This document shows positions 1 through 63,059 of a DNA stretch of 63,059 nucleotides, piece by piece. The stretch covers positions 1-63,059 of IMG/VR virus record IMGVR_UViG_3300025879_000020; one strand, 5' to 3'. The notes below the pieces were generated by a model that saw only the letters and a program-made list of their open reading frames with translations, had not been told where the DNA came from and did not search any database. The stretch is from a virus. Lineage: Duplodnaviria > Caudoviricetes. Both the position numbers and the translations under genes were made by a program. Positions within the stretch are counted from its first letter, which is position 1, and every line of letters starts with the position of its first letter.

Positions 1-253
1 CATATTCTTCGTGGAGCTTACGAACGTATTTGATTGCATCACGAAGAGGCGGGATCTTACGAATGCTGGCACTTTCGTTAAACATTCGGATTAGTTTCTT
101 TGCTTCAGCACGAGGTAACCCGTACTTTAACTCCATTTTATATTCGCCTTGTGCCACAACCTTATAGCCGTGGCGGTCCATCCATTGACCAAAGCCATAC
201 TCCCAGTCAAGGAGAACACCATCACAGTCGACAAGTATAACCTTGTCTTTCAT
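1..253 (-). CDS. HAD-superfamily hydrolase, T4 gp30.2-like (partial, runs off the left edge)
   Basis: Manual translation MKDKVILVDCDGVLLDWEYGF...; DxDGV HAD motif I; not in the ORF track. Confidence 0.75.
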   Translation of the reverse strand, partial: MKDKVILVDCDGVLLDWEYGFGQWMDRHGYKVVAQGEYKMELKYGLPRAEAKKLIRMFNESASIRKIPPLRDAIKYVRKLHEEY

Positions 254-328
254 ATATATCATACCAAAACAACCTTTTTAGTGTATAGTAGGCAGTCCTT
301 CAACTGCCTACAGAATTAAATCAATAGC

Positions 329-679
329 TTACAGGACACCAGTCCAACGGACACGTTCAAACTCACCATTTAGCATATTACCACGAGCGAAGTTAGTAGC
401 TGGACCGTTCCAACCAGCAGACATGAGGAGGTCGCCAGTCACGAAACCCTTCTTAGGGTTATCCTTACGACAAACGAAGCCAGAGCAACAACGCTGATTA
501 CCCGATTTCTTAACGATCTTATCATAAGAGCGACCACTCTCAACAAAGAACATTTCTTCAGTTTCAGCGTAGGCTTCTTCTGGAGTTTTGTCATTGTAAG
601 GGCTGCGCAGGGTAGATTCAGCGTAGTCTTTACGCATTACTTCAAGGAGGGCAGTCATTGCTTCATCATATTTCATCAT
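329..679 (-). CDS. Hypothetical phage protein (early)
   Basis: 116 aa ORF directly behind early promoter 717-745. Confidence 0.75.
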   Translation of the reverse strand: MMKYDEAMTALLEVMRKDYAESTLRSPYNDKTPEEAYAETEEMFFVESGRSYDKIVKKSGNQRCCSGFVCRKDNPKKGFVTGDLLMSAGWNGPATNFARGNMLNGEFERVRWTGVL

Positions 680-716
680 AATAAACTCTCTTTCTCAATC
701 AATCAACAATATACCA

Positions 717-745
717 ATTATAGGTGATACCGCAGCAAAAGTAAA
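717..745 (-). promoter_or_regulatory. T4-type early promoter
   Basis: Minus strand TTTACT-N17-TATAAT with an upstream A-tract. Confidence 0.8.
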
Positions 746-776
746 GCCTTTTTTTAAACTATTTTGCTATATGGAT

Positions 777-791
777 ATAACTTTTTGTTAT
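777..791. promoter_or_regulatory. LysR-type (T-N11-A) box
   Basis: ATAA-N7-TTAT; similar boxes at 23506, 44787 and 47159. Confidence 0.45.
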
Positions 792-919
792 AAGAACTCG
801 GATAACCCTTGGGTGGGTCGGCTGAAGATCTCTTGGGTTTTGCGGTAGAACTTAAAGCCAAAGATGTTGTACTCCTTGACCTTCCAGACACGCTTGTCTG
901 ATATGATTATTGTAGTCAT
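788..919 (-). CDS. Small hypothetical protein (43 aa)
   Basis: Manual translation MTTIIISDKRVWKV...QGLSEFL*; TAATG coupling to the upstream ORF. Confidence 0.55.
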   Translation of the reverse strand: MTTIIISDKRVWKVKEYNIFGFKFYRKTQEIFSRPTQGLSEFL

Positions 920-1095
920 TACTCAACCTCCGCAGCATTCATAGCCATAGCACCCCATCCAGCCAGAGCCAGACCAGCAAAGGCGATAAGGGTAGGAACT
1001 AGGGGAAGGGCAACAGCAGATTGGTCGGCTTCGATACCGCCAACTCCACCGAAAACCATCAAGAAACCGAGAACCAAACGAATAGTACCTTGCAT
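919..1095 (-). CDS. Small two-TM membrane protein
   Basis: Two hydrophobic segments; AAGGAG RBS before MQGTIR. Confidence 0.65.
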   Translation of the reverse strand: MQGTIRLVLGFLMVFGGVGGIEADQSAVALPLVPTLIAFAGLALAGWGAMAMNAAEVE

Positions 1096-1126
1096 AACAA
1101 AACTCCTTATCAATTCAATACCACCT

Positions 1127-1154
1127 ATTATACTGATATTTTCGATAAAGTAAA
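1127..1154 (-). promoter_or_regulatory. T4-type early promoter
   Basis: GGGGTTTACT-N16-TATAAT. Confidence 0.75.
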
Positions 1155-1182
1155 CCCCTAAACGAAAAAAAGTTTCTCAGTA

Positions 1183-1224
1183 AAATCAACGACTTACGTT
1201 GTCGCTTCTATAAGTCGTTGATTT
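1183..1224. repeat. Inverted repeat made of two IHF-consensus sites
   Basis: AAATCAACGACTTA-N14-TAAGTCGTTGATTT; each arm fits WATCAANNNNTTR. Confidence 0.65.
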
Positions 1225-1252
1225 GATTGAGAAAATAAATTCAACTTTTTTT

Positions 1253-2161
1253 CTACTGAGTCCCTCGACCACGCTGGGTTTGTACTAAAGGTAGGAACTT
1301 CTCGAACCCTTCCCACTTAGGGGCGACTTCAGGAGGCTCCTCCTCAAATACGGGAAAGTTGTATGGACCGTTTAGCTCGTAGTTGAGGGAGATAGACATT
1401 CCTGCCGCATTTAGGGCAGCGACTGCGTTATTGTTCTCGTCGCCATACCTTGCCGAGTTGATTCGTAGGTATTCGGATGAAAAATACGGTTTTCTTTCCT
1501 TGGCATACGTCATTATCGTACCAAGACCAGAGTTAGGATTGCCGTCAGCATATTCGCCAAAGCCAACCTCAAAGGTAGGAGATCCTCCATCGACTCTGGA
1601 GTGAGCCAAACCTAACTGGTGACCGATTTCGTGAGCGAAGATGTACTCCGTAGAGGTTTCTTGGTCTGGATCGAGCATGGCAATATCGTCGGAGTCGTAG
1701 CAAGCAGTAAACCCAGCTGTCATACCTGTATTACGCCAAGTCCATCCTACACCACAGACATCCCAGTCTTGACTGGAATCAAGTAAGACGTGAACAAGGT
1801 CGGCTTCGTGTTTGTCGACAAGCCAAGCCTTCTCGTAGAATGGATCGAAGTTATACCATTCCTCTAGGTCGTACGCCAACTTAACGTTGTCGACCTCATA
1901 GTATGATTTTATGTCAACCTTCTTAACAAAGGCAACGGAGATATTGATGTTAACACCATTCTCCTTAAAGATTTGGTTAAGTTTACGAACCTCGTTGTAA
2001 GCAATTGTTGTTTTCATCCTGTCGTCGATATAAAGACCAAGCCTTATGTCTGCTGTTCCTGGTTTTATATACGTCGTTCCGGAACGAAGAACCGTTTCCA
2101 TCCCGAGGCAGTTTTCGTAAGCAACTATAGGACATTCAACATACTCTGCCGAAAAGTCCAT
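1253..2161 (-). CDS. Metzincin (reprolysin/M12B-like) zinc metallopeptidase
   Basis: HEIGHQLGLAH = HEXXHXXGXXH, plus Met-turn TIMTY. Confidence 0.8.
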   Translation of the reverse strand: MDFSAEYVECPIVAYENCLGMETVLRSGTTYIKPGTADIRLGLYIDDRMKTTIAYNEVRKLNQIFKENGVNINISVAFVKKVDIKSYYEVDNVKLAYDLEEWYNFDPFYEKAWLVDKHEADLVHVLLDSSQDWDVCGVGWTWRNTGMTAGFTACYDSDDIAMLDPDQETSTEYIFAHEIGHQLGLAHSRVDGGSPTFEVGFGEYADGNPNSGLGTIMTYAKERKPYFSSEYLRINSARYGDENNNAVAALNAAGMSISLNYELNGPYNFPVFEEEPPEVAPKWEGFEKFLPLVQTQRGRGTQ

Positions 2162-2170
2162 AAACCCTCC

Positions 2171-2881
2171 TTAGTCCCAAAGACCTTGATAATATTTCCC
2201 GAATAATTTAAAACCATTAGCGATTCTGGCTTCGTACTCCTTTCTACCTTCCGTGTCATACACTTTAGTATGGTTTAGACCTTCTAACATCTGGTAGTTA
2301 CCGTCTTCCAGTTTCTTCCATTGTAGATCGGTTTCGCCCGTTTCAAACTGCTCTTCCCAGTCGTCATTGACTTTGTTTTCGAACGCAAAGATCATTTCGT
2401 CCATTACCCAGTCCCAGCGTTCAAAATGGGTTTCGTCTGTATCGTACTTATTATCTTTTAGGTCGGGCTTGGGGCGAAGTTCTTCTGGCACGTCTTCGGG
2501 GTCAACATACGGAGCACCGTGCTTGCGTTCTTTCAGTTGCTTGAGCATAGGCAGGACGATGTAGGCAAGGGTATGATCCATGCTCCAAGTATCCCACGGA
2601 TCAATGTGTACTTTGATAGTACGCTCTTGTTTGCTGTGGATCCAAGATAGGAAACGATACAGCCAAGTAATATGACGCTCACGATCCCACGATGTAACTT
2701 CACCAACTTCTTGATCTGGCTCAATGCTACCGTGAGCAAGCCACTCGCCAAACTTATGTACACGATCCGCAGTTCGCGGAAAGCCGTGTTCGTCCACTTC
2801 TTTTGGCACCCAAAACATAAGTTTCTCGGCGAGTTGGTAAGGTCCAAACCAGTTTCTGTACTTTCCAATTTTAACTTTCAT
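2171..2881 (-). CDS. Hypothetical phage protein
   Basis: 236 aa Trp-rich ORF in an operon. Confidence 0.75.
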   Translation of the reverse strand: MKVKIGKYRNWFGPYQLAEKLMFWVPKEVDEHGFPRTADRVHKFGEWLAHGSIEPDQEVGEVTSWDRERHITWLYRFLSWIHSKQERTIKVHIDPWDTWSMDHTLAYIVLPMLKQLKERKHGAPYVDPEDVPEELRPKPDLKDNKYDTDETHFERWDWVMDEMIFAFENKVNDDWEEQFETGETDLQWKKLEDGNYQMLEGLNHTKVYDTEGRKEYEARIANGFKLFGKYYQGLWD

Positions 2882-3254
2882 CTACCCACCATCTTATCTT
2901 TTTACCATAATCTTTTTCAAACATTTCAATCAGTTCGTCGTACGGAACGACTTCTTCTGATTCGAAGTCCCATAGGAAATCGCCAAGAGCATTCCAATCT
3001 TCGCCATGCATTGGCGCAACTCCATATTCACCCCAACCGTCATAACCGTGCTTACTACTATCTCGGATATCGATACGACCAGCAGCATAATGAGTGTGGA
3101 CTGTTTCGATTGCGTAAGTGGCACCAATTGGTAGGTCTTTAATTTTAGAAATCATTTCAGACTCAACCGTTTCGGTGATGAAGTGCGTTAATCCACGTTC
3201 GCGAAACCAGTCCATCGAAATTGGACCCATGTAATTGGTACTATATGTCACCAT
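2871..3254 (-). CDS. Hypothetical protein
   Basis: 127 aa ORF overlapping its neighbour. Confidence 0.7.
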   Translation of the reverse strand: MVTYSTNYMGPISMDWFRERGLTHFITETVESEMISKIKDLPIGATYAIETVHTHYAAGRIDIRDSSKHGYDGWGEYGVAPMHGEDWNALGDFLWDFESEEVVPYDELIEMFEKDYGKKIRWWVDES

Positions 3255-3509
3255 TTAAAAAACTTTATCGTCTTTAATAAAGATCTTCACTGTTCTATCA
3301 TCATCTTGTAGATCAATGTACATAAATTCTTCATCGTCAAAGTAGCGAGTGTACTCACGACCATTTTTGCCGATTACCTCTACACGACTCACGGCAGTAA
3401 ACTTACGATCACGCTCGAGTTGAGACATAGTCTTATACCACGACCATGCTAATTCTTGAAGTTGCTCAAGCTGTAGGTTCTTAATACTGTTTGGAATCTT
3501 ATCACTCAT
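3255..3509 (-). CDS. Hypothetical protein
   Basis: 84 aa ORF with ATGA coupling. Confidence 0.65.
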   Translation of the reverse strand: MSDKIPNSIKNLQLEQLQELAWSWYKTMSQLERDRKFTAVSRVEVIGKNGREYTRYFDDEEFMYIDLQDDDRTVKIFIKDDKVF

Positions 3510-3733
3510 TGTCCACTCCGCCCTACCTTCTCTTTACGATATATAGCAGTTGTGTTTATTCCCATATGAGGACAAACAAGAATAATCTCAGGCAGGTCAT
3601 GTTTATCAACCTCACCACCTGAACCGCAGATGAAGAATGAACGAGACCATTCTGGTTTTTCGTGGAACCAGATTTTCTTTAGTTTTTCAAAGAGCTCGTA
3701 TTCTTCCTTTGAGATTACTACATCATTATTCAT
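3506..3733 (-). CDS. Hypothetical protein
   Basis: 75 aa ORF, coupled to neighbours. Confidence 0.6.
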   Translation of the reverse strand: MNNDVVISKEEYELFEKLKKIWFHEKPEWSRSFFICGSGGEVDKHDLPEIILVCPHMGINTTAIYRKEKVGRSGQ

Positions 3734-3896
3734 GATATTCCACCACTCCTACCCACTCTTCTGGGTTACCGTCGATTCGCCAAATCTCTGCGTGAAGTTC
3801 GGCTTCTTCTTTTGTGTCGAAGGTTTTTACCTGCATGCCAAGTTCAGTGACATACAGGTATGAGTCCTCAAATTTAACCTTGATCGCCCACTTCAT
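3726..3896 (-). CDS. Small hypothetical protein (56 aa)
   Basis: Manual translation MKWAIKVKFEDSYLYV...VEYHE*; fills the gap with overlaps. Confidence 0.55.
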   Translation of the reverse strand: MKWAIKVKFEDSYLYVTELGMQVKTFDTKEEAELHAEIWRIDGNPEEWVGVVEYHE

Positions 3897-4479
3897 CTTC
3901 AGACTCGCCTTCTTCCAACCTTGCTTTGGCTTTATCGGCTCGGAGTTTCATGCGTTCGGCAACTTCGTCTCCATCCATCCAGAGATCCTTATTGTTCAGC
4001 ATCATACCAATTTCGTCTTCAGTTAGGAAATCTTCATAAACCGAACGGAGTAGTTTCTCCGACCATGCGCTTTCGTATTTAAGCTGATCCATCATCTCAC
4101 CACCCTTACCGAAGGTTCCGCCCGAGTAGTTGTGGAACATAAACATCGAGTGTTCAGATACTTCGATTAAGTCAGCCTGTAAGAATATCATAGTAGCAGC
4201 AGACATACACTCACCTTCAACCGAGCAGACAATCGTCGCTGCCGATTCGTTGAGTGCACGCATTAACTGAATTGTAGTTAGTAGGTTGCCTCCAGGAGAG
4301 TTAATGTGAATCTTGATGATATCGTTTTCAGAAGCGTTCCGAATCGTATCGAACCAATCGGTATAGTCCGAAGGGTCAGTTACATCATAAAGATAAAACG
4401 AATGAAGGTGCGTAATTGCCTTGCTGTAAGATCCAATCCCACCAGTTAATTTTGTTAGATCAATTGTTTCGTTTCGCAT
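3874..4479 (-). CDS. clpP: ClpP-like protease
   Basis: IHINSPGG, CMSAAT (catalytic Ser), FMFHN (catalytic His). Confidence 0.85.
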   Translation of the reverse strand: MRNETIDLTKLTGGIGSYSKAITHLHSFYLYDVTDPSDYTDWFDTIRNASENDIIKIHINSPGGNLLTTIQLMRALNESAATIVCSVEGECMSAATMIFLQADLIEVSEHSMFMFHNYSGGTFGKGGEMMDQLKYESAWSEKLLRSVYEDFLTEDEIGMMLNNKDLWMDGDEVAERMKLRADKAKARLEEGESEDEVGDQG

Positions 4480-4624
4480 CGAGTGCTTCCTCTAAGGTTT
4501 TAACCCTTTCTTCAAGGTGTTTTATGTAGTTGTATACTTCTTGCTTGTTACATAGGGTTTGACAACACATGTCAAGTTCATTGTAGCAAAGGTCAGATAG
4601 TTCTTTGTCGGTACTTGAATTCAT
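4460..4624 (-). CDS. Small coiled-coil hypothetical protein (54 aa)
   Basis: Manual translation MNSSTDKELSDLCY...HLEERVKTLEEALDAKRNN*. Confidence 0.45.
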   Translation of the reverse strand: MNSSTDKELSDLCYNELDMCCQTLCNKQEVYNYIKHLEERVKTLEEALDAKRNN

Positions 4625-5264
4625 GTATGGTCTCTATAAGTTTTTTATCCCAATTATCACGGTCTTCTATAAAGACCTGTGGCTCTGAACCGTCAACAGC
4701 GATTATAGTAACCAGCTGCTTGATTGGTATAGTAGTACGTTCCTCCCAAGCAATAGCGTAAAATGTTTCCTGAATGAAATAGCTTTCGATCCATTCAGCC
4801 TTCTTTGGCTTCCTTGACGTTTTGAAATCTATAACAGATAACTTCCCATCAAACTCAGCAATACAGTCCACACGCCCAGCAACACCAAGGTAATCGGAGT
4901 ATAGACTTGCTTCTTGGACATATACTCGCCCAATGCGATCGTCGAGAATACGCTTAATATCAAGAAAAGAAGCGTAAACATCAGGCGTATATCCATCATT
5001 AAAATTGCCATCGTTGTTTATATACCTTTCAATTATTTCATGCACTTTAGTGCCACGAGTTGCTGCTCGGTAAGAAATCTTATTGGCTTCTTCCTCGCCT
5101 ACACGCTCACGCCACTTCCTAATTGATTCTTCCGACAGGATCGAAAGAACCGTAGTTATTGAAGGATACGCCGTACCTTCTGGTGTAAGGTAATGGCGCT
5201 TCTTGAATTCAGTAGCATAACCTAGATCCTCGTATCCGAGGTTTATATCAACATGTTCAAACAT
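4593..5264 (-). CDS. PD-(D/E)xK exonuclease
   Basis: YPSITTVL, RGT..H, AGRVDC, IDFKTS; usual neighbour of phoH in T4-like phages. Confidence 0.85.
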   Translation of the reverse strand: MFEHVDINLGYEDLGYATEFKKRHYLTPEGTAYPSITTVLSILSEESIRKWRERVGEEEANKISYRAATRGTKVHEIIERYINNDGNFNDGYTPDVYASFLDIKRILDDRIGRVYVQEASLYSDYLGVAGRVDCIAEFDGKLSVIDFKTSRKPKKAEWIESYFIQETFYAIAWEERTTIPIKQLVTIIAVDGSEPQVFIEDRDNWDKKLIETIHEFKYRQRTI

Positions 5265-5950
5265 TATAGGTCTATCTTCATCATTTCTTTGGTCATGATG
5301 TAATCACGAACGATATCTGAACGAACGATATCTTTCCAGTCAAACTCCACGACAGTAAATAGGTTCATCCGGTCTACAATAGAAAGGAACTTCATAATAC
5401 CTTCTTTATCACCCTGACGGTGAAAGTCCGACTGGTAATAGTCGCCGCACATAATGAGTCGGCAGTTATTTCCGAGTCGAGTGATAACAGAATCTAGTTC
5501 GTGACCATTTAGGTTCTGCATCTCATCTACTACGATAATCGCATTAGAGAGGGTAATACCACGGATAAAAGAAGTAGAGATAAACTGTACCGTATTGAAG
5601 TTACTTAGTTTCATCCAAGCTTCTGCCTCATCGAACAGCTCAGTACAAATGCTTTTGTACGGTCCAGTATAGGCTTCTTTCTTTTCTTCCTCGTCTCCAG
5701 GGAGAAAGCCAATATCGCGAGTAGGTACGATAGATCGGATTACTACAACCTTATCGTATGGGGTGTCTTTATCTAACACTTGTTGTAAAGCGAGATACAT
5801 CCCCATAAAGGTTTTACCAGTACCAGCCGATCCAGATAGTACAAGGTGCTGACCTTTTTTCCATTCGGAAAACGCCAATCCTTGATTAGCGGTGGCTGGC
5901 TCGATTACTCGTAAGTTATCTAGGCGTAACTTCTGTGGCTTATTTTGCAT
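5264..5950 (-). CDS. phoH: PhoH-family ATPase
   Basis: GSAGTGKT, IGFLPG, RGITL, DEMQN, GDYYQSD. Confidence 0.92.
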   Translation of the reverse strand: MQNKPQKLRLDNLRVIEPATANQGLAFSEWKKGQHLVLSGSAGTGKTFMGMYLALQQVLDKDTPYDKVVVIRSIVPTRDIGFLPGDEEEKKEAYTGPYKSICTELFDEAEAWMKLSNFNTVQFISTSFIRGITLSNAIIVVDEMQNLNGHELDSVITRLGNNCRLIMCGDYYQSDFHRQGDKEGIMKFLSIVDRMNLFTVVEFDWKDIVRSDIVRDYIMTKEMMKIDL

Positions 5951-5953
5951 TCA

Positions 5954-6208
5954 TTAATCTCTAATGTTGTTAATAACGTGTTTTTCTTTGATCTTTGATA
6001 GGACTTCGCCCCAACCAGATCCCGCTCTTTTTAACGAACCGCCAGTCTCGGCTGCCAGTCCAGGTGCAGCACGTAGAAATTGGTGAACAACACCTTCGGC
6101 TTTACAGCTGGGGCAAGGTTCTTTCTCGGCGATCTTCCGATCATCCATTTTACAAAACTTGTCAAACTCTACTTCACACTTTTCGCATCTATACGAATAC
6201 GTTGGCAT
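5954..6208 (-). CDS. FmdB-like zinc-ribbon protein
   Basis: MPTYSYRCEKC...CPSC; start trimmed to MPTY. Confidence 0.8.
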   Translation of the reverse strand: MPTYSYRCEKCEVEFDKFCKMDDRKIAEKEPCPSCKAEGVVHQFLRAAPGLAAETGGSLKRAGSGWGEVLSKIKEKHVINNIRD

Positions 6209-6212
6209 ATCT

Positions 6213-6770
6213 TCATACTCCACTTCTTTGAAACCACTCGGGAACATTACGCTTACTCCAAATCATACTGAACCGTTGTTGCTTAGTTTTGTAGAACCTA
6301 CGATAAGACTCTACAGGGTTATTATTATCTATACACTCAGGATTAGAACCCATAGCTAACTTAAAGGGGGTTCTTCCGGTGTCAGGTATATTCTTCGGGG
6401 CATCCATCAAGAGGTATCTTAACTTGATGTCAGTAAGATGAATCTTACCGTATCTGTATCTATATTCGTTACAGAGGGCTACAAAATGATTGTAATGCCA
6501 ATTGTAGTTGCCTTTAGACTCTATAGTCCATATAGTACAGGGGTGAGAAGGGTGGGCAACCTTGTATAAGGCATTCTCTAAAGTCTGGTCTGGGTGAACC
6601 CAAACCTTTTTCTTACGTTTACCAGATTCGTCAATGTGTAGGTCGCCGTCTAGTAAACGATGAGCCGTTGATAACATCTGTCCCGACTCAAGAACCATCT
6701 TGACCACGTGTTTGTCGCACTGCTGTTGGGCTGCGAACGTAGGGTTTTCATCAATCACAAATATGTTCAT
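6213..6770 (-). CDS. Pyrimidine-dimer DNA glycosylase-like protein (DenV family)
   Basis: MNIF...CDKHVVKMVLESGQMLSTAH, HPCTIW, EYRYRYGKIH. Confidence 0.75.
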   Translation of the reverse strand: MNIFVIDENPTFAAQQQCDKHVVKMVLESGQMLSTAHRLLDGDLHIDESGKRKKKVWVHPDQTLENALYKVAHPSHPCTIWTIESKGNYNWHYNHFVALCNEYRYRYGKIHLTDIKLRYLLMDAPKNIPDTGRTPFKLAMGSNPECIDNNNPVESYRRFYKTKQQRFSMIWSKRNVPEWFQRSGV

Positions 6771-6785
6771 AATATAGACTCCCAT

Positions 6786-6819
6786 AAAAAAGAGGATAGG
6801 GCTATTATACCCTATCCTC
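6786..6819 (-). terminator. Rho-independent terminator whose loop is the -10 box of the next promoter
   Basis: GAGGATAGGG-TATAATAG-CCCTATCCTC-TTTTTT. Confidence 0.65.
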
Positions 6820-6832
6820 GAGTGAAAGTAAA
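6804..6832 (-). promoter_or_regulatory. T4-type early promoter
   Basis: TTTACT-N17-TATAAT. Confidence 0.75.
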
Positions 6833-6840
6833 GTCTTTTT

Positions 6841-6999
6841 TTACGCTGCCTCCAGCTCCGAGATACACGAGGTTAAGAATTCGTACTTCTGCTTAACCTT
6901 AGTTGCGGTTTTCTCTTTCCCTTGTTTTTCCAACTTAAAGATATAATGTTTAGTTTCTTTAGCTTGGCGTTTTAGGCGTTCTAACTGACTAGGCGTCAT
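6841..6999 (-). CDS. Small hypothetical protein
   Basis: MTPSQLERLKRQ...; GAGG RBS. Confidence 0.6.
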   Translation of the reverse strand: MTPSQLERLKRQAKETKHYIFKLEKQGKEKTATKVKQKYEFLTSCISELEAA

Positions 7000-7109
7000 A
7001 CATGGTTTCCTCTTGGTTAAAATTGAAAACACATAACGAAGTAGACTTTAGCTCCTTACGGTTATGTCGGGCTTCAACAAGGTTTGCCCGACGAGGTTGA
7101 TGAAATGGG

Positions 7110-7532
7110 TTACTTCCTTATAAGCGTATCCCATACCCCTTGGCAGAGCTTTTTGGTGATCCCTTTATATTTTTGCGCTAGTTGCTTGTCTTTAACCCAC
7201 AATACAAGTTGCGCATCTTTTGGGTGGATAGATTCCAGTAGCTCTATGAACATAGCTTCCCTTCGTGCCGCAGGCAATTTCTCGCCTGGACCACCCTTAA
7301 CAAAATAACGTAACGTTGTGGATTTATCCATGAGCGATGCGCTCGGATTCTCCGCTGGGGTATATGGGGGTGTGCCTTTCGGCAGAAGGGAAAAATCGAT
7401 AGAATCGTCGTAAGCACCCTTGATTACATCACGGAGTGCTAAGCAACTGTTATCTGACATGACTTGCTGTTTGTCTACACGTGTTGGTGCTTCAGCTGCC
7501 TTTTCTAGGATTTCAAAAACATGATCAGCCAT
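7110..7532 (-). CDS. Conserved T4-like hypothetical protein
   Basis: LPKGTPPY, RREAMFIELLESIHP motifs; next to rnh. Confidence 0.75.
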   Translation of the reverse strand: MADHVFEILEKAAEAPTRVDKQQVMSDNSCLALRDVIKGAYDDSIDFSLLPKGTPPYTPAENPSASLMDKSTTLRYFVKGGPGEKLPAARREAMFIELLESIHPKDAQLVLWVKDKQLAQKYKGITKKLCQGVWDTLIRK

Positions 7533-7534
7533 TA

Positions 7535-8383
7535 TTAGTAGAACTCCTCAATACATTCAATTAACATTTTACAACGGTTCTTTATTAGGTAATTTAAGAT
7601 CTTCATCTTCGATGCAGGTTTCTTATTCTCAGAGGTATTTATAATTTTTTCCTTTAGAGAGGGTGGCATTTCGGACAGGTCGATCAGCTTTTTGTTACGA
7701 CAATAGTTGCGGTAAACCTCCGAGTCCATGAATGTATCTAGCGACTCAGCGTTTTCCGTGTACGTCTCAAGTTTCTTCTTAGACATAGGACTTTGACGAA
7801 TGCCGTCAACTAATACGTTATCACCCGATAGTACATTCGGGATACCGTCACCAGCGTCACCTTTAAGAATATGCTCGAAAAGGTACTTACGAGGATTCGG
7901 ATCATTAAGATACTTCTTCATCATCGGAGAGTACTGTTTAACATTAGGGTACTTCTGAAGCTGAATGAAGTCTTTATCGGCTGAAACAATCATAACGTCT
8001 TCGTGTTTACCGAACTCTTGAGTCTCTTCAACGAGGGCGCCAATAATATCATCAGCTTCAGCACCCTGAACACGGACAACCTTATATGGGAAATTCTCCT
8101 CGAGGTCTTTGGTTACCTGATTGATAAGTTTGAACAGCTTATCCCAATCACGGTCGTCGTCTTGACGGGACTTCTTGCGATTGGCTTTATACTGCGGGAA
8201 AGAATCCCTACGCCAAGAACCGCCTTCACAGGCAATAACAACCTGTCCGTATTGATTACGGAACATCTTGTTGTACATACGGATGTTGTTTAGGATAAGG
8301 TGACGAATTAGGTCTTCGTCAGTATCCAACCTTTGCGCTAGAACTGCGCCAAGGGCAATACCATTATAATCTATGATTATCAT
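7535..8383 (-). CDS. rnh: T4 RNase H (5'-3' exonuclease)
   Basis: WRR..FPQYKANR, EADDII, SADKDFIQL, GDAGDGIPN. Confidence 0.92.
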   Translation of the reverse strand: MIIIDYNGIALGAVLAQRLDTDEDLIRHLILNNIRMYNKMFRNQYGQVVIACEGGSWRRDSFPQYKANRKKSRQDDDRDWDKLFKLINQVTKDLEENFPYKVVRVQGAEADDIIGALVEETQEFGKHEDVMIVSADKDFIQLQKYPNVKQYSPMMKKYLNDPNPRKYLFEHILKGDAGDGIPNVLSGDNVLVDGIRQSPMSKKKLETYTENAESLDTFMDSEVYRNYCRNKKLIDLSEMPPSLKEKIINTSENKKPASKMKILNYLIKNRCKMLIECIEEFY

Positions 8384-8418
8384 TACAATACACTCCAAGT
8401 GTCATTAGTTGAAGGGGT

Positions 8419-8447
8419 ATTATACCTCTTTTTTGTCAAGAAGTAAA
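8419..8447 (-). promoter_or_regulatory. T4-type early promoter (rnh)
   Basis: GGGTTTACT-N17-TATAAT. Confidence 0.75.
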
Positions 8448-8863
8448 CCCTTTAAATGACTTTTTCTCACTCTGGCTGAGATCCAGCCGTTATAATAGTC
8501 CTCTCGAAGTAGGACGTCACGCTCAAATTGGTACTTGGCTTCAAAATAGGTACATTCAGCCTTGGTTTTACATAACCTCAGGATAGTCCTTTTGAACCTT
8601 TCCTTACCCCTGCTGACAACTTCTTCGGTCAATATCTCAGAAGAACCGTAGTAGTCTCGCCAGTCGGACTCAACTTTAAGTCGCTTTCGACGCTTACGAG
8701 TTTTGGTTATCGGTAGAACCTTTGCTCGCCAGAACAACTTCTTGCCGATATACTTCATCCCGTTGTCGAGATCTTCAATCTCATAAACAAAGCCATACAA
8801 CTCTTTTGGATCTAGCTCCTCAGGGTTGTATGGCTCGCCTTCATAATACCACACTATAACCAC
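8420..8863 (-). CDS. GIY-YIG nuclease
   Basis: GFVY...KYIG, YYGSS, conserved E and YYN. Confidence 0.8.
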   Translation of the reverse strand: MVIVWYYEGEPYNPEELDPKELYGFVYEIEDLDNGMKYIGKKLFWRAKVLPITKTRKRRKRLKVESDWRDYYGSSEILTEEVVSRGKERFKRTILRLCKTKAECTYFEAKYQFERDVLLREDYYNGWISARVRKSHLKGLLLDKKEV

Positions 8864-8890
8864 CTATACAGAATATTCGATATAGGTTAT

Positions 8891-9037
8891 TTATTCGTCA
8901 TCTCCGAACATGTTAATAGGTTCTTCGCCTTCCATTTCTGTTCCACAAAAGGGGCAGTATAACACTTCTACTCCATCTTTCTCGTATGAGTATTCGTGTT
9001 CAACTTCGAACTCTAATCCGCAGTTGAAGCAATCCAT
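8891..9037 (-). CDS. Zinc-ribbon microprotein (48 aa)
   Basis: Manual translation MDCFNCG...YCPFCG...DDE*; TAATG coupling to the glutaredoxin gene. Confidence 0.7.
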   Translation of the reverse strand: MDCFNCGLEFEVEHEYSYEKDGVEVLYCPFCGTEMEGEEPINMFGDDE

Positions 9038-9279
9038 TATTCACCTCCGTCATAACGAATCTTTAGCTCTTTAAATCCACCGATATGCTCTACAACCGTT
9101 TCCGCTTCTTCAACTACAGCAAGAGGGACGGAACGAACTTCGGGGAAGGTTTTCATAAAGGCTTCGCGAGTAATGTCAGCGCCAATTTTAACCGCTTCAA
9201 ACTCAATACCCTTATTGGTCAAGAGAGTTTTAGCCATATCGCAATAAGGGCAATTATCCTTGGTGTAGATTTTTATCAT
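9037..9279 (-). CDS. nrdC: Glutaredoxin
   Basis: CPYC, SVP, IGG; follows nrdB. Confidence 0.9.
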   Translation of the reverse strand: MIKIYTKDNCPYCDMAKTLLTNKGIEFEAVKIGADITREAFMKTFPEVRSVPLAVVEEAETVVEHIGGFKELKIRYDGGE

Positions 9280-10415
9280 AGAGATAATCCTTTTAAGGTG
9301 TCTTCTGTTACGTCTTGATTAACCCCACCGATGACATATGATGAGATTTCAGTTTCTTGTGGTGCTACTTGTACGTTACCGCCACCAATCCATTTTTCGG
9401 TCCAGGGTAGAGGATTAGCCTTGGGCACTGTGTACGGGCATGGTAGACCAATAGACTTCATGCGTTTACAAGCAATCCATTCTACATAGTCTGCTAGGAG
9501 CTTTTCGTTAAGACCGATCATAGACCCGTCTTTAAACAGGTACTTAGCCCAGCCCTTTTCTTGTTCTACCGCATCAACGAACATCTTAGTAACCATTTCT
9601 TCGCACTCTTTAGAAATCTTCTCAAAGTCCGGATCTTCTTTTACTAGGTTCTTAATGATCTGTTGAGAAGCAGCCAAGTGTGTGTTCTCATCCCGAGCAA
9701 TAAATTTAATAATCTTGGCGTTACCTTCCATCTTCTTGAGTTCAGCAAATGCCCACGAACAAGCAAACGAAACGTAGAAACGAATGCCTTCAAGGATGTT
9801 TACTGAATTCAAGCAGAGCCAGAGCTTCTTCTTTAACTCATAACGGTCTATGTTAACGAAATCCCTCTTTTGACTAACCTTATTCTCGATGGCATACCGA
9901 CCTTCGCCAACTAGGTCGTACCATTTAGCATAATGAATAAAGTCATCGTAATACTTCGAGATATCCGATGCGCAGTCAGTAATCTCTTTAGAATCCGTCA
10001 ACGTATCAAACACCAGAGTTGGGTTAGAATATACGTTGCGAATAATGTGAGTATAACTTCGCGAGTGAATAGTCTCGAAGAAAGACCAAGTCTCAACTAG
10101 AACCTCTAACTCAGGTAGAGATACGTGGGGGAGAAATGCCAAGTTAGGCGATCTCCCTTGTACCGAGTCTAGTAGGATTTGGCGCTTTAGGTTTGAAGTA
10201 AAGATATGCTTCTCGTTGTCAGTTAGGTCTCCGAAGTCCTTGCGATCTTTACTTACGTCAACTTCTTCTGGTCGCCAAAAGAAGCCGAGCATTTTGTCAG
10301 TCAACTTATCATACTGATTATACTTGACCGAATCGTATCTTGCGATATCGACTGCCTCATCAAAGAACATATTAGATTCTAGATGAGAGGTTTCCCTTTT
10401 CTTAAATACGCTCAA
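9276..10415 (-). CDS. nrdB: Ribonucleotide reductase class Ia beta subunit
   Basis: FFWRPEEVD, ETIHSRSY, EGIRFYVSF, RDENTH, VAPQETEISSY. Confidence 0.97.
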   Translation of the reverse strand: MSVFKKRETSHLESNMFFDEAVDIARYDSVKYNQYDKLTDKMLGFFWRPEEVDVSKDRKDFGDLTDNEKHIFTSNLKRQILLDSVQGRSPNLAFLPHVSLPELEVLVETWSFFETIHSRSYTHIIRNVYSNPTLVFDTLTDSKEITDCASDISKYYDDFIHYAKWYDLVGEGRYAIENKVSQKRDFVNIDRYELKKKLWLCLNSVNILEGIRFYVSFACSWAFAELKKMEGNAKIIKFIARDENTHLAASQQIIKNLVKEDPDFEKISKECEEMVTKMFVDAVEQEKGWAKYLFKDGSMIGLNEKLLADYVEWIACKRMKSIGLPCPYTVPKANPLPWTEKWIGGGNVQVAPQETEISSYVIGGVNQDVTEDTLKGLSL

Positions 10416-10426
10416 TATAATTCCCC

Positions 10427-12715
10427 TTAAATCTTACAGCTTTCGCATTCTTCATCGTCGTAATCGACGGCTTCTAATTCCACAGGTTGCCTGTCATAAA
10501 TCTCGCCAGCACCATCAAACGTGTTATTGTAATAAAGTTGTTTGCCACCATACTTATAGAATGTAACAATATCCTTAATAAGCTGAGACATCGGCACCTT
10601 ACCATTCCAGTTTTCTGGGTTGTAGCTAGTGTTGACTGAAATGCCTTGGTCAATATATTTTTGTAATACAGAACACACCATTAGGTAACCTTCGGGAGAA
10701 GGATGATCCCATAGTAGGTCGTATTTATTCTTTAGATGATGTATGCCAGGAACTACCTGAGCCATGACGCCATCTTTAGATTGCTTATAACTTACCAACG
10801 AACGAGGTGGTTCGATACCGTTAGTTGAGTTAGAAATCTGAGCAGAAGTTTCCGCTGGCATTAGAGCCATCAACGTAGAGTTGCGAATACCAGTCATAGC
10901 AAGTTGGTTACGAAGCGATCTCCAGTCCATACGAACCTGCGGTTTGACCAATTCGTCAACGTCAGATTTGTACGTCATATTAGGAGTCACGCCTAATCCA
11001 TACTTAGTCTCGTCAGATTTAGGACAAGCACCCTTTTCAAGAGCAAGATCGGCAGATGCTTTGATTAGGTAGTAAGACCAAGCTTCTGCGTATTCGTCGA
11101 TTATTTCTAGCGCATCTTGATTATACTTTAACCCACGCTTCGCTAGGAAGTATGCTAGGTTGATAATCCCTACACCCAGTGGTCGACGTGCCATGGTTGA
11201 TACCCTAGCTGCGGGAACTGGGTAATCTTGATAGTCGAGGAGTGCATCGAGTGCTCGTACAGCCAGAGCACAGTATTTCTCGAAGTCTTTCGGGTCGTCA
11301 ATGAGTCCCCAGTTGATTGCTGATAGGGTGCAGAGGCTGATCTCCCCCGACTCATCGTTTGCTGATTTGAGTGGTTTCGTAGGTAGGTCGATTTCGCAGC
11401 ATAAATTGGACTGACGAATAGGTGCGACTTTCTCATCGAATGCTCCATGGGTATTAGCGTGGTCGACATTCATAAGATAGATACGACCCGTATCCTTACG
11501 TTCAGTCAAGAAAGACTGGAACAGTTCCATCGCCGGAACTACCTTCTTACGAATAGAAGCCTTACGCTCGTATTTCTCGTACAGTTCTTTAAACTTATCC
11601 TGATCTGAATAGAAAGCGTCGAACAAATCTGGTACGTCGTGTGGGCTGAATAACGTAATGTTACCGCCAGTTAGTAGACGCTCGTACATAGTCTTGTTAA
11701 ACTGGAAACAGTAGTCCATGTGACGTACACGGTTTTCTTCTGTACCCTTGTTATTCTTAAGTACAACTAGGTCTTCAAACTCAAGGTGCCAAGCTGGTAG
11801 GTATACCGTAGCAGCACCGCCACGAACGCCACCTTGCGAGCAAGACTTAACCGAAGCTTGGAATAGCTTTAGGAAAGGGATAAGACCAGTGTGTACAATT
11901 GAACCATCGCCAATACGAGAACCAACCGCACGGATAGCGCCAGCGCCAATACCTATCCCTGCCTTTTTCGAAATATATCGGACGACAGAAGTAGAGGTAG
12001 AGTTAATGCTATCGAGACTATCACCAGACTCAATGAGTACGCATGATGAGAACTGCCTAGTTGGTGTTCGTACTCCAGCCATAATAGGAGTAGGAAGGCT
12101 GATGTAGAAATTAGAAACTGCGTCATAGAATTCCTTAACGTATTTCATACGTGTTTCTATAGGGTAGTCGCTAAACAAAGTTGCTCCGATAAGCATATAT
12201 GCGACTTGCGGAGTTTCGTAAATCTTCTTCGTAGAACGGTCTTGTACAAGGTACTTACCACGGAACTGTTCCATGGCAACGAAAGCGAACTTATCGTCAC
12301 GCTCGTACTTAATGTACTCGTCCATCTCACGGATCTCTAGTTCTGAGTACAGCTCTAGGATCTCCGGATCGTATACACCGTGTTCAATGTTTTTCTTGAT
12401 CAGGTCGATAAGAGGGGAAGGCTGGTATGTGCCATATACCTCTTTTCGAAGTTTATAGTTGACCAATCGAGCAGCAACAAACTGATAGTTTGGAGTGTGC
12501 TCAGAGATCAGCTCAGACGCCGACTTGATCAAAAGTTCGTGAATATCCGACGAGGTAATCAGGTCGTATAGTTGGATATTCGCTTTAATCTCAATTTCAG
12601 ATACGGAAACGCCATTGATGCCGTCCGTTGCCCAGTCTAGGACTCGATGGATTTTGTCGAGTGAAAACATCTCGACCGATCCATCACGCTTAGTGATAGT
12701 GATAAGTTTATTCAT
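10427..12715 (-). CDS. nrdA: Ribonucleotide reductase class Ia alpha subunit
   Basis: ATP-cone KRDG, RQFSSC, SNLCCEI, C-terminal CESCKI. Confidence 0.97.
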   Translation of the reverse strand: MNKLITITKRDGSVEMFSLDKIHRVLDWATDGINGVSVSEIEIKANIQLYDLITSSDIHELLIKSASELISEHTPNYQFVAARLVNYKLRKEVYGTYQPSPLIDLIKKNIEHGVYDPEILELYSELEIREMDEYIKYERDDKFAFVAMEQFRGKYLVQDRSTKKIYETPQVAYMLIGATLFSDYPIETRMKYVKEFYDAVSNFYISLPTPIMAGVRTPTRQFSSCVLIESGDSLDSINSTSTSVVRYISKKAGIGIGAGAIRAVGSRIGDGSIVHTGLIPFLKLFQASVKSCSQGGVRGGAATVYLPAWHLEFEDLVVLKNNKGTEENRVRHMDYCFQFNKTMYERLLTGGNITLFSPHDVPDLFDAFYSDQDKFKELYEKYERKASIRKKVVPAMELFQSFLTERKDTGRIYLMNVDHANTHGAFDEKVAPIRQSNLCCEIDLPTKPLKSANDESGEISLCTLSAINWGLIDDPKDFEKYCALAVRALDALLDYQDYPVPAARVSTMARRPLGVGIINLAYFLAKRGLKYNQDALEIIDEYAEAWSYYLIKASADLALEKGACPKSDETKYGLGVTPNMTYKSDVDELVKPQVRMDWRSLRNQLAMTGIRNSTLMALMPAETSAQISNSTNGIEPPRSLVSYKQSKDGVMAQVVPGIHHLKNKYDLLWDHPSPEGYLMVCSVLQKYIDQGISVNTSYNPENWNGKVPMSQLIKDIVTFYKYGGKQLYYNNTFDGAGEIYDRQPVELEAVDYDDEECESCKI

Positions 12716-12743
12716 TAATATACTCCAACCGTAATAGACGTCT

Positions 12744-12772
12744 ATTATACCCTAAAATGGGAATAAAGTAAA
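12744..12772 (-). promoter_or_regulatory. T4-type early promoter (nrdA)
   Basis: TTTACT-N17-TATAAT. Confidence 0.8.
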
Positions 12773-12774
12773 GC

Positions 12775-13143
12775 CTATTCCTCAGGTTTTTTCTCGTAAT
12801 AATCTTTATATTTGATGATGATAGTTCGTTGACTGTCTATATAGTTTCTTATCTTGACCATATTGATCGACAGCCTTTCGTACCCATCGTCGGTGAGACC
12901 GAATAGTACCAAATCAACCCCATCTTTCTGAAGTTTGGCAAACACCTCTTCAGCATTTTCTGGGGTTATAACTACCCACTTAACCTCTAAGGGTTCGATC
13001 GGTTGGGGGTCTGGTAGGTCGAGGGGCGCACGTTCCTTTGCCTTTGTTACGACCTCAATGGGTTTAACCTCATCCCGACCGAACGGTAGGATGGAGCAAC
13101 CCGAGACAGCAAGTGCTAGTGTTATGACAATAAGATTCTTCAT
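12775..13143 (-). CDS. Outer-membrane spanin (Rz1-like lipoprotein)
   Basis: Lipobox AVSGC, Pro-rich segment; paired with the i-spanin. Confidence 0.75.
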   Translation of the reverse strand: MKNLIVITLALAVSGCSILPFGRDEVKPIEVVTKAKERAPLDLPDPQPIEPLEVKWVVITPENAEEVFAKLQKDGVDLVLFGLTDDGYERLSINMVKIRNYIDSQRTIIIKYKDYYEKKPEE

Positions 13144-13634
13144 GGGCGAACCTCTACATAGTTAGGGTTCGCGATTCCTGGGCACTCCGAATTAGCATTA
13201 GAAGCTGTGTCAGCTGCTAATTCCTTTTCAGTAAGTGGAGAACCAGATAGGATTTCTAAGCAACGCATAGCATTCTTAGTGCCTCTATTAACCAATCTCT
13301 CGATCAGCTTTGGCTTGCGTGATGCTATGAACCCAAAGTCTCTTGGGTCACCGTTTGCGCTTTGATTAAATTTAGATTGAAGATCTTGTACAGCTTTCTG
13401 TTGTGCTTGAAGCTCTTCGTTTAATTGACGATACGCCTCTTGCTGAAACTTGGAGTCTTGCTCCATGGCTTGAATAACCACTTGCTGGTCTTGAATGCCT
13501 TTTTCTAGTTTCTCAGCGTTTAGTTTTGCTACAGCCAGATCAGCTTGTAAGTTAGAAACGTACCAGAGACCGCCTGCGATAACTAGCACGATTATCAAGG
13601 CTGCGATAGCCTTGATAGCTGACATTATACCCAT
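13140..13634 (-). CDS. Inner-membrane spanin (Rz-like)
   Basis: N-terminal TM, long coiled coil, KPKLIERLVNRGT. Confidence 0.75.
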   Translation of the reverse strand: MGIMSAIKAIAALIIVLVIAGGLWYVSNLQADLAVAKLNAEKLEKGIQDQQVVIQAMEQDSKFQQEAYRQLNEELQAQQKAVQDLQSKFNQSANGDPRDFGFIASRKPKLIERLVNRGTKNAMRCLEILSGSPLTEKELAADTASNANSECPGIANPNYVEVRP

Positions 13635-13651
13635 TATGTAAACCCATACGA

Positions 13652-13918
13652 TTAAAGTTGATTAGAAGCCTTACGTCGGATCGATCGCATTGCTCCAGTA
13701 GAAGAATCTCGCAGAACGATAGTGTTCTTTGGCTTCTTCTTAGCATAATCATATATAGCTCTTTGTTCTTCTTGGGTTGTGTCTAAGTATTTCGACCAAC
13801 GTTCAAACTTGTTACGACCAGTTTCGAACTTACGAAATACTTCTGGGGGAACGTCGAATAGACGGTATGTACTGGGAGCCATATTAACGGCTCCAGATCC
13901 TGCGTTGTTTGCGATCAT
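13652..13918 (-). CDS. Conserved T4-like hypothetical protein
   Basis: 88 aa ORF with ATGA coupling. Confidence 0.7.
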   Translation of the reverse strand: MIANNAGSGAVNMAPSTYRLFDVPPEVFRKFETGRNKFERWSKYLDTTQEEQRAIYDYAKKKPKNTIVLRDSSTGAMRSIRRKASNQL

Positions 13919-14490
13919 TTAGCGATATCCTTTTGACTCACGAAAATCTTTTGACCAGTTGGCTTATGCGTAACTTGGTAAATGTTCTCTCCGAGGATGT
14001 TGTCTACTGGCTCAGAAGCAACGTCTAGAATGACTTCATGCCCCTTTGCCGAGATAGATTCGCAAGTAGAAGGAATGATAATTTCTTCTGCTACAACCCT
14101 ATAAACTCCAGGAGCCAAAGGTTCTTGACTCGATTCAGTCAATGTAGTTCCGTAACCGTTTTCGGTCATCCACTCGTTAATAACTTCTAAGTCGACGTTA
14201 TCGTATTCAGCCTTCTCTTTGAGTAGGTATAGAGCTGCCGCATAGCTGGCAACGATGCTCTTACCGAACGGAAGCTTCTGAATGATTCGCCGAATCTTAA
14301 ATACGAGTCGATGGAACAGAGTGTACGCAGCCTTTTCTTCGCTCGATCGAAGTTCGGAAACCTTCTTAAGAGGGGTTCCTTCATCATCAATAATGCCTAG
14401 ATCGTAGGCTGGCATATCTTCCCACTTCTTCGTCAAAAGGCGAAGGAATCGGAAAGCGTAAATGCTATCGGCGATACTTGTTGCGCTCAT
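13915..14490 (-). CDS. Conserved T4-like hypothetical protein
   Basis: AYDLGIIDDEG, YTLFHRLVF motifs. Confidence 0.75.
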   Translation of the reverse strand: MSATSIADSIYAFRFLRLLTKKWEDMPAYDLGIIDDEGTPLKKVSELRSSEEKAAYTLFHRLVFKIRRIIQKLPFGKSIVASYAAALYLLKEKAEYDNVDLEVINEWMTENGYGTTLTESSQEPLAPGVYRVVAEEIIIPSTCESISAKGHEVILDVASEPVDNILGENIYQVTHKPTGQKIFVSQKDIAK

Positions 14491-14843
14491 ATCTTCCTCA
14501 ATGCTTTGGCGATATTCTCATCAATTGGGACTTCAACCTTTGTTGTATCGGTTATGAAGTTTAGGAATATCAAGAACGTCTTTAGGTAGCTCCAATATTC
14601 CTGTTCCATTCTAAAGAACATCATTTCGTTACAGGCTTTAACGCCAAACACGTTATACAGAACGATTATATGGTTTAGTATTAACCGTTCTTGTAGATCA
14701 GAGTTGACCTTATACCTTTTAAACAACCGTTTCATATATTTGAATCGACTGAGATCCTCGTAGAATTCGTCAGTCGATTCGCAATGGGGGTTGTTATAGT
14801 TCTTTGCTGCAAATATTAAAAAATTATCTTCGGTTAGCTTCAT
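14487..14843 (-). CDS. Conserved T4-like hypothetical protein
   Basis: EFYEDLSRFKY, RLILNHIIVLYNVFG motifs. Confidence 0.75.
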   Translation of the reverse strand: MKLTEDNFLIFAAKNYNNPHCESTDEFYEDLSRFKYMKRLFKRYKVNSDLQERLILNHIIVLYNVFGVKACNEMMFFRMEQEYWSYLKTFLIFLNFITDTTKVEVPIDENIAKALRKI

Positions 14844-14881
14844 TTCATTACCATTAGAATTGAGTTCTAATAGTATTTAGG

Positions 14882-15577
14882 TTAGTCCTTTAGACCGCCC
14901 ATCATGTTCTTATAAACCGATTTCTTGGCAGACTTAGCCGACATACTTGGGCGAGCCTTACCTTTATTTTCTTTTTTCTTATCAGCATCAATCTCTGCTT
15001 TAGTAGGGGCTTTGTACCCACCCTCTTCTAGGTCGGCAGAAACCTTAACCTTATGCTTGGCTTTGAAATCTTTCTCGCCTTTAGCACGTGGCTCTTCAAC
15101 TTCATTTACATCATCGTGGTAGCCTTTATCGTCACAGTGGTCGCATCCTTCGCCTTCGCACTTAGGGCATTCAGTCTTTTCGCTCTTTACAGCTTTAGAG
15201 ATTGCCTTACGACGCTTGGCTAGGTACTTATCGGAAGCATCTTTATCGCCATCGTTATCGATGTCGCCGTCTTCCTTACCTACTGGATCGAGAGCTTCTT
15301 CAACTTTCTCGAAGCCCATTTGGCTGTAGGTGTTCCACTCTACTTTGGAAATGTAAACCTGCTTGTTGCCTTTTTGTACAAGGAACTTACCCTTTCCAGG
15401 CTTACCTTTTACTACAACCTTCTCTTCAAGCTCAGAGGATTCTTGTACCTGCTCAGGCTCAACTTCAGGTTCAGGGGCAACCCCAACTTGTTCCTCTTCA
15501 GCTACGATTTCTTCTTTTGGCGCATACATAGAGTGATATGCCGCAGCGATTGATTTATTGATGTCTACATCTTTCAT
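14882..15577 (-). CDS. Modular, probably head-associated protein (DxDxDG loop, CxxC-CxxC finger)
   Basis: LDPVGKEDGDIDNDGDKDASDKYL; CPKCEGEGCDHC; several LEE/VNE-type sites. Confidence 0.65.
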   Translation of the reverse strand: MKDVDINKSIAAAYHSMYAPKEEIVAEEEQVGVAPEPEVEPEQVQESSELEEKVVVKGKPGKGKFLVQKGNKQVYISKVEWNTYSQMGFEKVEEALDPVGKEDGDIDNDGDKDASDKYLAKRRKAISKAVKSEKTECPKCEGEGCDHCDDKGYHDDVNEVEEPRAKGEKDFKAKHKVKVSADLEEGGYKAPTKAEIDADKKKENKGKARPSMSAKSAKKSVYKNMMGGLKD

Positions 15578-15582
15578 GTTAA

Positions 15583-15924
15583 TTATCCTATGTATAGTTT
15601 GACTATTGCGCCGATTAAGGCAACTACGACTACGTATGTAATCTTATTTAAAATGTTTACGGTATGGGCGTTCTCTCTCGCCAAGTTATCAACTTCATCT
15701 AGGCGCTGCGAAAACCGATTCATACGATCGTAATGATGGTTCATGTTATGTTCAACAGAACCCATACGTTCTTCAGCCCGAGCCAACTTAATCATAGCCT
15801 CGGACAGCTTATCAATCTTGTCCTCAATACGATCTAGGCGGGATTCTTCCCTTTTTACGTGCTCGAACAGTTCTTTACTCATTGATACTTGGTCTTCCTG
15901 GTTCATTAGTAGCCAATCCCGCAA
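15583..15924 (-). CDS. Coiled-coil protein with C-terminal TM (holin/XhlA-like architecture)
   Basis: RLDRIEDKIDKL heptads; hydrophobic C-terminus. Confidence 0.6.
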   Translation of the reverse strand: MRDWLLMNQEDQVSMSKELFEHVKREESRLDRIEDKIDKLSEAMIKLARAEERMGSVEHNMNHHYDRMNRFSQRLDEVDNLARENAHTVNILNKITYVVVVALIGAIVKLYIG

Positions 15925-16196
15925 TTCTTAGTATTTATAATTTCAACTATTAGGGGAGTGAACCCTTTGATTAACCTATGGTACTCCATCTTTGGGATGA
16001 AGTAAACCCCCTTTTCTTCTAACAAGAAAGGTAGACATCCTTCTAGTTGAAGTTGCCAGCCTTGCCCTTCTTTGATTACCAATTCTCTATCTTCTTCGTC
16101 TCTATGCCAGACGTACTCGTCTTGACTTTTATTGACGTCGAAGGTTCGAATAGATCCTTGGTCAGTATATGGCTTACCAGAAATAATCGCCACCAC
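15906..16196 (-). CDS. Cupin-like protein
   Basis: WHRD...IPKMEYHRLIKG. Confidence 0.6.
   Translation of the reverse strand: MVAIISGKPYTDQGSIRTFDVNKSQDEYVWHRDEEDRELVIKEGQGWQLQLEGCLPFLLEEKGVYFIPKMEYHRLIKGFTPLIVEIINTKNCGIGY
15932..15939 (-). promoter_or_regulatory. T4 late promoter
   Basis: TATAAATA. Confidence 0.65.
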
Positions 16197-16551
16197 CCTT
16201 TAGTCCAAGCGATTTAGCATATTTCGGTAATCGACATGCCCAGTAGCCTGGACTCATCTTATCTGTTTTGGTGTCGCAGTTGTGTCGGGCAGCAAAGTTC
16301 TTGGCAGCTTCTTTGTCATTGATCTTAGATGTAAGACCGCCTTGCTTATCTCCGAATTGAATCTTCCGAACGTTACCTGTTTCCGGATCCTTTACATAAA
16401 CAACATACTTCTTACCGTCACCAGAATTACGCTTGGGCGAGTTCAACTCTGGCTCCGCATCTTCCTTGATATACTCTATCATAGGAGAGTCTAGCGGAAC
16501 CATCTTACCGTTGTGTTCGCCAAAGTAACGTTCTTTGAAAGTTTCCATCAT
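16174..16551 (-). CDS. Conserved hypothetical protein with capsid-targeting-like N-terminus
   Basis: METFKERYFGE; KKYVVYV...FG...FAARHNC...GYWAC. Confidence 0.7.
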   Translation of the reverse strand: MMETFKERYFGEHNGKMVPLDSPMIEYIKEDAEPELNSPKRNSGDGKKYVVYVKDPETGNVRKIQFGDKQGGLTSKINDKEAAKNFAARHNCDTKTDKMSPGYWACRLPKYAKSLGLKGGGDYFW

Positions 16552-16787
16552 TTAATACCGTATTTCTTACCGTCTACTTTACGAGCCAAAGTTCTAGCAT
16601 CTACACCATCGATTTGATTAGAGATAACGGCAGCATAGTATTCAATACCGTGTCTTAGTTTGCCGTTCTCTTTAAACTTTCTGTCTAGAACCGTAGTTAG
16701 CATTTCTAATGCGAAGTCGTACTTACGCTTTTTGAAAGAGATAGCAAGAAGCTTCTCTATATCCTGCATAGTAGTATCTTCGTTCAT
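16548..16787 (-). CDS. Hypothetical protein
   Basis: 79 aa ORF inside the cluster. Confidence 0.6.
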   Translation of the reverse strand: MNEDTTMQDIEKLLAISFKKRKYDFALEMLTTVLDRKFKENGKLRHGIEYYAAVISNQIDGVDARTLARKVDGKKYGIK

Positions 16788-16788
16788 T

Positions 16789-17724
16789 TTAGTTTACTTC
16801 TTCTACGAAAGGTAGGACTTCGTACTTACCGCCAACTTTATCAACCTTGTTGCCCATAGCAGCTTTCTTTTCGGCAGCAGCCTTTGACATTGGACCAGTA
16901 GTCTTACCAGACTTACCTTTATCTGGACCAGTGTACTTAACAACGAATTTCTTTCCTTCATTGAGATCCGCTTCTTCCATCATATCTTGCAATTTCATGT
17001 ATTGATCTGATTTAACGAAACCACGATCGACTGGAACTTTATGTTTAGAACCTTTATACACGAATGTGATTGATCTATCGTCTTTCTTAACTTGTGTTCC
17101 ACCATTCTTTTTGATATCTTTTTCTACAGTAGAAACAGCAACTGCGCCTTCATTGAGATCCACTTCTTCTTTCTGAACCTTTCCAAGTTTAACAGTCTTC
17201 CAATCAACACCAGCTACTTTAGCAGCTTTCTTGATAGCTTCTTGAGAATTCCTAGCTCTAACTGGAACCTTCTTTTTAAGTGCAGGAAGTTCTACTGTCC
17301 AAGTGTCCATCATCGCTTCATCGATTTCTACTTCTTCTTTGGCATATATCCCTGTTTTCTTTTTGGGGTCGCCATACTTCTTATCAAGTGCTTTGAACAA
17401 ATCTGCCTTCGACACTACTTTCTTTTTAACTGCCGAATCAGAAGTGCGACCATACATTTTATTCGCCGCATTAGATTGAGCACTTGCCGCACGATAGTTT
17501 TCATCAGCCTGCTCGACTTCTTCTTTCACAAGCTCTAGATCTGATGGTTTGTAATCGATTTGTTTATTGCCAACGGCAACCTTAACAAAGTCTTTACCAA
17601 CGGTTAATACTTTACCAGTCTTTCCGCTTTTCTTACATTTAACAGTACCACCTTCAGGGAACTTACCCGAGTTTTTGGCGATGTCTTTACGAAGACCTTC
17701 ATACAATTCGAAAAAATCTTTCAT
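16789..17724 (-). CDS. Putative head-packaged polyprotein of small basic modules
   Basis: MKDFFELYE start; repeated EE(V/A)(D/E)xxE linkers. Confidence 0.65.
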   Translation of the reverse strand: MKDFFELYEGLRKDIAKNSGKFPEGGTVKCKKSGKTGKVLTVGKDFVKVAVGNKQIDYKPSDLELVKEEVEQADENYRAASAQSNAANKMYGRTSDSAVKKKVVSKADLFKALDKKYGDPKKKTGIYAKEEVEIDEAMMDTWTVELPALKKKVPVRARNSQEAIKKAAKVAGVDWKTVKLGKVQKEEVDLNEGAVAVSTVEKDIKKNGGTQVKKDDRSITFVYKGSKHKVPVDRGFVKSDQYMKLQDMMEEADLNEGKKFVVKYTGPDKGKSGKTTGPMSKAAAEKKAAMGNKVDKVGGKYEVLPFVEEVN

Positions 17725-17727
17725 TTC

Positions 17728-19353
17728 TTATCCCTTATGTTGTTTCCAGAGGTCGGCATCCGCAGTCTTGCGAGTCTTACCGCCCACGATAAATGAATTT
17801 ACACGTGCCAAGCCCCACTGAGTAGGAGTAGTTCCTGGACGATGACCTGTACGCCATGCGGCAACACCACGGTCAAATACCTTCTTGAGGATACCGTATG
17901 AGATACCAGACTTTTCGGCTTTATTCTTTAACGCTTCATCAGTATCTTCGTTGAGCACGCCTTCGAAAGAGGACTCAAATTCTTCGTACGATAAAACCTT
18001 ATTCGGAGTTTTGAAGTTCTTCTTACGCATGATGGTTTTGTTAACCACTTCATACTCGCCATCTTTGTAGTTGATAGCAACAGGCAAGTTTAGGTCAGAA
18101 GCCAAGTCTTTGATAACGGCTTCGTCGTCAGCGTTTTGCTTGATGTTCTTACCCTTATTCTGGGCAATCTTCTTGAACAACTTCTGTAGCTCAGCAACCT
18201 TGATCTCAGGGCTGTTACGTTTATCGTTCATACGATCAACAAAGTGACGAGTAAACTCGACGTCGATATCGAACTTCTGAAGGAGACGGTCGCCGAACTT
18301 CTCTAGGTCGTCAATCTGCTTCTGCGATACTTCTTCGCCAAACATCTTCTTGTACTTCTTAGTGTACTCTGAAGGTTTAGTCTCAGCAGTTGCATCACCA
18401 GGAGCAGGTTTATAAGCATCCGGATCGTCGTCATCCATCTTCGCACCTTTCTCAAAGTGCGAATCGCGAGCCTTCTTAGTAGACTTCGCCTTGATGCCAG
18501 ACATATACTTCTTAGGCTGATCTGTATCTTTATCTTTGGCTTCTTCAATTACTTGAACGTCGGTAACCCACTTACGAGAGCGGATACCGTCAGCAGACTC
18601 AACGATAACATAGTTAGCGCCAAGCATAATAACCTGACCAACCTTATTATCATATTCTACTACGTCGCCTTCCGAAAGTAAATCCCCAGCAACATATGCT
18701 TCTCGTTCTTCAGAAACGGTTTCTAGTTCAACGTGCTGTCGAAATACATGGGACTCGGAAAGACCCATACCTTTACGAACCGCATTGAACAGTTCTTTTG
18801 CTTCTTTAAATCCAGAAGGCAATCCACGAACGAAAGTATCAAAGCTGTTTTCTGAAGCAGCAGCACGCATCTTAGATGCCGACATACCAGTTACGCCTTC
18901 GGCATCTGGATCACGCTCGCCAGCAGATACAACTGAAATCGATTCAAAATCGTAGAATCCATGACGACCATCAACGCCGTTGTACTTGGTTACGAGAGCT
19001 TCGAATTCTTTTACCCTATCAGAACCAACGACCATCGTTACTCGAGTAAACCCTTTATCGTGTAAAGAGGTCATAATGTCGAATACGTTACGAAGCTTCT
19101 TGTCTAGAATAATGTTGCGAGCAGCTTTAGGAAACATCTTCCGCATAAACTTGACTTTGGTTTGGTAGTCAAGTGGGTTCTTCTTAGAGTCCTGAGACTG
19201 AGAAGCATAGATAAAATACTTAGAAGAACCAGCAACCTTAATGACTGCGTCGATTAGCTTCTCGTGACCAACTGTTGGTGGATTGAATCGCCCGAAAGTA
19301 AATACTGCCTCTTCTGGAGCTTCGCTCACATATTGCTTAAACGACTTCATCAT
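17728..19353 (-). CDS. Cytidyltransferase-like (HIGH-family) multidomain protein
   Basis: FGRFNPPTVGH, VVGSDR, GMSASKMR; four more C-terminal modules; MKSFKQYVSE start. Confidence 0.8.
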   Translation of the reverse strand: MMKSFKQYVSEAPEEAVFTFGRFNPPTVGHEKLIDAVIKVAGSSKYFIYASQSQDSKKNPLDYQTKVKFMRKMFPKAARNIILDKKLRNVFDIMTSLHDKGFTRVTMVVGSDRVKEFEALVTKYNGVDGRHGFYDFESISVVSAGERDPDAEGVTGMSASKMRAAASENSFDTFVRGLPSGFKEAKELFNAVRKGMGLSESHVFRQHVELETVSEEREAYVAGDLLSEGDVVEYDNKVGQVIMLGANYVIVESADGIRSRKWVTDVQVIEEAKDKDTDQPKKYMSGIKAKSTKKARDSHFEKGAKMDDDDPDAYKPAPGDATAETKPSEYTKKYKKMFGEEVSQKQIDDLEKFGDRLLQKFDIDVEFTRHFVDRMNDKRNSPEIKVAELQKLFKKIAQNKGKNIKQNADDEAVIKDLASDLNLPVAINYKDGEYEVVNKTIMRKKNFKTPNKVLSYEEFESSFEGVLNEDTDEALKNKAEKSGISYGILKKVFDRGVAAWRTGHRPGTTPTQWGLARVNSFIVGGKTRKTADADLWKQHKG

Positions 19354-19805
19354 GATTCCTTATTCGCCATTCGTTCTTTTTCGTCAGCACGGACTTTCTT
19401 TATTAGCTTCTTAGATATCTTCTCGATAGCACCTTTCTTAGCAGCAACTCGTTTTTCGAGTTCTTTACGAGCAGAGAAGCCAAGTTCAGATTCGTCTTTA
19501 CCCTTCAAGAGTTTTTGCTTGATAACGTTAACTGCTTGTTTACGAGCACGTTTCTCGAGCTTCTCTTTAGAAGCCTTTTTGTTCATAGACTTCTTACGAG
19601 CAAGGGCAATCTTGTTCTTGTTTTTCTTCATGGCTTGCTTTAGCTTCATACGTGCTTGAGCGTCGAGAGCTTCGTCAACAGCAGAATCTTCAGTAGCGAT
19701 ACCGACCATATCTGAATGCTTACGCTTTTGTCTCATGTACTCTAGCCATTCATCATCCGCCATGCGTGGGTCAATCGCCACTACAAAATCTTTAAAGCTG
19801 TACAT
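19350..19805 (-). CDS. Lys/Arg-rich helical protein, probably head-internal
   Basis: MYSFKDF start; very basic after VDEA. Confidence 0.65.
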   Translation of the reverse strand: MYSFKDFVVAIDPRMADDEWLEYMRQKRKHSDMVGIATEDSAVDEALDAQARMKLKQAMKKNKNKIALARKKSMNKKASKEKLEKRARKQAVNVIKQKLLKGKDESELGFSARKELEKRVAAKKGAIEKISKKLIKKVRADEKERMANKES

Positions 19806-19808
19806 TTC

Positions 19809-21050
19809 TTATCCTCGAGAGGGGCTTTCCCAACCCTTAATTACTTCAGGGTCGAAGTTGTTTGTAGAAAATTCCATACGGTCAACCAATTTAACTGCCC
19901 CGCCTTCCATGCGGTCGATAGCTACAAACCCTTCGGCACCTGTTACCTTAAACCCTGTCTTGGTTTTAACGAAAGTGTTAATACCACTAAGGTCGTTTAA
20001 CTTATTTATAACGATTTTCTTAGCACGCTGAATAGCCAGCTGAAGTTCAAACATAGCGACCAGAGAAGCTTTATTCTTAGGGGAAAAGAAAGCAAGGAGA
20101 GCGTCACGCTTTTCGTATTGTGCTTGCTTACCCTTATCCGTCTTACGCTTATCCGCTTCTTTTTGAAACTTGTCTTGGATAAACTTGATCAACCCTTCTG
20201 CGTGCTTCTTGGTATTAGTTATCTCAGTCTTAGCACGAACGAACGAGTTGTTGTACGTCTCGATCATCTTAGGTAGTTCGGGTTCTTTTTCTAACTGTCG
20301 TAACGTATCGCCAGAAATCTTACGGAAAGTCTTACCTGCGAAAGATAGCTCTGTGTTAAGGGCATCGGTCTCTTTCTTGGTCAACGTAGCCTTACCCGAT
20401 AAGTCGTGGTAATCCGCCGATTGAATCCAAGCGTCCGCTGGTATTTTGTACTTAGAAATGTCAACACCAAAAGAGGCTTTCATATCTTCAAACGAAGCGC
20501 CAGAATATGATGTATGGAATACAATACCAACTTTACATTTAGCAACGTGCTTACCAGATTCGGAGTTCTTAGGTAAAGCGTATACAATGGTGTTCGGGTG
20601 GAAAGTTACAAACTCTTCACCGTTAATTGTTTCTTTCTTAAGATCTTCTTTGGTGAACATAATGTCGCCTTGGATAACACCATTAGTGATACCCATTTGA
20701 GACATAGCATCAAACGAAGCCTTCATCTTACGAGCTAGATCGTTTTCCATTTCGGCATCGATCTCGGCATGAGATTTATACACCTTTGGATTCTTAGCAA
20801 AGATACCTTTCTTGGCTACGAAGAACTTTCCGTCTGTAGGGTCGATTCCGCCGAATACTGCTGGCGCACCGTCCCACTTAACTGTAATGTCCGTTGAAGA
20901 TTTTGCGTTACCCGATAACATGTCGCGAATAGAACGGAGAGCCATAATGGCGTCGCGACAACCTTTAACCCCACCGTAGATCACTTGATCTTCGATGTGA
21001 GTCATGTGGGTGTTTTTCTGTTCCGATAGGTATTGTTTAAAACTTAGCAT
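19809..21050 (-). CDS. RNA-ligase-like covalent nucleotidyltransferase-fold protein
   Basis: VKWDG (motif I), QGD, EGFV (IV), VKLV (V); MLSFKQYLSE start. Confidence 0.6.
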   Translation of the reverse strand: MLSFKQYLSEQKNTHMTHIEDQVIYGGVKGCRDAIMALRSIRDMLSGNAKSSTDITVKWDGAPAVFGGIDPTDGKFFVAKKGIFAKNPKVYKSHAEIDAEMENDLARKMKASFDAMSQMGITNGVIQGDIMFTKEDLKKETINGEEFVTFHPNTIVYALPKNSESGKHVAKCKVGIVFHTSYSGASFEDMKASFGVDISKYKIPADAWIQSADYHDLSGKATLTKKETDALNTELSFAGKTFRKISGDTLRQLEKEPELPKMIETYNNSFVRAKTEITNTKKHAEGLIKFIQDKFQKEADKRKTDKGKQAQYEKRDALLAFFSPKNKASLVAMFELQLAIQRAKKIVINKLNDLSGINTFVKTKTGFKVTGAEGFVAIDRMEGGAVKLVDRMEFSTNNFDPEVIKGWESPSRG

Positions 21051-22396
21051 TATGATACCTTACAATGAACAGACGAGAATTCATTTTTCTTAAGAGAGGA
21101 GAAGTAGCAGTCCTTGAGTATGGAAACGTCCGATGACAATAAAATGTCCAGATAGTATGTTAGGAATGCACCACTCTTAAGAGCAATTTGGTCGTCTATG
21201 GGGAACTCGCCGACGTTGTCTTGAACGTTGGAGTTCTTGAGTAGGCGTGGTAGAGTTTTGTTTAGATACGCCATTGGGTCGGTAAAGATCTTACGCTTAT
21301 CAGCTTCAATATCAAAGCCATTTCCTTTTGCTAGTTCCGCAAATGCTTTAGCAGATACCGCACCAAGCTGTACGTTCGAACCCTTCTCGCGACCTTCTAG
21401 GTAGATACGAATCTTACCTTCGTCTGTCACAGAAGCAGCCTTATAACCTGTACGAATCTGGAATCCGGAAGGAGTTCCCTGCGTCATGAAGATGAAGTTC
21501 TTAGCAAATGGGTTGAATATAGTAGGAGCTGGAGCCAGATCGACTTCTGGCAACTCGGTTGCCTTCACAACTTCAAACTTACCACTTTTTCCTTTAGATA
21601 CTTTCTTAAGGGATACGCCAACAATTTCCTTCGAGTCAAACTTAGCTTCGAGGTATGCATTAAACTCAGCCAGAGTCTTCATACCTTTACAGTCAGAGAT
21701 AATCTTAGTCTTGCTGATATTCATAATCCAGATATCGGCAGGGTTCCAGTTATCTTTAAGGTCTTTGAGACCGAGCTTACGTGCGATGTTAATTAGGATA
21801 TTAGAGTCGTTAGATCCGGAGTCAAGGTAAATCTTAGCTCCTTTCATAGAACCCATATTAGAATGGAATGCTTTGTATTGCTCTTGGAACGAGTAGTACC
21901 AGTTCTCGTCAAACTTGTAACCAACCTTCTTAGAAATATCTTCTACCGACATCGGCTTACCCTTCATAGCCGATTCAAAGTATAGGATAGTTCCCATCTC
22001 TTGCTGATCGGTTGACGGGATAGTAACCTCTTCGCCAACTTTAGGTAGTCGACCTGAGCCACGCATACCACCAGAAGGGTAAAGAATAACCTTCACTTTC
22101 TCAGTAGATTTGAAATTCTGACCTGAAGGCGTGAAGCCATACGCTGTCAAATACGGAGATGAAGCAACCTTCTTGATCAGTTGGCTATCAGTAACCTTAA
22201 TTGTTAGTTGTTTGTCTGCTTTCTTGAAGTCGTACTTTGGTTCGATGTAAAAGAACTCGGAATCGTTCTTGTAGTGTTTCTGTAGCAACTGAAAGAACGT
22301 GTAAATCTCTTTGTTCATACCTGTCTTAGAAGGTAGATGTTCGAAGCCGAACCATAGCTTCGTTGCCTCAGAGAGAAACTCCTTGAATGAGTGCAT
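21050..22396 (-). CDS. Putative PD-(D/E)xK-type nuclease
   Basis: QQE, WNPADIW, GVSLKK; MHSFKEFLSE start. Confidence 0.55.
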   Translation of the reverse strand: MHSFKEFLSEATKLWFGFEHLPSKTGMNKEIYTFFQLLQKHYKNDSEFFYIEPKYDFKKADKQLTIKVTDSQLIKKVASSPYLTAYGFTPSGQNFKSTEKVKVILYPSGGMRGSGRLPKVGEEVTIPSTDQQEMGTILYFESAMKGKPMSVEDISKKVGYKFDENWYYSFQEQYKAFHSNMGSMKGAKIYLDSGSNDSNILINIARKLGLKDLKDNWNPADIWIMNISKTKIISDCKGMKTLAEFNAYLEAKFDSKEIVGVSLKKVSKGKSGKFEVVKATELPEVDLAPAPTIFNPFAKNFIFMTQGTPSGFQIRTGYKAASVTDEGKIRIYLEGREKGSNVQLGAVSAKAFAELAKGNGFDIEADKRKIFTDPMAYLNKTLPRLLKNSNVQDNVGEFPIDDQIALKSGAFLTYYLDILLSSDVSILKDCYFSSLKKNEFSSVHCKVS

Positions 22397-22435
22397 GCGT
22401 CAGAATCCCATTTAATAAAACTTTATTGTTAACTA

Positions 22436-22443
22436 TATTTATA
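22436..22443 (-). promoter_or_regulatory. T4 late promoter at the head of the capsid-cargo cluster
   Basis: TATAAATA about 40 nt upstream of the 22396 start. Confidence 0.75.
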
Positions 22444-22480
22444 TAAAAGTAAAGCCCAAGATAGGGCTTTATGGGGTTAT

Positions 22481-22624
22481 TTAGTAACGGTTTCTTTCGT
22501 GCTCCGCAATACATTGAATAACAAATTCCAATGTAGTGTTGGTCAAAGTTGCTATTTGCTGTAGAGAATAATCAGATTCGTATAATTCTTGTATTTCCAT
22601 AACGATATTTTTGACATTACCCAT
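22481..22624 (-). CDS. Small HTH-like protein (47 aa)
   Basis: Manual translation MGNVKNIVMEIQELY...SLQQIATLTNTTLEFV. Confidence 0.5.
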   Translation of the reverse strand: MGNVKNIVMEIQELYESDYSLQQIATLTNTTLEFVIQCIAEHERNRY

Positions 22625-22847
22625 CTTCTCGGATCTCCTTTGTTCCTGGCTTGATAACTTCTTTACCGTTTTCGTCGTAATACCGCTCGATAACCCCAGC
22701 TTGTTCTAGGCTCGAAAGACATATGTTCAAGACGTCGGAAACGTGTTCCCTACGAGAAAAATCTTCCCCGTCCGTAAACCCCCTCCGATACGAAAACCAA
22801 GCTGCTGCTCCAACAAGTGCAACCACTAGAACTTCAAATTCTGTCAT
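22617..22847 (-). CDS. Small membrane-anchored protein
   Basis: MTEFEVLVVALVGAAAWFSY; start trimmed using the AGGAG RBS. Confidence 0.6.
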   Translation of the reverse strand: MTEFEVLVVALVGAAAWFSYRRGFTDGEDFSRREHVSDVLNICLSSLEQAGVIERYYDENGKEVIKPGTKEIREDG

Positions 22848-23320
22848 TAACATTTCTCCTGTGCCCAAGGCTTGTGAGCCAAACCTTCTTTTTCTACCCA
22901 GCGTATGAACAAGCCAACCTCGCGACCATGGGCTTCGATTTCCCAAGGTTGATCCCAGTAGTCCAAACCGTCTTTGTAAAGTTCGCCGTTGTAACGACAA
23001 GCACGTTTAGTGGTTAGTTGGCGCATTTCGTCACGTGCGTACTGCTTAACGTGAACCATCTCGTGAGCCAAAGTTGTCATTGCTGTTTTAAGGTTTAAGC
23101 CACGATCTAACCGTATCATAAACTCGCGAGGACGGTAATCGTCATCTTCCCAGATACAATCGCCGTAGATACCCTCGTTCTTACGGAGATTAGAGACGTA
23201 CTGTACGGTGATACCCAGCCTACCTGCCATTCTTGGCATTAGCTTTTCTATGACAAAGTTTATCATAGAAACGCTGTAATCGGCTTTGGCTTTACCACAA
23301 TCTTTAACGTCAATATACAC
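22847..23320 (-). CDS. Zincin (SprT-like) metallopeptidase
   Basis: TLAHEMVHVKQ, PWEIEA. Confidence 0.8.
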   Translation of the reverse strand: MYIDVKDCGKAKADYSVSMINFVIEKLMPRMAGRLGITVQYVSNLRKNEGIYGDCIWEDDDYRPREFMIRLDRGLNLKTAMTTLAHEMVHVKQYARDEMRQLTTKRACRYNGELYKDGLDYWDQPWEIEAHGREVGLFIRWVEKEGLAHKPWAQEKC

Positions 23321-23357
23321 TATTTAGACTCCCAAGGGTTTCGCAATTCATACAGAT

Positions 23358-23386
23358 ATTATACTGGATACCGATAGAAAAGTAAA
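23358..23386 (-). promoter_or_regulatory. T4-type early promoter
   Basis: GGGGTTTACT-N17-TATAAT. Confidence 0.8.
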
Positions 23387-23415
23387 CCCCAAAAGACAAA
23401 AAAAATCCTCAATCA

Positions 23416-23455
23416 AATCAACGACTTAGGAAAGGGGAACGCTAAGTGGTTGATT
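23416..23455. repeat. Inverted repeat made of two IHF-consensus sites (second copy)
   Basis: AATCAACGACTTA-N14-TAAGTGGTTGATT. Confidence 0.65.
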
Positions 23456-23505
23456 CAATTGAGGAAAAGTAACTATAATATTTTCAAATAATAAAGGTAA
23501 GTTTA

Positions 23506-23520
23506 ATAGCTTTTTGCTAT
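23506..23520. promoter_or_regulatory. LysR-type box
   Basis: ATAG-N7-CTAT. Confidence 0.45.
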
Positions 23521-23521
23521 A

Positions 23522-23713
23522 TTAGAACTCAGCCGAGCGACGGAGTTGTACGCAGTATTTAGAGTCAAAATCTTCGGTACGTTCAATAAAGGCGTCAAGG
23601 ACAGCTTTAGAGTAAACAGTAAAACCCCTACCAGTCACAAGGTCTTTAACCCAGTACAACTTGCCAGTAGTCAAAACTTCGTTACGACGATCCATAATAT
23701 TCTCCCAAGTCAA
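23522..23713 (-). CDS. Hypothetical early protein
   Basis: ORF behind promoter 23725-23753. Confidence 0.6.
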   Translation of the reverse strand: MTWENIMDRRNEVLTTGKLYWVKDLVTGRGFTVYSKAVLDAFIERTEDFDSKYCVQLRRSAEF

Positions 23714-23724
23714 TTTCAGAGGGT

Positions 23725-23753
23725 ATTATACTATACCCCCAATCAAAAGTAAA
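23725..23753 (-). promoter_or_regulatory. T4-type early promoter
   Basis: GGGGTTTACT-N17-TATAAT. Confidence 0.8.
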
Positions 23754-23769
23754 CCCCTATTTTCTAAGT

Positions 23770-24378
23770 TTATTCCTCGTCCTCGAAGCTCTCTTCGAAG
23801 CACTCAACCAGCTCCTGCTGGTTTTTCTGCTGTAAGTCGCTGAGCCATTCGTAGAAGATATCCGAACAATTATCGTCAAATAGGACTTGCCCAATATCTT
23901 CAACTTCTTCCAAGTTGACATTAGCTTCAGCTAGTTCGGCAGCGTTATCTTCTAGGAACTTTTCGAACAACTCTTCTGGATCGTACTCAATATAGTCGTC
24001 AATGCCACCATCGTCAATGATGTTCACTCCGACGAAGTTATACGCCTCGTCTTCATACATCATCGTTGCGTATGTTCCTGGATACTTTTCGCAGAGCTTC
24101 TTAACAAGGGTTTCTACGAACGTGATCGGTGCTGACCAAGCTGACTCTGTGGTTAGATAATCGCCTTCAAGGTCTTCAATCGAACACCATTTAGCGCCAA
24201 TGTTATCAACGTACCAAGAACGAGTCTCAACTTCTTCCTCATCAGGTAGCTCGATACCAAGAGCCTCTAGAAGGACGTGGGCAGTTTCGCCGTTAATACC
24301 TTCGATGCCGTCAAAGGGGTTGAAGTCCTCAACGTTGGGGTTGTGAAATTGAGTGTTAGTCCAAACATGGTTAGCCAT
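23770..24378 (-). CDS. Acidic YubB/DUF1281-like ferredoxin-fold protein
   Basis: MANHVW, WYVDNIGAKW, ESAWSAP. Confidence 0.55.
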   Translation of the reverse strand: MANHVWTNTQFHNPNVEDFNPFDGIEGINGETAHVLLEALGIELPDEEEVETRSWYVDNIGAKWCSIEDLEGDYLTTESAWSAPITFVETLVKKLCEKYPGTYATMMYEDEAYNFVGVNIIDDGGIDDYIEYDPEELFEKFLEDNAAELAEANVNLEEVEDIGQVLFDDNCSDIFYEWLSDLQQKNQQELVECFEESFEDEE

Positions 24379-24408
24379 ATCATCATTCTCCAGATTAAGT
24401 TACAGCGT

Positions 24409-24437
24409 ATTATACTATACTTACCGCCAGAAGTAAA
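24409..24437 (-). promoter_or_regulatory. T4-type early promoter
   Basis: GGGGTTTACT-N17-TATAAT. Confidence 0.8.
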
Positions 24438-24440
24438 CCC

Positions 24441-25127
24441 CTAGTCCGAAATAAATTCGTCAACCAGAGGAAAGATTTTGGCGATTGCTTCGGCACATGC
24501 TCGTGCCACCTCAATGTGCTCCTTCTGAGTACCGTTGCCAGATCGAAGCTCAATAAAGTGAATCCAAGAGCGGATGCTACCTTGCATGTACAACCGTGAC
24601 TTGGTGTTACCTTCAGGCAGTACCGCACGAGCCTGTTCTTTGGCAATACCATTTGAGATAGCCCAGTTGTAAGCACCTTTGGCTGCTCGGATTACGTCTT
24701 GCTGTTTCTCGACCCACATCTTATTCGTTTCCCTAGCATCGGGATCCGTTAGGTCGATCTCAATCGAGTTCTGGCGGTTCTTCGTATCTTGAAGTCGAGC
24801 TTCACGGATAACGAACTGTTCTCCAAAGTCTGCTGGGTTAGCGTACCGTTGCGAGAACTCCTGGAAAGCAAACGAACGGTGGCGTAGCATTTGACGAGCA
24901 ATGTCTCGAGTCGTTTCGATTTCCATAGTAGCCGAAGCCATTTCGAACGGAGACCAATGCTTATGCTTTGCTAGGTAGTTTAGCAGCTTCGGTGCTGTTT
25001 CCGAGTTAATCTGATTAGAAGGGTTCGAGACTCGAGCGCAAAACGCAATCAAATCCTGAACATCTTGTAGACCAACAGATTCTTCGCCTGCGACTGGTTG
25101 TGTGTAGCCAATTAGATTTACTTTCAT
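24441..25127 (-). CDS. thyX: Flavin-dependent thymidylate synthase
   Basis: HWSPFE, RHRSFAFQEFSQRY, EQARAVLP. Confidence 0.95.
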   Translation of the reverse strand: MKVNLIGYTQPVAGEESVGLQDVQDLIAFCARVSNPSNQINSETAPKLLNYLAKHKHWSPFEMASATMEIETTRDIARQMLRHRSFAFQEFSQRYANPADFGEQFVIREARLQDTKNRQNSIEIDLTDPDARETNKMWVEKQQDVIRAAKGAYNWAISNGIAKEQARAVLPEGNTKSRLYMQGSIRSWIHFIELRSGNGTQKEHIEVARACAEAIAKIFPLVDEFISD

Positions 25128-25129
25128 TA

Positions 25130-26524
25130 CTATACCTTAAACCCTGAGAAGTCACGCTTCTCGTTATTGCCAAATGTGTTTAACGGTTTATCTGGAACCG
25201 ATCCTCCAGTAGTGGGTGTACTCTGGATTAGGGTTTGAGCAGATTCCTCAACATCATACAACTTCATCCTAGAACGATCTACTCCAATCACGAATCGTTT
25301 ATGCATTCCTGGATCGTTGTAGCGGTTCTTTAACTGCTTAACCATAATCTGACCAAGGTTCTCTAACTCCTCAGTAGATATAAGAGCGAACATAAAGTCA
25401 GCCGTCGCTGGTAGACCGAACGACTCAGATGTATCTTCTAGACCAACGTCGGTGTTACCATAACCAGAACGAGTGGTCTGAGTAGCCGACATAATCGGAA
25501 CGTCTAGTTCAACAGCCAAGCCACGGATCTCTTCCGCAATCGACTTAACCAGTGAATATGTATTCACAGTACCGCCCATCTTCACACGTGATGATGCGCA
25601 GATGTTCAGGTAGTCGATAAAGATCATGTCTGGCTTGAAGTTCTTCTTCAGTTTCAGTTCATTAACCAACGCTCGGAAGTGGCCAACGTGCGCAGACGCA
25701 GTAGGATATTCCTTCACGATCAACTTACCTTGAGTCTTTTGAGCAATCTTACGAACCTTGCTTTCGAATGTTTGTAGGGGAAGATCCTCTAACTGGTCGA
25801 TAGGTAGGTTCATAAGGTTAGCGTCGATACGTTCTGCGATGCGTTCTTCTGCCATCTCCATAGTAATGTAAAGGACGTTACGACCTTCCATTAGCGAGTT
25901 CGCAGCACAGTGACACATAAACAAAGACTTACCAACGCCAGTACCAGCAAGAGCAATATTCAAAGTCTTACGTGGGAGACCACCTTTAGTAATCTTGTTG
26001 AAGTATTCGAGATCGAACGGTATGCGATCTTCTTCACGATGGTAGAAGTCGTAACGACTCTGGAATCCATCGATGTAGTCGTGACCAACGTTTCGGTCAA
26101 AGGAAACGCCAAGCGCAGACGATAAGATATCGGGTAATGCGTTCTTGGTCAGCTCCTTATGCTTTCCGTCGATAATGTTGATAGACTCCATGATCGCCAA
26201 GTGAATGGCTCGATCCTGGCACCACTTTTCAGTATTCTCCATCAACCAATCTTCGTTCACTTCTTGAGGAGTAAAGACCGACTCAAGTAAAGTAGATACT
26301 TCTGAGGCATCTACTCCACGAGGGTCGGATTGATCCAACTCAATTAGGAACGCTTCTTTAGTAGGTAGTGCGTTGTATTTGGCTACAAACGCACCAACCT
26401 GCTTAAAGAGAAAGGCATGCGATTCGGAGAAATACTCAGCCTTCAGAAATGGTATAACCTGTCGAACGAACTGCTCGTTGGTCAGTAGATTCCGAAGTAT
26501 CGTTGTTTCCAAATTCGCTTCCAC
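25130..26524 (-). CDS. 41: Replicative DNA helicase gp41
   Basis: AGTGVGKS, TMEM, IDYLNI, SATQTTR; start trimmed to GTG (VEANLE). Confidence 0.95.
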   Translation of the reverse strand: MEANLETTILRNLLTNEQFVRQVIPFLKAEYFSESHAFLFKQVGAFVAKYNALPTKEAFLIELDQSDPRGVDASEVSTLLESVFTPQEVNEDWLMENTEKWCQDRAIHLAIMESINIIDGKHKELTKNALPDILSSALGVSFDRNVGHDYIDGFQSRYDFYHREEDRIPFDLEYFNKITKGGLPRKTLNIALAGTGVGKSLFMCHCAANSLMEGRNVLYITMEMAEERIAERIDANLMNLPIDQLEDLPLQTFESKVRKIAQKTQGKLIVKEYPTASAHVGHFRALVNELKLKKNFKPDMIFIDYLNICASSRVKMGGTVNTYSLVKSIAEEIRGLAVELDVPIMSATQTTRSGYGNTDVGLEDTSESFGLPATADFMFALISTEELENLGQIMVKQLKNRYNDPGMHKRFVIGVDRSRMKLYDVEESAQTLIQSTPTTGGSVPDKPLNTFGNNEKRDFSGFKV

Positions 26525-26828
26525 TCTTTTTGTTCTCCAAAATAGAATCAATAATAATATTAGTAAGAATGTCGCCAAGGTTCTTCTGGAACTCAGTAGA
26601 CTCGTCTAACATTTCTTGGGTAAACGCTTCGGTGAAGTCGTGTACATGATAGTCGAACGTTAGAGTTGCGTTACCGCCTTCTCCTTCTTCAATCTCTTTA
26701 ACAGAGACTTGTCCATAAGAAAACTCCACGCCAGCATACTTACCTTTGGTGATTCGAATCGCCCAATGATCTTTAAGATCGTCACGCTCAACCAAATCAT
26801 AACCCGTATCAGGCAACTCCATCAGCAA
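26436..26828 (-). CDS. gp40-like head vertex assembly chaperone (tentative)
   Basis: Lies between uvsX and 41 as in T4; similar size. Confidence 0.5.
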   Translation of the reverse strand: MLMELPDTGYDLVERDDLKDHWAIRITKGKYAGVEFSYGQVSVKEIEEGEGGNATLTFDYHVHDFTEAFTQEMLDESTEFQKNLGDILTNIIIDSILENKKSGSEFGNNDTSESTDQRAVRSTGYTISEG

Positions 26829-27873
26829 TCTCCTCCATATTAATCATCTCTTCGGCATCAGTTGCCAAACCAAACTGGTACTGCTTACGGATAAACTCTT
26901 TGAAGTCAGTACCGTCGAAGATAGGATCCCAGAACTCTTTCTCAAGAGTATCTTTAATCCTTACCTTTGCTCCGATTTCTCCAGTCGTTTTATCAACCAC
27001 AGAATACCAACCATTGGAAGGCTTAACAACAAACCCACCAGCGATAGCAACATCAAGCAAACCAGAGTAATTGGCAATACCACCATCGAAAGATACTTTA
27101 ATAGGGATACAAGACTTTTCTCGAACATATCTAGATTTCTCCACGTTGATTACGAAGTCGTAACCTTCGATTTGACCAGAACTCGCTTTGTTCTGACGAC
27201 GACCGATAATCCAGATATTGTCAGCAGAGTAGTAAATACCTGTGCCACCCGATACAACCGCTTTAGGGAATAGACCCATCTCTTGGTAGGTATGGTTGAC
27301 AGCCAACAACGGAATATCTTTCATAGTCAGATAAGGAGTTGTCATGCGGAAGAGACCTTTCAATGCTTTCGCTCTTGTCATATCCGCAACGGACTTCTCG
27401 TTAAGAGCATCGTCTAGCTCTTTCTTAGAAGCCAAGTTACCAATAGAGTCAATTACAACGATGACTTTTTCGTCTCGGTCGATACCGTCAAGCTGATTGA
27501 TTAGATCAAACTTGAGTTCTTCAACATCCTTAATGGGGGTATGTAAGACTCGGTTAAGATCAATGCCGAATGTACTAAAGTATGATTGCGGAGAACCAAA
27601 CTCTGAATCGTAAAACAGCATGATTGCTTCAGGATACTTCTTAAGATAGGCAGCAGCCATCTTGAGGGCAAACGAAGTTTTAAAGTGTTTACTTGGACCA
27701 GCCAGGACGGTGAGTCCGGAAGTAATACCACCATCTATATCACCCGAAAGGGCAACGTTCATCATAGGGACGTCCGTAGGGATAACGTCCTTCTGATTAA
27801 AGAAGGCGGAGTCGGCGAGAGTGTCCGACTCCTTAACCTTCGAGTTTTTCTTTAACTTTTCCATCAAACTCAT
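26809..27873 (-). CDS. uvsX: RecA-like recombinase UvsX
   Basis: AGPSKHFKT, YDSEFG, DSIGNLAS. Confidence 0.95.
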   Translation of the reverse strand: MSLMEKLKKNSKVKESDTLADSAFFNQKDVIPTDVPMMNVALSGDIDGGITSGLTVLAGPSKHFKTSFALKMAAAYLKKYPEAIMLFYDSEFGSPQSYFSTFGIDLNRVLHTPIKDVEELKFDLINQLDGIDRDEKVIVVIDSIGNLASKKELDDALNEKSVADMTRAKALKGLFRMTTPYLTMKDIPLLAVNHTYQEMGLFPKAVVSGGTGIYYSADNIWIIGRRQNKASSGQIEGYDFVINVEKSRYVREKSCIPIKVSFDGGIANYSGLLDVAIAGGFVVKPSNGWYSVVDKTTGEIGAKVRIKDTLEKEFWDPIFDGTDFKEFIRKQYQFGLATDAEEMINMEEIADGVA

Positions 27874-27901
27874 ATCAAATCTCCAATGATGAGAAACAAC
27901 T

Positions 27902-27930
27902 ATTATACTACATTACAAAGGGAAAGTAAA
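27902..27930 (-). promoter_or_regulatory. T4-type early promoter (uvsX)
   Basis: TTTACT-N17-TATAAT. Confidence 0.8.
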
Positions 27931-27938
27931 GGTTTTTT

Positions 27939-28199
27939 TTACTTGCTTTGCTGCTTTTGAATAACCTTACGAGCTTCATGGCGAGCTAGTCCACGGTCTA
28001 GCTTGATACCATTCTCTTTTGCATAGTTGTACAGTTCAGCAACGCCCATTGTGTCAATGTCGGGTACTGCTTCTGCTTCTACCTTAGCAACGGCGACTTC
28101 AACATACTCGGTAGTTTCGGCAGCAATGCCAACCTCTACTTTGGTTTCTTCTGCCACAGGAGCTTCAGCTTTAGCTTTAGTAGTCTTTCTCTTAGCCAT
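27939..28199 (-). CDS. Rho-N/HeH-like domain protein
   Basis: IDTMGVAELYNYAKENGIKL. Confidence 0.6.
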   Translation of the reverse strand: MAKRKTTKAKAEAPVAEETKVEVGIAAETTEYVEVAVAKVEAEAVPDIDTMGVAELYNYAKENGIKLDRGLARHEARKVIQKQQSK

Positions 28200-28204
28200 T
28201 GTTA

Positions 28205-28375
28205 TTAAACCTCATTTTGGATGATAAAGATCATACGATCCTTATTGATACGTTGGGGGAGTTTTACTCCATTGTTTTCAGCATACTCTCGGAGTTGTGC
28301 CTTAGTCATTGAATTTAGATCTACATCAGGCGTCTTATCACCTAACAATCGATTAATAATATTAATGATCCACAT
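28205..28375 (-). CDS. Rho-N/HeH-like microprotein (56 aa)
   Basis: Manual translation ...LNSMTKAQLREYAENNGVKL...; not in the ORF track. Confidence 0.6.
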   Translation of the reverse strand: MWIINIINRLLGDKTPDVDLNSMTKAQLREYAENNGVKLPQRINKDRMIFIIQNEV

Positions 28376-28376
28376 T

Positions 28377-28384
28377 TATTTATA
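28377..28384 (-). promoter_or_regulatory. T4 late promoter
   Basis: TATAAATA. Confidence 0.5.
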
Positions 28385-29318
28385 CCTCGCTATTCTTATA
28401 AGCATAGTTAAGAGCCGAGTTAGCTTCCCCACGAAGGGGTCGCTTCTCGTACCAATTGCCAGTCTGTAGGTCTAGTTCCCTCGCCAGCTGTTCAACCTCA
28501 ATATCCGTAATAGGATACCCACATCGAATAGCATTAAAGGAAACGGAAACCATAAACTGGTACATTTTAAGATACCACCCAGTTTCAGTAATAGATTTGT
28601 ACTCATCTATCATTCGTCGATTTACAAAGGGGCAATCTCCGATGCCGTTCCACGAATACTTGTCTTTGTTAGGTAACATAGACTTACGATGAGCCAAAAC
28701 CTGTTCCTGAAGTTCAGGTGGCAGTTTGTCCAAGAAAGATTTACTACCGCTTGGCTCGGTATAGGGGTGACGACCCATGAGTTCGGTTGGTTCTATAAAC
28801 TTGCCCTTGTTCGTAAAGATAAAGTTATCCGCACCTTCATAGTTCCCTGGAACATAATACATACGGCTCAGATCCTTAGTCTGTTTATCGCCGATGGAAC
28901 CAAGATACGTATTAAGGGCGAACCAAAAATGGCGTATTCTATCTTGCGGAACAGGTTCTGCGAGCGGAAACACCAGTCTAAACTTTGGTTTCCCTACGGT
29001 AGAACTAGCAGTGGAGTAGCAAATAAAGTAGTCCTCACCGTATTTCTCACACAGTTCCGAGCGAAGATCGCCTCCGAACTCATGGTCGTCAACATCAACA
29101 GCAGCCCAACCAGCCCAATTAACCACGTTCTTGTTAGCACGAGTCGTATCGGGTTGGTATGTGGCTGGCGAAAATAGTTGAGCATCCTTTTTGTTTGCGT
29201 ACGGAAGCTCCGACAGTTTGTACAACAAGCCTTCAAACTTATCCCAACTGTCAAAGTCCATACGCTTATGCGTCTTATTATCGAAGACGCTTTTAAACAA
29301 AGTCAATGAATACATCAC
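28380..29318 (-). CDS. Putative AEP/PrimPol-type primase
   Basis: AVDVDD, YSTASS...PKFRLVFPL, KDLSRMYYVP; helical C-terminal domain. Confidence 0.65.
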   Translation of the reverse strand: MMYSLTLFKSVFDNKTHKRMDFDSWDKFEGLLYKLSELPYANKKDAQLFSPATYQPDTTRANKNVVNWAGWAAVDVDDHEFGGDLRSELCEKYGEDYFICYSTASSTVGKPKFRLVFPLAEPVPQDRIRHFWFALNTYLGSIGDKQTKDLSRMYYVPGNYEGADNFIFTNKGKFIEPTELMGRHPYTEPSGSKSFLDKLPPELQEQVLAHRKSMLPNKDKYSWNGIGDCPFVNRRMIDEYKSITETGWYLKMYQFMVSVSFNAIRCGYPITDIEVEQLARELDLQTGNWYEKRPLRGEANSALNYAYKNSEV

Positions 29319-29324
29319 GAGGTT

Positions 29325-29353
29325 ATTATACTATACTTCATCTAAGAAGTAAA
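29325..29353 (-). promoter_or_regulatory. T4-type early promoter (primase)
   Basis: TTTACT-N17-TATAAT. Confidence 0.8.
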
Positions 29354-29698
29354 GTCCTTTTTCATAAACTCATTGATGTTCATCGCTTTGTCATCAACGT
29401 AGTAACTTGAGGCATATGGCTTACCGAATACGAGTTCGTCATATGGAACCTCGTATTCTGCTAACCAGTCCTGGGTTACCACGCCAACATCAGCAACAAT
29501 CTTGCCAACATCACCGTTGTGAGTTAACATTCTTCTCGCTGAGCTGATAATTATATAGTATCCCTGATCCTTCAGGGTTTGCATCTTCTCAATAAGAGAA
29601 ACGTTTGGTTTTGCGAGCCTATACTTACCGTGTGTTTCCTTAACATCATGGTTAGGGTAACAGATAGTGTCATCCAGATCAAAGACTATACTTTTCAA
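29342..29698 (-). CDS. HAD phosphatase (capsule-biosynthesis phosphatase-like)
   Basis: FDLDDTI, SSAR, FGKP, YVDDK; TTG start after GGAG. Confidence 0.85.
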   Translation of the reverse strand: MKSIVFDLDDTICYPNHDVKETHGKYRLAKPNVSLIEKMQTLKDQGYYIIISSARRMLTHNGDVGKIVADVGVVTQDWLAEYEVPYDELVFGKPYASSYYVDDKAMNINEFMKKDFTS

Positions 29699-31190
29699 TG
29701 TTATTCTCCACGTAGTCAATGAAGCGTTGTTGGCGCTTCTCATCATCATAATGTAGCGGAACGCAACTAGCAATAAGAAGCAGCCCACCGCCGAGGATTA
29801 GGTCAACTGGCAGGTTGTACTCTCGGAGTTTACGAACGAAGATTTCTTTAACATCCTCGTTATGAGTAACGTTAGAAACCATACCGTTGTAACCATGGTA
29901 CAAGTCGTGCGCCAGTTTAGCCCAATCGTACAGGTCATCACCAAGTACTCCAGAATGCTCAGAATAAGAACCACGTGGGTCTAGTAGTCTGATCTGATCA
30001 GTTTGCTGATCGTACATGATGTTACCGAAGTGCAAATCACCGTGCATACCAGAGATAGGTTTAGACCTAACATAACACGCTTCGGATAGAGCAATTATAC
30101 TTGATTTTGTCGAAGAAGTAAAGCTAGTATTATCAACCCTTTCGGTAGTTTTACCGACCCACATTTCGCGAGATAACTCGGAAAAGTTCGAAACGAACCT
30201 AACATCCTCGCAGCGATTGTTGAAGAACTTCATCTTAACACGGAATACCTTATCTATGATGTACTCCCAAACAGATGGCGGAAGATTATCATATAACATA
30301 AGGTCGGACAATAACGTACCAGACTCGTATGACATAATCAGGTCAAACTCAGTATCAAATACTCTAGGAACAAACATAGATTGATGCTGAGATAAGTTAC
30401 GATACCATTCCTTCTCGAGCTGTAAGGTTCGAACAGATTCTGGCTTGTGATAATCAGGAGACTTACGAATAGTTCCAAGCTCCGGATCATACTCCATCGT
30501 ATTGAAGTCACGACTCTTTAGGTTCAACAGCTCGGCGCAAGTTTTGTAGAAAGATGGCAGATTGCCAATATCATACCACTTGTTAGTCGTTACTGACTTG
30601 AACGAACGGGTGTAGTCGTTAATGTAGTTTATAAGAGCTTCCGAAATCTCATAACCTTTAGCGTTGTTAAAGGCATTCTTGGCTTGAGTACCATACTCGA
30701 AAGAGTAAAGACCAACCAGAGCAACTGAGTTTGGAACCATGTAGCTCGGCTTGTCGTGAAACTCGTTACCGTCCCACATACACCAAGCAGAGTGATTATC
30801 ATCTTCTTTGTTCAGTAGGAAATCTGTACCCCAAGGCATATCTTCTTCTAAGATAATAGCGTCGCCGAGCCACACAACCAGAGGCAACTCAGGTTTAGAG
30901 AGTTCGTTGATACCCTTCATGATAGCATCACGAGGTCCATTTAACGAACCTTGCTTAACGAACCTAATGTCAGGGTGCTTGAGTTTACAGTACTGACGAA
31001 TGTCGTCAAACGCACCATCTACGATAATGATCTCGTTGATGTTCGCAGTCTTTTTCGCCTGCTCAACGATATAATCCAAGCATGGCTTACCGTTTACACG
31101 CACCATAATCTTAGATGTGTTAGAAGATAGCGGACGGAGTCGGGTTGCCGACCCAGCCGCAGGGATAACTAAATTAACCAAAGAACTCAT
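29679..31190 (-). CDS. Sugar-phosphate nucleotidyltransferase fused to an APH/choline-kinase-like domain
   Basis: IPAAGSATRLRPLS..SK, WLGD, WYDIG; HGDLHFGNI, LDPRG, DWAKL. Confidence 0.85.
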   Translation of the reverse strand: MSSLVNLVIPAAGSATRLRPLSSNTSKIMVRVNGKPCLDYIVEQAKKTANINEIIIVDGAFDDIRQYCKLKHPDIRFVKQGSLNGPRDAIMKGINELSKPELPLVVWLGDAIILEEDMPWGTDFLLNKEDDNHSAWCMWDGNEFHDKPSYMVPNSVALVGLYSFEYGTQAKNAFNNAKGYEISEALINYINDYTRSFKSVTTNKWYDIGNLPSFYKTCAELLNLKSRDFNTMEYDPELGTIRKSPDYHKPESVRTLQLEKEWYRNLSQHQSMFVPRVFDTEFDLIMSYESGTLLSDLMLYDNLPPSVWEYIIDKVFRVKMKFFNNRCEDVRFVSNFSELSREMWVGKTTERVDNTSFTSSTKSSIIALSEACYVRSKPISGMHGDLHFGNIMYDQQTDQIRLLDPRGSYSEHSGVLGDDLYDWAKLAHDLYHGYNGMVSNVTHNEDVKEIFVRKLREYNLPVDLILGGGLLLIASCVPLHYDDEKRQQRFIDYVENNIEKYSL

Positions 31191-31989
31191 CAAGTGTTGC
31201 TCCAGATCTATCAATAAACGCCTTCTTCCAACTGATTACTGCTTCTACACGAGAGGTAGAATCTTCGTCGGTTGTCCAGGATGCGTTTTCTTTTACAGTC
31301 AACTTAACCACTCCAGGGAACTCACGTTGAAGTGCCTTGTAGCACATCTCTTGTAGTTCACCGTTACGGAAGGTAGAGTTGCCTCCAGGCTTACCGTGTG
31401 GGTGGTTAAAAGCATAATTATATATCACAGCATTCTTCATACCAGCCTTCAACAAAGATAGGATAGCATAGAAGTCTTCAAACAGTTTGATTTGGTTGTC
31501 TTTTCTATACATACCGTCGAAGGTAACACCATTATCGTTGAACATCTTGGTGTTGATACCATAGCAAGAGTACGAACGTGTAATCTCAACTAGATCTTCC
31601 TCGATACGGTTATTGCCAGCTCGGTCAGAAACGCCAACCCAAGCATACTCGTCAAGGTTTTTCTCAATAGTATCTAGCATGTCGAACCACTGTTCTTCCG
31701 ACTCTAGTTTCTTGAGCTTCATCTCATCGTCACGATACATAAAGGTACAGTTGTCATCAATGATAAGAATCTTACCGTTGTCACCAAGATTTACCAAACG
31801 CTGGCGGACATCAGCAATACCGTCAGTCATACCGATATCTAGAACGTCAGCATCAGGATAGTTTTCTTTTAAGATATCTACACGATCGCTTCGGGTACAC
31901 AGGGTGGTTCGCGAACGAACCGCCTCTGGCATATTGTCCCAACAGCGTTGGTTATCTTCACGCATTAATGTAGGGATTAAGATTCTCAT
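31174..31989 (-). CDS. GT-A glycosyltransferase (TET-associated/GREB1-JGT-like)
   Basis: ILIPT..R, GIADVRQ, IIDDN (DxD-like), LFEDF, PGGNS. Confidence 0.75.
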   Translation of the reverse strand: MRILIPTLMREDNQRCWDNMPEAVRSRTTLCTRSDRVDILKENYPDADVLDIGMTDGIADVRQRLVNLGDNGKILIIDDNCTFMYRDDEMKLKKLESEEQWFDMLDTIEKNLDEYAWVGVSDRAGNNRIEEDLVEITRSYSCYGINTKMFNDNGVTFDGMYRKDNQIKLFEDFYAILSLLKAGMKNAVIYNYAFNHPHGKPGGNSTFRNGELQEMCYKALQREFPGVVKLTVKENASWTTDEDSTSRVEAVISWKKAFIDRSGATLDEFFG

Positions 31990-33392
31990 CCAAAGAAGTC
32001 CTCCAAACTTGCTTTCTCTTCAACAGCAGCTGGGTCATTACGCTCAGCCATTTCACGCCCACCGTTTTCCAGTAGGTAGTCATACCACTCTTGGCTATGC
32101 CACATACCTGGACTTACACCGTTCCAACGATCTCGCCATTCGGAATGCTCTTTATTCAATCGACGGTCGTCAACGAACTTACGTCGAAGCTGTTCGTAAT
32201 CCCAATCGCCAAGCTCTAGCATATCCTCACGGAAGTAGAACACAAGAGACATACGGAGTAGGTCATCTTCGCCAGACTCTGGGTTTTCGATAGGCATGTT
32301 ACCATGGATAATACGCATATTGTCAATCAACAGTAGGTCTCCTGGACGAACGTTAATCGCAGCACGAACTTCTGGAGTTACCAAGTAACCGCCTTTCCAG
32401 TCCTTACCTTCCGGAGAGATTACCGTTAGGTTAGAGAAACCTTCATTCAACGAGCCAGCATCACGATGGCAAGCCATACGGGCATTACGATCTTTCATTG
32501 TAGTGTTTACAGTGACAGTCGTAAAGGTAGTATCCTCGCCGATAAGGAACTTCTTATCAATCGAGTCAGCGCACTTCTTCTGAGCAGCATACCGATCTGG
32601 CAGTAAGTCCGCCATAGTCTGGTCTAGCTTACGAGCAAACGGATAACACTTCTCGAAGGTCTCACGGTTATTCTCAACGTGAGAAGTTGCTCGACCATAC
32701 GGAATACGTGGATAACGACCATAGAAACCTGTAATACCTGACCAGAGAGGGGTGGCATAAGAGGTGTCAGAGATCATCGTATCTTGTAGCTTCTGAGCAT
32801 ACTCTTTTGACTGCGAGACCGACATAAACTTCAGCCGTTCCATAGCAACATCAAAGAAGCCATCATATGTATCGAACTCAGCTTCGATCTTAGAACGAAG
32901 CCACACTTCTCCTCGTGTTTCATATTGAGCAACCTTGTGCTTCTCAATAATCTCTTCGATGGGGTCGTCCCCATAAACACCTTGACGAGAACCGCCGATA
33001 TAGTAGTCTAGAATGTCACGATGGAAAGGGGTAACCCAATCTCGCCCACCAGACTTCTCGGCACGTGGACCTGCCGCCATGCCTCGGTTATTTGATTCAC
33101 CAGCAGCAGAGAACAGCCCTTCAAAAGCACCATTTTGTTCAGCCTGAGTGAATACATTCTTACGGAATTTAAACGCACAACGATCTTCGGTTAGTTCACC
33201 ATTACCAGTAACGTCCGAAGATGGTAGGTAGAAGTCAGCGTCAGAATCAACAAGAATGTCGTACGAACTCTCATCGGCATACTTACCGATAATGTCCTCT
33301 TGGCTCACAGTGAACAAAGCGACATACACTTCTTGACCTTCAGAGCCAACGCCCTTTTGCCACTTATACCCACCAAACTCAACTATTTCCAT
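31986..33392 (-). CDS. TET/JBP-family 2-oxoglutarate/Fe(II) methylpyrimidine dioxygenase
   Basis: FTTVTVN, ACHRDAG (HxD), IHGN (distal H), RMSLVFYFRE. Confidence 0.85.
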   Translation of the reverse strand: MEIVEFGGYKWQKGVGSEGQEVYVALFTVSQEDIIGKYADESSYDILVDSDADFYLPSSDVTGNGELTEDRCAFKFRKNVFTQAEQNGAFEGLFSAAGESNNRGMAAGPRAEKSGGRDWVTPFHRDILDYYIGGSRQGVYGDDPIEEIIEKHKVAQYETRGEVWLRSKIEAEFDTYDGFFDVAMERLKFMSVSQSKEYAQKLQDTMISDTSYATPLWSGITGFYGRYPRIPYGRATSHVENNRETFEKCYPFARKLDQTMADLLPDRYAAQKKCADSIDKKFLIGEDTTFTTVTVNTTMKDRNARMACHRDAGSLNEGFSNLTVISPEGKDWKGGYLVTPEVRAAINVRPGDLLLIDNMRIIHGNMPIENPESGEDDLLRMSLVFYFREDMLELGDWDYEQLRRKFVDDRRLNKEHSEWRDRWNGVSPGMWHSQEWYDYLLENGGREMAERNDPAAVEEKASLEDFFG

Positions 33393-33415
33393 ACAACCTC
33401 CATCATAATAGCCAT

Positions 33416-33444
33416 ATTATACCCTACTTTAAAAGGAAAGTAAA
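33416..33444 (-). promoter_or_regulatory. T4-type early promoter for the hypermodification unit
   Basis: TTTACT-N17-TATAAT, then GGAGG RBS. Confidence 0.8.
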
Positions 33445-33447
33445 GCA

Positions 33448-33852
33448 TTATTTATCCTGATCTCCCAATTTAAGGGTTCGGGCGAGGTCTGGTTCGGAAA
33501 ACCCTGGACCCTTTAGGATCTTACCATCCTCACGATAGATCGGCTTACCGTCCGCTCCCAACTTAGACATATTTGACCGCTGTACTTCAACGAAGCAGTC
33601 ATCAAGGTTAATACCGAATGCGTGACCAGCGCCATACGTGACGTACAGAATGTCGGTTAGCGCATCAGCGACTTCAACGATATCGTTGTTATCAAGAGCT
33701 TCGATCAGTTCCTCAAGTTCTTCCTTGATCAAATCGACTCGAAGGTCTTGTACTTCTTTTGAAGGCAGCTCAGGTTCTGAACGAACCTCTTGCCCAAAGG
33801 CATCCATAAAGACTTTAACTTTAAGGAAGTTGGTTCTATAGTAAGGCATCAT
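33448..33852 (-). CDS. MazG-like nucleotide pyrophosphohydrolase
   Basis: EELEEL...EVADALTDILYV, SNMSK; start trimmed. Confidence 0.85.
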   Translation of the reverse strand: MMPYYRTNFLKVKVFMDAFGQEVRSEPELPSKEVQDLRVDLIKEELEELIEALDNNDIVEVADALTDILYVTYGAGHAFGINLDDCFVEVQRSNMSKLGADGKPIYREDGKILKGPGFSEPDLARTLKLGDQDK

Positions 33853-36368
33853 ACAAAAAAGTCCTCTAGGCTGACAGTATCTTCTTCGTTCCAACCGATG
33901 GCAGCCAGTATCGGGCGGACGACTTCAAGGAACGCCTTCTCAAACTGAAGGTCGTAGTCAATATATTTATGGATTTTCAATTCTTCGGGTAGGTAATCCG
34001 GAAACGCAATTACATTCTCCTTTATCGGGTTAGGGGTCTTAAGATAACAGAACTTGATCTTCTCGCCGTCTTTTATTGTAGCGTATCGTTTAAGGTTATT
34101 TTCCTGTAGCGCCTTATTATATAGAATAGAACCACGCACGTGAATGGGGCAACCTTTCTTGTACACCGTCGACCGATCCATCCAGTCGGTAACCTTTGAA
34201 ACTCCACGGGGAAAGGCGATCTGTTCTGGAGGCAGCTTAGTGAAGTGATCTTTAAACTGCGCAATTGCTTTCTGCGTATCTTTCTCGGTTCCAGTGACAA
34301 TCACCTTAAACAGAGCCTTTAACGCTTCACGGCAAGACATAGGAGTCGAAGACTTAACAGCTTCAATACCCATAATCTTTAGTTTCGGCTTGGCATACTG
34401 TACGCCTTCATTGTTGTGTACGTTTAGTATGTATCGCTTCTTCGCAGTCCAGATACCAGCATCGGCAATAGCTTCTCGAGCCATAACCATCTTATTCTCG
34501 TACGCATCCATGTACTCGGCAAGTTGATTGTAAGAACGTTCTAGCATAGGTTCAAACTGCTCACGACATACCTTATCAATCAAAGCAACAACTTCATCTT
34601 TTGGTTTCTTATCCCAACCAAGTTTATTAACCAAAGGTTCAAAATCGAGGTATAGGGAATCTGTATCGATAGCTATAACATGATCACCTTTTTCTTGACC
34701 AAGTATCTTATTAAGGAAAGTGTTTACGCTATGCTCTGCCCATCGGATCGATAGCTGACCAGATAATGTAATACCTTCAGCAATACGCAGGTCAAAGTAT
34801 CGGAACCAACGGTTACCAATCGCACCATAAAGTGAGTTCATCATAATCTTGTAAGCCATCTGCTCGTTATCGAGCGTGGTGATGGTTTTCTCTAGACGAT
34901 ACACTTCAGTATGGTTGCTCTTATCAACATGCTGTAGTTCTTGTTCGGCAGTAAGCATTTGCTTCTTAACAATCTTACGACCAGCATACATTTCCTCAAC
35001 CAGTTTAGGAATAATACCACGGATATCCTTACGATAGTGCGTACCGTTAGCAGCCATTGTACAATCAGGTCTAATCGATTCTGGCTTTCTAAGGGAAAGT
35101 ACCGAATCAACGTTCACTCCAGGAGTAATATCGTTTACAATGGTTTCCGGACTCATGTTGTACTGCATAATAAGGTGCGGATACAGTGAGTTCAAGTCAA
35201 AGGAAACCACCCAAGAGTGGCGACCAACTCGAGGTGCCTTAACATACCCACCAGGAAAGTCTGATTTAAACTTATCTTCTTTTGGCGGTGGAGCAACCTT
35301 ATCGTCGTGTAGAACCCGATAGATGTAGGTATCCCAGATACCAGTAGTACCAAACGCCTCTGTATAGTTTACGCCAGCCTTATACGCTAGTGTCATACAA
35401 AGGGTAATCAAGCCCATCTTATCTTCCATACGGTCAACCAACTCAACGTCTTTGATGTTGTAGTCGATAAACTTCTGGTGATCTTCTTTGTACAGGGTAT
35501 AAAGGTTACCGTGTTCTTCGTATGATAACTTCTTCTCGCCGAGAACTACGTGGGCGATGTGATCGAGTTTGTACGATTCCTCAGCTGTGTAGGTAAACTT
35601 CTTGTACAGGTCAAGGTAGTCAAGCAACTCGATACCCATCAACTCGAACTTCTGCTCGGTGCGGTTCATTATCTTGACTTCACGCTCGTTGATCTTACCC
35701 CAAGGTGATAGCTTCTTGACCATATCTTCGCCAATAACACGAGACATACGGTTTACCAAGTACGGAATATCAAATAGAGTAGAGTTCCAGCCAGTTACAA
35801 CATCGGGCATATTGCGTGGGCTAGACCAGTGGGTTACGAAATCCATTAGCAAACGAGCTTCAGACTCGCACTTATAGTAAACGACCTGATTCTCTTTCAT
35901 AAGTGACTTAGATACGTCGTAGTCGTCGAGACCCCATACATAGTAAGTATTATCTATGTTGTTCTTTAACGCAATAGAGATTACGGGATAGTTTGCTTGC
36001 CTTGGCTCGGGGAAACCTTCATCCGAAGCAACCTCAATATCGATAGTAGTTACGTTAATACTCTCGCGATTGAAGTCGATCTTTCCAGGATATTCTTTCT
36101 GAACATACTGGGCAAGGTAGTTGGTGTTGCCATACACCTTGAAGTTCGAGGCTTCTCCGTATTGTTGGATAAACTCGCGAGCTTCTTTCATTGTGTCGAA
36201 GTCGATATCCATTAAGGAGATACCGTCTAACGACTTCCAAGTACCCTTCTCGGAAGGTACAAATAGGGTGGGGGAGAACTTTACTCGTTCTGCGAATCGG
36301 TGGTTGTCTTTGTAGCCACGAACCAGAAGATCGTTACCAAAACGAGATACATTAGTGTAGAATTTCAT
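33849..36368 (-). CDS. 43: Family B DNA polymerase gp43
   Basis: DIEV, FDIPY, DLNSLYP, KIMMNSLYG, DTDS; C-terminal SLEDFF. Confidence 0.97.
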   Translation of the reverse strand: MKFYTNVSRFGNDLLVRGYKDNHRFAERVKFSPTLFVPSEKGTWKSLDGISLMDIDFDTMKEAREFIQQYGEASNFKVYGNTNYLAQYVQKEYPGKIDFNRESINVTTIDIEVASDEGFPEPRQANYPVISIALKNNIDNTYYVWGLDDYDVSKSLMKENQVVYYKCESEARLLMDFVTHWSSPRNMPDVVTGWNSTLFDIPYLVNRMSRVIGEDMVKKLSPWGKINEREVKIMNRTEQKFELMGIELLDYLDLYKKFTYTAEESYKLDHIAHVVLGEKKLSYEEHGNLYTLYKEDHQKFIDYNIKDVELVDRMEDKMGLITLCMTLAYKAGVNYTEAFGTTGIWDTYIYRVLHDDKVAPPPKEDKFKSDFPGGYVKAPRVGRHSWVVSFDLNSLYPHLIMQYNMSPETIVNDITPGVNVDSVLSLRKPESIRPDCTMAANGTHYRKDIRGIIPKLVEEMYAGRKIVKKQMLTAEQELQHVDKSNHTEVYRLEKTITTLDNEQMAYKIMMNSLYGAIGNRWFRYFDLRIAEGITLSGQLSIRWAEHSVNTFLNKILGQEKGDHVIAIDTDSLYLDFEPLVNKLGWDKKPKDEVVALIDKVCREQFEPMLERSYNQLAEYMDAYENKMVMAREAIADAGIWTAKKRYILNVHNNEGVQYAKPKLKIMGIEAVKSSTPMSCREALKALFKVIVTGTEKDTQKAIAQFKDHFTKLPPEQIAFPRGVSKVTDWMDRSTVYKKGCPIHVRGSILYNKALQENNLKRYATIKDGEKIKFCYLKTPNPIKENVIAFPDYLPEELKIHKYIDYDLQFEKAFLEVVRPILAAIGWNEEDTVSLEDFFV

Positions 36369-36395
36369 TCAAAACCTCATATCATTACAACGCAT

Positions 36396-36424
36396 ATTAT
36401 ACTATATCTAGAGGTAAAAGTAAA
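36396..36424 (-). promoter_or_regulatory. T4-type early promoter (gp43)
   Basis: GGGGTTTACT-N17-TATAAT. Confidence 0.8.
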
Positions 36425-36443
36425 CCCCTCCGAAGAGGGGTTT
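36422..36443 (-). terminator. UUCG-tetraloop terminator overlapping the gp43 -35
   Basis: AAACCCCTC-TTCG-GAGGGGTTT-ACTTTT. Confidence 0.75.
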
Positions 36444-36453
36444 GGGGTAGTTT

Positions 36454-36690
36454 TTAGTCTTTTTTGACTACAAACTTATACAACTGTTCAGCCTTTTCCA
36501 TGACTTCATGGGGTTTGTACATCTTAGGAGTGTACTTCTCGTAGACTTCGGTAATGTCCTTACCTTGCTCTTTGAAGTTTTCCATCTGTGACCAGAACTG
36601 CTGTTCAGCAATAGAATACTGCTGATCCATCATTTCTTTAGCCATTTTGAGTACGTCGAACCGAAGTTCGAAAGGGTTCTTGTTGGACAT
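36454..36690 (-). CDS. Conserved hypothetical protein
   Basis: MSNKNPFELRFDVLKMA; AGGAG RBS. Confidence 0.7.
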   Translation of the reverse strand: MSNKNPFELRFDVLKMAKEMMDQQYSIAEQQFWSQMENFKEQGKDITEVYEKYTPKMYKPHEVMEKAEQLYKFVVKKD

Positions 36691-36898
36691 AGTTATGTCT
36701 CCTGTGTTGTGGTTGTGTGTTACTAAGTAGTTTGTTCCTACCAGCCGAGCCAGTAGCAACGATTGCTGCTAGTATAATCCATACTAGCAATTCCTTGTTG
36801 TCCTTCTTAAAGCAATGGTTGGAGTGTAAAAACCACCCCAACCAAAGTAAGAAAGACTATAGAAACTTCACCGTATGTATCTAGTCTAACCTTCTTCA

Positions 36899-37102
36899 TC
36901 ATACCCCCTTAACTGAAGTGTAGATTTCTCGTGCGGAATGATTATCCGCTAAGATTCTTTGCTCCAGCTCGCCGACCGAAGTACGGCGGAAGTCTGCGTT
37001 GGTCATTACTAGATATTGAGCAACATGGCGTGCTGCTTGTCTCCGGCGACCTTCTATTACTCCATTAAGAAGCTTCGTTAAGAAGCTGTGGATCTTTCTC
37101 AT
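36899..37102 (-). CDS. Hypothetical protein
   Basis: 67 aa ORF downstream of hsp20. Confidence 0.55.
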   Translation of the reverse strand: MRKIHSFLTKLLNGVIEGRRRQAARHVAQYLVMTNADFRRTSVGELEQRILADNHSAREIYTSVKGV

Positions 37103-37529
37103 TTGTTATTCCTCGAATGTTTGAATTGATTTCAATTTGACGAGGACGCTTTTCTTCAGGGACTACGACTTCCAAGTTAATGGCAAGTATACCGTCCGCT
37201 AGATCTGCTCCTTTTACTTCCACGTATTCGGATAATCGGAATGTCCGATTAAACTTCTTCGCAGAGATCCCCTTATGGATATAGTCTCTACCAGTTCCCG
37301 ACTGCTCACCGCTGACAAAGAGAGTGCGGTCTTTGACTTCAATAGTCAATTCGCTTTCTTTAAATCCAGCAACAGCTAGTTCTACAAGGTATCGGTTATC
37401 GTCTACCTTGATGATATTGTGCGGGGGATAGTTATCCTTTGACTGTCTCGCGACACGATCCAGTTCATCGAATAGGTGATCGAATCCTACAAAGGCTGAT
37501 CGAGGGAAGAGTGTGTTTACGTTGGTCAT
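37065..37529 (-). CDS. hsp20: Small heat-shock protein (IbpA/B-like)
   Basis: GFD, NYPPHNI, ELAVAGF, YIHKGI, F.RTF.L. Confidence 0.93.
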   Translation of the reverse strand: MTNVNTLFPRSAFVGFDHLFDELDRVARQSKDNYPPHNIIKVDDNRYLVELAVAGFKESELTIEVKDRTLFVSGEQSGTGRDYIHKGISAKKFNRTFRLSEYVEVKGADLADGILAINLEVVVPEEKRPRQIEINSNIRGITNEKDPQLLNEAS

Positions 37530-37640
37530 AAAGTTTCTCCTTTATATTAAGCAAGAATGTTAATGATCCCGAACATCGGCGACCAAAAGTGAGCAGTTTG
37601 GGAGCATGCTCAGGCTACAGTCCCAAGGTAGTGGGACTCA
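37530..37640 (-). promoter_or_regulatory. Multi-hairpin leader ending in a ROSE-like RNA thermometer
   Basis: UUCUUGCUU pairs with AAGGAGAA with a bulged G; three upstream hairpins. Confidence 0.6.
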
Positions 37641-37802
37641 AATTCTTTTATCGATAATCATATGGGTTCCGATGGTAATCATATACATCATTGCTGGGAT
37701 TGAACCGAGCACAACCAGAAAGGGTGCAGCTCCGTCAACCAACCTGTAATATATTGCCATCGTTATAAACAAAGCCGATAGTGCTAACAAAACGTATCTC
37801 AT
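37638..37802 (-). CDS. Small two-TM protein (54 aa)
   Basis: Manual translation MRYVLLALSALFITMAIYY...PFLVVLGSIPAMMYMI. Confidence 0.5.
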   Translation of the reverse strand: MRYVLLALSALFITMAIYYRLVDGAAPFLVVLGSIPAMMYMITIGTHMIIDKRI

Positions 37803-37838
37803 AATATACTAAAACCTCATTTCGTTTAATATAAGCAA

Positions 37839-38255
37839 CTATTTGACGTTGCCGATATTATACTTAGGACATAATTCCCAATTAGACTTATCCCTATGCG
37901 GAATCACTTTCACTTGCCGCAATGGTGCCACGTCTTTAACCTGCTGTTTATCCAGTACAGTCAACAAACCCCAATCCGACAAAAGCGTCGCAATTGTGTT
38001 TCTACGTTGGATATCGTTTTCCAGTAGGTTAGACGGTTTACCATCCAGAAGGAATAGCTCTTTAAAGTGAACAATGAAGTACCTACCTTGCTTGTGTAGA
38101 ATATGGCAAGACTGATATAGTTTTTGCTCTTTCTTAGAAGCCACTCCCATACGTGTAAGTGTTTCACGAATCTTTAGGAAATCGTCAGGCTCGTTGAGCA
38201 ACACCTCCAACATAATAGCTGGAGTCCACTCAATTTTATGGTTTTCTAGTTCCAC
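37839..38255 (-). CDS. regA: Translational repressor RegA
   Basis: DDFLKIRETLTRMG, LYQSCHILHKQG. Confidence 0.95.
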   Translation of the reverse strand: MELENHKIEWTPAIMLEVLLNEPDDFLKIRETLTRMGVASKKEQKLYQSCHILHKQGRYFIVHFKELFLLDGKPSNLLENDIQRRNTIATLLSDWGLLTVLDKQQVKDVAPLRQVKVIPHRDKSNWELCPKYNIGNVK

Positions 38256-38628
38256 CTTTGTATACCTTCTTCTTCAACTCAAGTAATTGATCATTAGTTA
38301 ATAATCCAAGCACATCACGAGCTTTCTCGTAGGAATACCCATAACACTCTTTTATTATTTCCAGTTCTTCGGACTTCACAGCCTTTGGCCATTTGCCGAA
38401 TAGCTTTTTCTTTCTGATACTATTTATAAGAAATTGAAATTGAAGAGTACCATCTAAGTGGTGGTCTATGTTCATTTCGTTAGCATACAAAACGGTTTCT
38501 ATATGCTGGCTTAACGCACGGTTGACGATGAAAGCGACTTTCTCATAGTTACGATCTGCGTTAGGATCGTCAGAGATAAGGTCTTTCTTAGATGAAGTCA
38601 CAGCAGTTACATAATCAAAAGGGTTCAT
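38236..38628 (-). CDS. 62: Clamp loader small subunit gp62
   Basis: FIVNRALS, ANEMN, YGYS..KA; synteny with 44 and regA. Confidence 0.9.
   Translation of the reverse strand: MNPFDYVTAVTSSKKDLISDDPNADRNYEKVAFIVNRALSQHIETVLYANEMNIDHHLDGTLQFQFLINSIRKKKLFGKWPKAVKSEELEIIKECYGYSYEKARDVLGLLTNDQLLELKKKVYKGGTRKP
38421..38428 (-). promoter_or_regulatory. T4 late promoter inside gp62, upstream of regA
   Basis: TATAAATA. Confidence 0.5.
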
Positions 38629-38630
38629 TA

Positions 38631-39233
38631 CTATCCTCGCAAAGCCTGTGCCAAAGATTGCATACGCATAACATCCATTACAATATCATGACGGCAGTCG
38701 TGCGCTATAAACTTCTCTTCTAGACCTTCAGGAATAAAGGAGTTCTTTAGCTTATGCCCGAACGCCATACCATCAATTGTAGAACGAGTATCCCGAACGA
38801 TCCAGAACGGGAAAGGATCTTTCTTACCAGCAGCCTCTAGTAACTCACGAAGCAGAATCGGGTCAAAGGTATTACCACGAGTATATGCTTTCTTAAGAGC
38901 CGAGAAGTTGATATTATCAAACAAGAACTGCTCGAGTTCAGTAATAGACTTATCCTCATCAGAAGGTTTTAATACAACACGAGCTTCTGCTGGTTGAGAC
39001 TTCCACCAACTAAGGGTTTCTGGGTCGATCTTTCGGTTGTAAATCTCTACCTGCTCGGCAACATCGAACTTAATGTACCTTGTTTCACGAAGGAGTTCTT
39101 CGTAGCCGTAGGGGTTGTCCGAAGATAACCGAGACTCGTCATAAGAAACGAGCGCCAAGTTAATAGCAGCCCCACGAATAGGGTCTTGACTCAAGGTCTC
39201 AAAATCATAGATTACAGTATTCATCATTTCCAC
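38631..39233 (-). CDS. dexA: DexA-like 3'-5' exonuclease
   Basis: DFETL, RGNTFD, RDTRS, H..RHD..MD. Confidence 0.85.
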   Translation of the reverse strand: MEMMNTVIYDFETLSQDPIRGAAINLALVSYDESRLSSDNPYGYEELLRETRYIKFDVAEQVEIYNRKIDPETLSWWKSQPAEARVVLKPSDEDKSITELEQFLFDNINFSALKKAYTRGNTFDPILLRELLEAAGKKDPFPFWIVRDTRSTIDGMAFGHKLKNSFIPEGLEEKFIAHDCRHDIVMDVMRMQSLAQALRG

Positions 39234-40171
39234 TCCGCAACAGTCATAATCTCAGTCAAACACGCAACAGTATTTAGCTCGTGATCAGCTACAAAGGCAT
39301 CTTGATACGCATACCGACCAATAATCAGTACAACGTTAGGTACGGACTGCGGGAGCAAGAAGTTAGTCGCCTGATCAAAGATCTTACGAAACAGGACTGT
39401 TGCTTCTAAGTCTGAGTTGTTAGTAACCCAAGCACGAACCGACTTATAGTTCCTATCTTTCATGTAACCCATGAGAGTTTTGAAGTTCTCGTCGGATACG
39501 TTTACTAAGATACCTGCGTCGATCTTACCAGAAAGAGAATACCGCTGACATTCATTAAGCATACGTCGGAAGTCGGGGAAGTGCTTCTGAACCAACTCGG
39601 CAACCGCTGCTCTATCATACTCGATACCTTCTTGTCCGAGGATATTTGTAACACGCTTAAAGATTTCCGCTGCGATAGCTGGCTTCTCGTCTTTAGGGAT
39701 ACCGAACTCATACACTGAGCATCGAGAATGTAGTGGCTCAATGATCTTGTTCTTGAAGTTACAGGTTAAGATAAAACGACAGTTGTTAGAGAACTCTTCA
39801 ATGAACCCACGAAGGGCTGGTTGAGTCGACTGCGCATTAAGGTAATCTGCCTCATCTAGGATCACAACCTTGTAACCGCCTTGTAAGGATACGGTTGACG
39901 CAAACTGGCGGATCTTGTTTCGTAGGGTATCGATGTTACCATCTTCCGATGCGTTCACGATAATGTGATCGAGGTCTAACTCGTTACACAGCGCTTTGGC
40001 GACGGTAGTCTTACCGACACCAGCCGTTCCAGCGAAGAGCATGTTAGGTAGCTCTCCGCCTTTAACGATTTCAGAAAAGGTAGACTTCAGTCCTTTAGGT
40101 AGGATAGTATCTTCGACAGTTTGTGGTCGATACTTTTCAACAAAGAGGAATTCATTTGATTGGTTTGACAT
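39224..40171 (-). CDS. 44: Clamp loader ATPase gp44
   Basis: VEKYRP, GTAGVGKT, DEAD, SRC. Confidence 0.95.
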   Translation of the reverse strand: MSNQSNEFLFVEKYRPQTVEDTILPKGLKSTFSEIVKGGELPNMLFAGTAGVGKTTVAKALCNELDLDHIIVNASEDGNIDTLRNKIRQFASTVSLQGGYKVVILDEADYLNAQSTQPALRGFIEEFSNNCRFILTCNFKNKIIEPLHSRCSVYEFGIPKDEKPAIAAEIFKRVTNILGQEGIEYDRAAVAELVQKHFPDFRRMLNECQRYSLSGKIDAGILVNVSDENFKTLMGYMKDRNYKSVRAWVTNNSDLEATVLFRKIFDQATNFLLPQSVPNVVLIIGRYAYQDAFVADHELNTVACLTEIMTVAEWK

Positions 40172-40413
40172 TCACTTTCTCCATCATTTAAAAACATATC
40201 AAGGGTGTTGCTGGGTTGGTAGTTATACTTCTCGAGGTGAACCTTACCGTTGTTATCAAGGTAGCAAGGTTTACATCCAGAAGATTGGCGCACATCCCCA
40301 GGAAACTTGGAATCTCGTTTAGACTTCGGGTAGAACTCAGAACGAGGTTTCCATGTCTCACATTTATCACAGTAAACTAGGTCGGGCGTTTCCTGCCCTA
40401 ACAAGTTATTCAT
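40087..40413 (-). CDS. CxxC...CxxC zinc-finger protein
   Basis: CDKCETWKPRSEFY...CKPC. Confidence 0.5.
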   Translation of the reverse strand: MNNLLGQETPDLVYCDKCETWKPRSEFYPKSKRDSKFPGDVRQSSGCKPCYLDNNGKVHLEKYNYQPSNTLDMFLNDGESECQTNQMNSSLLKSIDHKLSKILSYLKD

Positions 40414-40442
40414 ATTATACCTCTTTTACATAGCAAAGTAAA
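40414..40442 (-). promoter_or_regulatory. T4-type early promoter
   Basis: TTTACT-N17-TATAAT. Confidence 0.7.
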
Positions 40443-40448
40443 GGGGGA

Positions 40449-40715
40449 TTAGATAATAATCCCCGAGGTCGCCGACCGATACGCTTTCTCAACTTCAATG
40501 TTAGTCGGAACAACAAAAACGTATTGTGCAAAAGTGACTTCAGTCGGGTTTTGCTCACCAGTTACTGCGATCCCCGCAGCAAAGCCCATACCAGATTCGT
40601 TTTGAATCAACATGCGTGGGTCAGACAGAGTGAGAGTGCCTTCCCCCTGATCTTTCAACTTGCCAACATACTCACCAGAGATGGTGACAACGGTTACAAC
40701 ATCATTTGCCTTCAT
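40449..40715 (-). CDS. Small Sm-like-fold hypothetical protein
   Basis: SGEYVGKL...L.DP, Y...TSGII. Confidence 0.6.
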   Translation of the reverse strand: MKANDVVTVVTISGEYVGKLKDQGEGTLTLSDPRMLIQNESGMGFAAGIAVTGEQNPTEVTFAQYVFVVPTNIEVEKAYRSATSGIII

Positions 40716-40716
40716 A

Positions 40717-41256
40717 TCATACTTCCATTTGTTTTAAATCATTAAGAACTCGCTCTGGAGTAGTTGTGTCATATGGGTCAGTTGGACAGTTGTCCATAAA
40801 ATCATCTTCTTCCCAAATATACTTAATACGACAGTTTTCGATCAAAGCGACATAACGCCAAGAACGCTTACCAAAGCCAAGGTTGGTTTTGTCGACCAAC
40901 ATATTCATGCCTTTAGCAAAATCGCCGTTACCGTCAGGAAGCATCTCGATGTTTTCGACTCCAAGTTGCTTTTTCCATTGGTACATAACGAACGCATCGT
41001 TAACAGAAGTACAATAAACTTCATCAATTCCGTGACTCAACAGGTCAGGATAGATTGATTCAAACCCAGGAAGTTGACTATTAGAGCAGGTTGGCGTAAA
41101 CGCTCCAGGGAGACCAATAACCAAAACCTTCTTATCTTCAAACAACTCAGAGGTTTTAACGATTTTCCAATCGAACGGGTTATCTCCGTCGATTTCATCA
41201 TTTCGGACACGAGTGTGAAGGGTTACATCAGGCGCCAGTGATAGCATATGCATCAT
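40717..41256 (-). CDS. Peroxiredoxin (Prx5-type)
   Basis: PGAFTPTCS, SVNDAFVM, PDGNG, RSWRY. Confidence 0.92.
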   Translation of the reverse strand: MMHMLSLAPDVTLHTRVRNDEIDGDNPFDWKIVKTSELFEDKKVLVIGLPGAFTPTCSNSQLPGFESIYPDLLSHGIDEVYCTSVNDAFVMYQWKKQLGVENIEMLPDGNGDFAKGMNMLVDKTNLGFGKRSWRYVALIENCRIKYIWEEDDFMDNCPTDPYDTTTPERVLNDLKQMEV

Positions 41257-41517
41257 TTATCCTTTCAAAATGTTGTTGAGATAATTCTCAAATTGGTCAA
41301 CCTTCTCAACTCGGTTTGGCCAATAGATGTAGTCCTTCTCGGGGTTTGCTTTCAGGTTCGATAACAACGGAAGGATTGCGTTGTACAGCTGGTCGACTTT
41401 GTCCTGGAGGTTTTCAACTTCAGAGGAAGTATCGGTTACTGCCTTCTGCGCTTGTTGTACTGCTTCCAGTTCTGTTTCGTCTACAGCCGTGAACCCGAAG
41501 TCGAATATATCTGTCAT
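41257..41517 (-). CDS. Conserved T4-like hypothetical protein
   Basis: FDFGFTAVDE, NPEKDYIYWPNR. Confidence 0.7.
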   Translation of the reverse strand: MTDIFDFGFTAVDETELEAVQQAQKAVTDTSSEVENLQDKVDQLYNAILPLLSNLKANPEKDYIYWPNRVEKVDQFENYLNNILKG

Positions 41518-41774
41518 TTGACAATCGCCTCGTAAAGTTCTTCGAAGCCTTCGTTCTCTTCTTGAACAGATACAAACGTTTGCTTGTGATAAACGTTAGC
41601 CAGCTTCTTTAGGAATTTAGGGTTAAGCCCAACTTCATCTTTAATCCTATCGCAGACGTCTTTTTGGAAGTCACGCTCAGAGTCCATACGGACTAAGGAG
41701 TTAGAGAGTTCTTCTACAGCATCTTTGATCTTTTGACGGTCAGCTGGTGAGGAAGGAACTATAATATTGCTCAT
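41514..41774 (-). CDS. dsbA: dsDNA-binding protein DsbA-like
   Basis: E.S.S..R...ERD, KLA.VYHKQ.F, FEELYE. Confidence 0.7.
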   Translation of the reverse strand: MSNIIVPSSPADRQKIKDAVEELSNSLVRMDSERDFQKDVCDRIKDEVGLNPKFLKKLANVYHKQTFVSVQEENEGFEELYEAIVK

Positions 41775-41805
41775 TTCAATCTCCTAACAAATCAATAATA
41801 AAGTT

Positions 41806-41823
41806 GAGACCCCGAAGGGTCTC
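41806..41823 (-). terminator. UUCG hairpin, probable terminator
   Basis: GAGACCC-TTCG-GGGTCTC; weak U-tract. Confidence 0.5.
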
Positions 41824-41830
41824 GGTTGGT

Positions 41831-42085
41831 TTACTCGGCAGCTTCAGCTTCTTCAGTATCAGCTTCAGCTTCGTCCACTGGAGTAGTGTTGGCTTTCAAG
41901 AAAGAAACCAAGCGACCACGAAGTGCCCCAACAGATTCCAACTCGGTGCCTTCAAACGCACCACGCTTAGAACAGATATCGATAATCTGTACAGCAGCAG
42001 CCAAATCGGCTACACCAAGTTGTACAGGTTCCGCAGCAGCATTTACTGCTTCTTCGACAACTTCTTGATTTTCTACTTCGCTCAT
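41831..42085 (-). CDS. Conserved hypothetical protein
   Basis: IIDICSKRGAFEGTEL..VG. Confidence 0.7.
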   Translation of the reverse strand: MSEVENQEVVEEAVNAAAEPVQLGVADLAAAVQIIDICSKRGAFEGTELESVGALRGRLVSFLKANTTPVDEAEADTEEAEAAE

Positions 42086-42101
42086 ATTAATCTCCTATGA
42101 T

Positions 42102-42344
42102 TTACTTAGTTTCGAGGGTTACTTTAATTGACCCAAATCCGATAGCATCGGTCATCTTTTGAAAGGCTTCTTCTAGCTCTTCAGGGTTGGTTACTGAAGT
42201 TCGGAAGGATAACTCTTCCCAGCCTTCTGCACCGTAGTCGGTGTCCGCTGTTTCTGCTCTCAGGTCGAGAATATATTTACTCATTACATTAGTCTCCAAA
42301 GCTAGAGTTTTTCTCAAGGGCAACCCAGTAGGTCGCAGAAGCAT
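42102..42344 (-). CDS. Hypothetical protein (start uncertain)
   Basis: ORF downstream of gp45; likely starts at MSKY. Confidence 0.5.
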   Translation of the reverse strand: MLLRPTGLPLRKTLALETNVMSKYILDLRAETADTDYGAEGWEELSFRTSVTNPEELEEAFQKMTDAIGFGSIKVTLETK

Positions 42345-42978
42345 CAGAGTTTGAGAACTCCGAGATCAACTTTGACGAGACCGAAACAGTCATACTACCA
42401 GGAAGGAACTTGAAGTTGTTGATGTTGAACACCAACTTAAACGCACCATCGGGGCGAGATTCTACCGAACCCAAATCCATACGGAACGTGTTCGCAGTAG
42501 ATACCTTAACATCAGTCACTTCAATACGAACGTCGCCACCACCTTCTTCGCCGATCACAACCACATCTGTAGAAGAGATAGCATTAGCAGCTCGGCGGAT
42601 AGCCTGCATCTGGGCGTCAGTCAACGAAAACTTAACTTCGCAATCTGGCATAGTTAGGTCTTTTGTAGGACTGGTCAAGATAGAGGCGTCCGAGAAATAG
42701 TAACGATAGGACTGGCTATCAGCGCCAGACAAGAGGACAGAATTGCCATCTTCCTCAAACGTCAAATCAGGTTCAGTCAACGCACCATAAATGGTTAGGA
42801 ACTGGTTCAAGTCATAGATACCCACCGACACTGGGAACGTTTCTTCTACATTAGCAGAAGCCAAGATCGTCTTGCTTTCAGCAATAGTCTTCAGGGTGCT
42901 ACCAGTATTGATGACCAAGTTAGGGTTAATGCTGGCGAAGTTTCGCAGCACTTCCAGGGTGTTAGTGGATAGTTTCAT
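42289..42978 (-). CDS. 45: Sliding clamp gp45
   Basis: MKLS..TL..L.NFASIN, GIYDLNQFL, YWVALE. Confidence 0.93.
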   Translation of the reverse strand: MKLSTNTLEVLRNFASINPNLVINTGSTLKTIAESKTILASANVEETFPVSVGIYDLNQFLTIYGALTEPDLTFEEDGNSVLLSGADSQSYRYYFSDASILTSPTKDLTMPDCEVKFSLTDAQMQAIRRAANAISSTDVVVIGEEGGGDVRIEVTDVKVSTANTFRMDLGSVESRPDGAFKLVFNINNFKFLPGSMTVSVSSKLISEFSNSDASATYWVALEKNSSFGD

Positions 42979-43005
42979 AATATCTCCATTAAGTTTACAA
43001 GTCAT

Positions 43006-43034
43006 ATTGTACTACGTTTTGGCTCGAAAGTAAA
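43006..43034 (-). promoter_or_regulatory. T4-type early promoter (gp45)
   Basis: TTTACT-N17-TACAAT. Confidence 0.7.
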
Positions 43035-43043
43035 GAACTTTTT

Positions 43044-43484
43044 TTACTTTTTTTCGCTGTAGTCGTTATCAGAGTCGGCTAGGACGTATGAGTAGTTAGA
43101 GTATCTACGGCTGACAGCATCCCACTCTTCGGGGGTAGCGTCATCGATAGACATCCGAGTAGACGAACCTACATCTTCTTGAATGGTCAGCTCAAACTCG
43201 GGCTCTTCCTTCTTGTTGATCCGATCGTGCTCAAACAACATCAAGAACCCATAATGGATAATCTTCATAATGTCTTTACGGTGATCAGCGGGAGTACCCT
43301 TCTTACCGTATCTGCCATTATACTTATCCACATTCCCAGAGAAGAAACCCATACCATGACCACGATCTACAATCACTTCGGAGGACTGGAGTCCTCCTTT
43401 ACCGTAGTGGGCAGAATAGGTTGAGTCGACGTAGTTCTTAAACTCCTCAATCAACTCACCTTCTCGGAACTTATAATCAATCAT
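43044..43484 (-). CDS. DUF3310-like protein
   Basis: STY..HY, GF..GNV.KY..RYGKK, D..K.IHY. Confidence 0.6.
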   Translation of the reverse strand: MIDYKFREGELIEEFKNYVDSTYSAHYGKGGLQSSEVIVDRGHGMGFFSGNVDKYNGRYGKKGTPADHRKDIMKIIHYGFLMLFEHDRINKKEEPEFELTIQEDVGSSTRMSIDDATPEEWDAVSRRYSNYSYVLADSDNDYSEKK

Positions 43485-43494
43485 TATATTCTCC

Positions 43495-44667
43495 TTAGAA
43501 AATGTCATTTACAATATCATCTATAGAAGCTCCAGTTGGCTCAGAAACGTCAGCCACGGGAGCTCCTACTTCAGCGTCGACCTTAGTGTACAGGTCACGG
43601 AACGCTTCTTTGGTATCATCGTCGAAGCGATTAATACAAAGGTCGATTGCCTTCATCTTATCGTTAAAGATAGCAAAGGTTTGGACGATATGGCAGAGGC
43701 GACGAGTTGAAATGATCTCGTCAACGCCACCGTCCACATAGGTCTTGCGGATAATCTCAGACCAAATAGTAAGGTTAACTGCGAAGTCTTCGTCCATGCG
43801 ACCATATTTATCCATATGGTTCAGGACGATTTTCTTCTCAATCGAAGAGGTTGGGTAAGGCTGCTCAATAGTGATTGAGAAACGCTCCAGGAACGCTTCG
43901 TCAATGATGGTAGCCGATACGAACTTACCATCATCAGATCCCTGCCCTTTAGTGTTAGCAGTAGCGATAACATTAAAGCCAGGAGCAGGTTTAACAACCT
44001 CGCCAGTCTTTTTGATCATCACAGGCTTACCTTCTAGCACACCCTGTAAAGCCATCAAACGGTTAGAAGAACGGTCGATCTCATCGATCAGCAGGATCGC
44101 ACCTGCCTCCATCGCTTTGATAACTGGACCTTTCGAGAAAACGGTCTCGCCGTTAATCAAACGGAAGCCACCGATCAAATCATCTTCATCGGTTTCTGGC
44201 GTAATCTGAACACGGACATACTCACGCTTCAGTTTAGCACAGGCTTGCTCAACCATCATGGTTTTACCATTACCAGAAAGACCAGTAATGAACGTGGGGT
44301 AGAACATGCGAGACTCAAGGATAGTGCGGAGGTCTTTGAAGTTACCCCACGTCACATAAGTAGAATCAGAATCGGGAATGTAGACCTCGTCATTTGACAA
44401 AGAATGGATAGCCGATACCATAGCAGGAGCAGGAGCAGGAGCAACTGCCTCAGCCACAGCTTTAGTACGGAATGGCATGACCTTGGCTTCAAGGTTCCAG
44501 ACGCCACGGGAAATACGATCAGCCTCTTTGTCAAGCATCTTATCGTAAATCGAAGACAGGCTGTAGCCCAACTCGTTGGCCACTTCATTCAACTCAGCGT
44601 TGCGGAAAGAACTCTTGTCGGGGTAGCGAGCAGCGAGAGCTTTCAAAAAGGGAGCAAAGTTATTCAT
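43495..44667 (-). CDS. MoxR/CobS-like AAA+ ATPase
   Basis: GLSGNGKT, ETDEDDLIGG, LIDEID, TANTKG, STRR. Confidence 0.9.
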   Translation of the reverse strand: MNNFAPFLKALAARYPDKSSFRNAELNEVANELGYSLSSIYDKMLDKEADRISRGVWNLEAKVMPFRTKAVAEAVAPAPAPAMVSAIHSLSNDEVYIPDSDSTYVTWGNFKDLRTILESRMFYPTFITGLSGNGKTMMVEQACAKLKREYVRVQITPETDEDDLIGGFRLINGETVFSKGPVIKAMEAGAILLIDEIDRSSNRLMALQGVLEGKPVMIKKTGEVVKPAPGFNVIATANTKGQGSDDGKFVSATIIDEAFLERFSITIEQPYPTSSIEKKIVLNHMDKYGRMDEDFAVNLTIWSEIIRKTYVDGGVDEIISTRRLCHIVQTFAIFNDKMKAIDLCINRFDDDTKEAFRDLYTKVDAEVGAPVADVSEPTGASIDDIVNDIF

Positions 44668-44705
44668 AATATAATCCTCAAAGTCAATCAATCAATTCAG
44701 GAGCT

Positions 44706-44734
44706 ATTGTACCCTAACTGGGCAGGGAAGTAAA
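44706..44734 (-). promoter_or_regulatory. T4-type early promoter with phased A-tracts
   Basis: GGGGTTTACT-N17-TACAAT. Confidence 0.75.
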
Positions 44735-44775
44735 CCCCCAAAACGAACTTTTTTTCGTTTTTTTCAAATTATTTT
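44727..44775. repeat. About 49 bp direct repeat, copy 1
   Basis: Matches 47089-47137 with 2 mismatches (read by eye). Confidence 0.8.
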
Positions 44776-44786
44776 GTTATAAGCAT

Positions 44787-44801
44787 ATAACTAATACTTA
44801 T
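44787..44801. promoter_or_regulatory. LysR-type box
   Basis: ATAA-N7-TTAT preceded by TTAT-N6. Confidence 0.45.
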
Positions 44802-44812
44802 GACGTACCTCC

Positions 44813-47035
44813 TCACGCCACCATTTCGGTGAATTTGGTAACCAGGACTCGGTTACCCTTCTTAGAGCCAGTGAACTTCTTAAACTGGCGAGTGAGCTCA
44901 CCCTTCTTGGCGCCAGCCAGAACGTCAAACTCCTCATCGGTCGGGTCGAGTTCCTTACCACCCTTGATCACAAACATACGGTCGTAACCCATAGCTTCGT
45001 CCATAACGGAGAACTTGTTTTTGCGGAAGAACCTGACTTCTTCTTCGATCTTCTCAAAGCTGTCAACATTTCGCTGAATCATCCAGCGAGCTTCGTGGTT
45101 ACGGCTCACCAAGAAGTAGTTAATCACAGAACCAGAGGTGTACTTGCGGTACGCATTAATCAGCTGTTCGGTAACACCGAAGTTATCGTGGTACTTCTTG
45201 TCGATTTTCAGACGACGACCGTTAACAGTGAGATAGTAGTAAGTGTCGCGATATCCGATGTAACGATCACGCACGTTGACCTCATTACTAGAGCCATCGG
45301 TCAAGAACACGGTGTTCAGCTTGTCAACGTTGTAACGGCTCTTGAACTTGTCAGCCAATTTGAAGGCACAAAGGACAGTCGTATCCAGAGGTGTACCACC
45401 CAGTTGCTCAAAGCGAGAAGCAACTTCATACCAGTTACCCCAGCGAGTCGTAAGAGCCATAGACTGGAAGTAGAGGTCTCGAACAGCACGGTCGTATTCG
45501 GCGCGAGACATACGGTTATTAATCAGCTCAAAGATGCTAACGTCGCTCAAGTCGATATTAGTCTTAATGTTCTCTCGAGTGATAGGAGTTGCCCGATACT
45601 CGTTGGAATAGTTAGAAGTGAAGCCATACACCTCAAACGGGATGTTCACTTTACGGCAGAACATGGCGAGGTTGATAATCTGGCGGAGGACTGAAGAAAT
45701 TGTATCCGCCATAGAACCAGAATAGTCAACGTACATAATCATGCCGTGGTTCTTGGCGTCAGCCATCACTAGGTTACGAGCAAAGATGTCATCGTTGTAC
45801 TTGTAAGAGTGAACCTTCGCCATGTCAAGCGTACCAGAACGAGCGGTTTTGGCACGAGAATAACGGAAGGCAGCTTTCTTGATTTCAAACTCCTTCGCCA
45901 TGGTAGAAACTACCTTATCGGTGTCAGCGACAAACTTCTTTAATTCAGCTTGCCTTTCGGGGTCACCATAGACGGTCTCCCCAGGATACCTAGGATTGTA
46001 GTGACCATATTCTTTAGCACATTCGTCACGAGAAGCGAAAACCTCTTTGTACCCAATAACAACTTTCTCAACGTCAGAGGCTGTTATTTCGGTAGCATTA
46101 ACTGGAATGCTACCGTCATCTTTCGTCTCGACGAGCTTAGACTCATTAGAGCGGAAAGCGTCATCAGTTTCAACCGTAACGTCGTTCTCGGAAGCACCGC
46201 CAGCGGACTTAGTCGATACAGACTGGTTGTCCTCGGCGGGTTCTTCTTCTACCTCTTTAGCAGGCTGGTCACTGCTTCCTTTACCGTCCGAAACATCTTC
46301 GTCAGACTCATCTTCAGCATCAGGATCGATATCTGAAGGTTGATCAGCCGAATCTCCTTTTTCAGTTCCTTCTCGATCTCCGTCTTCTCTTGTTTCATCA
46401 TCTTCTTCACCCCCAATAGATTGTTCGCCCAGATAACTAGCTTGAGGGAAGTTAGGAACTTCTTGGTCAGGCTGGTCGGGCTGATCAACAGACGCTTTGT
46501 AAAACTCGCACAACTCACGAGCTGCTTCAACAACGTCACCCCACGTAACGACCGAGAAACACTTCGCTACAATAGGAGCTTCCTCGTCGCTAAACTTGAT
46601 GTCAACCAAGTCGTTCAGCTTGGCTTTAATATTGATGCGGTCAGGCAGACCGTAAGAAGTTAGGTCACGATCTTTGGTGCCAAAGAAGTTTTCTTTAAAG
46701 AGGACGTTATACCCTTCTTTGAAAGAGCGAACCAAACCAGGATAGCGAGCCTGAACAGCTCGCTCGATGCGGATGTCTTCGATGATGTTAAGGAAAGCAC
46801 GTGGGATACCTTCAACGTCGGTGGCGGCATCGTGCCAACCATCAGCTGGGGTAAACAATGCGTGACCAACCTCGTGACCAATCAAAAGGTCATGAACAGA
46901 AGCACCCATGTCTTTCCAAAGAGGGATATTAAGTACACGATTCACTACGTCAAAAGAGGCAGTCCTGAAGTTACCTTCAACCACCTCAATATTTTCTTTC
47001 GCCAGTAGGCGAGCCAGCATAGACTTAGAACTCAT
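44813..47035 (-). CDS. CobT-like protein: HEXXH domain, acidic linker, VWA domain
   Basis: HEVGH, NIIEDIRIE, YVDYSGSM (MIDAS), GGTPL, FLTDG. Confidence 0.85.
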   Translation of the reverse strand: MSSKSMLARLLAKENIEVVEGNFRTASFDVVNRVLNIPLWKDMGASVHDLLIGHEVGHALFTPADGWHDAATDVEGIPRAFLNIIEDIRIERAVQARYPGLVRSFKEGYNVLFKENFFGTKDRDLTSYGLPDRINIKAKLNDLVDIKFSDEEAPIVAKCFSVVTWGDVVEAARELCEFYKASVDQPDQPDQEVPNFPQASYLGEQSIGGEEDDETREDGDREGTEKGDSADQPSDIDPDAEDESDEDVSDGKGSSDQPAKEVEEEPAEDNQSVSTKSAGGASENDVTVETDDAFRSNESKLVETKDDGSIPVNATEITASDVEKVVIGYKEVFASRDECAKEYGHYNPRYPGETVYGDPERQAELKKFVADTDKVVSTMAKEFEIKKAAFRYSRAKTARSGTLDMAKVHSYKYNDDIFARNLVMADAKNHGMIMYVDYSGSMADTISSVLRQIINLAMFCRKVNIPFEVYGFTSNYSNEYRATPITRENIKTNIDLSDVSIFELINNRMSRAEYDRAVRDLYFQSMALTTRWGNWYEVASRFEQLGGTPLDTTVLCAFKLADKFKSRYNVDKLNTVFLTDGSSNEVNVRDRYIGYRDTYYYLTVNGRRLKIDKKYHDNFGVTEQLINAYRKYTSGSVINYFLVSRNHEARWMIQRNVDSFEKIEEEVRFFRKNKFSVMDEAMGYDRMFVIKGGKELDPTDEEFDVLAGAKKGELTRQFKKFTGSKKGNRVLVTKFTEMVA

Positions 47036-47067
47036 ATATCACCTCATCATCATCAAATTACCCGTCC

Positions 47068-47096
47068 ATTTTAACCTATCCTGCCCCAGAAGTAAA
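47068..47096 (-). promoter_or_regulatory. T4-type early promoter with phased A-tracts
   Basis: GGGGTTTACT-N17-TAAAAT. Confidence 0.75.
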
Positions 47097-47137
47097 CCCC
47101 TAAAACGAACTTTTTTTCGTTTTTTTCATATTATTTT
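47089..47137. repeat. About 49 bp direct repeat, copy 2
   Basis: Matches 44727-44775. Confidence 0.8.
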
Positions 47138-47158
47138 CCTATGAAAGAGACAGTTTTA

Positions 47159-47173
47159 ATAGCTAAATGCTAT
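47159..47173. promoter_or_regulatory. LysR-type box
   Basis: ATAG-N7-CTAT. Confidence 0.45.
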
Positions 47174-47185
47174 AAGGATACGTAA

Positions 47186-48901
47186 CTACTTGATTTTACT
47201 GAAGTTTCTTTCTTTGGTGAACTCGATCTTATTCCGGAACTTACTATCCAGGACGTCCCCTTTGTGGCTGATAATGAAGGTATTTGTACCCTCTTCCAGC
47301 GTATCAAGGATCTTGAGTAGGTTTTCGATGCCATCATTATCCAGTGAACTGTCAAAGGTTTCGTCTAGTATCAGTAGGTTGGTGGCAGCCGAGTTCTTCA
47401 TTCGAGCGATTTGGCGCCACGTAAACAGTAACGCCAAATCGATCCTTTGCTTCTCGCCCTCCGAGAAAGAAGCGTAGTTGAACATGTCACGGTATCTAGA
47501 CTTAATAGTTTCTTGAAACGATTCGTCTAGGTTAAACGAGACGTAGAAATCCATAACCTGTAGATACTGATTGATAAGTTTATTCATCACTGGCAAGTAC
47601 TGCTTAATGACTTTGGTCTTGATGCCCGTGTCCTTCAGCATCTCTGAGATAACATCGTAGTAGTTGCGTTTATCAATCAGTTCTAGTTTGCGCTCCGTGG
47701 AATCATCCCTTTCTTGGTACAACTTACCCAACTCTTTATTGGACTCGGATACATTAGACCCGTTATTTGACAGCTTTGCGATTTCAGCTTCAAGCGATTC
47801 TATCTGTCCCTGTAGGTTGGTAATGGTAACGTTGTTGACTGAGATCTTACTTTGGCGCTCGGTCAGCTCAGCTAGTGATTCGCTGGCTCGTGCGACTCCT
47901 TCCGAGGCTCCTTTAATTTCCTGAGAGCACTTCGCCATACCTTCCTTGAGCTCGCTTGCCTTTGCTTTTGCTTCGCGAAGCTTTGTTTCCTTAAACTCAT
48001 CTTCAATCTCCTGATCACACGTCGGGCAGGTAGTGTTAGACTCAAAGAATTTAGCATCGTCGACTAGTCGCTTAATACCCGACTTAATACCAACCTCGTA
48101 CTTCTCTAGAGACGACTTCTTCGAGTTAAGTTTGGCAAGTTCTTCTGTAATACTTACCATGTTATCCGAAAGGTTAAGGCTCAGCTCGCTGTTCAGTGAT
48201 TGGGTATCTTCAATCTTGGTTCGCAACTCTGCGATAGATTGCTGCTTTTCTTTGGCTTGTTCAGCGTTTAACGACTCGACTTCTCGGATGTATTTCTTAG
48301 TTAGGTTTATCTTCTCTTTTACCATATCTATAGAATAAGTAACTTCTTTGATGTCCTCCCGAACCTTTTGCTTGCGCTCGTTCAGAAGCTGCGACATCTT
48401 ACCGAATACCTGAATATCCAGCAGATCCTCAATAACCTCACGACGGTGGTTAGTAGGTAACTGCATGAAAGGGATAAACGAAGAAGAGCCGAGTACCACG
48501 ACTTGGTGGAACGACTTGTGGTTCAGCTTCAGGATATTCTTCTCAAGGTATGCTTGGTAATCGCGAACAGAAGCTTCTTGGTTTATCATATTACCGTTCT
48601 GATAAATCTCAAACTTGTTAGGCTTGATAGAACGGAAGATACGGAACTGATGCTTACCAATAGAGAACTCTACGGTTACTTCGCACGCCTTATTATTAAT
48701 TGAGTTGACAAGTTGTAACTTCTTAATGTCCCTGTGTGGCTTGCCGAACAAACCAAACGAAAGGGCATCAAGGATAGTCGACTTGCCAGAACCGTTATGA
48801 CCAACAATCAAGGTTGAAGGAGAGCGGTCCAACTGTATCTTGGTTTCGTTGTTTCCTGTAGACAGGAAGTTTCGGTAAGATACCGAGTGGAAATTAATCA
48901 T
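47186..48901 (-). CDS. 46: Rad50-like recombination ATPase gp46
   Basis: GHNGSGKS, CPTC zinc hook, FSEGEK, LDE. Confidence 0.95.
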   Translation of the reverse strand: MINFHSVSYRNFLSTGNNETKIQLDRSPSTLIVGHNGSGKSTILDALSFGLFGKPHRDIKKLQLVNSINNKACEVTVEFSIGKHQFRIFRSIKPNKFEIYQNGNMINQEASVRDYQAYLEKNILKLNHKSFHQVVVLGSSSFIPFMQLPTNHRREVIEDLLDIQVFGKMSQLLNERKQKVREDIKEVTYSIDMVKEKINLTKKYIREVESLNAEQAKEKQQSIAELRTKIEDTQSLNSELSLNLSDNMVSITEELAKLNSKKSSLEKYEVGIKSGIKRLVDDAKFFESNTTCPTCDQEIEDEFKETKLREAKAKASELKEGMAKCSQEIKGASEGVARASESLAELTERQSKISVNNVTITNLQGQIESLEAEIAKLSNNGSNVSESNKELGKLYQERDDSTERKLELIDKRNYYDVISEMLKDTGIKTKVIKQYLPVMNKLINQYLQVMDFYVSFNLDESFQETIKSRYRDMFNYASFSEGEKQRIDLALLFTWRQIARMKNSAATNLLILDETFDSSLDNDGIENLLKILDTLEEGTNTFIISHKGDVLDSKFRNKIEFTKERNFSKIK

Positions 48902-48902
48902 A

Positions 48903-49964
48903 TTATACGATCTCGTGATTTTGAGCTTCGACGTACAGCTCTCTTACAATGCCTTTTATGCGAGATAGATCTAAGTCGGTTTCTACCGCATCTACATAAG
49001 TATCTAACAACTCAGCGGTATCTTCTAGAGAAACCTTATTATCATCTACGTTCTCGCCCGAGAACTCTTCAAAGGTTTCAGCAATCTTCAGCTCGTGAGT
49101 ATTAACGTATTGTAACTTATCTATAAAGCGATCGAAGGTGTATGGATCCTTCTTGTTTACAACGACTACCTTTACGAACTTATCTGCGTATTGGTCAACG
49201 TCTGGCTTTTCGTAGTTACTCTTGACGTCATCGTAGTAGACTTTCTGGAACAGGGTTATAGGGTTGGGAATAGCAGTTATCTCCCTTGTTTCTGTATCCA
49301 GGACGTGGAAGTATTTCTGGTCTTCACAGTCAGCCCAAGTAAACTCCATCTGCGAACCGAAGTACGAGATGTTACCCTGCGTAGACTTAGTGTGGAAGTG
49401 CCCAGAGAATACACTCTCGAATCGCTTGAAATGAGTAGCCGACATACCGTGTGGGTTCGGCATACCTTTATGCATCTCAAACCCTTCAATCTCAAAGTGC
49501 CCACCCAACATAGAGGCTTCGCAGTTAGCAATGAAGTCCATAGAGTCGGAATAGTTACTAGCATTGATCCAAGGGACAACGCCAACCTTACAACCGTCAT
49601 AGTCTAAGACCTTCGGCTCCATAATGATGTTAACATTAGAAGTGAAGTAACCGAGTAACTCTTTTAATGAGCAGAGCTCGTTGGTGTTCTTATAGAATAC
49701 GTCGTGGTTGCCAGGAATGATATCCATCGTCATACCATACTTCTTCAAAGGGTTCAAGAAGTGCTGGCGATTAGAGTTTAGAGCTTTGAAGTTTACAAAC
49801 TTGCGATGCTCGTAATAGTCGCCAAGGTGTAAGACGGTTTTAACATCATTGTCTAGGCAATACGGGAAGAACACTTCCTCGTAGAACTTTCGTTGGTACT
49901 CAATAAAGATATCTGAGCTGTTGCGGGTTCCGCAGTGTGTATCATTTAGTATTGCTATCTTCAT
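48903..49964 (-). CDS. 47: Mre11-like nuclease gp47
   Basis: DTH, HLGD, GNHD, SGHFH. Confidence 0.95.
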   Translation of the reverse strand: MKIAILNDTHCGTRNSSDIFIEYQRKFYEEVFFPYCLDNDVKTVLHLGDYYEHRKFVNFKALNSNRQHFLNPLKKYGMTMDIIPGNHDVFYKNTNELCSLKELLGYFTSNVNIIMEPKVLDYDGCKVGVVPWINASNYSDSMDFIANCEASMLGGHFEIEGFEMHKGMPNPHGMSATHFKRFESVFSGHFHTKSTQGNISYFGSQMEFTWADCEDQKYFHVLDTETREITAIPNPITLFQKVYYDDVKSNYEKPDVDQYADKFVKVVVVNKKDPYTFDRFIDKLQYVNTHELKIAETFEEFSGENVDDNKVSLEDTAELLDTYVDAVETDLDLSRIKGIVRELYVEAQNHEIV

Positions 49965-50532
49965 TCGCACCATCCTCCATAAACAACTCTAACGACTTTT
50001 TCTGAGCCTTCTCTTTCTTCTCAAACTCCTTTACTACTCGGTCGGATTCTTTAACCCGATCGATTCTAGTACGGAGCTCTTCAACGAAGTTCTGCTCAAT
50101 AATATAGTCGTCCCCTTCTGCGAGTACCATAAACTCGTCAAAGGAGGCTTGCTCTATGAACTTCATCTTAACGTCAAACTGCTTCTTTTCCTTCTGGATC
50201 CTTCGTACAAAGGCGTAGAAACAGATCTGAGTAAAGTATGAGAATGCGTTGGGGGTGCCCGTTCGAGTCTTGGTGTTGATATCGTAGTTCCGAATCGCTT
50301 TAAGGCAATTCTCGACTGCGTCCATAACCATCTCTTCACGGTAGGTGTAGCGGATAAAGTTGGGTCGGTGGGATAGTCCTTCAGAGATACGAAGGAAACA
50401 TTTTGCGATGTACTCCGTAACGATAGGGGCTTCTTTACCCTGCTCGATCGCTTCGTTGACACTGGTCACATAATCAACGACAGCGAGTGAGAACTCTTTG
50501 TTGTTAACATAGTGGGGTTTATTTTGAGACAT
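49942..50532 (-). CDS. 55: Late sigma factor gp55
   Basis: HYVNNKEF, NF..YTYREEMV.D, NAFSYFTQI. Confidence 0.95.
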   Translation of the reverse strand: MSQNKPHYVNNKEFSLAVVDYVTSVNEAIEQGKEAPIVTEYIAKCFLRISEGLSHRPNFIRYTYREEMVMDAVENCLKAIRNYDINTKTRTGTPNAFSYFTQICFYAFVRRIQKEKKQFDVKMKFIEQASFDEFMVLAEGDDYIIEQNFVEELRTRIDRVKESDRVVKEFEKKEKAQKKSLELFMEDGANEDSNTK

Positions 50533-50574
50533 TATCTCTCCTCCATCAAGGTTCAAAAGTTTACATAATAAGGT

Positions 50575-50603
50575 ATTATACTATAGTTTCGCCATGAAGT
50601 AAA
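50575..50603 (-). promoter_or_regulatory. T4-type early promoter (gp55)
   Basis: TTTACT-N17-TATAAT. Confidence 0.8.
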
Positions 50604-50627
50604 GGGTTATTTTTTTTCTTTTAGGGG

Positions 50628-50656
50628 TTTACTTTTAGCCGAAAGTATAGTATAAT
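50628..50656 (+). promoter_or_regulatory. Early-type promoter on the + strand, antisense to the local genes
   Basis: GGGGTTTACT-N17-TATAAT, back-to-back with the gp55 promoter. Confidence 0.7.
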
Positions 50657-50689
50657 CAAGAAGTCGCCGCAGGAGTGGGGGATATACCT

Positions 50690-51040
50690 TTAGTGGATGG
50701 TCTCGTCACCATCGATCATATACTGATCAGTATTATCAACCTCAGGCTCAAGCTCTTTTTGAGGAGTTGTAACTACTGACTGTATGTAGGTTTCCTTCAC
50801 TCGCTCGGTACATTCCCCAAGAGAAATGACAGAAGCAGCGTTTACATATACTGGGCTCTTAAACTCACAGAGGCTCATCCAATTAGAAAACCAGAATCCC
50901 GAGTCTTTCCTTGAGTACTCGATCTTAACTGGTCGTTCTAATATATAGCCAGTCTCATCAGCACCCTGCATGTATGCAACCAGCTCTTCCCCTGATATCA
51001 ACTTAAACTGTTTTATTCTAACATCGCTCAAATCGTTCAA
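50690..51040 (-). CDS. Conserved Sm-like-fold hypothetical protein
   Basis: FKLISGEELVA; lies between uvsW and 55. Confidence 0.7.
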   Translation of the reverse strand: MNDLSDVRIKQFKLISGEELVAYMQGADETGYILERPVKIEYSRKDSGFWFSNWMSLCEFKSPVYVNAASVISLGECTERVKETYIQSVVTTPQKELEPEVDNTDQYMIDGDETIH

Positions 51041-52554
51041 AGCTGTACCTCGTAAATTGTATACTCAAACTTTTCTTTAGAGTAAATCTTAATTCTTTCG
51101 CCAGCGTGGTTTAGTGTGTAGTTCTTATGTTGCTTCCAATGTAAGTCATCGGCAATATCGTATAAGATAGTTCCCTTGCCGTCGTCAGCCTTACGAAGCC
51201 CACGCCCAATTGACTGCAAAATCTTAATCTGCGACTTAGAAGGCGAGGCAAAGATAACGTTGTTAAGGTTTCTTATGTTAACGCCTGTAGAGAAGGTTCC
51301 CAACGAAGCCACGATGATAGCGTCTTTTTCTTTCTCGGTAATCTGTCTAACCCTTTCTCTATCGTCTACGTCGGTTTCACCCGAAACAAAGAAGATCTTC
51401 CTTCCAGAGTGTACTTTCTCTAGTATCATATTATATAGGGGTTTTCCATGCTTCTCCACGAAATTGAATAGGACTAGGGTATTACCCTCTTGATCAACCG
51501 CAAGGTTTGTAATAAACTTGTTTCGCTTTTCGTGACGAACGATGAAGTCTACTTCTTCTTGATACTTGGCTTTCTTTAGCTGTTGACAAGTAACGTCATC
51601 GTACTTCAATAGAAGAACCTTAATGTCTAGGTCGGCGAGAGCGCCAGAGTCAATTAGGTCTTTGGTTGAAGTAACTTTGAATACAGAACCGAAGTGCCCT
51701 TCTAGTACGAGCCTGTGGGTTTGAGTTCCGTCTAGAGTACCTGTAGCTCCGATACGAAACTCAGCCTCTTTCAGCTTAGACATAATTGCGCCAAGGGATT
51801 TGGCTTTGAAGTTGTGAGCTTCGTCGCCAATAACCATACCGAAGTCTTTAAACCATTCAACGCCCAGCTTGTAAATAGACTGCCATGTGGTAATCACTAT
51901 ACGAGGATTGTGACTAGGGTATTTCTCTTTTCCGCCATAGATCTTATGAATCTCAGCTTCGGCATCAAAGTTCTCATCCCATTTAGAATAATCCGCAAAG
52001 TCAGAAGCCATTTGCTCCACGAGAGAGGTAGTTGGTACAACGATTAGAACGTTCTTATCCCTTTTCTCTAGGTAATACCGCATGGCGCAGTAGATGATAA
52101 GGGATTTGCCCGAAGCGGTTGGGGACAATAGGAGGGATCGCTTAGTTTCGAGAGCATGTTCTATAGCGGTTAGCTGATAATCCCGTGGCTCGATTTTCTT
52201 ATCTGAAGCAGTAAGGTTTAGCGAATCTATAAACTCACGAAACCAATTATAGTCTAAAGGTTCGGTTGAGTCTGGTCGCCCATAGTATGGGTTATGCTCT
52301 ACCTGTAGGTCGTAGTCCCTAACAGCCACAAACTCCGATAGGTACGGATAAAGTCCAATCGGTAGTTCTTTGCTCCTAGCATCGTATAACCTAATCTTAC
52401 CATCCCATATCTTATTCTTGTACGCAGGCATAAACTTATATCCTGGCACAAAGAAGCAAAAGAAGTCCGATAGTTCGGCTTCGATTGCTGGGTCTGTATT
52501 GATTTCTAGGAAGGCGTGGTTCTTCTTCTTAACAGAAAGTATCTCTGACATCAT
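51037..52554 (-). CDS. uvsW: SF2 helicase UvsW
   Basis: PTASGKS, DEAH, TGT, QSIGRGLR. Confidence 0.95.
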   Translation of the reverse strand: MMSEILSVKKKNHAFLEINTDPAIEAELSDFFCFFVPGYKFMPAYKNKIWDGKIRLYDARSKELPIGLYPYLSEFVAVRDYDLQVEHNPYYGRPDSTEPLDYNWFREFIDSLNLTASDKKIEPRDYQLTAIEHALETKRSLLLSPTASGKSLIIYCAMRYYLEKRDKNVLIVVPTTSLVEQMASDFADYSKWDENFDAEAEIHKIYGGKEKYPSHNPRIVITTWQSIYKLGVEWFKDFGMVIGDEAHNFKAKSLGAIMSKLKEAEFRIGATGTLDGTQTHRLVLEGHFGSVFKVTSTKDLIDSGALADLDIKVLLLKYDDVTCQQLKKAKYQEEVDFIVRHEKRNKFITNLAVDQEGNTLVLFNFVEKHGKPLYNMILEKVHSGRKIFFVSGETDVDDRERVRQITEKEKDAIIVASLGTFSTGVNIRNLNNVIFASPSKSQIKILQSIGRGLRKADDGKGTILYDIADDLHWKQHKNYTLNHAGERIKIYSKEKFEYTIYEVQL

Positions 52555-52997
52555 ACACCGCTGGTAAACTTATGCCACTCGATGATATTACGGATGGTTT
52601 GGTGTCGCCATTTCAAAGTGTCCATAATTTCAGTGAGAGTAGCGATTATCTCTGTAACCAAATCTATCTTAGCCGATAGCTCTTGGAGGTCTTGGTCTTC
52701 TTTAAAGTAATGCTCTACTTCACCCTTCAGGATTTTGATCCCGTCGGTTGGGTCGGGGTTCCAGCCAAGGCGATTAACCTCGTCCACTGACATGCGACCC
52801 ATATAGTATCTATACTTCTTAGATTGCATCATTTCGAGCTGCGTCTCGAAGTAACGCCTTTCTAACTTAGACTTGGTTAGCATCTCGAGGTATTTGGCAT
52901 GTAGCTTCGCCGTATTACGAGAGCTCTCATCAAGTTTTAGCTGATCGATCTCAGTTTCTTGTTTCCATTCTTCAAGGATCTTTTCAATTTTATACAT
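52551..52997 (-). CDS. uvsY: Recombination mediator UvsY
   Basis: LH.KYL, YY.G, I.N.IEW.KF..G. Confidence 0.85.
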   Translation of the reverse strand: MYKIEKILEEWKQETEIDQLKLDESSRNTAKLHAKYLEMLTKSKLERRYFETQLEMMQSKKYRYYMGRMSVDEVNRLGWNPDPTDGIKILKGEVEHYFKEDQDLQELSAKIDLVTEIIATLTEIMDTLKWRHQTIRNIIEWHKFTSGV

Positions 52998-53012
52998 AAT
53001 GTCTCCATAGTG

Positions 53013-53474
53013 TTACTCAATAGTGATGTCAGTGAACCTCATTGTAACATCAGCAGTAAGGTAGTTAGTACCAGTTTCAGCAGAGGAAAACTGGAGGCTA
53101 CCTATAGAAGTCGGGAATGCGTTATGAAACCTAAACGTCTTCGCCTTGTTGTTATGGGAAGTAGTTATAACAACCGAGACATCCGACATATATTCCGAAA
53201 GTTGGGTTCCGTTAGTTACACAGTCCCTCATCCAATTATAGACCTCGATATAACCTTCCATGTCCTCGTCTATCATGATACTTATAGTTAGACCAGAAAA
53301 GGAAATCTTATCTCCGAGCAACGGGACGTTAGTATACCGAAACCCTGTTTCTGATTCTTGTACGGTGATATCCGGAATCGTTACCCCTCTACAGAAGAAC
53401 TGTACGTTGGGCAATCGTTCAATCATCAACCGATACGAAGTTGGGTCTATGTAGTTAATGTTATCTGGGTTCAT
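53013..53474 (-). CDS. 3: Tail completion protein gp3
   Basis: PNVQFFC...IP, IDEDM..Y.E.Y.W, F..AFPTS. Confidence 0.85.
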   Translation of the reverse strand: MNPDNINYIDPTSYRLMIERLPNVQFFCRGVTIPDITVQESETGFRYTNVPLLGDKISFSGLTISIMIDEDMEGYIEVYNWMRDCVTNGTQLSEYMSDVSVVITTSHNNKAKTFRFHNAFPTSIGSLQFSSAETGTNYLTADVTMRFTDITIE

Positions 53475-53492
53475 GATAATACTCGCTTCGTT

Positions 53493-53521
53493 ATTATACC
53501 TTTATTTATACGAAAAGTAAA
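53493..53521 (-). promoter_or_regulatory. Early promoter with a late promoter nested in its spacer
   Basis: TTTACT-N17-TATAAT; TATAAATA at 53503-53510. Confidence 0.7.
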
Positions 53522-53526
53522 GGGCG

Positions 53527-53553
53527 AAAAAAAGGGGGATCCGAAGATCCCCC
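53527..53553 (-). terminator. Rho-independent terminator after gp23
   Basis: GGGGGATC-TTCG-GATCCCCC-T7. Confidence 0.9.
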
Positions 53554-53590
53554 AAAGACTTAACTAACTATAGAGTTATTATTATAAGTC

Positions 53591-54916
53591 TTATGCAGCA
53601 GCCATTACGTTCTTCACACCGAAGATACGGAAGTACTGGTTAGCACGATCAGTACCAAGCTCAGAAGCGCCAGCGCCACCCGCAAATGGGTTTGCAACCA
53701 TGCCGTAACGAGTCTTGAAGCCAATCTTAGGCTGGAAAGTCTGCTCGCCAACTGCTTTAACCATAGTCAATGGAACGTATGGGCAGTAGAACATACCAGC
53801 GTCGTAAGGGTTAGCACCACGGTAACCAACAGTCACGTAGTTGATAGTTGCATAAGGATCGATGTAGACCTTCATGCGACCGTTCAATACACCAGCGAAA
53901 GTGTTGCCAGTGTCATCAACGTTCAAGTTGGTAGCCAAAGCGGGAGTGTAGTCCAGAAGACCAGCAGCTGCCAAAGCAGAAGCAACGTCAGAAGAACAGA
54001 TGATGAAGTTACCCTTGCCACGACGAGTGTCTTTAGCAATTGCGTTAGCTTCAAGTTCGATCTTCATGATCAGAGCCTTGTACTTCTCAACAGACCAACG
54101 ACCATCGGTGTCAGCGTCAAGATCGAATAGACCAGCTTTAGCGCCAGTACCTGCGCCAGCAGCAGCAAGTTTAGCTTTCTGGTTTACAGTACGAACCACT
54201 TCACGGTTGATTTCAGCCAAGATCTCTGCAGACAGGATGTTAGCCAACTCAGTTTCAGCGTCCAGACCGTGAACGTTTTTCAGGTCTTGAGCCAATTCCA
54301 TGGTGTACTCAGCTTTCAACGCACGAGTCTTAGCAGTTACGCTAGTACGCTCGATTGAGAACGCCATTTCCTGGAAGTTGTTACCGCCCATGCCGAGCTG
54401 TTCGCCAGCAGCAGTACCCATACCACGACCAACACCGAATGCAGCGTCAACATCAACGTCACCGTCGGTGTTGCCGTCAGCGAAGTCAGCGTCAAGAGAT
54501 GAGCTGTTACCGCCGTGAGCAGAAGTGCCAGTAGAAGCAACGCCAGAGAAGCCAGTGTTAGCTTCGCCGAATAGAGCTTCGCCGCCAGACTGAGTATCGT
54601 AATGAGATTTCATTGCGAAGATCAGACCAGTAGGCTGAGTCATAGGCTGAACGCCAGCGATGTCGTATGCCATTAGGTTAGGCATAGCACGACGCACGAG
54701 GCTGATCAACACAGGGTCGAAGCCAACAGCGCCGCCAGCTACGTTAGTTGTTTCAGTCATGAAAGACTGCTGAGCACGCTCTTCTTGAAGGGCTTTCTCA
54801 GTGTTTTCGAGTAACTGAGCAGTTACAGCTTTACGGTGAGCGTCAGCAATAGGAGCCGCACCTTCAGCTTCGAGGACCGGAGTCCACTTTTCGTTTAATT
54901 TTTCGTTACCAAACAT
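53591..54916 (-). CDS. 23: Major capsid protein gp23
   Basis: GVQPM..PTGLIFAM, ELAQDLK.VHGLDAE, YCPYVPL, GFKTRYG. Confidence 0.98.
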   Translation of the reverse strand: MFGNEKLNEKWTPVLEAEGAAPIADAHRKAVTAQLLENTEKALQEERAQQSFMTETTNVAGGAVGFDPVLISLVRRAMPNLMAYDIAGVQPMTQPTGLIFAMKSHYDTQSGGEALFGEANTGFSGVASTGTSAHGGNSSSLDADFADGNTDGDVDVDAAFGVGRGMGTAAGEQLGMGGNNFQEMAFSIERTSVTAKTRALKAEYTMELAQDLKNVHGLDAETELANILSAEILAEINREVVRTVNQKAKLAAAGAGTGAKAGLFDLDADTDGRWSVEKYKALIMKIELEANAIAKDTRRGKGNFIICSSDVASALAAAGLLDYTPALATNLNVDDTGNTFAGVLNGRMKVYIDPYATINYVTVGYRGANPYDAGMFYCPYVPLTMVKAVGEQTFQPKIGFKTRYGMVANPFAGGAGASELGTDRANQYFRIFGVKNVMAAA

Positions 54917-54937
54917 TTTTGATTCTCCTAATGGAAA

Positions 54938-56098
54938 TTACTTAGATTTTAGGGCTTTCAGGTACGCAGCCATAGATGGGCTATGAATCTGCTCTTTGGT
55001 ACCCTCTTGAAGTTCTTCTTGGATGTCAGCGTTTTTAACTTTAAAGTAAGACTCTTTGACGGTTTGTACCTTATCAGTAAAGGTTTCAATATCGTCAAAG
55101 TCTAGGTTCTCAGTCAAGGAACGTAACTTTTCAACTTCGGTTTCTGCCATACCAACAGTTGCTTCACGAATAATATCTTCGCGAGCAAAGTTAGCGACTT
55201 TTTCAGTTAACTCGATGTTCTCGCCGATAGCTTTGTTGAGGTTTTCCTCAAGCTCTTCGTTAGCAGCAGCAAGTTCGTCTACCAAGTCAACCTTAGTTTC
55301 TGGTACTTCGATGTAGTTTTCAACGAAAACAGTTTGAAGCTGGTTGATGAAGTTTTCAGCGATGCTGGCACGTAGACCATTATTAATCGCAACTTCGTTT
55401 TGCTCCATCCAGTTCTCAACCACGTAGTTTAAGTATCCGTCTACTTTTTCTACAAGATCGCTATGTACGGTTTCTACTTGCTGAGCAAGCTTCTCTTCGT
55501 AGCTCTCTTCCAGTTTTTCGATTTCGGCAGAAAGTTTAGATTTAACAGCAGCTTCAAAGATAACGGCAGCTTTGTCTTTGAAACCTTCAGTCAGGTCAGC
55601 TTCTTCAGAGACAAGGGCATCCAAGTCTTCTTCAAAGTTAAACTTAACTTCTGGCTCAACAGATTCAGCAACAGCTTCTTCTTCAACTACTACTTCTTCA
55701 GACATAACCTTAGTGTAGGCTGTCGTCAAGTCGTCTTTGCTCATTTCAGACAAAGTGTCGAACATAGCTTTCATCATACCAGCTTTAGTAGTAGGCACTT
55801 CTGCTGATTCTTTAGCCATCTTCTTAGACTCAGTTTTCTTCTTAGACTCGGCAGGCTCTTCGTCCTCATCCCCGTCTTCGTCGTCTTCGTCATCTTCTTC
55901 GTCATCATCGTCGTCCTCGACTTCGCCCTCTTCGTCGTCTACTTCGACTTCGGCTTCTTTTTCTTCAGCCTTTTTCTTAGCAGCTTCGGAGAGTTCCTCG
56001 TCAACTTCAACGTCTTCAGCAACTGTTTCCAATTGCTCTTCATTGATGTCTTCAATGAGATCAACTTCTTGATCTTGAATTTCTTCAGACATGTTCAC
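54938..56098 (-). CDS. 22: Prohead core scaffold gp22
   Basis: IFEAAV, VDGYLNYVVE.W; acidic N-terminus. Confidence 0.92.
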   Translation of the reverse strand: MNMSEEIQDQEVDLIEDINEEQLETVAEDVEVDEELSEAAKKKAEEKEAEVEVDDEEGEVEDDDDDEEDDEDDEDGDEDEEPAESKKKTESKKMAKESAEVPTTKAGMMKAMFDTLSEMSKDDLTTAYTKVMSEEVVVEEEAVAESVEPEVKFNFEEDLDALVSEEADLTEGFKDKAAVIFEAAVKSKLSAEIEKLEESYEEKLAQQVETVHSDLVEKVDGYLNYVVENWMEQNEVAINNGLRASIAENFINQLQTVFVENYIEVPETKVDLVDELAAANEELEENLNKAIGENIELTEKVANFAREDIIREATVGMAETEVEKLRSLTENLDFDDIETFTDKVQTVKESYFKVKNADIQEELQEGTKEQIHSPSMAAYLKALKSK

Positions 56099-56111
56099 TC
56101 CTTACAAAGTG

Positions 56112-56762
56112 TTAAAGTTTCGAGAGGAAATCTTGGAACACACGGATCTGGGCTTCAGCCAAGTCCGCTTTAGATGCTCTTTTGATCTCAGTCTCATACT
56201 TTTCAATTTCTTGCGCTTTGAGAATACCGTTATCCCAAACCCAATCCACACCTTCCATGATGCCATTTACAAAGGCTTCTGGTGCGCTGGGGTCTTGTAC
56301 GATGTCGACAGTAGAAAGCATAAAATCTTCCTTAACGTACATCGCACCTTCGCGACGCTCAAGACTACCCATACCACGACTTGAGACGCCTAACTGACAT
56401 CCGCCATCGACAAGACCCTTTACGATCTTACCCATAGGAGTATCCAGTATCAACGCCTTCCCGATCACATTAGAGCCTTCAATACGAAGGTCGGTAATGC
56501 GATGCGAAACTTTATCTAGGTTTACAGTTGGACCATCTGGGTGGTTTAGTTCCCCAACTGCACGACCTTTCTTAACTTGTTCGTTTACATATTTTTCTAC
56601 TGCAGGACCCAAAACCGACATGGGGTAAACACGACCATTGCGGTTTTTCTTATCGCCCTGCATAAAGATACCTTCTATATATACCTTCTTTTCGCCCTTT
56701 TCGGTGGCTTCGGTAATATAGCTTAGATTTATATCTTCATTGTGTTCTGTTATTAGCTTCAT
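56112..56762 (-). CDS. 21: Prohead protease gp21
   Basis: NRNGRVY, GELNHP, GVSSRG.GS, DPS. Confidence 0.96.
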   Translation of the reverse strand: MKLITEHNEDINLSYITEATEKGEKKVYIEGIFMQGDKKNRNGRVYPMSVLGPAVEKYVNEQVKKGRAVGELNHPDGPTVNLDKVSHRITDLRIEGSNVIGKALILDTPMGKIVKGLVDGGCQLGVSSRGMGSLERREGAMYVKEDFMLSTVDIVQDPSAPEAFVNGIMEGVDWVWDNGILKAQEIEKYETEIKRASKADLAEAQIRVFQDFLSKL

Positions 56763-56763
56763 C

Positions 56764-56997
56764 TTACTTACCCATTAGGTCGGCGAATTCTTTGGCAGAA
56801 GCTTCTGCTTCTTTTTCCGACTTATATTCGTCTAACTTGGTGCCGTCGATGTAGACCATAAACTTGGAGCCTTTCTTGGTAATCAAGGCATCGACCTTTG
56901 ATTTACCAACGGTAAACTCTTTGACCTTTTTCTCTCCAGAAGGGACTTTAGTCTTCGCTTCCGAGAGATTCGTCATCAGTTGCTTGAATGTCAACAT
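56764..56997 (-). CDS. Prohead core protein (gp68-like)
   Basis: Synteny; MLTFKQLMTNLSE start. Confidence 0.6.
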   Translation of the reverse strand: MLTFKQLMTNLSEAKTKVPSGEKKVKEFTVGKSKVDALITKKGSKFMVYIDGTKLDEYKSEKEAEASAKEFADLMGK

Positions 56998-57169
56998 CGT
57001 CCTCACCTGTAGTTGCGTTATAAATCGAGGCAGCAACGTCGATCCGCTTACTGTCCAGTGCTGCGGAAACCTTCGTTGCCATCACAGCATCAAAGGTTGC
57101 TTTCGTCGCTTCATCGTCGCCCGTTTGAAGGGCTGAAATTAAATCAGTAACATTGCTCATAATAATCAC
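56948..57169 (-). CDS. Prohead core protein (gp67-like)
   Basis: Synteny after the portal gene; acidic tail. Confidence 0.6.
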   Translation of the reverse strand: MIIMSNVTDLISALQTGDDEATKATFDAVMATKVSAALDSKRIDVAASIYNATTGEDDVDIQATDDESLGSED

Positions 57170-57181
57170 CTTTTATACACT

Positions 57182-57189
57182 TATTTATA
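57182..57189 (-). promoter_or_regulatory. T4 late promoter
   Basis: TATAAATA upstream of the gp67-like gene. Confidence 0.8.
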
Positions 57190-57201
57190 CTAAAGTGGTT
57201 T

Positions 57202-58692
57202 TTAGAAGTCGACGTCTTCGTCGTCTCCGTAAGTACCTTTCTCGTCTTCAATCTGCTTGTCGATTTCTTCCATCTCTTCGTCAGACTGCATCAAGATATT
57301 TCGACGAACATACTCAACAGAGTAGTATTTACCCACATATTCGTCAAGCTCACGTAACGTATTCACTCGTTCGCGAAGAATCTCGGCTTCTTTCAATTCA
57401 GCAAAGTAAGATTCCTGCTGATAGTCTACATTGATATCAGAACGCATCCAATGCCAATCATCACGAGTAGCGATACCCTTTAAGATCAACTGGACCTTTA
57501 GCGCCTGATAGAACATGTCCGAGAACTTGTTACGCAGTTTAGAAACGAAGCGTGCAAACTTAACTTCGTCTCGAGTAATCTCTGATGTACGACCCAAGCT
57601 GAATTGCGCTTCTTGCTCTAAACGATTTAACGGAACGTTCAGCGCCTTATACAACTTCTTCTGGAAGTACATAATGTCGTCAATCTGACCAAGGTTCTCA
57701 CCGCCAGGAAGGGTAGTGATCTCAGTTCCACGACCACCCTCTCGACGAGGTAACCAGAAGTCTTCTAGCATCGACATATGCGAACGATCGTCTGAGACTT
57801 CGCCCGACTGAGCATCGTAAACCATTTTGTTACGATAGTTGTTCATAATAGAACGAAGGTATTCTTCAGCCTTACCTTTCGGCAGGTTACCAACGTCAAT
57901 ATAGAAAACTCGACGCTCTGGCGCACGAGACATACGATAAATCACCAACGCATCTTCCATCATACGAAGTTGATTGGCTGGCTTCATAGCCTTATCTAAG
58001 TAAGAAACTACACGATCCTTTTGCGGCGATAGTAGCCCAGAAGGAACATAGATAATAGAGTCTTTTGAGATCTTCAAACCTTGACCAGATTTGTTCAACC
58101 CAGAATCTTGATAAATGTAATACTCTTCGATCCCCTTGACTATAGCTGCGCCAGTCTTAGGATCCTTTTCTTCAAACACTTCTTTTACTTTACGGATTCT
58201 TGTTGGGTCGATTGGACGCAACTCTAGAATACCTTTCTTGGGTGACTTCTCGTCAATTACAATATGGAAGTATAACCGCCCGTCCACGTACCAACGTCGG
58301 AATAGGTCGTGCGCATTATTCTTAAAGTTTAAGAGAGATAGAATATTATCAAACTCTTCTCGAATCATCTTCTTGATACGGTCTGGTTGATCTAACCGAT
58401 CAAGCGCCAATTCGAGGGCAGTACCATCATCATCAATTACAATAGACTCATTAACTATATCTTCGATAGCAGCGTCGACTTCTGGATGTTGAGCAACCTC
58501 ACGATACTTTTTGATAAGCTCGTTTTCGTTTTTGGCTTGTCCGCCAGACATGTCAAGGTATTGACCAAAATGTCCACCAGCTTTAATAACGCCAGCACCG
58601 TCGTCTTCCATCGGTGCTACAAAAGAACGCTTCCTTTCGTTTTCTTTAGAATCGTCCTTTCGTTTTATCTCAAACCCAAATAATTCAGCCAT
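57202..58692 (-). CDS. 20: Portal protein gp20
   Basis: WYVDGR, RAPERRVFYIDVGN, EDFWLPRR. Confidence 0.97.
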   Translation of the reverse strand: MAELFGFEIKRKDDSKENERKRSFVAPMEDDGAGVIKAGGHFGQYLDMSGGQAKNENELIKKYREVAQHPEVDAAIEDIVNESIVIDDDGTALELALDRLDQPDRIKKMIREEFDNILSLLNFKNNAHDLFRRWYVDGRLYFHIVIDEKSPKKGILELRPIDPTRIRKVKEVFEEKDPKTGAAIVKGIEEYYIYQDSGLNKSGQGLKISKDSIIYVPSGLLSPQKDRVVSYLDKAMKPANQLRMMEDALVIYRMSRAPERRVFYIDVGNLPKGKAEEYLRSIMNNYRNKMVYDAQSGEVSDDRSHMSMLEDFWLPRREGGRGTEITTLPGGENLGQIDDIMYFQKKLYKALNVPLNRLEQEAQFSLGRTSEITRDEVKFARFVSKLRNKFSDMFYQALKVQLILKGIATRDDWHWMRSDINVDYQQESYFAELKEAEILRERVNTLRELDEYVGKYYSVEYVRRNILMQSDEEMEEIDKQIEDEKGTYGDDEDVDF

Positions 58693-58768
58693 TTTTCACC
58701 TGCTATTGAAGATATAGCTAGGAGGGGACGAATCCCCCCCAAGCCATTCAGTTAACTAATACTAAGAT

Positions 58769-58776
58769 TATTTATA
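58769..58776 (-). promoter_or_regulatory. T4 late promoter
   Basis: TATAAATA upstream of gp20. Confidence 0.8.
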
Positions 58777-58780
58777 CCGC

Positions 58781-59302
58781 TTATGAAGTGGTATTAGATT
58801 CCCAGTATTGTACTTGCATCTCAACGGTGAACTCTTCGATAGTGTTTTCGCTATCGTAAGAAACTTCGATTGCCGATACGTTAGTTGGGAAACAACCACG
58901 GAAATCGTATTTCTTAACCGCAGAACCATCTTTATCAAGCTGCTCAACAGCAAGGTCAGCCATATAAGAAATCGGGTTAGTTAGACCGTCGTTCGAAGTA
59001 TGCCCGTTGATGGTGTTCATCCAACGCTCCATCGGATCACGAATAGAGAAGTTCGTGTCGTTGATGATAGTAATAGTCCAAGGTTCGAACGTGCGGTCGC
59101 CAGCAATTTGAAGCTGACGTCCACGGAACGGAATAGTAATTGGAGCAATGATTGATGCTGGCAGCTGAGCTGCTTTACACATAAACGATGCCAATTCTAC
59201 TGGACCACCTACTGGACCAAAGTTTACAGTAGCTTTGAAGAGGTTAGCACGAGCGCCACCACCTGTCAGCTTACCTTTAAAGTCGTCAATTCGTAGTGCC
59301 AT
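58781..59302 (-). CDS. 19: Tail tube protein gp19
   Basis: GGARANLF, FRGR...AGDRTF..W, IEEFTV. Confidence 0.95.
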   Translation of the reverse strand: MALRIDDFKGKLTGGGARANLFKATVNFGPVGGPVELASFMCKAAQLPASIIAPITIPFRGRQLQIAGDRTFEPWTITIINDTNFSIRDPMERWMNTINGHTSNDGLTNPISYMADLAVEQLDKDGSAVKKYDFRGCFPTNVSAIEVSYDSENTIEEFTVEMQVQYWESNTTS

Positions 59303-59307
59303 TGTTA

Positions 59308-61338
59308 TTAACCCCCAACGATTTCTGAGAACTCAACGCCAGTACGAGTGGCAATGAAATTCAATGTGATGAAGTTAATCGAGCGTGCAGGCTTGATGTA
59401 GATATCGGCTACGAAACGGTTAGTATCGATTACCTGACCAGTGTTGTTAGTCTCGTCACAAACAACCAAGAAGTCAGTGATACCACGACGACCCTGTACG
59501 TCACGAAGGAAGGGTTCTACCAGATTGCGGAACTGCGCACGGGTGAACTCGTCGTTATATTCGAAGAGCGAGAAGCGAGAAGATTTCGCAATTGCTTTTT
59601 CGAGAACGATAAACAGGCGACGAACGTTAATGCGGTCAAACGCAGAAGGTTTGGCAAGTGCGGTCTTGTCACCGAACAGAACAGTACCTTCTCCTGGGAA
59701 CGAAACAAGAGGGTTGACACGAGCTTTGTAAAGCGTATCACGCTCAGCTTGCTTAGGATTCCAAGCGAGTTTAACAACACCACGAAGCTGACCACGGTTC
59801 AGACCAGCTGGCGAGAACCAAGCGTCTGCAACGTTATCTGTGTTAGCACACAGACCAGCAATCGTACCTGCTGATGAGATCCAACGATATGTGTCGTTGT
59901 ACTTGTCGTAAACGTAGATAGCGCCTGAATCAAACACACCATAAGAAGATGAGTTGATCGCATCAGCCCACTCTTTAACAGAGTCTACGTCACGAGCAGA
60001 GATTGGAGGAGAAACAAATGCCACAGCATCTTTACGACTTTCAGCAACTTCAATTACTGCCTGCGCATCAGCAGAAGCAAGTGAAGAACCGATAATCAGG
60101 TTTACGTCCAGAGTATCAGCGTCGTTAAAGATATCGTAACCAGCTCCAGTATCATTGCTGTCGGCGATAGTGTTAGCACCACCAGCAAGGGTATAGGATT
60201 TAGCAACAGCGCTTGTAGCAACTTCCGAGTCTTCTTCACCAAACCACAAGTAGTTTGAAGTACCGTTAATAACTTCCGGATAGTAGTTATTGGTACCATC
60301 TTCTTTCTTAGCGCCTTCAACAGTAGAAAGGTATGCGAACGTTTCTAGTACAGTGTTAGCCGTACCAGTGAAGCTGCCGTTAGTGTCGAGAACAACGATG
60401 TGAATTTCGCCCGCATCAGGTGCAGTGTCGAACAAACCAGCGAAGTCTTCGAAAGAAGTGTGAGAGAATGAAGTTGAGTTAGCAACGATAACCTCAATAG
60501 AGTTACCGACTTCACCAGGACAGCGTGCAATCCAAGCACCTGCACCAGCCAAAACCAGAGACTCGTAGTGATCTTCGTTCTTAACAAGCAAACCAGCGGA
60601 AGCAACGGTAGCTGTACCAGTGGCAGAGCCAGTGATTGATACAGTAGGAGCAGAAGTATAGCCAGAACCGCCATTGGTTACTGTAACACTTTCTACGCCA
60701 AGGTCGATATCCACGGACAGACCAGTACCTGCGCCAACTTCAAGTAGGACACCAGTGAGACCAGCAGAGATAGCGCCATAAGAACCGCCATCTACAACTT
60801 CGATTCCAGATACGGAACCACCAGTACCGACAGAAGTGATGCGAAGAGAAGCTTCGCGACCAGCGCCGATGTTGAGTACGAGAATATCGCCTACCGAGTA
60901 GTCAGCACCAGCAGCGTCGATTGATGCGTCAACTACTTTAAGAGTAGCTGTCGCAGCTGCGTCAGTACCGCCACCGCCTGTGAAAGACACAGTTGGTAAG
61001 CTAGTGTAAGCCGAACCAGCGCTAGTTACTTCTACTGAAGATACTGCGTCAGTTGCGGATGTTGCGTTTTTGAGTCCAGACGTATTGATACGAGCTACAC
61101 GCAAGTCGTTGCCATAAGACAAAAACTGAGCAGCGTTAAAGAAGAACGGAGCGGTAGCGGAATCAGGTGATCCGAATTTAGCAACCAAATCTTTTTCGCT
61201 TGTAACTTGAACAACTTGTTCTACTGGACCCCATTTGAATGAACCAGCAATAGCACCGATAGAGGTAGATACGGCTGGAACAACATTGGTTAGGTCGATT
61301 TCTTTGACCTGAACTCCAGGGGATACTAGAAAAGCCAT
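59308..61338 (-). CDS. 18: Tail sheath protein gp18
   Basis: SPGV...EIDLT, WFSPAG..RG, FDRINVRRLF. Confidence 0.96.
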   Translation of the reverse strand: MAFLVSPGVQVKEIDLTNVVPAVSTSIGAIAGSFKWGPVEQVVQVTSEKDLVAKFGSPDSATAPFFFNAAQFLSYGNDLRVARINTSGLKNATSATDAVSSVEVTSAGSAYTSLPTVSFTGGGGTDAAATATLKVVDASIDAAGADYSVGDILVLNIGAGREASLRITSVGTGGSVSGIEVVDGGSYGAISAGLTGVLLEVGAGTGLSVDIDLGVESVTVTNGGSGYTSAPTVSITGSATGTATVASAGLLVKNEDHYESLVLAGAGAWIARCPGEVGNSIEVIVANSTSFSHTSFEDFAGLFDTAPDAGEIHIVVLDTNGSFTGTANTVLETFAYLSTVEGAKKEDGTNNYYPEVINGTSNYLWFGEEDSEVATSAVAKSYTLAGGANTIADSNDTGAGYDIFNDADTLDVNLIIGSSLASADAQAVIEVAESRKDAVAFVSPPISARDVDSVKEWADAINSSSYGVFDSGAIYVYDKYNDTYRWISSAGTIAGLCANTDNVADAWFSPAGLNRGQLRGVVKLAWNPKQAERDTLYKARVNPLVSFPGEGTVLFGDKTALAKPSAFDRINVRRLFIVLEKAIAKSSRFSLFEYNDEFTRAQFRNLVEPFLRDVQGRRGITDFLVVCDETNNTGQVIDTNRFVADIYIKPARSINFITLNFIATRTGVEFSEIVGG

Positions 61339-61409
61339 TTGTTATTCCTCATTTGAATTTACAAGACACATTACAAGGTAATTTATATTCACTACCATTA
61401 TTTAGTAAT

Positions 61410-63011
61410 TTAGAAAACTCCAGTATTTAGGGTAGTTTCCCAGACGTTACCGTCGCCATCAACTTCGTACTCTTTCTCGGTTCCATCGTTGATTATACCG
61501 AAGGGGACTAGATCATTCTCGATAGCGGATATTTGCTCCCTGTACATTAATTCTTTTAAGTCGATGTCCGTCATCTCGGAGAAGAACGGAGTCGTTGCGA
61601 ACCAAGAAAACATCACTAGGTTCATAACCAAGTCATCGTGATTGTTATCAGAAGCTTCGTAAGACGAGCCCCTTGCTACGAATGTAGATAATTCTACGAT
61701 CGTATCCGAATCGAGCACCTCAATCTTATTCTGTTCTATAAGGTCTTTAAGGTTAGAGCAACCAATACGCTTAATCTTTCGGTTCATCATAACACCGATT
61801 GCGCCAGCTTTAACCATAGATTCGACGTGAGTGTTTTCGTACTCTAGCTCGTAATAGAGACCATTTGCTACGACAGCACCCTGATCGTTCGATTCAATAA
61901 CAACATATGCCTTATTAAAAGTGTTAGCATATTTATATATTATATCGGGAAAGAGTAACGGCGAGATCATATTGTTACGATACACCGCAACCTGTTTAAA
62001 GGGTCTTTCCGTTATGTCAATTATGTTAAATGTAGAATAGTCTTGTCCTCGACCTTTAGCCACGTCTACAGTCATAATGTATTCGTGGTCTTCTACTGGT
62101 TTATGGTATACCGAAACTCCATCTTGTCGGTATAAAGGGTTAGAAGATTTAAGCTGTAACAACTTATCTCCAGCAATCAGAGTATTACCGTTACCCATGA
62201 ATGTGTTACCAAATTCTTGGTCAAACTGTAACTCTGACGTATTAGAAACCGTTTGTCGCTTCCATTCTTCGTCTCGCCCAGGAACGTCCCACCAATCAAC
62301 CCTGAAAGATTTATATTCGTTCGTTCCTTGGACGGCTCCTTCCCACAGCTTATGATAAATGTTACCGATACCATTAGCAGTAGAAGTAATGATTACTCGC
62401 GATGTCTTACCTGATGACACCACTGGATAAGTGGAAGTGTAAAACTCTCCTGCGTTTTCGACGAATGCGAACTCGTCCAAGAATAGGAGGTTGACAGACA
62501 TACCACGGATGGAGGATCCAGAAGTAGCGGCAGCGATAATACGACTATTATTGGAAAACTCAATTGAACCTTTGTTTAACGTTTTACATCCAGGTTGTAA
62601 GAAGAATGGTAAGTTTTCCAGCGCCAAAGTAATCCTAGTAAGCATTTCCCTAGCAGTGGCGCCTTTGTTCGCCAATATAGCGATGGTCTTTTCGGGGTGG
62701 AATATCGCAAACCAAAGCAAATAAACCACTGAAGAAATAGATTTACCCGACTGTCTACAAGCAAGGACGATAGAAAACCTATTATCGTTGAAGTGATCAA
62801 ACATCTCTCTCTGATAAGGGTAAAGGTTAAACGGAACCAATCCTTTATCGAGCGATACGATCTTAATGTAAGTCTCCGCAAAGTATGAAGGGTCTTTCAT
62901 ACACTTTGCGTATTCCCTCACTTCATCTGCTGTCCACTGTTGCTCAACGCCATCTCGCTTTACATTTGGATTGCCGAGGTATCCGAGCTCGTTATTCTTG
63001 ATCTTGTGCAT
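61410..63011 (-). CDS. 17: Terminase large subunit gp17
   Basis: RQSGKS, LDEFAF, TSTANG, DVAKG, HDDLVM. Confidence 0.97.
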   Translation of the reverse strand: MHKIKNNELGYLGNPNVKRDGVEQQWTADEVREYAKCMKDPSYFAETYIKIVSLDKGLVPFNLYPYQREMFDHFNDNRFSIVLACRQSGKSISSVVYLLWFAIFHPEKTIAILANKGATAREMLTRITLALENLPFFLQPGCKTLNKGSIEFSNNSRIIAAATSGSSIRGMSVNLLFLDEFAFVENAGEFYTSTYPVVSSGKTSRVIITSTANGIGNIYHKLWEGAVQGTNEYKSFRVDWWDVPGRDEEWKRQTVSNTSELQFDQEFGNTFMGNGNTLIAGDKLLQLKSSNPLYRQDGVSVYHKPVEDHEYIMTVDVAKGRGQDYSTFNIIDITERPFKQVAVYRNNMISPLLFPDIIYKYANTFNKAYVVIESNDQGAVVANGLYYELEYENTHVESMVKAGAIGVMMNRKIKRIGCSNLKDLIEQNKIEVLDSDTIVELSTFVARGSSYEASDNNHDDLVMNLVMFSWFATTPFFSEMTDIDLKELMYREQISAIENDLVPFGIINDGTEKEYEVDGDGNVWETTLNTGVF

Positions 63012-63059
63012 CTTGCTCGATCACTACCCGTTCTTTCTTAGCGTGCAACATCTTTTGTA
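62992..63059 (-). CDS. 16: Terminase small subunit gp16, C-terminal fragment
   Basis: Manual translation ...QKMLHAKKERVVIEQDAQDQE*, overlapping the gp17 start; synteny. Confidence 0.55.
   Translation of the reverse strand, partial: QKMLHAKKERVVIEQDAQDQE

What the first reader, a model, noticed from the sequence alone, without database searches (positions are those of the whole stretch)
16174..22443. Late cluster of proteins with T4 internal-protein-like capsid-targeting N-termini: a possible injected enzyme toolkit
Seen: behind a TATAAATA promoter, near-consecutive ORFs begin MHSFKEFLSE, MLSFKQYLSE, MYSFKDFV, MKSFKQYVSE, MKDFFELYE and METFKERYFGE; the gp68-like gene begins MLTFKQLMTNLSE. Known: T4 internal proteins use an MKTYQEFIAE-type leader for packaging, removed by gp21 at (L/I)xE, and IPI* is an anti-restriction factor. 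Inference: these much larger proteins (nuclease-like, RNA-ligase-like, nucleotidyltransferase) are packaged in the head and delivered with the DNA as an immediate counter-defence or host-takeover system.
Basis: partly seen in the sequence, partly recalled or inferred. Interest (0 to 1): 0.85.

Follow-up and report, generated by a model that had tools for sequence, protein, structure and literature searches.

The report
Capsid-targeting leaders on phage enzyme cluster
A marine T4-like phage puts the same ten-residue tag that phage T4 uses to load proteins into its head onto a row of large enzymes, which would explain why such enzymes turn up in purified particles of related ocean phages.

Summary
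On the minus strand, behind a terminator-like hairpin and a TATAAATA box (22436-22443), consecutive genes begin MHSFKEFLSE (448 aa), MLSFKQYLSE (413 aa), MYSFKDFVVA (151 aa) and MKSFKQYVSE (540 aa). Two weaker cases follow (MKDFFELYE, METFKERYFGE). The small gene between portal and prohead protease begins MLTFKQLMTNLSE.

The tag matches T4 ipII/ipIII MKTYQEFIAE at residues 4, 7, 8 and 10. A T4 review names these as the residues for capsid targeting (4, 7) and processing (8, 10).

A T4-derived pattern occurs 3 times in the six-frame translation, all at these gene starts. The tag is conserved across homologues of three unrelated families. In 80 related viral contigs it heads 118 of 1219 ORFs from 12 families.

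In cyanophage S-CREM2, all 3 ORFs with the strict tag are in the published virion proteome. The tagged cytidylyltransferase was also reported in S-SM1 virions.

Best reading: a capsid-targeting propeptide loads basic, Lys-rich cargo into the prohead: a ligase-like enzyme, a cytidylyltransferase-like enzyme and an unknown two-domain protein. Ejection and counter-defence are inferred. 'Nuclease-like' and 'gp68-like' are not supported. The mechanism is known; this cargo and clade are new.

The parts
22450..22471 (-). Terminator-like hairpin that closes the upstream transcription unit
   Evidence: Stem of 8 pairs (4 G-C), loop of 6, T-rich tail; sequence read
22436..22443 (-). TATAAATA box, a T4-type late-promoter motif, about 40 nt upstream of the first cluster gene
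   Evidence: 10 of 10 window matches are on the coding strand, against 3.2 expected. That TATAAATA is the T4 late-promoter consensus is established knowledge (recalled).
21050..22396 (-). P1: 448-aa basic protein of unknown function. Leader MHSFKEFLSE, predicted cleavage after Glu10. N-domain weakly resembles the pol-beta nucleotidyltransferase fold.
   Evidence: pLDDT is below 50 for residues 1-8, so the leader lies outside the fold.
19809..21050 (-). P2: 413-aa DUF6267 protein, ligase-like covalent nucleotidyltransferase. Leader MLSFKQYLSE, predicted cleavage after Glu10.
   Evidence: Pfam DUF6267 E = 1.6e-101, match starting at residue 13. K58-W-D-G61, E373-G-F and K387 are invariant. Ligase rows.
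19350..19805 (-). P3: 151-aa protein, 21% Lys, pI 10.05. Leader has the targeting half only (MYSFKDFVVA, no Glu at position 10).
   Evidence: The homologue in phage C48C1 starts MLSFKQFVSE.
17728..19350 (-). P4: 540-aa protein with an N-terminal cytidylyltransferase-like (HxGH) domain, a middle region and C-terminal DUF5824. Leader MKSFKQYVSE.
   Evidence: PF01467 at 24.2 bits (cutoff 21) and DUF5824. PHROG 'cytidyltransferase' E = 1.6e-95. T26, G28, H29 and the M156-R162 block are conserved.
16789..17724 (-). P5: 311-aa Lys-rich protein with a weak leader (MKDFFELYE)
   Evidence: Parts of it are internal modules of long cytidylyltransferase proteins in relatives.
16548..16787 (-). P6: 79-aa basic protein without a leader
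   Evidence: Homologous to an internal module of long cytidylyltransferase proteins in relatives.
16174..16548 (-). P7: 124-aa basic protein with a weak leader (METFKERYFGE)
   Evidence: Free-standing homologues start MITFKEFLLNE or MISFKEYILNE. In other relatives the module is the C-terminus of the cytidylyltransferase protein.
56764..56997 (-). 77-aa basic (21% Lys) protein between portal and prohead protease. Leader MLTFKQLMTNLSE. Internal-protein-like; not detectably gp68.
   Evidence: no PHROG family
56112..56762 (-). gp21-type prohead maturation protease, the predicted enzyme that removes the leaders
   Evidence: phrog_207, head maturation protease, E = 1.7e-82
54938..56092 (-). gp22-type scaffolding protein, the prohead core to which the leaders would bind
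   Evidence: phrog_237, head scaffolding protein, E = 2e-72

Best explanation
The shared N-terminus (consensus M-x-x-[F/Y]-x-x-[F/Y]-[L/I/V]-x-E) is a T4-type capsid-targeting sequence.

Proposed course of events:
1. The cluster is transcribed late, from the TATAAATA box.
2. The leader docks each protein onto the scaffolding core of the assembling prohead. The aromatic residues at positions 4 and 7 would do this.
3. The gp21-type protease cuts after the Glu at position 10. The [L/I/V]-x-E at positions 8-10 would direct the cut.
4. The mature, basic, Lys-rich proteins stay in the head with the DNA.

The cargo in this phage is:
- a 448-aa two-domain protein of unknown activity;
- a ligase-like covalent nucleotidyltransferase (DUF6267);
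- a cytidylyltransferase/NMNAT-like nucleotidyltransferase with its split-off accessory modules (P3, P5, P7);
- a small internal-protein-like gene beside the protease.

Shown: the motif, its position-specific conservation across unrelated families, and its association with virion detection in relatives. Inferred: packaging and cleavage in this phage, ejection with the DNA, and early action in the host.
For: 1. Match to T4. T4 ipII and ipIII, read from NC_000866, start MKTYQEFIAE. The window leaders share aromatic-4, aromatic-7, aliphatic-8 and Glu-10. PMC9026906 section 2.6 (passages read) says targeting depends on residues 4 and 7 and processing on residues 8 and 10.

2. Specificity. The T4-derived pattern occurs 3 times in the six-frame translation, all at gene starts in the cluster.

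3. Portability. Among database homologues, a strict leader pattern heads 25 of 52 P1-family, 109 of 120 DUF6267 and 56 of 120 cytidylyltransferase proteins. A relaxed pattern heads 38, 113 and 102 (these sets include the window's own proteins). Among the 102 DUF6267 homologues with Glu at position 10, F4 and E10 are invariant, position 7 is Y/F in 100 and position 8 is L/I in all, while the x positions vary.

4. Wider survey. In 80 IMG/VR loci chosen for a P1 relative (1.0 Mb), 118 of 1219 ORFs start with the leader. There are 6 internal matches in 279,282 residues. Without the Met, 35 internal matches give about 1.5 N-terminal hits expected by chance. The 118 fall into 12 unrelated families, including a Zeta_toxin/AAA_33 P-loop kinase and DUF6321.

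5. Retrospective proteome test in complete S-CREM2. By my ORF calling there are 231 ORFs; 50 of the 52 published virion proteins were matched to them. The strict leader is on 3 ORFs and all 3 are in the virion proteome: SAM hydrolase ORF6, kinase ORF14 and cytidylyltransferase ORF154 (one-sided Fisher p = 0.0097). The core motif is on 5 ORFs, 4 of them in the proteome, adding the 'Cas9' ORF12 (p = 0.0083). Unflagged neighbours gp4, gp5, gp7-11, gp16 and gp18 lack it.

6. S-SM1. The virion proteome contains the putative cytidylyltransferase T4-GC190 (PMC3037559 section 26). Its gene starts MKKFSAFLNE.

7. Machinery and timing. gp21 protease and gp22 scaffold are present. A late-promoter motif follows a terminator-like hairpin.

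8. Leader outside the fold. pLDDT is below 50 for residues 1-8 of P1 and 1-17 of P2. The DUF6267 match starts at residue 13.

9. Composition. All eight proteins are basic (pI 8.7-10.05) with 12-21% Lys, against a window median of 7.5%. T4 internal proteins contact DNA through lysines (PMC3012670 passage).

10. Melnitz. In the complete genome, all convincing leaders lie at 10.9-20.5 kb, behind a TATAAATA at 10904. None lies in the block of small ORFs at 29-48 kb.
Against: - No proteome or N-terminal data exist for this phage. Everything about packaging rests on relatives and on the analogy with T4.
- The S-CREM2 authors themselves caution that the enzymes may be abundant contaminants of the CsCl preparation (PMC10665884 section 19).
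- The leader is not universal. A clade of relatives has cytidylyltransferase genes that begin directly at the catalytic domain (MSKVVFTFGRMNPP...). The S-PM2 DUF6267-cytidylyltransferase fusion starts MATQNKHLEHLED. The S-SM1 DUF6267 homologue also lacks it.
- P3 lacks Glu10, P5 and P7 fit poorly, and P6 has no leader.
- Most S-CREM2 virion proteins (47 of 50 matched) have no leader. This is expected for tail and shell proteins, but it means the tag is one route among several.
- The patterns were written after seeing the data, although they were anchored on the T4 sequence.
- The 80 loci were selected through P1, so 87 of the 118 hits belong to the three query-linked families.
Confidence: 0.78

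Rival explanations
1. The leader does target the proteins to the prohead core, but they act only inside the particle. They would serve as accessory core or scaffold parts, or as DNA charge neutralisers. They are then degraded or stay inert and have no enzymatic role in the next host.
For: - All are Lys-rich and basic, as expected for DNA counter-ions.
- P3, P5 and the 77-aa protein have no recognisable catalytic domain.
- T4 core proteins at the same genome position are prohead parts (annotation).
Against: - P2 and P4 keep invariant catalytic-type motifs across hundreds of homologues: KWDG, EG and K in P2; TxGH and the MSASKxR block in P4. This argues for selected enzyme activity.
- Peptides of the homologues survive in mature virions.
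- Other tagged cargo includes a SAM hydrolase and kinases, whose substrates are in the cell and not the capsid.
Confidence: 0.12
2. The N-terminal motif is not a packaging signal. It serves another shared need of these late genes, such as translation initiation or mRNA structure, protein stability, or binding to a common partner. On this view the virion detections in relatives are carry-over of abundant late proteins.
For: - The S-CREM2 authors raise contamination as a possibility.
- Several family members work without the leader.
Against: - Conservation is at the amino-acid level, with varied synonymous codons.
- The conserved positions are exactly those that matter in the T4 signal.
- In S-CREM2 the strict motif marks only proteins found in virions, 3 of 3.
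- Abundant late non-virion proteins would not be expected to share a T4-like propeptide ending in [L/I/V]-x-E.
Confidence: 0.07
3. The similarity is a chance resemblance, or the residue of recent duplication of one 5' gene end.
For: The motif is short (about 10 residues), and the genes are adjacent.
Against: - The pattern has 3 matches in the six-frame translation, all at gene starts.
- 118 of 1219 ORF starts against about 1.5 expected in related loci.
- The mature parts belong to 12 unrelated families.
- Codons differ between copies.
Confidence: 0.02

Closest known systems
T4 internal proteins IPI, IPII and IPIII and their capsid targeting sequence (Mullaney and Black 1996, as described in PMC9026906 and PMC3012670)
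   Same: - A roughly 10-residue N-terminal propeptide with the same key positions: aromatic 4 and 7, aliphatic 8, Glu 10.
- A gp21-type protease and a gp22-type scaffold in the same genome.
- A late-promoter motif.
- Basic, Lys-rich mature proteins.
- Mature parts that are unrelated to each other and share only the leader.
   Different: - The cargo is mostly large (311-540 aa here, up to 1069 aa in relatives) and enzyme-like, not small inhibitors of 8-20 kDa.
- The genes form one late cluster that is conserved across marine Kyanoviridae-like phages.
- There is no sequence similarity of the mature parts to T4 internal proteins.
- Packaging, cleavage and ejection are untested here.
T4 Alt, a head-packaged, gp21-processed enzyme that is injected with the DNA
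   Same: A large enzyme carried in the head and trimmed by the prohead protease (processing stated in the PMC9026906 passage). This is the precedent for enzymatic cargo that acts at the start of infection.
   Different: Alt is an ADP-ribosyltransferase (recalled). No such domain was found here. I did not compare the Alt propeptide with the window leader.
Virion-associated 'non-structural' enzymes reported in cyanomyovirus proteomes: S-SM1 cytidylyltransferase T4-GC190; S-CREM2 SAM hydrolase, kinase, cytidylyltransferase and 'Cas9'
   Same: The cytidylyltransferase family is the same as P4 (PHROG and nucleotide matches). The proteins start with the same leader.
   Different: Those papers report presence in particles and speculate on delivery. 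The sections I read name no targeting signal, and one leaves contamination open. The window adds the leader as a candidate mechanism, plus further cargo families.
Ejection proteins of giant phages (SPN3US, phiKZ-like), processed by a T4 gp21-like protease
   Same: Many head-internal proteins are cleaved after Glu by a related prohead protease and enter the host (abstracts of PMC5694885 and PMC7411985 seen in search listings).
   Different: I did not read those papers' cleavage motifs or compare sequences. The phage group is different and the propeptides are much longer (recalled).

Membership tests
T4-type CTS-bearing head-internal proteins | N-terminal propeptide of about 10 residues with aromatic or hydrophobic residues at positions 4 and 7 (the targeting determinants) | tested here: met
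   P1, P2, P3, P4 and the 77-aa protein have F4. P1-P4 have F/Y at 7; the 77-aa protein has L. T4 reference; determinant positions; window.
T4-type CTS-bearing head-internal proteins | Processing determinants: aliphatic residue at position 8 and Glu at position 10, that is [L/I/V]-x-E before the mature protein | tested here: met
   Met for P1 (LSE), P2 (LSE), P4 (VSE) and the 77-aa protein (LSE at 11-13). Not met for P3, which has Ala at position 10. Irregular in P5 and P7.
T4-type CTS-bearing head-internal proteins | Genome encodes the gp21-type prohead protease and the gp22-type scaffolding core | tested here: met
   phrog_207 E = 1.7e-82 and phrog_237 E = 2e-72
T4-type CTS-bearing head-internal proteins | Late expression | tested here: inconclusive
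   TATAAATA sits about 40 nt upstream, after a terminator-like hairpin. This is a motif only; no transcript data were examined.
T4-type CTS-bearing head-internal proteins | Physical presence in mature heads with the propeptide removed | not testable with these tools
   Only indirect evidence. Tagged homologues are in the S-SM1 and S-CREM2 virion proteomes. N-terminal processing was not reported in the sections read.
T4-type CTS-bearing head-internal proteins | Ejection into the host with the DNA | not testable with these tools
   Inference from T4 (passages)
ATP-dependent ligase / covalent nucleotidyltransferase superfamily (for P2, DUF6267) | Motif I KxDG with the nucleophilic lysine, plus later EG (motif IV) and K (motif V) elements | tested here: met
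   K58-W-D-G61, E373-G374-F375 and K387 are invariant in 22 sequences. The assignment to motifs I, IV and V is my reading from recalled motif definitions.
ATP-dependent ligase / covalent nucleotidyltransferase superfamily (for P2, DUF6267) | Adenylyltransferase-domain fold | tested here: inconclusive
   Model pLDDT 73. The Foldseek top rows are DNA ligases, but E is 0.056 or worse. All long VIA alignments are to ligases: 6n0t Z 6.9 over 200 residues, 2hvq Z 6.8 over 146, 5cot Z 6.8 over 174. These lie within the noise range that the tool states.
ATP-dependent ligase / covalent nucleotidyltransferase superfamily (for P2, DUF6267) | Match to a curated ligase family model or to a solved ligase by sequence | tested here: not met
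   Pfam gives only DUF6267, NCBIfam gives none, and the PDB profile search finds no ligase.
Cytidylyltransferase-like (HxGH) nucleotidyltransferases, PF01467 (for P4) | Pfam model above its gathering score, and the HxGH-type motif | tested here: met
   PF01467 at 24.2 bits against a cutoff of 21, residues 19-117. T26, G28 and H29 are conserved. PHROG 'cytidyltransferase' E = 1.6e-95.
NMN/NaMN adenylyltransferase (for P4) | Equivalog-level match | tested here: not met
   TIGR01526 scores 16.7 bits against a cutoff of 341, and PRK08887 scores 16.5 against 164. This shows only distant family resemblance.
PD-(D/E)xK / restriction-endonuclease-like nucleases (for P1) | Nuclease fold or family match | tested here: inconclusive
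   No Pfam family in 26 members. No PDB sequence match. No Foldseek match at E <= 0.001. The VIA rows cover only residues 22-122 and are pol-beta-type nucleotidyltransferases at Z of 5.9 or less. The atlas gives RE_HaeIII and HpaII clusters at 0.82 and 0.81, below its own 0.9 lead threshold.
T4 gp68 prohead core protein (for the 77-aa gene) | Sequence similarity to gp68 | tested here: not met
   BLASTP E = 3.7; no PHROG family. Only the position between portal and protease is shared.

The most novel reading that the evidence does not exclude
The ten-residue leader is a universal, portable loading tag of marine T4-like phages (Kyanoviridae and their relatives on heterotrophs). If so, sequence alone could list each phage's injected protein set. 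That set is a shuffled arsenal of at least a dozen enzyme families: ligase-like, NMNAT-like nucleotidyltransferase, P-loop kinase, HAD-like, SAM hydrolase, protein kinase and a large nuclease-like protein. In this phage the ligase-like and nucleotidyltransferase pair would be delivered with the DNA. In relatives it is joined by a tagged P-loop kinase and a tagged protein with a DxDxT start. Together they would form a ready-made RNA-repair or nucleotide-cofactor-restoring pathway that pre-empts abortive-infection defences before any phage gene is expressed.
Probability: 0.3. Interest if true: 0.85.

Novelty: new variant of a known kind. Interest (0 to 1): 0.68.

Why it matters
Cyanophage virion proteomes have repeatedly contained 'non-structural' enzymes such as cytidylyltransferases, kinases and a SAM hydrolase. 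The authors could not tell packaging from contamination (PMC10665884 section 19).

A T4-type targeting leader on exactly those proteins gives a mechanism and a sequence-only predictor of head cargo. [quoted passage not shown] It turns 'which proteins are injected' into a question that existing genomes and existing mass-spectrometry raw files can answer.

It also shows that the T4 loading signal is conserved far beyond the T-even group, on cargo unrelated to the T4 internal proteins. It points to DUF6267 and the core cyanophage 'cytidylyltransferase' as candidates for very early host manipulation.

My searches of the held library found no paper linking the capsid targeting sequence to cyanophage or pelagiphage proteins. 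Subscription-only papers and supplements were not searchable.

Tried and rejected
- P1 as a nuclease. Pfam on 26 members, the PDB profile search, Foldseek against PDB and VIA wide gave no nuclease. Only an atlas lead below threshold remains, so I do not call it a nuclease.
- P1 against predicted viral structures. There are 11 matches at E <= 0.001. The named ones are uncharacterised proteins of T4-like cyanophages (S-RIM14, P-HM1, S-RIM44, P-TIM68, S-RIM8, P-SSM3, S-H9-2) and one uncultured Caudovirales phage. The family is widespread but no function follows.
- P2 and P4 profiles against PDB sequences: nothing informative.
- NCBIfam on eight cluster proteins: only two far-sub-threshold NMNAT hits, both for P4.
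- T4 gp68 and IPIII against the 77-aa protein: no meaningful similarity.
- Literature search was badly built (min_terms 2 of 5) and says nothing. It was redone.
I therefore did not see Table S8 of PMC3037559 (which T4-GC clusters were detected in S-SM1, S-PM2 and Syn9) or the S-CREM2 supplementary tables. They may bear on whether leaderless homologues, such as the S-PM2 fusion, are absent from virions.
- I did not run complex prediction. The T4 partner of the leader is not defined well enough for a pass or a fail to move my odds.
- I did not use the search of protein representatives, the look-up of sequencing runs or read laying.

Full report
**What the window is.** The 63,059-base window is the whole assembly held. 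Nearly all called genes lie on the minus strand. It carries the T4-type head and tail module: terminase, sheath, tube, portal, prohead protease (phrog_207, E = 1.7e-82), scaffold (phrog_237, E = 2e-72) and a major capsid gene. It also carries replication genes. The nearest named relatives by nucleotide and protein search are Methylophilales phage Melnitz, phage C48C1, Pelagibacter phage HTVC008M and many cyanomyoviruses; the records I opened are filed under Kyanoviridae.

**Check of the observation.**
- The cluster runs from 22396 down to 16174 on the minus strand. It starts about 40 nt after a TATAAATA box (22436-22443), which directly follows a terminator-like hairpin.
- TATAAATA occurs 10 times in the window, always on the coding strand, against 3.2 expected.
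- I read T4 ipII and ipIII from NC_000866; both start MKTYQEFIAE.
- A conservative generalisation of that string matches three places in the entire six-frame translation. These are the first residues of the 448-aa, 413-aa and 540-aa genes.
- A five-residue version matches seven places, six of which are starts of the genes in question.
- The copies use different synonymous codons. The conservation is therefore in the protein and not a DNA repeat.
- MKDFFELYE and METFKERYFGE are weaker. One cluster gene (79 aa) has no leader.

**Why the leader reads as a capsid-targeting sequence.** A review of T4 head assembly (PMC9026906, passages read) reports three things. The first ten residues of IPIII suffice for encapsidation. 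Targeting depends mainly on residues 4 and 7. Processing depends on residues 8 and 10. These four positions are exactly the ones conserved here.
- Among database homologues, the strict leader pattern heads 25 of 52 P1-family proteins, 109 of 120 DUF6267 proteins and 56 of 120 cytidylyltransferase proteins. A relaxed pattern that allows offsets heads 38, 113 and 102.
- Among the 102 DUF6267 homologues with Glu at position 10, F4 and E10 are invariant, position 7 is Y/F in 100 and position 8 is L/I in all. Positions 2, 3, 5, 6 and 9 vary freely.
- The leader lies outside the folded domains. pLDDT is below 50 for residues 1-8 of P1 and 1-17 of P2. The DUF6267 model starts at residue 13.
- All eight proteins are basic (pI 8.7-10.05) and have 12-21% Lys, against a window median of 7.5%. 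This fits the Lys-mediated DNA contacts described for T4 internal proteins (PMC3012670 passage).

**The tag is portable.** I fetched 80 IMG/VR loci that encode a P1 relative (1.0 Mb).
- 118 of 1219 ORFs start with the leader, against 6 internal matches in 279,282 residues.
- Without the Met, 35 internal matches give an expectation of about 1.5 N-terminal hits.
- The 118 fall into 12 families that share no similarity after the leader is removed. Their sizes are 36, 33, 18, 9, 7, 4, 3, 3, 2, 1, 1 and 1.
- The loci were chosen through P1, so the first three families (DUF6267, P1, cytidylyltransferase) are linked to the query. The other nine families hold 31 proteins.
- Among those nine are a Zeta_toxin/AAA_33-type P-loop kinase, a DUF6321 protein and a protein starting with a DxDxT-like motif (the HAD reading is mine).

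**Independent test against published proteomes.**
- Sullivan et al. 2010 (PMC3037559, section 26 read) found a putative cytidylyltransferase (T4-GC190) in purified S-SM1 virions. That gene starts MKKFSAFLNE.
- For S-CREM2, Table 3 of PMC10665884 lists 52 virion proteins. I fetched the whole genome and called 231 ORFs; 50 of the 52 virion proteins were matched to them, and ORF145 and ORF174 were missed.
- The Met-less core motif within the first 30 residues is on five ORFs, four of them in the proteome (p = 0.0083). The addition is the 'Cas9' ORF12, whose motif sits at about residues 19-25. The fifth is a 74-aa ORF not in the list.
- These four are exactly the non-lysis 'non-structural' proteins that surprised the authors. 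The authors left open whether they were contaminants and named no targeting signal in the sections I read.
- In the complete Melnitz genome, the convincing leaders all lie at 10.9-20.5 kb, behind a TATAAATA at 10904. None lies in the block of small ORFs at 29-48 kb.

**What the cargo is.**
- *P2* is DUF6267 (E = 1.6e-101). K58-W-D-G61, E373-G-F and K387 are invariant. I read these as ligase motifs I, IV and V; the motif definitions are recalled. The AlphaFold model is of moderate quality (pLDDT 73). The Foldseek top rows are ATP-dependent DNA ligases, but not significant (best E = 0.056). In VIA the long alignments are all to RNA or tRNA ligases (Z 6.1-6.9 over 146-206 residues). Higher-ranked rows are short helical matches. 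'Ligase-like' is therefore plausible but not proven.
- *P4* has a cytidylyltransferase-like domain above the Pfam cutoff, conserved TxGH and MSASKxR blocks, and a C-terminal DUF5824. NMNAT models score far below their cutoffs.
- *P1* gives a confident model (pLDDT 89.5) with no significant solved relative. Its first domain weakly resembles pol-beta-type nucleotidyltransferases (Z 5.9 or less). The rest is unmatched. Eleven predicted viral structures match at E <= 0.001, mostly uncharacterised proteins of T4-like cyanophages. I found no support for 'nuclease-like' beyond a sub-threshold atlas lead.
- *P3, P5, P6 and P7* are homologous to internal or C-terminal modules of long (607-1069 aa) cytidylyltransferase proteins in relatives. 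The window thus holds a split version of one multi-domain protein. Three of the four split-off pieces carry their own leader or part of one. This fits a need for each free polypeptide to be targeted separately.
- *The 77-aa gene* between portal and protease is small, basic and tagged. It shows no similarity to T4 gp68, so it looks like an internal protein in the gp67/68 position.

**Evidence against, and limits.**
- Nothing was measured on this phage.
- The leader is absent from some family members: a clade of cytidylyltransferase genes that start at the catalytic domain, the S-PM2 DUF6267-cytidylyltransferase fusion and the S-SM1 DUF6267 homologue.
- Sullivan et al. note that the cytidylyltransferase was encoded by S-PM2 but not detected in its virion. 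That would fit the leader hypothesis. I could not confirm which S-PM2 gene is meant, because I did not see Table S8.
- P3 lacks Glu10. By analogy with T4, where Asp at position 10 blocks processing but still allows targeting, P3 would be packaged but not cut.
- Ejection and any role in counter-defence are inferred from T4. The SAM-hydrolase cargo of S-CREM2 also points that way; its authors link it to restriction evasion.

**Comparison and novelty.** The mechanism is the known T4 one. The same review already suggests that the signal may be a general way for T4-like phages to load various proteins. What appears new is threefold:
1. The signal is conserved in the distant marine group.
2. It sits on a conserved late cluster of large enzyme-like proteins, including the core cyanophage 'cytidylyltransferase' and DUF6267.
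3. It accounts for, and predicts, the puzzling enzymes in cyanophage virion proteomes.

My searches found no paper making this link. The library lacks most subscription journals. I rate it a new variant of a known kind, of solid interest.

**Verdict.**
- Observation: confirmed.
- Leader as capsid-targeting propeptide: about 0.78.
- Ejection and early enzymatic action: plausible, about even odds.
- Specific function of the cargo: open.

Noticed in passing
window 16174-19805; L016:14199-16562, L013:12962-15100, L074:12896-16105: P3, P5, P6 and P7 match internal or C-terminal modules of single long (607-1069 aa) cytidylyltransferase proteins in relatives. The window therefore carries a fissioned version. 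Three of the four free pieces have their own leader or part of one.
   Followed up: partly
L013:12962-15100, L017:12961-15099, L040:4301-6439 and others; L007:6007-7782 (S-PM2): A clade of relatives has cytidylyltransferase genes that start directly at the catalytic domain, with no leader. The S-PM2 DUF6267-cytidylyltransferase fusion also lacks it. Whether these proteins are absent from virions is a natural test.
   Followed up: no
L092:4705-7314 (S-CREM2 ORF12, annotated Cas9-like endonuclease): This 869-aa virion protein has the leader core (FASFMAE) at about residues 19-25 rather than at the start. Either the start codon is mis-called or the propeptide is longer.
   Followed up: no
window 15583-15939: Just downstream of the cluster, a second TATAAATA (15932-15939) precedes a 107-113 aa protein. 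It has a sub-threshold XhlA (haemolysin/holin-like) Pfam hit and a hydrophobic C-terminus. This is possibly a lysis gene.
   Followed up: no
window 57182-57189 and 56997-57202: A TATAAATA box lies just after the portal stop, about 185 nt upstream of the tagged 77-aa gene. My ORF list has no gene in that gap.
   Followed up: no
window 53591-54916: The major capsid protein is short (441 aa). It has FMTE about 54 residues from its start, where T4 gp23 has FLTE at about residue 65. This is likely the prohead-protease site, and it resembles the end of the leaders. That T4 gp23 is cleaved there is recalled.
   Followed up: no
L008 (phage C48C1) 1467-2084, 7254-7625, 9028-9300, 10598-10801, 12265-12582: Phage C48C1 has at least six genes with leader-like starts around its DUF6267/cytidylyltransferase cluster. 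Examples are MLSFKQFVSE, MITFKKYLEE and MKKFKQYIDE. Its cytidylyltransferase is annotated from an internal Met.
   Followed up: no

Follow-up and report, generated by a model that had tools for sequence, protein, structure and literature searches.

A T4-like phage locus with a predicted thymine-directed, base-J-like DNA modification cassette and a polymerase-like, putatively clamp-binding tail on its TET/JBP dioxygenase

Phage thymine dioxygenases have been demonstrated experimentally (Burke 2021, TET89; O'Toole 2026), so the claim of an earlier note on the DNA studied here, that characterised phage TETs usually act on 5-methylcytosine (5mC), is out of date. In the accessible part of PMC13229309, C5-methyltransferases accompany just 6% of 5mYOX pathways. 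The argument that a missing methyltransferase implies conversion of thymine to 5-hydroxymethyluracil (5hmU) has been printed as well (Lee 2021; Pyle 2023; PMC8989533), and the thymine idea is therefore not new for phages. Other phages carry clusters of a C5-methyltransferase, a 5mC dioxygenase and a glycosyltransferase (Burke 2021 clades A/B; Pyle 2023/2024), and clade II/B TETs are active 5mC dioxygenases (Burke 2021). In kinetoplastid base J synthesis a TET/JBP hydroxylase (JBP1/JBP2) is followed by a glycosyltransferase (JGT) that acts on the new hydroxymethyl group, and phage GT-A enzymes resemble T. cruzi JGT in structure (Pyle preprint). The 5-HMUDK/AADT phages ViI, M6, SP10 and PhiW-14 (Lee 2018/2021) make 5hmdU before replication via dUMP hydroxymethylase. 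As for tethering, the accessible part of PMC2988020 describes binding of T4 gp43, gp55 and gp33 to gp45 through highly similar acidic-hydrophobic C-termini, and that of PMC13216743 describes binding of T4 alpha-glucosyltransferase (alpha-GT) to gp45.

The DNA analyzed in this study (the window) is the whole 63,059 bases of a linear IMG/VR record that CheckV rates as 35% complete, with roughly two thirds of the phage genome lying outside the record. It is a fragment of a T4-like phage, and the dioxygenase ORF lies inside the replication module; the dioxygenase, PolB, MazG, the tailoring cassette, ThyX and the sliding clamp are all encoded on the minus strand. A family-B DNA polymerase (PolB, the gp43 homologue; 33849-36368; PF00136, PF03104) is upstream of the dioxygenase (31986-33392), and a MazG/PRA-PH-type nucleotide pyrophosphohydrolase (33448-33894; PF01503, E 9.7e-23) is the only gene between them. 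Downstream, in order, are a TET-associated glycosyltransferase (TAGT; 31174-31989), a fusion of a sugar-1-phosphate nucleotidyltransferase with an APH/choline-kinase-like domain (29679-31214), and a HAD-family phosphatase (29342-29788). A gp45-type sliding clamp of 238 aa is encoded at 42289-43005 (PF09116 gp45-slide_C, E 1.1e-5), the clamp loader comprises 39224-40171 and a partner, and Hsp20 and AhpC-type redoxin genes are also found near the dioxygenase. The placing of PolB before the dioxygenase and of a glycosyltransferase after it, with Hsp20 and AhpC-type redoxin nearby, is shared with the C5-methyltransferase/5mC dioxygenase/glycosyltransferase clusters, and the clade II/B neighborhood of PolB upstream with a glycosyltransferase or P-loop kinase downstream is likewise found here, as PolB and TAGT. 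However, the parallel C5-methyltransferase that lies within five genes of the dioxygenase in clades A/B is missing from the window.

With the phage thymine dioxygenases (5mYOX clades C1/C2; TET89, 5mYOX97, 5mYOX176) the window's enzyme shares the TET/JBP fold, the catalytic residues, the lack of an adjacent C5-methyltransferase and, by prediction, post-replicative action on DNA, and glycosyltransferases, AADT, P-loop kinases and GATases are frequent neighbors in both. Like clade C2, which is ParB-independent (O'Toole 2026), the locus has neither ParB nor an adjacent C5-methyltransferase, and ParB (PF02195) was detected in 0 of 4 records. However, the window's enzyme has 468 aa whereas those of clade C2 have ~290-300 aa, and it differs from the phage thymine dioxygenases in its PolB-like tail, which is found on 7 of 81 short forms, and in its T4-like replication module. 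When compared by domains with the base J system, the succession of hydroxylase and glycosyltransferase is the same, but the window's dioxygenase lacks the J-DNA-binding domain of JBP1 and the SNF2 ATPase of JBP2, and its sugar may differ from glucose. The genes of the ViI, M6, SP10 and PhiW-14 type (AADT, P-loop kinase and GATase) fill the TAGT slot in about half of the dioxygenase family, whereas the window's own cassette is glycosyl-type rather than aminoacyl-type and a DNA dioxygenase would replace the hydroxymethylase step.

The ORF at 31986-33392 is a long-form TET/JBP-family dioxygenase of the Fe(II)/2-oxoglutarate type, and its activity on 5-methylpyrimidines is predicted from sequence. 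In a Pfam scan it scored 58.6 bits for PF12851 (Tet_JBP; cut-off 34.9) over residues 238-389, and in PHROGs it matched phrog_24024 (E 3.9e-141). H309, D311 and H363 were invariant among 32 homologues and R380 was kept in at least 90%; in the alignment these residues correspond to the HxD...H...R of TET2. The AF2 model (pLDDT 88.2, pTM 0.82) was aligned using VIA-align with TET2 (Z 20.8, rmsd 4.1, 276 residues) and NgTET1 (Z 18.7, rmsd 4.3, 245 residues), and the best structural matches were TET2, CMD1, NgTET1 and CcTet (Z 17.6-20.8), with AlkB/FTO at 13.8 or below. These data show an intact iron and 2-oxoglutarate site in a TET-like fold. A PDB search with the single sequence gave weak clavaminate-synthase-type matches only, a search with a profile gave TET2 as the sole match, and the Protein Atlas matches were unnamed viral Tet_JBP clusters only. 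No fused J-DNA-binding or SNF2 domain was detected by Pfam, which reported Tet_JBP and a weak TauD match only, and relatives annotated as 'SNF2 DNA repair protein' owe that name to annotation carry-over. A search for longer homologues gave no match, which is weak evidence; relatives of ~1,100 aa were first read as JBP2 and are instead TET_JBP+TAGT fusions. R388, at the position of TET2 H1904, was considered as a marker of thymine versus 5mC specificity and rejected because Arg is also present in the methyltransferase-linked dioxygenases of two related records, L088 and L092. This position is Arg in 158/159 long and 83/85 short relatives, and the rare His variant is not tied to a methyltransferase either, as the complete 305.8-kb genome of P0144 (G050) has no C5-methyltransferase. 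Among the dioxygenase relatives no residue was found that separates thymine from 5mC as the substrate.

The TAGT (271 aa) matched PF20691 with 34.8 bits against a cut-off of 27.5 and phrog_842 with E 7.4e-40, and the GREB1 glycosyltransferase domain belongs to the same family. Its start overlaps the dioxygenase stop by four bases (ATGA), showing that the two genes are translationally coupled. In the fusion protein (511 aa, start codon uncertain), residues 16-124 matched the nucleotidyltransferase family PF00483 (E 6.3e-14), residues 364-433 gave weak, sub-threshold matches to APH and Choline_kinase, and NCBIfam returned nucleotidyltransferase models only, all under cut-off. The fusion presumably makes the activated sugar donor. 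The phosphatase is EcbF/BcbF-like (capsule biosynthesis), with 88.7 bits to TIGR01689, below the cut-off of 162, and E 4.4e-21 to phrog_1238; its homologues in L088 and L092 have 121-122 aa, so the true start is probably inside the ORF. The donor-sugar genes resemble capsule and teichoic-acid enzymes.

Six-frame profile searches of the window gave no match to PF00145 (DNA C5-methyltransferase) or to PF00303 (the ThyA, dCMP/dUMP hydroxymethylase and dCMP methylase family), in agreement with the earlier note, which had recognized no C5-methyltransferase or dCMP/dUMP hydroxymethylase in the 63 kb. The thyX gene it had named is also present: PF02511 had one match in the window, the ORF at 24441-25127 (E 1.4e-46), which is a flavin-dependent thymidylate synthase by the NCBIfam thyX equivalog TIGR02170 (157.7 bits, cut-off 87.9). 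No methyltransferase was found by Pfam among the 47 window ORFs of at least 148 aa or by PHROGs among 10 of those that were blank in Pfam, and tblastn with the L088 enzyme as query (E <= 0.01) detected no C5-methyltransferase remnant in the window. With ordinary dTMP supplied by ThyX and no source of 5mC, thymine becomes the expected substrate of the dioxygenase. The nearest dioxygenase, that of L033 (~71% identical and sister to the window's with support 100), belongs to a syntenic locus (PolB-MazG-TET-[cassette]-primase-like-UvsX-gp41) in which the slot after the dioxygenase holds AADT, P-loop kinase 3 and GATase, known thymidine-hypermodification genes. Some C5-methyltransferase/TET contigs have AADT and P-loop kinase genes too (Burke), so these are not an exclusive marker of thymine chemistry. 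On this context (methyltransferase absence, the L033 slot and the kinship of TAGT with GREB1), the thymine-directed, base-J-like reading offered by the earlier note is the best supported.

The best reading of the window's dioxygenase cassette, and a reasonably probable one judging by gene content, is thus conversion of thymine to 5hmU and then to glycosyl-5hmU. ThyX would supply ordinary dTMP for phage DNA, the dioxygenase would hydroxylate thymine in newly made phage DNA, and TAGT would add a sugar to the 5hmU hydroxyl, giving a base-J-like glycosyl-5hmU. The NDP-activated donor would come from the adjacent nucleotidyltransferase/kinase-like fusion and the HAD phosphatase, and since the donor pathway is phage-encoded, a sugar other than glucose may be used. 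The dioxygenase and TAGT would probably sit on the gp45 sliding clamp, modifying DNA just behind the replisome, and the likely role of the modification would be to shield phage DNA from host nucleases.

The proposal of tethering comes from the C-termini. Among the 402 window ORFs of at least 40 aa, only the dioxygenase (...KASLEDFFG; residues 458-468, 31989-32021), TAGT (...ATLDEFFG) and PolB (...VSLEDFFV) end in the pattern L-[DE]-x-F-F, so that SLEDFFG, TLDEFFG and SLEDFFV can be compared directly. As the dioxygenase and TAGT share the acidic-hydrophobic tail of PolB, both are probably gp45-tethered. The tail was kept in 117/125 distinct dioxygenases, 28/30 PolBs and 10/14 TAGTs of these families, and among database homologues of the dioxygenase in 117 of 149 long forms and 0 of 14 fusions. 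When dioxygenase residues 458-468 were modelled with the gp45 clamp the complex scored 0.65, a mark attained by 51 of the 78 solved complexes and by 2 of the 108 mismatched pairs, though a trimer plus a peptide, as modelled here, differs from the cases on which the tool was calibrated. The three controls scored 0.02, 0.02 and 0.01, runs shared at least 69% of contacts, and partner pLDDT was at least 56; the modelled clamp contacts were residues 41, 44-48, 115-120, 194, 197, 212-214, 227 and 229-233. The acidic-hydrophobic C-terminal tail is common to T4 gp43, gp55 and gp33, and T4 alpha-GT is likewise a DNA-modifying enzyme of a T4-type phage, with clamp tethering being predicted in the present case. 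The differences are that the ligands here would be the dioxygenase and TAGT and that the modified base would arise on the polymer instead of entering it as hmdCTP.

A general model in which gp45 tethers the long-form dioxygenases of T4-like phages and their partner transferases (TAGT and some AADTs), with a base-J-like glycosyl-5hmU carrying a phage-made sugar in this particular phage, is put forward tentatively, at somewhat under an even chance. Instead of being a clamp ligand, the tail may serve another replisome partner or act as a degradation or export tag, leaving the enzymes free in solution. In the accessible part of PMC2988020 the similarity of clamp-ligand tails is not conserved in all T4-related phages, and the clamp-model pass may stem from resemblance to the solved RB69 clamp-peptide complex, a memory of that structure, rather than from binding by this copy. 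However, the tail is almost the same as that of PolB in this phage and is confined to DNA-acting enzymes (0/255 distinct sequences in nine other families); in the model L463 and F466 both sit, with low error, in a single clamp subunit, and the controls scored far lower. This makes a role other than clamp binding unlikely, if still a serious contender.

An alternative to the thymine pathway is that the dioxygenase acts on 5mC, made by a C5-methyltransferase encoded in the missing two thirds of the genome or present at host-methylated sites, and that TAGT glycosylates the resulting 5hmC. With a record that is 35% complete, such a gene may lie in another part of the phage genome, and the accessible part of O'Toole reports that characterised phage thymine dioxygenases oxidise 5mC too. 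The same PF00145 search detected C5-methyltransferases in L088 and L092 (176.6 and 135.9 bits), which demonstrates that the method works on this phage group. In both records the gene occupies the PolB-dioxygenase interval, downstream of PolB, and is intact-looking, and its translation shows what we take to be PC and ENV motifs. It is joined there to the same TET-TAGT-nucleotidyltransferase-HAD set, with TAGT 56-60%, nucleotidyltransferase 47-50%, HAD 59% and dioxygenase 46-47% identical to those of the window. This layout, methyltransferase included, matches exactly that of the C5-methyltransferase/5mC dioxygenase/glycosyltransferase clusters, namely clade II/B of Burke 2021, and clade A/B TETs make 5hmC. 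However, in 107 records carrying a long-form dioxygenase, a sample rather than a census since it took the best 80 of at least 599 pattern matches per locus search, PF00145 matched just 2 and was absent from 105, and those two, L088 and L092, entered through a side query only. It matched 0 of 6 complete genomes, being absent from all three isolates that have both an orthologue and a complete genome (C48C1, DLP6 and Cr30) and from the DTR genomes G050, G065 and G071, each CheckV 100% complete; the one PF00303 match of Cr30 is a canonical ThyA. DLP6 has the same TAGT, nucleotidyltransferase, HAD and TET set as the window; C48C1 is Glf-type and Cr30 AADT-type. The L088 and L092 dioxygenases form, together with that of L063, one tight, long-branched subclade that is at least 1.34 substitutions per site from other rows and falls outside the window's 26-row starred clade. 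The L063 dioxygenase is 92% identical to that of L088, and its locus, which spans PolB through the primase-like gene, has no methyltransferase. The PolB-dioxygenase interval of the window, holding MazG and no remnant, also speaks against such an origin. The cassette with its intact methyltransferase in L088 and L092 keeps the 5mC route a live rival, albeit a distinctly improbable one for the window.

The long-form subfamily comprises at least 574 viral loci, mostly fragments of T4-like phages. AADT and/or P-loop kinase 3 lay within 6 kb of the dioxygenase for 61 of 121 distinct dioxygenases; by Pfam, the upstream flanking ORFs included AADT in 17/139 and the downstream ones GATase_6 in 16, Ploopntkinase3 in 13 and TAGT in 12 of 119. 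On the dioxygenase tree, rows with a glycosyl-type cassette are intermingled with those of the aminoacyl type (8 G rows, 7 changes), the glycosyl-type counts being lower bounds since the seed-built TAGT profile is narrower than that of Pfam. This pattern fits one shared intermediate. The dioxygenase keeps a fixed position in the replication module, and glycosyl and aminoacyl tailoring cassettes are exchanged around it. If 5hmU, or a further oxidised form, were instead the end product or a regulatory mark, the TAGT and nucleotide-sugar genes would serve another target such as the host envelope or a protein. Site-selective, epigenetic-like roles are raised in the accessible part of O'Toole 2026, TAGT was found by Pfam in only 12 of 49 family records, and the likeness of the donor pathway to capsule and teichoic-acid enzymes would suit an envelope target. 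This is hard to reconcile with the ATGA overlap, with the existence of TET_JBP+TAGT fusion proteins (TET_JBP+AADT and TET_JBP+P-loop kinase fusions were also found), and with a TAGT that shares the tail of PolB and the dioxygenase when the sugar-nucleotide enzyme families do not carry it (0/9 and 0/7), and such an end product is therefore quite improbable. A substrate other than a DNA 5-methylpyrimidine, such as RNA or 6mA, which fungal CcTet can use, is very improbable, for although 6mA-DNA-bound CcTet structures were among the structural matches and C48C1 carries a Dam-like methyltransferase (PF02086 in 1/4 records, PF01555 in 0/4), these N6/N4 methyltransferase families were absent from the window in six-frame searches and from DLP6 and Cr30, the neighboring genes are pyrimidine-hypermodification machinery, and the clamp-type tail points to duplex DNA.

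The thymine-directed idea matters less than it seemed, because it is in the 2021-2026 literature. What the window adds is a large long-form subfamily of predicted dioxygenases in which DNA-acting enzymes bear the polymerase's clamp-type tail. The tail on the dioxygenase and TAGT appears to be new, as no mention of a clamp tail on TET/JBP enzymes was found in a literature search or in the main texts of O'Toole and Pyle; the subfamily, or contigs identical to L088/L092, may already be listed in supplementary data to Burke 2021, O'Toole 2026 and Pyle 2023. If the tail works as predicted, the hydroxylation and glycosylation of thymine would be tied to the replisome. Such coupling would show how a virus can modify its whole genome during replication and would add a third way of controlling phage 5mYOX enzymes to the stand-alone and ParB-dependent ones. 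It would also offer a simple, testable account of the failure of some phage dioxygenases in heterologous screens, and may explain the inactivity of some ParB-less clade members expressed alone in E. coli. The cultured relatives DLP6, Cr30 and C48C1 open this idea to direct test. As a side observation, a 17-member tail-bearing cluster labelled 'n' includes L054:11326-12129, which is the Pfam TAGT match in L054.

The open reading frame at 31986-33392 (minus strand) is a real, intact TET/JBP dioxygenase gene. Its 468-aa product scored 58.6 bits with Tet_JBP of Pfam (cut-off 34.9) and also matched phrog_24024 in PHROGs. In an alignment of 32 full-length homologues H309, D311 and H363 were invariant and R380 was conserved in at least 90%, and a profile search of the PDB aligned these same residues with the human TET2 motif HxD...H...R (E 5.9e-8). 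The AlphaFold2 model of the protein (pLDDT 88.2, pTM 0.82) matched the TET2 structure with Z 20.8 and an rmsd of 4.1 over 276 aligned residues, followed by CMD1 (Z 19.6), NgTET1 (Z 18.7) and CcTet (Z 17.6), with AlkB/FTO at Z 13.8 or lower. Foldseek gave a concordant result.

The window, a linear and full IMG/VR record of 63,059 b with a CheckV completeness of 35%, is by its gene content a piece of a T4-like phage genome. Pfam identified structural genes (gp23 capsid, gp20 portal, tail sheath, large terminase), replication and repair genes (PolB, gp44 clamp loader, gp45 clamp, gp46/47, UvsW, UvsX, gp41) and genes for ribonucleotide reductase, RNase H, PhoH, Hsp20 and an AhpC-type redoxin, and nearly all window genes are encoded on the minus strand. 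An M12B reprolysin-like metallopeptidase (1253-2161), a ClpP-like protease (3874-4479) and a CobS/CobT-like pair consisting of a MoxR-type AAA_5 ATPase and a 740-aa phrog_459 partner (43495-47035), all on the minus strand, belong to the auxiliary genes commonly found in aquatic T4-like phages. The 541-aa product of 17728-19353 (minus strand) combines a cytidylyltransferase-like (NMNAT-type) domain with DUF5824, and its gene may be an auxiliary one for NAD salvage.

Directly downstream of the dioxygenase is a TAGT glycosyltransferase (31174-31989, minus strand) whose ATG overlaps the dioxygenase stop. Also downstream are a 511-aa sugar-1-phosphate nucleotidyltransferase whose C-terminal half is kinase-like (29679-31214, minus strand) and a HAD phosphatase (29342-29788, minus strand), and a MazG/PRA-PH gene and PolB lie upstream. 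The earlier note had claimed that the 63 kb contain thyX and lack both a C5-methyltransferase and a hydroxymethylase, and these claims held: six-frame searches found a single ThyX and no match in the window to PF00145 (C5-methyltransferase; all 63,059 b) or PF00303 (ThyA family). There was likewise no six-frame match to PF02086 or PF01555 (N6/N4 methyltransferases), and no methyltransferase was found among 47 window ORFs by Pfam and 10 further ORFs of no known function by PHROGs. The PF00145 negative is meaningful because the same search detected phage C5-methyltransferases in two related records, L088 and L092.

From this absence it had been argued that the enzyme may act on thymine, and that inference is sound. 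Thymine is the likeliest native substrate and glycosylated 5hmU the likeliest product, a combined reading held here with moderate confidence. It is not new, because passages of Lee 2021 (PMC8989533) and the Pyle 2023 preprint print the same argument, namely that 5hmU is the probable product of TET_JBP genes with no methyltransferase close by; the concept of a thymine-directed phage TET/JBP enzyme without a methyltransferase is already known. Both ParB-independent and ParB-dependent phage T-dioxygenases are described as established in O'Toole 2026 (PMC13229309), where a C5-methyltransferase co-occurs with only 6% of 5mYOX pathways, and TET89 is reported to oxidise ~10% of the T residues in DNA of E. 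coli (Burke 2021). The trypanosome base-J glucosyltransferase and phage GT-A enzymes are linked by structure in the Pyle 2023 preprint.

The earlier note's caveat, that a methyltransferase could be encoded outside the window, can be weighed against relatives. A scan of viral contigs gave at least 574 loci with relatives of the dioxygenase, and the PF00145 search was extended to the full records containing such loci, 107 in all. Three complete isolate genomes encode an orthologue: Phage C48C1 (64% identical), Stenotrophomonas phage DLP6 (52%), whose DNA has been put through an 18-enzyme restriction panel (PMC5349666), and Caulobacter phage Cr30 (39%), whose sole PF00303 match is a canonical ThyA. 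PF00145 had no match in the window and these three isolates (0/4), in the 49 longest records behind the best 80 loci with L071 left out (0/49), or in another 50 records, two of them DTR genomes 168 and 162 kb long (0/50). Two of the four records of a side query were positive, and a complete 305.8-kb genome in that query had no match. In total a C5-methyltransferase was present in 2 of the 107 records sampled and in none of the six complete genomes.

The chief competing reading is a 5mC route using a methyltransferase encoded elsewhere in the phage, and its strongest support comes from the two positive records. Both are syntenic with the window and carry the window-type cassette (TAGT 56-60%, nucleotidyltransferase 47-50% and HAD 59% identical), and in both a C5-methyltransferase that looks intact immediately follows PolB, upstream of the dioxygenase (L088:7333-8532; L092:3780-4952). 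The same layout is described for clade II/B of Burke 2021, whose TETs are reported there to be active 5mC dioxygenases. However, the L088 and L092 dioxygenases, together with that of a third locus, L063, are confined to one tight, long-branched subclade (FastTree) outside the window's 26-row starred clade, separated from all other tree rows by 1.34 or more substitutions per site. Even within this subclade the L063 enzyme, 92% identical to that of L088, is found in a record that spans PolB to the primase-like gene and has no C5-methyltransferase. The interval between PolB and the dioxygenase in the window contains MazG alone with no methyltransferase remnant, and DLP6 has the window's cassette in a complete genome without a C5-methyltransferase. 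The 5mC route is considered improbable for the window enzyme.

The cassettes that accompany the family also bear on the substrate. Pfam counts for the two closest ORFs on either side, over the best 80 IMG/VR loci of at least 574, came to 17 AADT among 139 upstream ORFs, and 16 GATase_6, 13 Ploopntkinase3 and 12 TAGT among 119 downstream ORFs. When neighbours of 121 distinct dioxygenases were labelled by profiles seeded from the Pfam-labelled examples, AADT and/or P-loop kinase lay within 6 kb of 61, with the full AADT, kinase and GATase set at 41 of those 61. Window-type TAGT accompanied 11 of the 121, and another 41 had no labelled gene nearby, a group that includes other TAGT subtypes missed by the seeded profile. 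The glycosyl label was scattered over the dioxygenase tree (7 changes over 8 rows), clustering no more than shuffled labels. Among the matches listed, the window dioxygenase is sister to that of L033 (FastTree support 100, ~71% identity), a locus that is gene-for-gene syntenic with the window in the order PolB-MazG-TET-cassette-primase-like-UvsX-gp41. The L033 cassette slot (L033:11435-17283) has seven ORFs, namely GATase, AADT, P-loop kinase and four of no assigned family, so that by gene order the two loci differ by a clean exchange of cassettes at one constant site, where TAGT, nucleotidyltransferase and HAD are replaced. That cassettes of this kind are exchanged around a single conserved dioxygenase points to 5hmU as a shared intermediate. 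AADT and P-loop kinase are shown to convert 5hmdU into thymidine hypermodifications (Lee 2021, PMC8989533), though it should be noted that a P-loop kinase and an AADT-type enzyme are also reported in some C5-MT/TET contigs (Burke 2021).

Metagenomic fusions join TET_JBP to TAGT (P0170 and P0203, 1123 and 1145 aa), AADT (P0230, 1281 aa) or P-loop nucleotide kinase 3 (P0228, 658 aa). A divergent long-form dioxygenase, with HYD in place of HRD and His at the R388 position, was found at L087 in a complete jumbo-sized phage genome (G050; 305,782 b, direct terminal repeats) that has no PF00145 match; it is followed by AADT and P-loop kinase, and terminase and tail-sheath genes adjoin. In Cr30 a protein with a dATP/dGTP diphosphohydrolase N-terminal domain (L003:12187-12714; PF18909, E 5e-34) lies between the dioxygenase and AADT. 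In C48C1 the dioxygenase is followed by an uncharacterised 344-aa protein and a UDP-galactopyranose mutase (L001:13416-15448), neither with the clamp-type tail discussed below, and this gene content suggests a galactofuranose-type modification.

The dioxygenase is a member of a long-form, ParB-less subfamily of T4-like phages bearing a clamp-type C-terminal tail. The tail pattern, L-[DE]-x-[FLM]-F followed by at most two residues at the C-terminus, occurred in only 3 of the 402 window ORFs of at least 40 aa: the dioxygenase (...ASLEDFFG, 31989-32021), TAGT (...ATLDEFFG, 31177-31200) and PolB (...VSLEDFFV, 33852-33875), all on the minus strand. T4 gp43, gp55 and gp33 are reported to bind the gp45 clamp via acidic-hydrophobic tails of this type (PMC2988020), and T4 alpha-glucosyltransferase is described as binding gp45 too (PMC13216743). 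Among distinct sequences from 153 loci the tail was present in 117 of 125 dioxygenases (TET/JBP), 28 of 30 PolB, 10 of 14 TAGT and 11 of 64 AADT (21 under a looser pattern), and in 0 of 255 sequences pooled from nine other families (P-loop kinase, GATase, nucleotidyltransferase, HAD, MazG, primase-like, UvsX, gp41 and Hsp20). For database homologues the counts were 117 of 149 among long forms, 7 of 81 among short forms and 0 of 14 among fusions, and the tail was lacking in the fusion proteins P0170, P0203, P0230 and P0228.

A model of three copies of window gp45 with dioxygenase residues 409-468 scored 0.65, against 0.02 for the best of three controls; 51 of 78 solved complexes and 2 of 108 mismatched pairs attained that mark, in a calibration set unlike the gp45 job. 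Contact agreement of the runs was at least 69% and partner pLDDT at least 56, and the modelled interface, made up of residues 458-468, has L463 and F466 at its centre. The model supports binding of the dioxygenase tail to the gp45 clamp, though its pass may stem from similarity to the RB69 complex, for which a structure is solved. The literature searched, including the texts of key papers, whose supplements may cover the subfamily, contained no mention of a TET/JBP enzyme with a clamp tail.

Two unlabelled clusters beside the dioxygenase also bear the tail, one of ~445 aa (L068:11291-12619 and 12 similar) and one of ~220 aa (L041:4429-5085 and 5 similar), and either may represent an additional tailoring enzyme that acts on DNA. 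Dioxygenase orthologues in GenBank KU682439, KF301602, MG450654 and MN698246 are named 'SNF2 DNA repair protein' although the SNF2 domain is absent. This label is presumably a carry-over from JBP2 matches.
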